From IMG/VR virus record IMGVR_UViG_3300042970_000016: 22,967 bases of DNA. One strand, written 5' to 3'. Of the stretch, positions 1 through 22,967 are shown one piece after another (position 1 is the stretch's first letter; each line of letters starts with the position of its first letter). Position numbers and translations under genes: made by a program. The notes below the pieces were generated by a model. The model made no database searches and was not told the DNA's origin. It saw only the letters and a list, made by a program, of their open reading frames with translations. This stretch comes from a virus.

Positions 1-175
1 TTGAAAAAAGGCTTGAAATAGCGTAATTTCAAGGGATTCTGGCAATTCGTTCGTGGTGACGACCGGGTTAGGATGGAGGCCGGAATCCCTTTTTTCACGT
101 CTGGAGAGCGCCGGCGAGACCATAAGACTGATGTTTTTGGCGCGAGTGTATGAAAATGATGTATGTCTGAGGTCA

Positions 176-208
176 AGAAAAGAGCAGCCGGTCTTGCCCG
201 ACTGCTCT
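176..208 (-). terminator. Intrinsic terminator after the sigma-70-like gene
   Basis: Minus strand AGAGCAGTCGG-gcaaga-CCGGCTGCTCT-TTTCT: 11-bp stem with one G-U and a T-rich tail, 25 bp after the stop at 233. Confidence 0.75.
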
Positions 209-232
209 AAGTGGTAATTGGTGTCTATGGGA

Positions 233-700
233 TTATTCCCAGCCTTTCATTTCTTTGCGAAGACGCTTGATGATGACCTTGCGGCGATAGGAAACTGTCG
301 TCTGCGGACGATCCAGTTCATCCGCAATCTGGCGATCGGACTCGCCATCAGCGAAACGCTCAATGATGGCGCGGTCGTCCGGAGCAAGCTGATCCAGAGC
401 CTTGTGCAGAGCTTCAATCGTCATCTTAAGTTCAATCATATCTTCGAGATTGCTTCCGCCCGGAACATCAAGCCCATCCTCAAACATCATGTCCAAGGAG
501 AGCGGAGCGCCTTCCTTCGAATAAGGGCAGGTATCGCATTTTTTGTCACAGCGTTTCTTGCCGAGATTACACTTCTGCGAGCGCTCGATTCTCTTGTGCT
601 CACGCCAGAGCGGCTGCTTGTAAGCTCTGTAGACCTCCTCGGAAACTTCTACTTCCTTACCGTCAACAACTACAAAAAACTTCTTTGCTTCTTTTGCCAT
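233..700 (-). CDS. Sigma-70 region 4 (ECF-like) protein of the ICE/prophage type with a Cys-rich insert
   Basis: C-terminal region-4 HTH (LDQLAPDDRAIIERFADGESDRQIADELDRPQTTVSYRRKVIIKRLR); N-terminal VEVSEEVYRAY typical of mobile-element sigma-like proteins; C-x6-C-x3-C-x2-C cluster; GGAGG RBS at 709-713. Confidence 0.8.
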   Translation of the reverse strand: MAKEAKKFFVVVDGKEVEVSEEVYRAYKQPLWREHKRIERSQKCNLGKKRCDKKCDTCPYSKEGAPLSLDMMFEDGLDVPGGSNLEDMIELKMTIEALHKALDQLAPDDRAIIERFADGESDRQIADELDRPQTTVSYRRKVIIKRLRKEMKGWE

Positions 701-904
701 GGTCTTTACCTCCGATTGGCTTTTCCGAATCGGGGAAAGACTGATGGCATGCCAGTGTTTTGATCATTCGGCCACTTCTCCTCTTCGGATTGGTGGCCGG
801 TCCACTATGCAAAACCGGCTATTAACTTGTTGCCCGTCCTGCGGCTGCATAGCAGAGCTGTTTGCAACCAGCTCCAGACACGCAGGTCAGGGTGATGAAG
901 GGCA
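696..904 (-). promoter_or_regulatory. Structured 5' leader of the sigma-like gene, including an RBS/start-sequestering hairpin
   Basis: Inverted repeats 696-717/728-748, 769-775/793-799, 796-801/814-819, and nested 831-835/900-904, 838-843/881-886, 855-860/869-874. Confidence 0.55.
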
Positions 905-1216
905 GTTTTATGTCTTGCCTGGGACGAGTTTTCTTAGCAGGAAAATGAAAATGCTCTCTGTTTTCGCATATGATTTACTGCGATTGTGAATATTGATTTC
1001 ATAAGTTCGTAGATTTGCATGACAATGAACGGTATAATGATATGTAGAATAGTTCATGTCGAGCCTGCCCTTTTGGTGCTTATGAAACGCTTTCACATCT
1101 GCAGTACGTAAATGAATTTTCATTTCCTTACTAAAAACCAGACTATTGTTAAGCGAGTTAATGGCAACATCGCTTAGCTGTTAATTCAGTTAATTTTTGA
1201 AAAACAGAGACAAGCT

Positions 1217-2338
1217 ATGAAAAAAGATGAGATTCCATATCTGTGTGGCGGTACGTTCCTTTGCCAGGTGTTAAGAGCCCGGAATAAGCTGAAAACGTCC
1301 ACAGAGCACACAAAATGCCAAAAAGAAAACCTCTCTGAACAGGAAACGTTCAGGAGGCTTATTTCAATATTTCAATTGTCGGATTTCTACGGAGGGACGA
1401 GTCTTAAGCCTTACACGAGTCAGTTTAAGAGCTGCAGCAGCTCTCTGCTTCCATATACCCAGTTCATGGATAGTGATCTGCGGCTGGATTTTGATAGGGC
1501 TGTAACCACGGGAGATCCTAAAATCATTCAAATGATGTCTGTCTTTGTCACGGAGTTTATTGACGTCAAAGAGAAAGGCGTCCAGATGGTGCGCAGTTTG
1601 CTCGGCACAATAAAGGACGATGGCGACATATTAGATGGAGATGCATTCTATGTAGAGCCAGGAAAAGCCGTAAGCAAAAAAGAACTCGTAGAGATGGAGA
1701 ACTTTACGGCCGAGTATTTCCTTCTTGGAGTCTGGCATTACATCATCATGAAACGCGCAGATAAGAATGAGAGAGGCGGTACGACCTATCAGTCCTGGTA
1801 TCCAAGCAAAGGCAGATATTGTGGAACCGTCGGCAATGATATCAAACAGAATATTACGGTGGATTTCATCCCGGCCGTATCGGCAACCACGACGGATAAT
1901 GGAAATGTTTTGCTGATGCCATCGAAGACACCGGCATTAACGGCAGTCGAATATTCTGAGGAAGACAAGAGTCTTCTGCAGGAGTTTACGGCAGACTATG
2001 ACGAGCTTGTTTTGAAATGCATCAGTGCCCATTTTGCGGAATACGTCATAAGCGAGCCAATCAGTAAGGAGATTGCGGACTTATACAGTAAGTGGAACAC
2101 GAAAGCGAATGAATTTCAGAGTCTGTCGTTGAAGCCAAGCATCTGGGCAATGATTAGCCACCTGAATGAACTCGGCGAAATATTGAGTATTGGAGGGACG
2201 GCTAACGCTGGACCAGGCCTTCGCCAGATACAAATGAAGTTGCGGAATTTATATGTCAAACTGCATCCGGAAAAGTATGCAGATTCGTTTCTGTACGATG
2301 CCATATATGACGACTGGAATATGGGAGAAGATTGTTAA
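1217..2338 (+). CDS. Hypothetical protein (373 aa), divergent from the sigma-like gene
   Basis: Long ORF, 27 bp upstream of the helicase; N-terminal PYLCGGTF motif recalled from ORFs in this position of similar elements; no catalytic motif recognised. Confidence 0.8.
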   Translation: MKKDEIPYLCGGTFLCQVLRARNKLKTSTEHTKCQKENLSEQETFRRLISIFQLSDFYGGTSLKPYTSQFKSCSSSLLPYTQFMDSDLRLDFDRAVTTGDPKIIQMMSVFVTEFIDVKEKGVQMVRSLLGTIKDDGDILDGDAFYVEPGKAVSKKELVEMENFTAEYFLLGVWHYIIMKRADKNERGGTTYQSWYPSKGRYCGTVGNDIKQNITVDFIPAVSATTTDNGNVLLMPSKTPALTAVEYSEEDKSLLQEFTADYDELVLKCISAHFAEYVISEPISKEIADLYSKWNTKANEFQSLSLKPSIWAMISHLNELGEILSIGGTANAGPGLRQIQMKLRNLYVKLHPEKYADSFLYDAIYDDWNMGEDC

Positions 2339-2365
2339 TGATGATGTAGCAAGAGGAAATACGTA

Positions 2366-5134
2366 ATGGTATCAATTACTGAAAGAATAAAAAACACAGA
2401 TAAAATCATCTGCCGCTATCTGGACCAGGTTGATGCTGCTTCTCGTGGGGTGATTTCACAGGATATCCTGTCGCATCTTACAGATCTCGTCGAGCATATA
2501 ATGCTGCGTTTATACGCCACGGACGATTACATAGATGACACCGAGGAAAATATAAGCCACGCAATTCAGCATGCTCAGACAGACCAGAATTTAAAGCAGC
2601 TGTATAGATTTCATTATTTCCTGCAAACCATAACAGCACACTACGCTCTTGATGAAGATAATTCCGAGCGTTTGATGCTGAAGTATTATCGGTACCTGAT
2701 AGAGATCAAAAACATCTCCAGGCAGTATCTTGGCATTCGGATTCTTCACAACCTTAACAAGTTTCCGCTGAATCTGGATCGATCCCTGCAGGAGTATTAC
2801 GGCAAAATCGCGGAGAAAGTCGACCGCTATTATCTGCATCCGACCTGTGCCAATGACAGGTATTACATCCAAAAGATCAAGCCATTCTTTGTGGACGAGC
2901 AGATTTATTACGAAGTGACCTTTACGCCGGCTAATGATTGGCATAACAAGACGAATCGTCTGATTGCCTTTACCAAGCTTCAAGTCATGAGCAACTATGC
3001 ATGCAAATTTCACCTGGTGAGTGAGAACATTGAGATTCTTGGAACAACGATGCCCATATCGATCATCGATTCCTGGGAGATATCTATTCGTAATTGCGAA
3101 TTCAAAAATTTCATGTTCCTTATTACGGGCACATATGTGAATGCACATATCAGTGAACAGAGAGCAATTTGTGGCTTCCTGACCAAGACCGGGTACACAC
3201 TGAATGAAGTGATCAATTTCCCGGACAATATCTACGATCAAGTTACAGCAGGGTGGAAAGCTGCATCAAAAACTTCTGTATTCACCGACGTGCTCAGCTA
3301 TTGCAGGCGCCTTATTAGAGGAGGCGCTTCCGGTCAGAATGTCCTTCGGTATCTTCTTTTCAGCATGGAAAACGTTCTTATAAAAGATCAGAGAGACACA
3401 GAGAAGAACTCGAATCTATCCAATTTATTCTTGAAATACGGATGCCTGCCTTTTGAGAACATGCCTTATTTCAATTCCCTGATAGGGCACCCCTTAAAGC
3501 TGGGTTCCGTGTTTAGCTGCATACCGGCTCAAAATCATAAACCGGAAATGCTGGCACGAAAAGTGAAAATTAATACAGAGGTGAAGGGCCGCTTATTTAC
3601 ACCGGTTTCTGAAGTGGAGGGAAGTTTCCAGGATATACCGAAGCTGGTAAGAGATTTCAGGGATGCCCTTTACTATAAGCATCGCGACAGAAGCAAGATG
3701 GTTATCGAAGATGGCCAGATCTACATCAATGGATACAAGGAAGACACCTGCACAATTATCCGGAAACTTTGTGAGCTTTCTCAGGAGGGCATTCCGAACT
3801 ATTCTGATGATGTTGAATTCTGGCTGATATTTGGCGGTTATCCGATTGACTGTGACGAGAAAATAAACATCTTAAAGCAGATGTTTGCCGAATCAAAGGT
3901 GGCCATTATTTATGGCTCTGCAGGTGTAGGCAAATCTACGATGATCAATCATGTGGCACATTATTTTGAGGATAAGCAGAAGCTGTTCCTTGCCCATACG
4001 AATCCTGCAACGGATAATCTGCGAAGACGTGTCGATGCGGATAATAGCTCATTCTCTACTATTGCCAAGTTCACAAAATCATACAACATGCCTACGGAAT
4101 ATGATCTCCTTGTAATTGATGAATGCAGCACGGTAAGTAATGAAGAGATGGTCGCTGTGTTGAATAAAGCGACATTCAAATACCTTCTGCTTGTCGGAGA
4201 CACCTATCAAATAGACGCGATCCAATTTGGCAACTGGTTCTCGGCAGTACAGCATTTCATTAAACCAAGCTCGGTTTTTGAATTGACAAAGCCCTACAGG
4301 ACGGATAATCAGGATCTGCTTGAGCTCTGGTCTAATGTCCGAAAGATGGAAGATGATACCCAGGGACTGATTAATAAGCGCAGTCTATCGCTCAACGTGG
4401 ATAAAACGTTGCTGACTACGATCAATCAGAACGAGGCCATTCTGTGCCTGAATTATGATGGCTTATATGGCATCAACAACATGAATCGGTTCCTGCAGCA
4501 GAACAATCCGAACCCGCCCGTTTACTGGGGAATCCAGTGCTACAAGGTAAACGACCCTATCCTGTTTCTCGAGTCTAACCGTTTCAGTCCTTTGATTTAC
4601 AACAATATGAAGGGAAGGATTGTAGGCATCAACATTCTTGATCAGGGAAAACTTGAAGAGCGTATCGGCTTTGATATTGAGCTCGAAAATAAAATCGATG
4701 AGGACGAGGCAAAGTGGATGGATCTGCAGGTTTTGCCGAGTTCAACAGAAGAAAATACTGTGGTCAGGTTTGAAGTCAACAAAATAAAGAGCACCGATGA
4801 GGATGACGACTCAAACACATCACGCACGATTGTGCCATTCCAGCTTGCCTACGCTGTATCGATTCATAAGGCGCAAGGCCTGGAATACGATTCAGTGAAA
4901 ATTGTCATCACCGATGAAATAGATGAACTCATCACGCACAATATTTTCTATACGGCGATTACCAGGGCAAGGAAGGAACTGCGGATTTACTGGACGCCGG
5001 AAGTGGAAGCCAAGGTAATTACAAGAATCAAGCCACGTGACATGACCGAGGACGTAGAATTGCTGAAAAAGTATCTGCCGGATCTAACCACTGGCCAGGA
5101 ATGCAGCAAGCAGGAGGACGTTAACTATGTATAA
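2366..5134 (+). CDS. RecD-like superfamily 1B helicase with a ~490-aa N-terminal extension
   Basis: Walker A GSAGVGKS, Walker B LLVIDECS, motif III LVGDTYQI, motif V AYAVSIHKAQGLEYD, motif VI FYTAITRARK; GAGG RBS. Confidence 0.9.
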   Translation: MVSITERIKNTDKIICRYLDQVDAASRGVISQDILSHLTDLVEHIMLRLYATDDYIDDTEENISHAIQHAQTDQNLKQLYRFHYFLQTITAHYALDEDNSERLMLKYYRYLIEIKNISRQYLGIRILHNLNKFPLNLDRSLQEYYGKIAEKVDRYYLHPTCANDRYYIQKIKPFFVDEQIYYEVTFTPANDWHNKTNRLIAFTKLQVMSNYACKFHLVSENIEILGTTMPISIIDSWEISIRNCEFKNFMFLITGTYVNAHISEQRAICGFLTKTGYTLNEVINFPDNIYDQVTAGWKAASKTSVFTDVLSYCRRLIRGGASGQNVLRYLLFSMENVLIKDQRDTEKNSNLSNLFLKYGCLPFENMPYFNSLIGHPLKLGSVFSCIPAQNHKPEMLARKVKINTEVKGRLFTPVSEVEGSFQDIPKLVRDFRDALYYKHRDRSKMVIEDGQIYINGYKEDTCTIIRKLCELSQEGIPNYSDDVEFWLIFGGYPIDCDEKINILKQMFAESKVAIIYGSAGVGKSTMINHVAHYFEDKQKLFLAHTNPATDNLRRRVDADNSSFSTIAKFTKSYNMPTEYDLLVIDECSTVSNEEMVAVLNKATFKYLLLVGDTYQIDAIQFGNWFSAVQHFIKPSSVFELTKPYRTDNQDLLELWSNVRKMEDDTQGLINKRSLSLNVDKTLLTTINQNEAILCLNYDGLYGINNMNRFLQQNNPNPPVYWGIQCYKVNDPILFLESNRFSPLIYNNMKGRIVGINILDQGKLEERIGFDIELENKIDEDEAKWMDLQVLPSSTEENTVVRFEVNKIKSTDEDDDSNTSRTIVPFQLAYAVSIHKAQGLEYDSVKIVITDEIDELITHNIFYTAITRARKELRIYWTPEVEAKVITRIKPRDMTEDVELLKKYLPDLTTGQECSKQEDVNYV

Positions 5135-5390
5135 GATCAGCTATAAGAAGTTATGGAAATTGTTGATCGATAAGAATATGACCAAAATGGATCTGAAAGA
5201 CGCAGCCGGAGTAAGCGCAGCGTCTATCGCAAAGCTCGGCAAGGGTGGCAACATTACGACGGATGTTCTCCTTAAAATCTGTAATGCCTTGGATTGTAGA
5301 TTGGAAGATATCATGGAAACAGTCAAAACCTCAACTGTAAAACGAGATGCAACCCCTCTCGTTCTGGCCAGAGGCCATAGTAGTGATTAA
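5127..5390 (+). CDS. Cro/C1-type (XRE, HTH_26-like) regulator, C-terminus altered by the IS30 insertion
   Basis: ISYKKLWKLLIDK...GVSAASIAKLGKG...ICNALDCRLEDIME signature; GGAGG RBS; overlaps the helicase stop. The original end METVKTE* lies at 10519-10540. Confidence 0.9.
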   Translation: MYKISYKKLWKLLIDKNMTKMDLKDAAGVSAASIAKLGKGGNITTDVLLKICNALDCRLEDIMETVKTSTVKRDATPLVLARGHSSD

Positions 5391-5425
5391 GTGAATATCT
5401 GTCGGGAGGTTGCATCCCGGCTTGC

Positions 5426-5457
5426 AAAGAGATCAGCCAGGGCTGGTCTCTTTTTCT
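5426..5457 (+). terminator. Terminator-like hairpin inside the IS30 left end
   Basis: AAAGAGATCAGC-cagg-GCTGGTCTCTTT-TTCT, upstream of the transposase start. Confidence 0.65.
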
Positions 5458-5518
5458 TGCCATCTCTTTTCTCTGTGCGATATCCTCATCCAGTTGGCGG
5501 CCGGATAGGGAGGATATC

Positions 5519-6064
5519 ATGGCAAAGTTTTTTACCTATGAAGAACGCTTAATGCTGCAGAGACTCCTGAAGGAGGGAATGTCCTTCAAGAAGATCGCTG
5601 CCCAGATGTATAAGGATCCGGCCACAATCTCCAGAGAAGTCCGAAAATATGCCGTAGAGATCGCTACTGGAAAGCCCGGATATTCGTTTAATGCCTGTAA
5701 GAACCGGCTGTCCTGCAAGATCAAGTCTCCTTTGCTCTGCGGAAAAGACTGCACGAGAACCGGAGGCTACAACTACTGCCGCTTATGCCGCTGCAATGAG
5801 CATTGTCCGGACTTCGTTGAAGAGGTTTGCGCAGTCAGAGTCCATGTTCCTTATGTCTGCAATGCCTGTCCGACGATTGATAAGTGTACTCTGCTCAAGA
5901 CTTTCTACGACGCTGAGAAGGCTCATCTGAAATCTCATCAGGTAATCTCCGTGTCTCGGAGCGGCCTGTCGACCAGCGAGGAGGAAATCACCAGACTGAA
6001 CCGGATCATCACACCACTTGTGAAGCAGGGGCATTCGATTCATGAGATCTATATCACACATCAG
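5519..6064 (+). pseudogene. IS30-family transposase, N-terminal part (HTH plus Cys-rich region), interrupted
   Basis: FTYEERLMLQRLLKEGMSFKKIAAQMYKDPATISREVRK HTH; reading frame continues at 8186 once IS1634 and one ATCAG are removed (ITHQ|DELMCSEKTIYNYI). Confidence 0.92.
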
Positions 6065-6081
6065 TGTGATTTTCCTAAAAA

Positions 6082-6324
6082 TTAACTCTCGACGTCCTCA
6101 GAACTCTCTGATGAAGCGTCACCCTGTAGGAACTGCATGATCTCCTCAAAGCTTCTGCTGCTGTCCTCAACGGCCTTCATGAGTTCCTTCTTCTGAAGCT
6201 CGTCCCGTTTATTCATCATCTGCTCCAGCTTGTTGGCCTCAGCTTCATAGTGTTCCCTGGCCTTACTGACAACCTGCTTCTGTTCCTCAATCCGTTCATC
6301 AAGAGAACGCCTTGCCCTTGCCAT
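6082..6324 (-). CDS. Small coiled-coil passenger protein (80 aa; DUF4315/'ErpK'-like pattern)
   Basis: GGAGG RBS at 6332-6336; ATG overlaps the transposase TGA (TGATG); heptad-rich E/K/Q sequence; stop codon falls inside the terminal IR. Confidence 0.75.
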   Translation of the reverse strand: MARARRSLDERIEEQKQVVSKAREHYEAEANKLEQMMNKRDELQKKELMKAVEDSSRSFEEIMQFLQGDASSESSEDVES

Positions 6325-8033
6325 CACACTGCCTCCTTCATCTTTTCTGACAGTTTATCGCTGATCTCATTAGCCCACTTTTTGATGTTGACCTCATTGA
6401 TCCCAAATGCTTTCAGGATCTCTTTCTGCGTCGCGGTAACTGCATAGTTCAGCCGGTATCTGTGATCTGCCTGCTGGATAATCTCGATCTTCTCCAGTTC
6501 CCGGATCGCGGCAGGTACGGTCATGTAGTTTTCCTTCTTATCGTTCTTTTTCTCCTGCAGGGTCAGCTGATGATAAATGCGGTTTCTGACTATCAGCGCC
6601 ACGAACTCAACAAAGATCCGGGCATCCTCCGTTTCATTCATATGTGCCCGCATCGTCCTGTTGCCAAGGAAGGACTTGTCTGCCCGGAACAGCTTCTCCG
6701 AGACGTCACGGTTCTTGTAAAGCTCCAGGGCTTTTGAAGCGGTCATTTCAGACGAAGTGATGATAACAAAGTATCCACAGAAGCTGATCTCCCTGTTGAT
6801 GACATCCGTTTTCTCTCTGGCATACATGAACTTCTCGTCCTTCTGGCCTTCGTGCCAGTAGATCAGGTCGAAGTAGTGTTCCAGAGCCCGGTCAAAACGA
6901 ATGGCCTGATTCTGATGTTTCCCAAAGTATTTCGCCAGCCGGGCAATCTTCCCTGTCAGTTCGCTCTTCTCAGAGGCCTTCCTGCTGTCGCTGTAATAAA
7001 TATGGAAGTATCGGTCCTTCTCATCGGATGGGAACAGCTTCTGATGAACCGTCATGCCATAGACTTTATAACCCCGGATGCTCTTTGAATAGTCATCCTC
7101 AAAACTGCCTTTGTTGGCGATCACGATCTCATGGACCAGTGACTTCATCCCTTTCATCATGATGATGAAATCGAAGCTATTCTTGTCCATGTAGCGGATG
7201 TTTTCTCTGCTGAAGTATCCCCGATCGAGAATAAATCCAACCTCATGATAGCCATAGCCTTTGGCCTTCTCCAGCATGATCTGCAGCTGGGATACATCCG
7301 TGATGCTGCCTGGATACTCTTCATAAAAGAGAGGTACCGTATTGGTGTTGTTATAAGCAACGGAATAGTTGAACACTGGCTTTCCGTTGTCCTGTTTCGG
7401 ATGGCCGAATTCTACGCATTCCAGGTCACCTGCCTGACAATTCTTGTTCGTGGAATCATAAGAAATATAGATCTTCTCACGATGATCCTGTTTCTCATTC
7501 CATGTGTTCTGGAAGACGATGATCTGGTCAGGTGTGATTCCCTTCAGGAAATCACAGACTTTGGAATCGCTGTAAACATGCATTCCTTCGGTAAAGAGCG
7601 GGTGATTGAATGCGTACTCAGGATAATACTGGGCGACATTCCCTTCCGTCACAAGTGTATAGGCGGCAAGATCCAGGAACAGACCGCTGTCCCTGCCAAT
7701 CAGTGCGTCGATTGTCTGATCAAGTTTGTATTCCTGCAGGATCTTACGGACAACAACAAATGTTCCGATCCTGAGACATCCGCTTCTCTCTGGCGGCTTA
7801 ACCTCTTCAGGAACAGAATCCGGAAAAAATCGAATGAAGTTTGCATTCGGATACATTTGTGTGTCATCACCGGGATCAACCTTCCCTATAGATGTATCCT
7901 TTCCCTGGCTGTACTTCTTCTCCGATATGTAAGTACGTCCGTACGTATAGTAAACGTAGGTTGTCCCCTTGATCGTTTTCCTCGTGATTCCAGTCTGAAG
8001 ATCAGGTATTTTCACTGTATATTTCTGATACAT
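6324..8033 (-). CDS. IS1634-family DDE transposase (569 aa)
   Basis: ISYDSTN, FGHPKQD, YPGSITDV, ILDRGYFS, YKNRDVSEKLFR (YREK-like) motifs; N-terminal KTIKGTTYVY; GGAGG RBS. Confidence 0.88.
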   Translation of the reverse strand: MYQKYTVKIPDLQTGITRKTIKGTTYVYYTYGRTYISEKKYSQGKDTSIGKVDPGDDTQMYPNANFIRFFPDSVPEEVKPPERSGCLRIGTFVVVRKILQEYKLDQTIDALIGRDSGLFLDLAAYTLVTEGNVAQYYPEYAFNHPLFTEGMHVYSDSKVCDFLKGITPDQIIVFQNTWNEKQDHREKIYISYDSTNKNCQAGDLECVEFGHPKQDNGKPVFNYSVAYNNTNTVPLFYEEYPGSITDVSQLQIMLEKAKGYGYHEVGFILDRGYFSRENIRYMDKNSFDFIIMMKGMKSLVHEIVIANKGSFEDDYSKSIRGYKVYGMTVHQKLFPSDEKDRYFHIYYSDSRKASEKSELTGKIARLAKYFGKHQNQAIRFDRALEHYFDLIYWHEGQKDEKFMYAREKTDVINREISFCGYFVIITSSEMTASKALELYKNRDVSEKLFRADKSFLGNRTMRAHMNETEDARIFVEFVALIVRNRIYHQLTLQEKKNDKKENYMTVPAAIRELEKIEIIQQADHRYRLNYAVTATQKEILKAFGINEVNIKKWANEISDKLSEKMKEAV

Positions 8034-8044
8034 TTCGGCCTCCG

Positions 8045-8097
8045 ATAGAGAGTTAATTAACTCTCTATAATTCTATCACACTGAGGTCAAAATACAA
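8045..8097 (-). promoter_or_regulatory. IS1634 transposase promoter with a 24-bp perfect palindromic operator
   Basis: TTGTAT-16-TAGAAT with extended TG on the minus strand (8070-8097); ATAGAGAGTTAATTAACTCTCTAT at 8045-8068 lies between the -10 and the RBS. Confidence 0.6.
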
Positions 8098-8185
8098 TGG
8101 AAAAGCCCGTATTTTCAACAAAAATCAGCTACCTGCCACCTCCTCGGAACGGTCGAGAGTTAATTATCAGGAAATCAACAATCAG

Positions 8186-8950
8186 GACGAGCTGATGTGC
8201 AGTGAGAAAACAATCTACAACTATATCGATGACTGTCTTCTTGAAGTGCGGAACATCGATCTTCCCAGGAAGGTTCGATTCAGAGCCCGCCGTAAGAAAC
8301 CGGAATTCAAGGTCGATAAGGGCTGTCGTCTTGGCCGTTCCTACAAGGAATTCGAGTTATTTATGGAAAAGAACCCTGATACGGCTGTCGTCCAGATGGA
8401 TTCCGTGATCGGAACCGCCGGAGGAAAATGCCTGCTCACGATTCATTTCGTGGAGTCGTCCTTAATGCTGGCTTTCCTTCGTGATGCCAATACATCCAGG
8501 TCCGTGATCGAAATTTTTGAAGACCTTGATGGACGTCTCGGCGGAAAGTTGTTTAACCGACTGTTCCCGGTGATCTTAACGGACAATGGAAGTGAATTCT
8601 CCAATCCAAAGAAAATCGAATACCGGGACTACGTTGTACCCGGCTATGGATTACGCCGAACCAGCATCTACTACTGTGATGCCGGCTGTCCTTACCAGAA
8701 AGGGGCAATCGAGGTCAACCACGAATTGATCCGTCGGGTTCTCCCCAAGGGGAGCAGTTTTGACAACCTGACACAGGACGATGTGACCCGAATGATGAAC
8801 CACATCAATTCCTATAAACGAAAAAAGCTGAACGATCGCAGTCCATACGAAACGTTCAGCTTTCACTATGGAGAAGAGGTATTAGAGCTTCTGGGGTGTA
8901 CTCCGGTAGCAACTGAAGACATCCTTCTGAAGCCTTCTCTTCTCAAGTAA
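8186..8950 (+). pseudogene. IS30-family transposase, C-terminal integrase-core (DDE) part
   Basis: SEKTIYNYI, QMDSVIG, LTDNGSEF, YQKGAIEVNHELIRRVLPKG, INSYKRKKLNDRSP; rejoined protein is 436 aa with no internal stop. Confidence 0.92.
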
Positions 8951-8990
8951 TACACCACGACAGAGCCGCCAACACCACAAGCCCATACTA

Positions 8991-10262
8991 GTAGATCGAA
9001 TAATTAATAGCTGATACATTATATTGCTTTTGCCTCATCCTCGGAAATTTCGTCTAAACGATATTTCCAGTGATAGACAATCGGCTCACGGTTTACTTCT
9101 TCAAAATACAAATAGATTCTCTGGGCTAATTCTTCTTTGGATTTCACTCGTATGCCCCGCAGCATCTGCTTTGTCATTTTGCTGAAGAAGCTTTCTATCA
9201 GATTCAGCCAGGAACCGTGTTTAGGAGTAAATACAAATTTAAAGCGCCCTTTTGGCCGCGTTGCAAGATAATTCTGTACCTCTTTTGATCTGTGAGCGGA
9301 GTGATTATCACAAATGATTCGAATGACATCGCCTTCAGGATACATTTCATCAAACTTCCTGAGCAGGATGATAAAATCAGAGCTTTTGTGAGTCTCACTT
9401 ACTACTGGTACAGCTTTTCCTGTCAGCAGGTCGATCCCTGCAAGGAGAGACAATGTTCCCAAACGTTTATATTCATAATCACGATTCACCGTCCCGTTTT
9501 CTCTGGTAGGGCGAAGATCATCGGCAGTAGTTGCAATTGCCTGAATCCCCGGCTTTTCATCACAGGAAACCGTGTGTACCATAGGTCCCTCTTCCGGGAT
9601 GATGATATTTCCATCTTCATCAAACTGCATCGATACCTGCTTATAGACAACAAGAACATCGTGCATTTTCCTGTCGAAATCGGGGTCTCGCTTTTCACAA
9701 TAATACTTGATCTTGAAGGGCTTGATCTCGTTCCGCTTCAGGATCTTCTGCAGCATTGGCTTGGTCATCGTCTTTAAACGTGGAAACCCAGCCCCTTCTG
9801 CATGGTTCTGGATATGCTGATGCAGGTTCTTAAGCGTCCATAATTCCTGTGAATATCCAAGGTCTGCAGGCCGCTGGCAGGCAATATTGATAATCCACGC
9901 AACCGCATCATCCGTGATCTCGACCGGTCTTCCGGATCGTTGATTATCGAATAGTGCAAGCTCCGTTCCGCCTTCCCTGTATTTATCAAGGCATAGCCGG
10001 ACAGTATTGACACTGAGATCATAGATCTTTGCAATATCCCTGATCGGCGTGCCATTGGATTTATCGAGTAATATATGAGCGCGGATAACGATCTGTGCCT
10101 GAATGGTACGTTGTTTGATGAGTGACTGGAGATACTCACGATCACCATCTTTAAGGGCTAACATGGTTGCAGCTCTGGACATAATAGAGGCCTCTCTTTC
10201 TTAGTCTCTATTATACGCTATGAGTAGCAACAATTGTATCATTTATTTAATTTATGTAGTAC
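8991..10262 (-). mobile_element. IS630-family insertion sequence (~1272 bp)
   Basis: CTAG at both ends (8988-8991, 10262-10265), consistent with TA duplication in a CTAG target; imperfect IRs CTAGTA-N18-TGATACA at both ends. Confidence 0.88.
9019..10182 (-). CDS. IS630-family transposase (387 aa)
   Basis: N-terminal HTH, RSGRP, WTLKNL, catalytic SCDEKPG / ICDNHSAH / SWLNLIESFFS, EYKRLGT motif; a hairpin (10181-10189/10206-10214) covers the RBS region. Confidence 0.93.
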   Translation of the reverse strand: MSRAATMLALKDGDREYLQSLIKQRTIQAQIVIRAHILLDKSNGTPIRDIAKIYDLSVNTVRLCLDKYREGGTELALFDNQRSGRPVEITDDAVAWIINIACQRPADLGYSQELWTLKNLHQHIQNHAEGAGFPRLKTMTKPMLQKILKRNEIKPFKIKYYCEKRDPDFDRKMHDVLVVYKQVSMQFDEDGNIIIPEEGPMVHTVSCDEKPGIQAIATTADDLRPTRENGTVNRDYEYKRLGTLSLLAGIDLLTGKAVPVVSETHKSSDFIILLRKFDEMYPEGDVIRIICDNHSAHRSKEVQNYLATRPKGRFKFVFTPKHGSWLNLIESFFSKMTKQMLRGIRVKSKEELAQRIYLYFEEVNREPIVYHWKYRLDEISEDEAKAI

Positions 10263-10375
10263 TAGCCAAAGCAGGGGTGGATTCTCCGATTACAAAAAAA
10301 TCGAGAGGGAGTCGACCTCCTATTGGCATGCCTGTCAAGATCATCATATACGAAAAGAGCGGCTCTGAACAGGCT

Positions 10376-10516
10376 GCGTCTCGTGTACAAACGAAGCATC
10401 TCGTTTACAAAACTGGCATCTTGTGTACAAAAGTGGCGTTTCGTTTACAAATATGTACTTTTCAATTTACAAACAAGCATCTCGTCTTACAAACTGGCGT
10501 CTCGGATTACAACTCA
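10376..10516. repeat. Seven tandem ~20-bp repeats (consensus GCRTCTCGTTTACAAAACTG) at the IS30 right end
   Basis: Units start at 10376, 10396, 10416, 10436, 10456 (degenerate), 10477 and 10497; the reverse complement matches the left IR TGTAAAACGAGATGC. Confidence 0.85.
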
Positions 10517-10597
10517 GCGGAAACAGTCAAAACAGAGTGAAAAGCGAAACCTAATCAAGCATTAAAGATGATAATCACGCGTTCACACGATTTTTCA

Positions 10598-10626
10598 TTG
10601 AAATCGCAAGCACGAATAACTATAAT
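10598..10626 (+). promoter_or_regulatory. Sigma-A promoter for the HTH-hsdM operon
   Basis: TTGAAA-17 bp-TATAAT. Confidence 0.75.
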
Positions 10627-10683
10627 AAAATGTAGGTTTTTTGCATTATTAGTGAAGAGCTTGATTAGAAAGAGAGGTATCGC

Positions 10684-10899
10684 ATGGGCCTTAGCTACAA
10701 GAAACTTTGGAAGCTATTAATTGATAAGGACATGAAGAAAAAAGACTTGCAGCAGCTGGCAGGCATTAGCTCCACTTCTATCACGAAATTAGGGAAAAAT
10801 GAAAATGTAAATACAGAGATCATAGAAAAAATATGTTCCGCTCTACATTGCGACGTGAGCGACATTATGGAAATGACGGAGGATAAAGAAAATGGCTGA
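10684..10899 (+). CDS. Cro/C1-type (HTH_26-like) regulator, probable controller of the R-M operon
   Basis: LSYKKLWKLLIDKDMKKKDL...ICSALHCDVSDIME; GAGG RBS; overlaps the hsdM start. Confidence 0.92.
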   Translation: MGLSYKKLWKLLIDKDMKKKDLQQLAGISSTSITKLGKNENVNTEIIEKICSALHCDVSDIMEMTEDKENG

Positions 10900-11395
10900 C
10901 AAGAACACCGCCAATATTGGCTTCGAAAAACAGATATGGGACGCGGCATGTGTCCTGTGGGGACATATCCCGGCAGCGGAATACAGAAATGTCATCATCG
11001 GACTTATTTTTTTGAAATATGTTTCAACGGCATTTGATAAAAAATACAAGCAGCTTGTTGCGGAGGGAGATGGATTCGAAGATGATCCGGATGCCTATCT
11101 GGAAGATAATGTATTCTTTGTTCCAGAGGATGCCCGCTGGGATAAGATTGCCGCTGCAGCCCATAAACCGGAGATTGGCACTGTAATCGACAACGCTATG
11201 CGGGCAATTGAAGATGACAATAAGAAACTCAAAAATGTCCTTCCTAAAAACTATGCCAGCCCGGATCTGGATAAACAGGTATTAGGCGACGTTGTTGACC
11301 TCTTCACCAATATGGATATGAGCGAAACGGAGGACAACAGGGAAATCTTCCTACCGAAAATGATACAATTTAACGCTTTAAAAATGTGTGCGTGA
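10892..11395 (+). pseudogene. hsdM: Type I restriction-modification M subunit, N-terminal domain only
   Basis: IGFEKQIWDAAC..GHIPAAEYRNVIIGLIFLKYVS, NVFFVPEDARW, IDNAMRAIE..NKKLKNVLPK; similarity stops near 11341, just before the expected D(L/V)LGxxYEY and GxFYTP motifs; no SAM-binding or NPPF motif. Confidence 0.9.
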
Positions 11396-11399
11396 AAAA

Positions 11400-11429
11400 A
11401 GGGTGCAAGGTCAAAAATTAGGGTGCAAG
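11400..11429. repeat. 10-bp direct repeat AGGGTGCAAG x2, 20-bp period, next to the inferred att site
   Basis: Exact copies at 11400-11409 and 11420-11429, each preceded by an A-tract. Confidence 0.7.
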
Positions 11430-11437
11430 TGTAGACG

Positions 11438-11460
11438 TCGGGTATCAGCCCGATTTTTTT
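11438..11460 (+). terminator. Weak terminator-like hairpin after truncated hsdM
   Basis: TCGGG-tatcag-CCCGA-TTTTTT. Confidence 0.4.
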
Positions 11461-11495
11461 ATGTCCATCCGTATTACAATTTTCGCCGATAGTAA

Positions 11496-11524
11496 TTGAC
11501 AAGTGACACAGCCGGTACTATTCT
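11496..11524 (+). promoter_or_regulatory. Sigma-A promoter of the three-gene moron
   Basis: TTGACA-17 bp-TATTCT, followed by a small hairpin at 11535-11556. Confidence 0.7.
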
Positions 11525-11576
11525 AACATCAGAACTACTACTTACGCTGAGTGTAGATACGAAAGGAAAGGATTGC

Positions 11577-12041
11577 ATGAAAATGATATCGAAGTTCGTG
11601 CAGATAGAATTTGCCGATTCGAGCATTAGGGCAGAGGACTGCTTACGTGACATCCGTGACGCTACAGAAAGCGCATCGCTGAATCTGTACTCGCGTTATG
11701 ATGTCCAGCTTGAAGTACCGATGTTGGTTGGAGACAGCGTTATCCTGGAAGTGAGGGTTCCGACAGATCTTGCTTCGACCTTTGCTATTGGGAACCATCT
11801 GCGCGGCATCTCTGCCTACCTTATTAAAAAATGCAACGGCAGATACAATGACCACTTGGTTGGTAATCGACTTTTGGTATATACGGAAATTCCTTCTCCT
11901 GAGGTCAAGACAGAAGAAATGTCGGTTGTTGACCGCTTGGAAGCAGTGAGAAGGTTTGCCAAACTTCTGGAACGCTCAGATGAAGAAGCAATGGACAGTA
12001 TCAGCCGAATCCTGGCAATTCTGAATGATATCGGTGAATAA
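11577..12041 (+). CDS. Hypothetical protein (154 aa), possible degenerate IS200 TnpA-like fold
   Basis: AAAGGA RBS before ATG 11577 (the track's TTG start at 11496 is the -35 box); pattern GDSVILEVRVP...IGNHLRGISAYLIKK. ORF is well supported, fold is speculative. Confidence 0.75.
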   Translation: MKMISKFVQIEFADSSIRAEDCLRDIRDATESASLNLYSRYDVQLEVPMLVGDSVILEVRVPTDLASTFAIGNHLRGISAYLIKKCNGRYNDHLVGNRLLVYTEIPSPEVKTEEMSVVDRLEAVRRFAKLLERSDEEAMDSISRILAILNDIGE

Positions 12042-12093
12042 AGCAAAGGAAAATTGTGTGACCGCAGATAGTAAGCGGAGAAAGGAACGAAGC

Positions 12094-12255
12094 ATGGAGA
12101 ACGGAATTGAGAACTTAACGATGGGAGCACCGGAACTTGCAAAGCATTCGACAGTGAGTTTCAGTTTGGAGGGATGGCCTGCAGCGGCGGTACTGATATC
12201 CTTACCTGCGTCTGTTGTTGCGATTTATGCCATAAAGGCATTTGCACACTGCTGA
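12094..12255 (+). CDS. Small single-pass membrane protein (53 aa)
   Basis: GAAAGGA RBS; hydrophobic segment WPAAAVLISLPASVVAIYAI. Confidence 0.65.
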   Translation: MENGIENLTMGAPELAKHSTVSFSLEGWPAAAVLISLPASVVAIYAIKAFAHC

Positions 12256-12269
12256 AGAAAGGAGCGGCA

Positions 12270-12506
12270 ATGCAGAAGATTACTAACAAGCAGTACGAAG
12301 AATACCGCAGGCTGATCTATGACCGTGATCATGGCCGTATGTTGACACCAGATGGCCTGCGGCTCATTTGTTCCGCGTGCAATTATGATCCGACTGAGAT
12401 CGGAAAGATCATGCTGGAGAATCTTGCCAATTTACAGGCCAAGGGTGCTGTCAGTATGCATCCCGGACAAGAGGTAGATCCAGAAGCAGATAATGACGAA
12501 GTCTGA
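12270..12506 (+). CDS. Hypothetical protein (78 aa)
   Basis: GAAAGGAG RBS before ATG 12270; follows the previous gene by 14 bp; ends before a bidirectional hairpin. Confidence 0.7.
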   Translation: MQKITNKQYEEYRRLIYDRDHGRMLTPDGLRLICSACNYDPTEIGKIMLENLANLQAKGAVSMHPGQEVDPEADNDEV

Positions 12507-12530
12507 CGAAAAGAAGAAGCGAATTGCTGC

Positions 12531-12583
12531 AGAACGAAAAAAACGTCACCTCCGGTTGTACCGTAGGTGGCGCATTTTGTTCT
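12531..12583. terminator. Bidirectional terminator between the moron and the recombinase genes
   Basis: A-tract-CGTCACCT-cCGGTtgtACCGt-AGGTGGCG-cATTTT between convergent genes. Confidence 0.65.
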
Positions 12584-12597
12584 ATGGATATTTGATT

Positions 12598-14178
12598 TCA
12601 GGCCTTGATTTCCATTCCGTTCCGGAAGGTGACCCGGATGTCGTCCTTGCTGTAGACCGTGATGAAATCGACAAGGCTCTGGAACTGTGCCGCGTCGAAT
12701 TCCGTCACCAGGTCAGTCTGCTTCCGCAGGGTGTCAAGGAACTGCCGGATCGATGAGCGTGCAAGCTCCTTTCTGGAGATCTCGTTCTCGACTTCCGTGA
12801 GGTTCTTCTTCGCCGTGTTGAAGCGCTCGGTAAGGGAGTCGTATCGTTTCTGATATGCTTCCTGATCCTGCGGAGCAACGGCGTTCTGCCGGATCTCTTT
12901 CTGGACAAGGTCGGCGGCAACGTTCATCTCGTCCTCGTATTCACGTTCTTTTTCCTTGAGGGCGTCAGTGCTGTAGAGCGGTCCGGCGAGGATCTCCTCG
13001 AAGTCGGAGAGTATGGACTCCTTGTCTTTGAACAGTGTGTTCACCGCCGAGATGTATTTTCCCTTGATCTCATCATCCGTAAGGACCGGAGTCGTGCATT
13101 TCTCTCTGCCGTCGTACTTGTGATTGCACCGCCAGATCATCCGGCGGTATTTGTCGTTGGAATGCCAGACCTTGGAGCCGTACCAGCTTCCGCACTGCCC
13201 GCATTTGATCTTGCCGGAAAAAACATGCACGCCGCTGTGGCGGTTCCTGCCCGGGCAGCGGCGTTTCAGTTCGTCCTGCACCTTGTCGAAGATTTCCGGG
13301 TCGATGATTGCTTCGTGATCCTGTTCCACGTAGTACTGTGGGACCTCTCCCTCGTTGACCTTTTTCTTTTTGGTAAGAAAGTCGACGGTAAAGGATTTCT
13401 GCAGAAGGGCGTCGCCCTTGTATTTCTCATTGGAGAGTATGGCTTTCACTGTTCCCGATGGCCACTGCTTCTTACCTGTCGGAGAGGGGATCCCCTCATC
13501 CGTCAGTTTCGACGCGATTCCATACGGCGTCATTCCTTCCATGAACATCCGGTAGATCCGCTTTACAAGTCCGGCCTGTTCCTGATTTACAACCAGACTG
13601 CCATCCTGCCCACGGTCGTAACCAAGAAAACTCTTGAACGGAACTGACACCTTGCCGTCGGCGAACCGCTTTCTTTGGCCCCATGTGCAGTTTTCAGAGA
13701 TGCTGCGGCTTTCTTCCTGGGCGAGCGAGGACATGATCGTGATGAGAAGTTCTCCCTTACCGTCGAAGGTCCAGATGTTCTCTTTCTCGAAATAGCACTC
13801 GACACCTTTTTCCTTGAGTTCCCGGATCGTAGTAAGGCTGTCGACAGTGTTCCGGGCGAACCGGCTGACGGACTTCGTGACGATAAGATCAATCTTGCCG
13901 TCAAGCGCGTCCGCGACCATCTGCTTGAAACCTTCACGGTGCTTGGTGCTTGTTCCGGTGATGCCTTCATCCGTGTAAACGTTGACGAATTCCCAGTCAT
14001 CACGGCCTTTGATGTATTTCGTGTAGTAATCGATCTGAGCCTCATAGCTCGTGAACTGCTCGTCGTGATCGGTCGAGACCCGGGCGTAGGCGGCAACCCG
14101 CCGGCGCTTGTTTTCACCGATCAGTTCACTGGTATGAGGCTTGAGGATCGCTGGTATTTTGGTGATCTGTTTGCTCAT
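12598..14178 (-). CDS. Large serine recombinase (526 aa) with Zn ribbon and coiled coil
   Basis: AAYARVST catalytic Ser, DEGITGT, KSVSRFARN, LAQEESRSISEN, FLGY, ILSNEKYKGD, HEAIID, FSGKIKCGQCG...WRC...C, long coiled coil. Confidence 0.95.
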   Translation of the reverse strand: MSKQITKIPAILKPHTSELIGENKRRRVAAYARVSTDHDEQFTSYEAQIDYYTKYIKGRDDWEFVNVYTDEGITGTSTKHREGFKQMVADALDGKIDLIVTKSVSRFARNTVDSLTTIRELKEKGVECYFEKENIWTFDGKGELLITIMSSLAQEESRSISENCTWGQRKRFADGKVSVPFKSFLGYDRGQDGSLVVNQEQAGLVKRIYRMFMEGMTPYGIASKLTDEGIPSPTGKKQWPSGTVKAILSNEKYKGDALLQKSFTVDFLTKKKKVNEGEVPQYYVEQDHEAIIDPEIFDKVQDELKRRCPGRNRHSGVHVFSGKIKCGQCGSWYGSKVWHSNDKYRRMIWRCNHKYDGREKCTTPVLTDDEIKGKYISAVNTLFKDKESILSDFEEILAGPLYSTDALKEKEREYEDEMNVAADLVQKEIRQNAVAPQDQEAYQKRYDSLTERFNTAKKNLTEVENEISRKELARSSIRQFLDTLRKQTDLVTEFDAAQFQSLVDFITVYSKDDIRVTFRNGMEIKA

Positions 14179-15830
14179 GACTTATTGCTCCTGTATTTTT
14201 CATGCTTGTATTTCCTTGTTATCTCGTGACCATCCCGGAAGTGAAAAGTGATCGACCAGTGATTTATCGTCGCGTAATTTATCGCCTCATTCATTGCATC
14301 CTCGCTAAACTCCGGCAGATCAAGAACATCACAGACCAGCTGTTTCATTGTGCCTTCTTCCATTTTGGAGTTTCTGCAGTTCCGGTTGTGAGGACAACCC
14401 CATATTCTTCGTACAGTTCCGTCCTTGCAGGTGAAAGAATGGACGCGGTAATTGTTTCCGCATAAGCCACAGCGGATAAATGTAGTGAAAGCAGAGGAAT
14501 CTTTGAAATGCATACGGCAGCTTCGTGTTCTCATACGTTCAGACCACATGGCACGATTCTCATCAGTCCAGTAATCCTGATGCGCGTCTGATGTCCATTG
14601 CCGGGTGATAAGCTGTCCGTCCATCATGTGAAAGACCAGGGTATGGTTTTTTTGAACTTCGATCCAGTCAACGTTCTGGAGAAAGGAGTCCTCGTCAAAT
14701 TCAGTTGTCCCTAGAACTTCAGCACAGGTATTTTCAAGAGCTCTTTGAGGAACCCATTCGGAATCCGGACACGTTTGATCACTGTGAACCTTGCGTCCGC
14801 AGATCCAGTAGGCAAGGGGAGACGCGGGCGGTTTTCTTTTAACCAGCTGATGCACATAGCTTGTTCCGCATATTCCGCATTTGAGTTTGGAAGTAAAGCA
14901 GCATGTGTTTATGCCGGGAATGCCGTGTATACCTGCCTTGCTGCGACGCTTTTGTTCTTCCTGCACCGCTTCAAAGGTTTCCTTATCGATTATTGCTTCG
15001 TGATCGTTTTCAATGACATATTTCGTAAGCTCGCCATTGTTAGGGCGGCTTTCATGTGATTTGAAATCGGGAGAATAGGTTTTCTGAAGGATCATGGTTC
15101 CTGTGTAGGTGACGTTTCTGAGGACATTTGAGATACTTGTCGCACTCCAGCTTTCTCCGTTGGCGGCTATGATGCTGTCCTTATTAAGATCGGTATAAAT
15201 ACTTCGCTTGCTTTTTCCGGAAAGGTATTCACGGTAGATTCTTCGGACTACTTCCGCCTCTTCAGGAATTACGATCAGCTTTTTCTCTTTCCAGGCATAT
15301 CCATAAGTCCGTGGGGATGAATGTGGTTCTCCCTGTTCAAAGCGCTTGCGGATTCCCCATTTTATATTTTCCGATATGCTGCGGCTTTCTTCCTGCGCAA
15401 ACGACGCAAGCAGGGTAAGCATGAGCTCTCCATCATCAGAGAGTGACCGGATGTTTTCCTTTTCAAACCGGACCTCGACACCGATGTCTTTCAGATGCCG
15501 GACCGTTTGCAGAAGATCAACGGTGTTTCTGGCAAAACGGCTGATGCTCTTGGTAAGAACAATGTCGATCTTTCCGGCATCGCAGTCAGCGATCAGCCGC
15601 ATGAAATCCGGACGTTTTTCAGCATTGGTTCCGCTGATGCCTTCGTCGGCGTAAATCCCTGCGAACTCCCACTGCGGATTGCTCTGGATCAGCTCGCTGT
15701 AACGGGATACCTGAGCCGAGAGGGAATGGTGCAGCCGCTCTGTTTCCATGGACACACGGCAGTAAGCCGCGACCTTTTTCCGTTCCGGAAGGACCGGTTT
15801 CGATTTTTTGATTTCTGTTATTTTCTTCAT
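14175..15830 (-). CDS. Large serine recombinase (551 aa) with duplicated Zn-ribbon module and no long coiled coil
   Basis: AAYCRVSM, DEGISGT, KSISRFARN, FAQEESRSISEN, YGY, LRNVTYTG; FTSKLKCGICG..WIC..C and FTTFIRCGLCG..WGC..C; ATGA overlap with the next gene. Confidence 0.93.
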   Translation of the reverse strand: MKKITEIKKSKPVLPERKKVAAYCRVSMETERLHHSLSAQVSRYSELIQSNPQWEFAGIYADEGISGTNAEKRPDFMRLIADCDAGKIDIVLTKSISRFARNTVDLLQTVRHLKDIGVEVRFEKENIRSLSDDGELMLTLLASFAQEESRSISENIKWGIRKRFEQGEPHSSPRTYGYAWKEKKLIVIPEEAEVVRRIYREYLSGKSKRSIYTDLNKDSIIAANGESWSATSISNVLRNVTYTGTMILQKTYSPDFKSHESRPNNGELTKYVIENDHEAIIDKETFEAVQEEQKRRSKAGIHGIPGINTCCFTSKLKCGICGTSYVHQLVKRKPPASPLAYWICGRKVHSDQTCPDSEWVPQRALENTCAEVLGTTEFDEDSFLQNVDWIEVQKNHTLVFHMMDGQLITRQWTSDAHQDYWTDENRAMWSERMRTRSCRMHFKDSSAFTTFIRCGLCGNNYRVHSFTCKDGTVRRIWGCPHNRNCRNSKMEEGTMKQLVCDVLDLPEFSEDAMNEAINYATINHWSITFHFRDGHEITRKYKHEKYRSNKS

Positions 15831-15880
15831 GAAATCAGCTCCTTTCCGTGTCTATTCATCGCTCTGAACCGCCGATGGTA

Positions 15881-16051
15881 TCAACCATTATCTGAGAATA
15901 AACTACCCAAAGATGGCCTGTATTTTCGGAGCAGAATTGTATCAATTTCATCGTACTCTTCCTTGGTGATCGTACCGGAAGAGAGGAGTGCCTTTGCCAC
16001 AGTGAGACTCGCCTGATAGCGGCGCTCGGCCTCGAATTTCTCTTTACTCAT
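15881..16051 (-). CDS. SHOCT-like small protein (56 aa) associated with the recombinases
   Basis: GGAGG RBS at 16060-16064; AKALLSSGTITKEEYDEI motif; true start is inside the longer track ORF. Confidence 0.75.
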   Translation of the reverse strand: MSKEKFEAERRYQASLTVAKALLSSGTITKEEYDEIDTILLRKYRPSLGSLFSDNG

Positions 16052-16466
16052 CATCAACGCCTCCTTTGAATCTTGCCTTGATATAGCAGGCGTGGGAGCA
16101 GTATTTCCGGTGCGCATTGCCGTAGGCAGAGAACGGTCTGCCGCAGCATGCGCAGGTGAAGTCATATACCGCTTTCCGATGCACCTGGTCCAGATGGCTG
16201 TTCCACCATTCCTGACGGCAGGCACTGCTGCAGAAGCGGATATGTTTTCTTCCCGGAATCTGCCGGACCGGTTTTCCGCAGTTCGGACAGAATTCTGTGG
16301 GTTTGTTTGGCGTTTCCTGCGACGGAACACGTTTTCCAGCGAGGCCGTTTCTACGGCAGTAGGACTTGACGGTATTCTTGGAAAGGGAGAGGGCTTCAGC
16401 TATTGCGTCGTAGCTCATTCCTTTCGTACGTAGTTCATATATGTTTCTTTTTTGATCGGATGTCAT
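16044..16466 (-). CDS. HTH plus Zn-finger protein (often annotated as RNA polymerase sigma-70-like)
   Basis: GGAGG RBS at 16476-16480; GMSYDAIAEALSLSKNTVKSYCRR HTH; CPNC..FCSSAC and CACC..YCSHAC fingers. Confidence 0.85.
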   Translation of the reverse strand: MTSDQKRNIYELRTKGMSYDAIAEALSLSKNTVKSYCRRNGLAGKRVPSQETPNKPTEFCPNCGKPVRQIPGRKHIRFCSSACRQEWWNSHLDQVHRKAVYDFTCACCGRPFSAYGNAHRKYCSHACYIKARFKGGVDDE

Positions 16467-16583
16467 TTGCAGCCACCTCCTACTGTTTCTTGGAGATGAG
16501 ATCCTCAAATTGACGACAGACCTGAACGGTATTGTTCCGTCAATGATCTCTTCTCATAGGTAAACAGAAAAAGGAGGGGCATA

Positions 16584-16760
16584 TTGAGGGTAGTAGAGAT
16601 GAAAATGAATATCACGGTTGCAGTCGAAGTGATTGAAGGAGATGGATCGACTGGCAGGATCAAGTTAGGATGCGATAAATCAGGAATTGGAGATAAAGGA
16701 TACAATGCGTATATAAAAAAACAGCCAGCAGGCCGCTCACAAGAGCTTCCAACTGGCTGA
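16584..16760 (+). CDS. Possible small ORF (58 aa) absent from the ORF track
   Basis: AAGGAGG at 16571-16577, TTG at 16584, in-frame ATG at 16599, TGA at 16758-16760; its end overlaps the lysin terminator. Confidence 0.3.
   Translation: MRVVEMKMNITVAVEVIEGDGSTGRIKLGCDKSGIGDKGYNAYIKKQPAGRSQELPTG
16715..16759 (-). terminator. Intrinsic terminator after the endolysin
   Basis: CAGCCAG..GCTC-ttgt-GAGC..CTGGCTG-TTTTTTT on the minus strand. Confidence 0.7.
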
Positions 16761-16765
16761 GTTTC

Positions 16766-17728
16766 TTACTTGACTCTGATTTTCCATCCCGCTTGGATTT
16801 GATTCACATTCCGGATCAGAGCAGGGTTAAGCTTCTGGATCGCGAATATTGTTGTGCCGTACTTCCGGGCAATTGCGGAAAGTGTATCGCCAGACCGGAC
16901 GGTGTAATAGACAGGGGACGGCTTACTCTGAGCGTGGAGCAGCTCATTCACCTTGGCCTGCACAGAGTCGTAGCTGTATCCGGCAGCAGAAAGACGGTTT
17001 TTCCTGTCGTCACCGTTTCCCCAGGAACCACTCAACACTTCGTGAGCGATTTCATCTACGCTCTTTCTTATCGGCGCTGATACCGGAGCAGGAGTCTGCT
17101 GCTTTGCGTATCCGTTGAAGCCGCCTGTTTTAATGGTGGAAGGGTAGTCGATATAGGAAATATCCATATCGACGTTTCCGCTGATTCCGTTTACGGATCC
17201 GGTGGAAGAGTACTGCCAGATTCCGTACGCCCCTCCATAGGTACATTTCGAAGCATACTGTGCTACCCAATGGGTGAATGGCGTAAGCTTCGAATCGTCC
17301 AGCCGGTCACGGAATCCGGAATAGGTGGAGCTGTAGATGCCCGCAAAGTATCCGGCAGCTTCCAACGCTCTGCAGAATGCAATCGCCGCTGCTGTCGCAC
17401 CAGCCTTTGCTACCGGAGCTGTTGCCTCGACATCGATATATACCGGATACTCGAGCTGTTTTCCCGCAAGCTGGCTGAGGAAGCGCTGAGCGTCTGCCTT
17501 ACCCGCGTCTGCAGAAGTGCATGCCGGACCGACAAAATAATACGCGCCGATTGCAATACCGTTTGCTTTGGCACCCCGATAGTTTTCTTCCCATCTGGGA
17601 TCTGTGTAGAAGCCAGCATCCGACCCACCGGCCTTGATAATGGCAAACTGAATACCTGCCGCCTTCACTTTCGCCCAATCGATATGCCCCTGCCAGCGGC
17701 TGACATCAATACCTTTGAATTCACTCAT
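16766..17728 (-). CDS. Endolysin: GH25 muramidase + CW_7 (Cpl-7) repeat + LysM
   Basis: GIDVSRWQG, YIDVE, WQYSSTG, VDMD; KSVDEIAHEVLSGSWGNGDDRKNRL; YTVRSGDTLSAIARKYG; GGAGGA RBS before ATG 17728. Confidence 0.95.
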   Translation of the reverse strand: MSEFKGIDVSRWQGHIDWAKVKAAGIQFAIIKAGGSDAGFYTDPRWEENYRGAKANGIAIGAYYFVGPACTSADAGKADAQRFLSQLAGKQLEYPVYIDVEATAPVAKAGATAAAIAFCRALEAAGYFAGIYSSTYSGFRDRLDDSKLTPFTHWVAQYASKCTYGGAYGIWQYSSTGSVNGISGNVDMDISYIDYPSTIKTGGFNGYAKQQTPAPVSAPIRKSVDEIAHEVLSGSWGNGDDRKNRLSAAGYSYDSVQAKVNELLHAQSKPSPVYYTVRSGDTLSAIARKYGTTIFAIQKLNPALIRNVNQIQAGWKIRVK

Positions 17729-17744
17729 GATCTTCTCCTCCTTC

Positions 17745-17785
17745 AAAATAAGAAAGGCCCTCCGAGCAGTAACGCCCGGAGAGCC
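17745..17785 (-). terminator. Intrinsic terminator between holin and endolysin
   Basis: GGCTCTCCGGGC-gttact-GCTCGGAGGGCC-TTTCTTATTTT: 12-bp stem, fully paired only on the minus strand (two G-U). Confidence 0.7.
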
Positions 17786-17790
17786 AGTAA

Positions 17791-17837
17791 CGTCCCATTC
17801 ACGGAAGGGACTGCCGAGATACGAGGATCACCTCCTC
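17791..17837 (-). ncRNA. Structured RNA element resembling the skipping-rope motif
   Basis: GGAGGTGATcctcgtATCTC followed by GTCCC-ttccgtgaat-GGGAC and a terminator; the family name is from memory of the motif, not a covariance search. Confidence 0.45.
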
Positions 17838-18107
17838 TCACGGATTGGTCTTTGTGAGCTGCTTGTAGATCTGGTTGACACCAGTCGCTGCAAGGCCGGA
17901 CACGATGCCAACGGCAAGGGCATTGATCACGTCCTTTGCCGGGAAATCCGGCATCAGATACAGTCCCGCGACACCGAGCACCGCGCCCACGCATCCGCAG
18001 ATCACCGGGATGAGTTCATCCTTCACGGAGCCAGCCGCCTTGCAGGCAATACCGATGAGATACGCGATCACCGTGATTGCCGCCACACTTGCGATTCCAA
18101 AGTCCAT
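17838..18107 (-). CDS. Phage holin (89 aa, A118-like)
   Basis: Three hydrophobic segments, IPVICGCVGAVLG and GIVSGLAATGVNQIYKQ motifs; GGAGGTG RBS; upstream of the endolysin. Confidence 0.88.
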   Translation of the reverse strand: MDFGIASVAAITVIAYLIGIACKAAGSVKDELIPVICGCVGAVLGVAGLYLMPDFPAKDVINALAVGIVSGLAATGVNQIYKQLTKTNP

Positions 18108-18109
18108 AG

Positions 18110-18436
18110 CTACTTCACCTCCTTCTTCTTGTCTGCCGTAAGCGGCAGTTCCAGACACTTTTTGTACAGGGACTCCCCGGTGCCGTTTCCACCGAGCGCC
18201 TTGTACGGCTTGTACAGGTACTCGAGGTTGCTCCGGTCTTCCGGAGAGCACCATCCCCGGGCAATAAAAAAGCTGCAGGCCTGATAGATCCGGTCGTGCA
18301 GCAGTGCCATCATTCCTTCTTTGATTTCGTCGTTCTCCTGTTTTCGCCGGAGCAGCGTCCGCCAGAGCCATGTGATGATGGCTATGATCAGGGCAAAGAG
18401 CTCCTGAATCCAGTAGCGCAAGATAAAGTCTATCAA
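18110..18436 (-). CDS. Lysis-cassette membrane protein (holin-associated, YKALGGNG family)
   Basis: One N-terminal TM helix, ALLHDRIYQ and LYKPYKALGGNGTG motifs; GGAGGTG RBS favours TTG at 18436. Confidence 0.8.
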   Translation of the reverse strand: MIDFILRYWIQELFALIIAIITWLWRTLLRRKQENDEIKEGMMALLHDRIYQACSFFIARGWCSPEDRSNLEYLYKPYKALGGNGTGESLYKKCLELPLTADKKKEVK

Positions 18437-18450
18437 TGGAATCACCTCCC

Positions 18451-19290
18451 TTAATCTTCTACATACACCATGAGATACTTGTACTTGAGCGTTGCCTGAT
18501 TGTATGCCATCAGGGTCGTCTCATCATTGGCCACCCCGGAAGCAAACTTGAAATGTCCGATCTGGTCTGCATCCGGATAGCTTGTCGTACCATTGTCTCC
18601 GTTATCCACGATGCATTTACCAGTCGTTGCGTAGAACCGGAACCCATTGTAGGTATCCATATCGGTCGACAGGGTTCCATCGGACAGCTGCACCTCGACA
18701 ACCTTCAGACGGATATCCGGATCGCTCTTGCCGATGGAAGCCTTGCTGAGATGCACGGCACTGTTTGCCTTGTAGGTAACGAATCCATTTCCATCATCCA
18801 CATCAAGGGCAAGTTTGGTTACCGCAGCGACATCTTTGATGTGATCGAAGGAAGGTTTGGTTACCTCGGTGACATCTCCGCTGGATCCTCCTGAGCCAGA
18901 GGTCGGCAGAGTCAGAACCTGCTTGGTACCCGCTGAGGAACGGATCGTAAGCTTTCCATCGCTCAGTTCAAATGTGTAGGTGGTATCCGTAAAGACTGCT
19001 CCTTCCGGTACATCCGTTTTCACGGTATGTCCTCCCAGAGCATCTGTGTTTGCCTTCACCGCAGTTTTCAACTCGGAGTCATCGTAGGCAGTATCCGTAA
19101 AGACCGCATCTGCGGGAACATCGCAGGCCACGGTATGGCCGTTCACCTTGGCGGCATTGTCCACGACTCCATCACCGTCGGCATCAAACTGGGAGAACTC
19201 TTTTGTATTGTCGATCAGCTGATTTACCGCTTCGCAGAGCCGCTGGATCACCTTATGCACTCCACCGTACTGGATCTTCTTAATCGACAT
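18451..19290 (-). CDS. Phage tail-fibre/accessory structural protein (279 aa) with an internal repeat
   Basis: GGAGG RBS before ATG 19290; repeated GHTVxxDVPxxAVFTDT; Gly/Ser linker; last gene before the lysis cassette. Confidence 0.65.
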   Translation of the reverse strand: MSIKKIQYGGVHKVIQRLCEAVNQLIDNTKEFSQFDADGDGVVDNAAKVNGHTVACDVPADAVFTDTAYDDSELKTAVKANTDALGGHTVKTDVPEGAVFTDTTYTFELSDGKLTIRSSAGTKQVLTLPTSGSGGSSGDVTEVTKPSFDHIKDVAAVTKLALDVDDGNGFVTYKANSAVHLSKASIGKSDPDIRLKVVEVQLSDGTLSTDMDTYNGFRFYATTGKCIVDNGDNGTTSYPDADQIGHFKFASGVANDETTLMAYNQATLKYKYLMVYVED

Positions 19291-20071
19291 TGAAGTACGC
19301 CTCCTCCCGCTTCTGTGCACCGGCATTTCGGGAGGCATACCTTTCGAGATCGGTGAGGATCTGATCGGTTGTATTGAGGCGGTCCACCAGTTTGTAACTG
19401 TCGATGTACGGATCAAAGTACGAAAGATTCTCCGGTTCGATATACGAGGTGTCCCTCATGTCGTGAATGCATTTCCTGCACTGGCTTGTGGCTGCCATTT
19501 CTGCTTCCCGGTTTGTGGCAAACCAGTGTGCATCGTGCCACTTGCAGTTCCAGTAGCAGTCCGTATTCGGGATCAGGATGTAGCGGTACTTGTTTGGCAG
19601 AGTCTTCACCGCATCAAGATGACGGGAGAACCAGTAAAACAGCACGATATGGTCGTACATGGAGAGATCCCGGCTTTTTAAGTCTGATTCCGTCAAAGCA
19701 CTGGTAATAGAGAGCGTGACCGAGAGATCCGGATGTCTGCTCTTTGCTGCTATCGCAAGTGCATCGTTACTGATCGTGAAGATCCGGATGCCAAGGCCGT
19801 AATACTTCTCCAGCACATCCAGTGTGGCATTCCTCTGCATCAGAACACAGAGCGGAAGCCCGAGCTGCTGCAGACATTTCAGGCGCAGGACGTATTCGTC
19901 ATAGGATTTCGGGTATTCCTCCCTTGTCTCGATGTCCTGCCTTGTGCTCATTGCATCCTCCTTCCATGCCGGGAGATAGATGCAGCGGATGTACGAAAAA
20001 AGCTCTCGTCTGCGGGAGAGCTTTGGAATAAAGTCATAGGAAAAGTTGTATGGTACTTCGTACTGCTTCAT
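19280..20071 (-). CDS. Peptidase U32-family-like (Fe-S, TIM-barrel) protein
   Basis: GIRIFTISNDALAIAAKSRHPDLSVTLSIT, LIPNTDCYWNCKWHDAH, C198/C201, YIEPENL and IDSYKLVDR match, in order, the U32 patterns GVDAxxVxD..YPxLxxxxS, NxxCxxxC..H, IRPEDL and KxxGR. Confidence 0.7.
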   Translation of the reverse strand: MKQYEVPYNFSYDFIPKLSRRRELFSYIRCIYLPAWKEDAMSTRQDIETREEYPKSYDEYVLRLKCLQQLGLPLCVLMQRNATLDVLEKYYGLGIRIFTISNDALAIAAKSRHPDLSVTLSITSALTESDLKSRDLSMYDHIVLFYWFSRHLDAVKTLPNKYRYILIPNTDCYWNCKWHDAHWFATNREAEMAATSQCRKCIHDMRDTSYIEPENLSYFDPYIDSYKLVDRLNTTDQILTDLERYASRNAGAQKREEAYFNVD

Positions 20072-21459
20072 CAGGCATCCTCCTTATCCGTCAGTGTGTA
20101 GGTGATCTTCATGGTCTGTGAGGCATTCTTCGTGACCGGAGAGGACAGGTTGTTAATCGTGCCAAGGTAGGCACATCGGAGCGCCGTCCGGATCCGGTCA
20201 TTGTCGTAATAGCCGTCGTAATGATAGGTTGCGAGGATCTTCCCATCGGAATACAGGATCGGCGAAATCTCAATTGCAGCTCCGTCAACCGCCTCCTCAG
20301 AATGAGAAGCATCCGGATAGAGGAATCCGGTCCTGTAATAGGTGTTTCCGTCTTTCTGGTACTTATACTGGTACTGAACGCCACCGTTGTAGAGTATCGG
20401 CGTCATTCCGTCGAAAATTCCGCTGTTGTCGAAGGTAAAGATCTTGATATCAACTGTGTTGGACAGGTTCACGATGTAGATACTATGTGCATCATAAGCT
20501 TTGGCGTAGAGGTAACCTTTGTTAAGCACAATGGAGTAATCAGTCCGCGAAGCCATATGTACCCCGGCCAGCGTAATCACTTCCTCCGGTTGCCTCTCGA
20601 AAGACAGATCAGAAAGCTTATACTTCGTGATGTAGAGCTTTGCGTCATCCTTTTCATTCCCCTCATCGTAATAATAGTTGTAGTAGGTATTGCCGTAAGA
20701 GGTATAACTGCTGACCCGGTTGTTTTGCGTGATGAGATAGAGGTAGCCATCAGTACCGGGCATCCAGTATTTTGCAGGTCCGATGTTGCTGAAATTCTTA
20801 TAGTCGGGAAGCTCCAGCGTCGCGACGGTCTCATACGGAAGAGTAAACGAGCCATAAGTCTGGTCTGCCACCTTCACGGCATACGGGTCAAATCGACCAC
20901 GCTGGACGGTGACACCATCCGAGTTCAGCCAGTACACAAACTCATCCTTTACGAGAAATGGTCTCCCGTTATGTTCTTTGTTTTCGATGGTATCCATGTC
21001 ACAATAAAAGTCACCGCAGAGCTGTCTCTGGAAGGGATTCACCCCGGCATAGGCACTCGTCAGGGCCACTGACTGGATGGTGCCGTTTGCCTGCGCGGTA
21101 CCGAAGTCCCAGACGGAAACATAGCCTTTATCGGTCTTATGCGTCTCAATGGCATTTAGGGAACCGCGCATCGAATCATCGGTATTGGTATCCCGGGAAG
21201 CATAGCCGACCAGCTTCGCCTCCGTCGGGAAGTTCGTATTGTTCACATCTTCGGTAAGCTTTCCATCAAAAAGCAGGATGCCGCCGAGGGCATTCTTCGC
21301 GATAGGGAAGACATTGCCGTTCATCGATCTTCCGATCATGGTCTGGAAAGCAATCAGCTCCTGTACCGCATTGGTGACAAGATTGTCTTTCTCATATTTG
21401 AGTTCGCGCTCGCCGGTCTTCGCATTGAAAAGCTCGATTTTGGTATGTCCTTTGATCAT
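20071..21459 (-). CDS. Phage tail/baseplate or receptor-binding protein (462 aa)
   Basis: Termini KGHTKIELFNAKTG..NLVTNA, VWDFGTAQANGTI and LGTINNLSSPVTKNASQTMKITYTL recalled from tail-module proteins, flanking a Tyr-rich beta-strand region. Confidence 0.7.
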   Translation of the reverse strand: MIKGHTKIELFNAKTGERELKYEKDNLVTNAVQELIAFQTMIGRSMNGNVFPIAKNALGGILLFDGKLTEDVNNTNFPTEAKLVGYASRDTNTDDSMRGSLNAIETHKTDKGYVSVWDFGTAQANGTIQSVALTSAYAGVNPFQRQLCGDFYCDMDTIENKEHNGRPFLVKDEFVYWLNSDGVTVQRGRFDPYAVKVADQTYGSFTLPYETVATLELPDYKNFSNIGPAKYWMPGTDGYLYLITQNNRVSSYTSYGNTYYNYYYDEGNEKDDAKLYITKYKLSDLSFERQPEEVITLAGVHMASRTDYSIVLNKGYLYAKAYDAHSIYIVNLSNTVDIKIFTFDNSGIFDGMTPILYNGGVQYQYKYQKDGNTYYRTGFLYPDASHSEEAVDGAAIEISPILYSDGKILATYHYDGYYDNDRIRTALRCAYLGTINNLSSPVTKNASQTMKITYTLTDKEDA

Positions 21460-22967
21460 TCTTCCACCTCTTTCGTATAGATCTGAAGGTCCGTGATGTG
21501 TCCTTTCTCGTGGATGATGACCTTCATCTGTATGGTTCCTTTGAGCATCTCATTCCATTTGTCTGAATCGATGACTGCCATTGCCGGGCCAAACATTCCG
21601 TAGGACGCCTTCGAGGTATCCGGCGTGATCCAGCCATTGGCATATTCCAGCCAGTTTACTCCATGATCAAAGGAGACGAGGAAGTTTACATTGTTACTGT
21701 CACAGACGGAAGTTACCTGTAAGATAGATTCCACTGTAAGGTCTTTCGTTGTCATCTCGGCGATTGTTACTCCGTCTTTCAATCTCCACTCACCATCTTT
21801 GATCTCGATCTTCTCACTGTCATAGGACAGATCGGAAGGACGGAGAGTGTTAAATCGGTGCAGGAACTTCACCGCGCCAATGGTGCCAGCGATTGGCTGC
21901 AGTACATTCGTAAGAGACATCGATGGAACGATGTCGGAAATGCCTGCTGTCTCTGGCGAAAGCAGATCAAAAATCACCGAAGCATCAAAACTACGGTATA
22001 CCGGAAACAGGTTCATCTCCGGAACCGTATCGTAAACCGTGATTGTGCCATCCCATGCGCCGCTTCCTGCAAGACCCTGTCCTGCCATGTATGCCCTTGC
22101 GTCTCCCCGGGCGATATGACAGCTGCCACCGACCATCGAGAGCCAGACCTCAAAGTTCCCGGTGAGGTTTGCCGTACTGTTCCAGGTGAAAAGAAGGTGC
22201 AGAAGATGTGTCCCATCCGGCATTGTTTCCACCGGGACGTAGTCCTTGACCTCCTCCCCGTTCAGGTAGTAGGTGACAGTCATCACCACATCGGTATCAG
22301 AGAGAAGTTCGTCGGTTTCCGTCTCGGTCGTGTCGAGTGTCAGCTTGATCTCCGCGTGGAAGTCGATGTGGGTGTTCTTTACGGTGATATAGCGGACATC
22401 GATGATCTTTGCCTTTGCCGCATCCGCGATGTCATAATCCGCAGCATTCTGGTAATCGTAATAGCGGATGTAGTCCTGATTTTCATTTGAGGAGAGGATG
22501 CCTTGCAGGTTTTTGTCCGTCTTGGATTTCGCCGATGCCAGAGCCGGGTCCTGTCCTACCCCCTGCATCGTAAAGGACTGGTTGTAGTTGAATGTGAACT
22601 TCGTCATGCAGAAGAGCTTGTCTTTATCGGCAAGCCCATCGGTAAAGCGGAATACATCCATGAGGTCGTAGGCAGGGTTTCCGATCAATTCTGCCTTGAA
22701 CGGCACATAATCAACTTGCGAAAGTGCCGTAAGAATTGCCTTCCGCTGTGCATCCTTCTTCTCATCCACGCCATACTGGAGGAAGGGATCCGAGCCGATG
22801 TTGTAGGTAAGGCCATCGTCCACATCAAGGGCATAGTAAGATGTGGTTTTTGCGTCGATATTCACGACGGAGAGGCCGGTGTATCTGGTAGAGAAATCGG
22901 AGAACTCACACCCGGTAAACCGGTGCTCTGTATCAATCTCGTCAACCACCGTCTGATCGTAGGCACG
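21456..22967 (-). CDS. Phage minor tail protein, 5'-partial
   Basis: Frame is open to the window edge (RAYDQTVVDE...); YVPFKAELIGNPAYDLMD tail-spike-type motif; ATGA overlap with the next gene. Confidence 0.7.
   Translation of the reverse strand, partial: RAYDQTVVDEIDTEHRFTGCEFSDFSTRYTGLSVVNIDAKTTSYYALDVDDGLTYNIGSDPFLQYGVDEKKDAQRKAILTALSQVDYVPFKAELIGNPAYDLMDVFRFTDGLADKDKLFCMTKFTFNYNQSFTMQGVGQDPALASAKSKTDKNLQGILSSNENQDYIRYYDYQNAADYDIADAAKAKIIDVRYITVKNTHIDFHAEIKLTLDTTETETDELLSDTDVVMTVTYYLNGEEVKDYVPVETMPDGTHLLHLLFTWNSTANLTGNFEVWLSMVGGSCHIARGDARAYMAGQGLAGSGAWDGTITVYDTVPEMNLFPVYRSFDASVIFDLLSPETAGISDIVPSMSLTNVLQPIAGTIGAVKFLHRFNTLRPSDLSYDSEKIEIKDGEWRLKDGVTIAEMTTKDLTVESILQVTSVCDSNNVNFLVSFDHGVNWLEYANGWITPDTSKASYGMFGPAMAVIDSDKWNEMLKGTIQMKVIIHEKGHITDLQIYTKEVEE

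Follow-up and report, generated by a model that had tools for sequence, protein, structure and literature searches.

The window, by which we mean the whole 22,967-nucleotide stretch of viral DNA analysed here, belongs to a prophage whose host is an anaerobic bacterium of the gut or rumen. Its distal-tail genes are followed by lysis genes. The features, in the order in which the minus strand is read, are the following.

21456..22967, minus strand: distal tail protein (phrog_23052), C-terminal 503 aa of 709 aa, start outside the window
20071..21459, minus strand: Tyr-rich distal tail protein of 462 aa, predicted beta-sandwich with a five-bladed-propeller-like insert (phrog_19291, AF2 model, structure matches, synteny)
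20069..20085, minus strand: candidate translational-coupling junction read from the sequence, with the Shine-Dalgarno box AAGGAGGA at 20078-20085 followed by TGATG
19280..20071, minus strand: predicted U32-superfamily TIM-barrel gene, 263 aa, single domain (open reading frame and translation, AF2 model, match to 5d88, hhalign, dN/dS)
19469..19558, minus strand: putative metal-site segment C172-x3-C176-x5-H182(W183)-x15-C198(-x2-C201), within the beta7 loop and the helices after it (conservation, alignment, AF2 model)
18451..19290, minus strand: fibre-like protein of 279 aa, its start overlapping the end of the U32-like gene (reading of the frame)
18110..18445, minus strand: membrane protein of 111 aa ahead of the holin (phrog_4105)
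17838..18107, minus strand: holin (PF16079 and phrog_1129 on residues 89-176 of a long frame)
16766..17746, minus strand: endolysin with GH25, CW_7 and LysM matches (Pfam and PHROG)

A full-length homologue of the 709-aa tail protein (locus L053) belongs to phrog_6616, 'tail protein', and comes after the tape measure gene. The AF2 model of the 462-aa protein (pLDDT 90.5) matches tail chain 9h4p_BD of Haloferax HFTV1 (Z 8.5), and also olfactomedin, GH43 and GH130 propellers (Z 8-9). In tail-linked loci this protein is the constant upstream partner of the U32-like gene. The fibre-like protein is variable or absent in related phages, its homologues at other loci having 74-465 aa or being missing. 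The true start of the holin is likely the methionine that yields 89 aa, as read from the frame; homologous holins have 89 aa. Strong terminator-like hairpins are located just upstream of the endolysin start (17785-17756) and just past its stop (16738-16719).

The 263-aa frame is translated without stops. Base 20071 belongs both to its ATG and to the TGA of the 462-aa frame, and at its 3' end the frame overlaps by 11 nt with the downstream gene, whose ATG is at 19290. A chance open reading frame can be dismissed, since dN/dS against its homologues is 0.05-0.15, the homologues fall into 51 clusters when grouped at 90% identity and have 708 representatives when grouped at 50%, and its GC and GC3 are those of the neighbour genes. 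It is under strong purifying selection. No promoter-like or terminator-like sites flanking it were found on its own strand by a sequence scan, and on this ground we reject a moron with its own promoter. By its arrangement in the sequence, it is a predicted coupled cistron of the late distal-tail operon, situated directly after the beta-propeller tail protein. Both overlaps had been noticed in an earlier sequence-only reading, which took the gene to be wired into late structural expression and not to be a separately promoted moron; the overlapping stop and start and the bare flanks agree with that. The calculated pI of the protein is 6.1. Neither a signal peptide-like segment nor a baseplate-attachment or adaptor domain was found in its sequence, in Pfam matches or in the AF2 model.

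Pfam, PHROG and NCBIfam models do not match the protein even at E<=1. It does not reach the PF01136 gathering score (22.4 bits), and the prophage copy was missed when three host genomes were scanned with PF01136. PDB sequence and profile searches gave noise only, and a small profile of canonical U32 proteins missed 5d88 itself in the PDB. The resemblance to U32 proteins is thus remote, and structure and profile-profile comparison are needed to show it. The AF2 model (pLDDT 96.5) is a TIM barrel. VIA-align ranks 5d88_A, the U32 protein Mk0906, first of 48,161 chains (Z 15.8, rmsd 3.1, 203 residues aligned), the next TIM barrels having Z <=12.4. In Foldseek, 5d88 is fifth by E-value and has the top TM-score among the matches listed. 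An alignment of the diverse family compared by hhalign with seven canonical U32 proteins gave 95.7% probability (E 1e-8, 191 columns), and the alignment of close homologues alone gave 58% (E 1e-4) against the canonical alignment. The diverse profile finds canonical U32 genes of 410-830 aa in Clostridia genomes with E 1e-9 to 1e-11. Two distant relatives, P0181 (26.7 bits) and P0189 (30.1 bits), clear the PF01136 cut-off. Among ESM Atlas neighbours, one cluster is named 'collagenase-like protease PrtC' and another has PF01136 on 16% of its members.

Judged by the model, the protein is a very divergent, minimal single-domain (beta-alpha)8 barrel of the U32 superfamily, and profile comparison identifies it as a predicted homologue of the canonical U32 proteins. 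The fold check suggested together with the original U32 assignment therefore came out in its favour. The 'U32-like motifs' of that assignment correspond to a homology seen by structure and profile-profile comparison, but not by any of the curated models. The phage-centred family is covered by none of these models and is a new family.

Cysteines occupy positions 30, 66, 75, 172, 176, 198 and 201 of the protein, and histidines positions 113, 141, 151, 179, 182 and 203. C172, C176, H182, W183 and C198 are invariant among 39 homologues, and invariant or nearly so among 60 more distant ones. However, H179 and C201 vary across the family, C201 being kept only among close relatives. The order C172, C176, H179/H182, C198, C201 given in the sequence-only reading is therefore right in all positions, but includes two unconserved residues; unconserved cysteines, which that reading held to speak against it, are confined to C201 in this set. 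On the catalytic face of the barrel, conserved residues follow beta1, 2, 4, 5, 7 and 8; they include an Asp after beta4, a Ser after beta5, the Cys-Cys in the beta7 loop and a K-x3-R on beta8.

The protein and the canonical PF01136 family (UbiU, UbiV, TrhP, RlhA; 5D88 Mk0906) have in common the (beta-alpha)8 barrel, at the Z and profile probability given above, the Asp, the Ser and the K-x3-R. In both, the beta7 loop holds two cysteines and one more comes some 20 residues later, at the place of the [4Fe-4S] ligands, and both occur in anaerobes. The C172/C176/C198 region aligns with Cys1, Cys2 and Cys3/4 of the canonical CX6CX15CX3C, the form seen in the canonical U32 copies of the host. However, the four-Cys U32 oxidase motif CX6CX15CX3/4C is absent, and the phage protein has instead three invariant cysteines and His182 in the pattern C-x3-C-x5-H-x15-C, with an invariant His-Trp. 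A Cys-Cys-His-Cys variant thus lies where the four-cysteine [4Fe-4S] motif of U32 proteins is found. Zinc, too, is classically bound by a Cys3His set. Displaced ligands are tolerated in validated U32 clusters, as in UbiU (CX6CX16CX38C) and UbiV (CXnCX12CX3C) (PMC6747719).

The phage protein also differs from canonical U32 proteins in being undetected by PF01136 at E<=1, in lacking a C-terminal extension to its single domain, in being encoded by a phage within a tail operon and in having no paralogous partner nearby. Indeed, family and canonical U32 profiles run on all six frames of the window find only the 19280-20071 frame. The three host genomes scanned carry 2-3 canonical U32 genes elsewhere. 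Characterised short U32 proteins act as heterodimers of two paralogues, and a second cluster is supplied by the paralogue or by an extra Cys-rich domain (UbiU-UbiV, TrhP1-TrhP2, RlhA) (PMC11574389).

Two other enzyme classes were considered and rejected. The protein is not a radical SAM enzyme, as there is no PF04055 match, and C172-x3-C176 lies near the C-terminal third with no Cys two residues on. It is not a clan GH-A glycosidase, as beta7 ends with the invariant N169 and not with Glu, and there is no invariant Glu at beta4 or beta7.

Cellular U32-like proteins of 320-370 aa, such as P0181 and P0189, were found in roughly 50 of the 399 Clostridia genomes sampled. They have the same N-x2-C-x3-C-x5/6-H and YKLVDR-type motifs and bridge the phage family to PF01136, falling on the canonical-U32 side of the tree. 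Unlike the phage protein, they have an extra C-terminal Cys-rich tail, C-x3-C-x2-C-x-C. Their genes belong to operons on the chromosome, together with those of three unannotated paralogous proteins and of AraC regulators and, in many cases, with radical SAM genes. The best viral structural neighbour is the 'Peptidase' of Escherichia phage OLB35 (A0A3G3MCS7, BFVD model; 269 aa, TM 0.66, E 2e-9, 13% identity to the phage protein), and thus short U32-like barrels exist in other phages.

The hosts are strict anaerobes (Lachnospiraceae, Bilifractor, Clostridiaceae), as was supposed from the sequence. Wherever it occurs within one clade of Heliusvirales-like Lachnospiraceae phages, the gene comes immediately after the beta-propeller distal-tail protein. 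The adjacency and the overlapping stop and start are kept down to 28% propeller identity, and of the three distal-tail genes the U32-like one is conserved best at every identity tier. The homologous tail protein occurs without a following U32-like gene in 42 of the 60 evaluable viral loci and in four sequenced Heliusvirales phages. The gene is therefore optional in the lineage and dispensable for building a tail of this type, sister phages having the same tail module but no such gene. All tail-linked copies form one clade in a quick IQ-TREE search, so the tail linkage is a single evolutionary event. In sister clades the gene lies between DnaB and primase, beside a helicase, beside radical SAM genes, or in bacterial chromosomes. 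Radical SAM company includes a fusion in P0161, and radical SAM genes also lie near relatives at 6 of 20 cellular loci and on large phage contigs. A survey of homologues for tail linkage or radical SAM neighbours, proposed at the outset, thus found both, but with a linkage that arose once and with the other clades elsewhere.

The Tyr content of the upstream protein had been offered as a hint at its being the substrate. However, it is 7.7-9.1% in homologues linked to the gene and 7.3-9.2% in unlinked ones, which rules out Tyr-richness as a substrate signature.

No match was obtained by tblastn of the U32-like protein against 50,697 deposited phage genomes. Canonical U32 queries against the same genomes gave mostly short unannotated fragments resembling bacterial DNA, and phage OLB35 was not located. 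Viral scans with cluster A8, P0053 and P0040, the sister group of the tail clade, gave no match, and the broad alignment A6 offered no conserved stretch fit for such a scan. No fused forms of 596-2000 aa turned up when they were looked for, which counts as weak evidence, and in a Rosetta-stone test the N-terminal half of the fusion P0115 was unlike the 462-aa tail protein and of no recognisable family. A literature search found no paper joining U32 to phage tails.

Our proposal as a whole, which we hold with somewhat less than even confidence, is that the gene encodes a U32-like metalloenzyme performing an O2-independent modification late in infection, with a co-expressed tail target as the leading candidate. 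The protein would be a soluble late enzyme and not a tail building block. An enzyme is preferred to a scaffold because of the low dN/dS, the highest conservation among the three distal-tail genes and the lack of an adaptor domain. Cys172, Cys176, His182 and Cys198 may bind a metal centre. A [4Fe-4S] cluster that is oxygen-sensitive and has one ligand other than cysteine is the most likely form, the alternative for the same residues being a Cys3His zinc site. By analogy with UbiU/UbiV, TrhP and RlhA, the reaction would be an oxidative, hydroxylation-type modification of a late-infection substrate. The well-characterised U32 proteins are all Fe-S enzymes tied to hydroxylation (PMC11574389, PMC6747719, PMC10990095); the sequence-only reading had called them Fe-S hydroxylases and not proteases.

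The co-expressed distal tail protein or its glycan is the leading candidate target because of the late timing and the translational coupling, although this step taken by itself is rather unlikely. A narrower version, in which the enzyme is an O2-independent hydroxylase modifying the phage's own receptor-binding apparatus, is doubtful. It would convert exposed Tyr phenols of the propeller protein to catechols, like the phenol hydroxylation attributed to UbiU/UbiV, or hydroxylate residues as a handle for glycosylation. Virion tailoring, the role suggested at the start, is possible, but the gene is dispensable, its linkage reflects a single event and no finding points specifically to tailoring. 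Glycosyltransferases encoded beside structural genes glycosylate capsid and tail proteins of mycobacteriophages. The concept of an optional late enzyme gene beside structural genes is common to both cases; the enzyme class and chemistry are different, and any modification in the present case is putative.

Another possibility, rather unlikely as it stands, is a hitch-hiking accessory enzyme with a target outside the virion, carried at a tail-lysis junction that tolerates cargo. Like RlhA and TrhP, it would hydroxylate a base of host or phage RNA or of phage DNA, or modify it in another way, or it would act on a small molecule. U32 enzymes with macromolecular substrates act on RNA (PMC11574389; PMC10990095). 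Relatives at 36-40% identity lie beside replication genes or a helicase, L048 between a DnaB-like helicase and primase and L045 beside a DEAD/ResIII helicase, on phage contigs of 169 kb and 435 kb; the optional presence of the gene and the single origin of its tail linkage fit cargo as well. On the other hand, late tail-coupled expression is poor timing for acting on replicating DNA or the translation apparatus, and the gene lacks the own promoter of a lysogeny-expressed moron. Moreover, the protein has no extra C-terminal domains of the TrhP or RlhA type, and its pI is not basic as is usual for nucleic-acid binders.

The protein could instead have a non-catalytic role in assembly, as a metal-stabilised (Zn or Fe-S) accessory subunit or chaperone of the propeller tail protein, in the spirit of the phage lambda tail-tip protein gpL, which bears Fe-S. 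The strict adjacency with overlapping stop and start speaks for this, and the gene right after that of a receptor-binding protein is often the one for its assembly factor. However, a structural protein or assembly factor would be expected wherever its cognate tail protein is, which does not hold here given the 42 loci and the sister phages with homologous propeller proteins and no U32-like gene. The family is also found far from any tail gene, and conserved residues on the catalytic face are the pattern of an enzyme. We consider this role unlikely.

A virion-borne or released enzyme acting on a host envelope polymer, like tail-associated TIM-barrel glycosidases or glycerophosphodiesterases, is quite improbable. 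It would agree with the location in the tail module and with lower-scoring fold matches, to GH5, GH18, GH113 and GDPD barrels as well as phage tail hydrolases, and one relative is fused to a GT8/glycogenin-like domain, itself a weak match (Pfam E 0.0034, PDB E about 0.01). However, the U32 match stands 3.4 Z units over all hydrolase barrels, there is no conserved acid pair at beta4/beta7, where N169 ends beta7, nothing resembles a signal peptide or baseplate-attachment domain, and the conserved Cys/His set is foreign to glycosidases.

A true U32 peptidase processing a tail or host surface protein, in line with the historical PrtC-like collagenase annotation, the original definition of the family as peptidases, the ESM Atlas cluster name and a putative peptidase subclass still allowed in review (PMC11574389), is very improbable, as U32 proteolysis has no established catalytic mechanism, the well-characterised members are the Fe-S enzymes cited above, and the conserved residues of this protein fall on the Fe-S motif.

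As O2-independent Fe-S enzymes, U32 proteins form a class that is just emerging, and the substrates known for them are of three kinds only: ubiquinone precursors, tRNA U34 and rRNA C2501. The family of 708 representative clusters described here is unannotated and largely phage-borne, with an altered ligand set (Cys3-His) and a minimal architecture, and one of its clades sits within the tail operon of phages akin to Candidatus Heliusvirales, an order of gut phages with a wide distribution. Should these proteins be active, they would bring U32 chemistry into the biology of anaerobe phages, perhaps with proteins or glycans among its substrates. Even as cargo directed at RNA or DNA, the enzyme would represent a new type of auxiliary gene in phages. 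If it is true that the receptor-binding apparatus is modified, the gene would constitute an optional virion-tailoring system of anaerobe phages that alters adsorption, and natural phages with and without the gene provide a ready-made comparison.

Late genes of a temperate siphovirus-type prophage occupy the right half of the window; they are read from the minus strand in the following order.

Genes of the late region (all minus strand)
21456-22967, minus: distal tail protein, C-terminal 503 aa of 709 aa
20071-21459, minus: 462-aa tail protein
19280-20071, minus: U32-like ORF, 263 aa
18451-19290, minus: fibre-like protein, 279 aa
directly after the fibre-like gene, minus: 111-aa membrane protein
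after the membrane protein gene, minus: holin
after the holin gene, minus: endolysin (GH25/CW_7/LysM)
16044-16508, minus: small HTH protein, 154 aa, between endolysin and recombinases
12598-15830, minus: two large serine recombinases

The tandem recombinases measure 526 and 551 aa, have Resolvase, Recombinase and Zn-ribbon domains, and form the end of the prophage right after the lysis cassette; an equivalent pair is annotated as DNA invertase and integrase in sequenced Candidatus Heliusvirales phages. In the 154-aa protein, which may be a phage regulator, a sigma-70 region 4/HTH_38 N-terminus is joined to a C-terminal half rich in Cys and His. The fibre-like protein has a motif resembling a calcium loop (DxDxDG) and contains the repeat VP-x2-AVFTDT-x-Y twice. 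The prophage end is adjoined by a 167-aa ORF with the HsdM N-terminal domain only (10892-11395, plus), next to two DDE transposase genes (6324-8033 and 9019-10182, both minus); it resembles a methylase gene of a type I restriction-modification system that insertions have disrupted. Outside the prophage, a 922-aa superfamily-1 helicase (2366-5134, plus; Viral_helicase1, AAA_30, UvrD_C_2) precedes an HTH_38 protein and could be part of another mobile or defence element.

The U32-like gene is real, as its dN/dS is 0.05-0.15 against homologues of 62-94% identity, its GC and GC3 are those of the neighbouring genes, and it has many homologues. Its ATG, preceded by AAGGAGGA, overlaps the upstream TGA in base 20071 (TGATG), and the ATG of the fibre-like gene (19290) falls within its final codons. 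No promoter-like sites were found on the minus strand in this region. The clearest terminator-like hairpins flank the endolysin gene on both sides, and weaker matches occur within the U32-like ORF (19658-19642) and the upstream tail gene. The gene is made late, through translational coupling to the distal tail genes.

No family of Pfam, PHROGs or NCBIfam covers the 263-aa protein, with no match even at E<=1, and PDB sequence searches gave nothing meaningful. The AlphaFold2 model, built from 39 homologues, is a (beta-alpha)8 barrel of very high confidence (pLDDT 96.5, pTM 0.92). In an exhaustive comparison with 48,161 PDB representatives the best match was the U32 protein Mk0906 (5d88; Z 15.8, rmsd 3.1 Å, 203 residues aligned), which exceeds the next-ranked generic TIM barrels by 3.4 Z units; 5d88 also has the best TM-score among the listed Foldseek matches. 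Among 1.84 billion representatives, a profile search found 708 relatives, the most distant of which, P0181 and P0189, both score above the Pfam PF01136 gathering threshold. Compared with seven canonical U32 proteins, drawn from genomes with related prophages, the diverse family alignment reaches an hhalign probability of 95.7% (E 1e-8), against 58% for the close-family alignment on its own. With E 1e-9 to 1e-11, the diverse-family profile also matches canonical U32 genes of 410-830 aa in genomes of Clostridia, and among the ESM Atlas neighbours are one cluster named 'collagenase-like protease, PrtC family' and another partly assigned to PF01136. Structural and sequence evidence thus agree, and the U32 assignment made from the raw sequence was right at the superfamily level.

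Canonical host U32 proteins carry CX6CX15CX3C, a motif for which [4Fe-4S] binding is reported in UbiU, UbiV and most U32 families (PMC6747719; PMC11574389). Residues C172, C176, H182, W183 and C198 are invariant in the phage family and hold in 60 further representatives at only 25-43% identity. The Cys and His positions quoted in the sequence-only reading are exact; of its motif residues C172, C176, H182 and C198 are conserved in the family alignments, while H179 and C201 vary. In the profile alignment C172 corresponds to U32 Cys1, C176 to Cys2 and C198 to Cys3 or Cys4; an Asp after beta4, a Ser after beta5 (LSITS versus HxSTQ) and the beta8 motif (YKLVDR versus FKIEGR) are also aligned. Judging by this alignment, the family retains the catalytic face together with three of the cluster ligands and has a His in place of the fourth. 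A [4Fe-4S] site with three Cys and one His is plausible, since displaced ligands are already known from validated U32 clusters (UbiU CX6CX16CX38C, UbiV CXnCX12CX3C; PMC6747719). A Cys3His zinc site is a possible alternative.

Loci with the U32-like gene comprise 52 IMG/VR and eight genome loci, the latter in Lachnospiraceae, Bilifractor, an uncultured eubacterium and a Clostridiaceae MAG. Wherever upstream sequence is available and U32-like identity is at least 45%, one gene order holds throughout: tape measure, ~120-aa protein, 709-757-aa tail protein, homologue of the 462-aa protein, U32-like gene, with the stop of the 462-aa homologue overlapping the U32-like start. One group has an extra 369-392-aa protein between the two tail proteins. 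Head-closure, tail-terminator and major tail genes lie further upstream. The downstream gene is variable, being a fibre of 74-465 aa or, in otherwise syntenic phages, directly the holin. The U32-like, 462-aa and 709-aa genes diverge in parallel (identities 84-94%, 79-93% and 76-86% in the closest tier, 61-69%, 55-75% and 53-56% in the middle one, 45-51%, 28-56% and 31-50% in the distant one), the U32-like protein always being the most conserved. The modelled 462-aa protein (pLDDT 90.5) is a beta-sandwich resembling a Haloferax virus HFTV1 tail chain (Z 8.5), with an insert forming a five-bladed-propeller-like domain (olfactomedin, GH43, GH130; Z 8-9); in overall appearance it is like a receptor-binding distal tail protein.

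The gene is optional in this lineage. Full-length homologues of the 462-aa protein occur in sequenced Heliusvirales phages of Agathobacter, Coprococcus, Lachnospiraceae and Clostridium, within a module of tape measure, 120-aa, ~730-aa, ~365-aa and ~467-aa proteins, holin, endolysin and recombinases; the U32-like gene is absent from the tail modules of these phages. In a survey seeded with the 462-aa tail protein rather than the U32-like gene, the latter lies directly downstream in 18 of 60 evaluable viral loci. The other 42 have none, and in several of them the genes that come next are those of the window, namely fibre, membrane protein, holin and lysin. Since all tail-linked copies form one clade (SH-aLRT 94, quick maximum-likelihood tree search), the syntenic loci, though many, amount to a single acquisition followed by vertical descent. 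The Tyr-richness of the upstream protein had been taken as a substrate hint; Tyr content is 7.7-9.1% in linked and 7.3-9.2% in unlinked homologues, and thus carries no information on a substrate relationship.

Other clades occur in varied contexts. A 36%-identical copy on a 169-kb phage contig (L048:7974-8816) lies between DnaB-like helicase and primase genes, and a 40%-identical one on a 435-kb contig (L045:8001-8804) precedes a DEAD/ResIII helicase, which is suggestive of a role connected with nucleic acids in these clades. In AT-rich contigs of 143-188 kb a radical SAM fragment comes after the copy, and another radical SAM gene lies nearby. On two phage contigs of 21% GC (L120/L121:5992-7151) the ORF directly after the U32-like gene is radical SAM-like, has 113 aa, and may be a fragment or split gene. 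A 33%-identical chromosomal copy adjoins rRNA methylase and patatin genes. A cellular group of 320-370 aa with an extra Cys-rich C-terminal tail is present in about 50 of 399 Clostridia genomes; its operons contain three unannotated paralogous proteins, with AraC regulators at 7/20 loci and radical SAM genes at 6/20. At seven loci in Clostridia genomes (L101, L102, L105, L107-L109, L111) a conserved chromosomal operon is headed by a ~345-aa U32-like protein with a C-x3-C-x2-C-x-C tail, followed by three mutual paralogues without a Pfam family (~359, 300 and 311-325 aa); an AraC-type regulator is divergently oriented, and radical SAM neighbours are frequent in the wider set. Rare fusions join the U32-like domain to radical SAM through a linker (P0161, 728 aa) or to a weakly matched GT8/glycogenin-like domain (P0123, 507 aa); P0115 and P0126 (~543 aa) carry a 250-aa N-terminal domain without assigned family. 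The chemistry of the family is thus not tied to tails, and the genes that keep recurring around it encode anaerobic Fe-S and radical enzymes. Of the neighbourhoods that the sequence-only reading suggested checking, tail linkage is found in one clade and radical SAM neighbours recur; other clades lie outside tail modules.

The protein emerges as a barrel of the U32 superfamily, under strong constraint and catalytic in shape, in which a Cys3-His site is conserved. It would be a metal-dependent enzyme, most likely of the Fe-S type, with predicted O2-independent oxidative chemistry of the U32 kind late in infection. Late timing and coupling to tail genes favour a target among virion or envelope components. 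A nucleic-acid or small-molecule target is nevertheless very much alive, as the gene is dispensable, the tail linkage arose once, and sister clades reside in replication modules. Structural, chaperone, depolymerase or peptidase functions are less likely. None of 50,697 deposited phage genomes searched by tblastn carries the protein, and our literature search found no paper linking U32 proteins to phage tails. The description that fits best is a phage-centred branch of the U32 superfamily whose ligand set is altered and whose architecture is minimal. Virion tailoring by the U32-like enzyme is an attractive minority hypothesis, and natural phage pairs differing by this gene make it testable.
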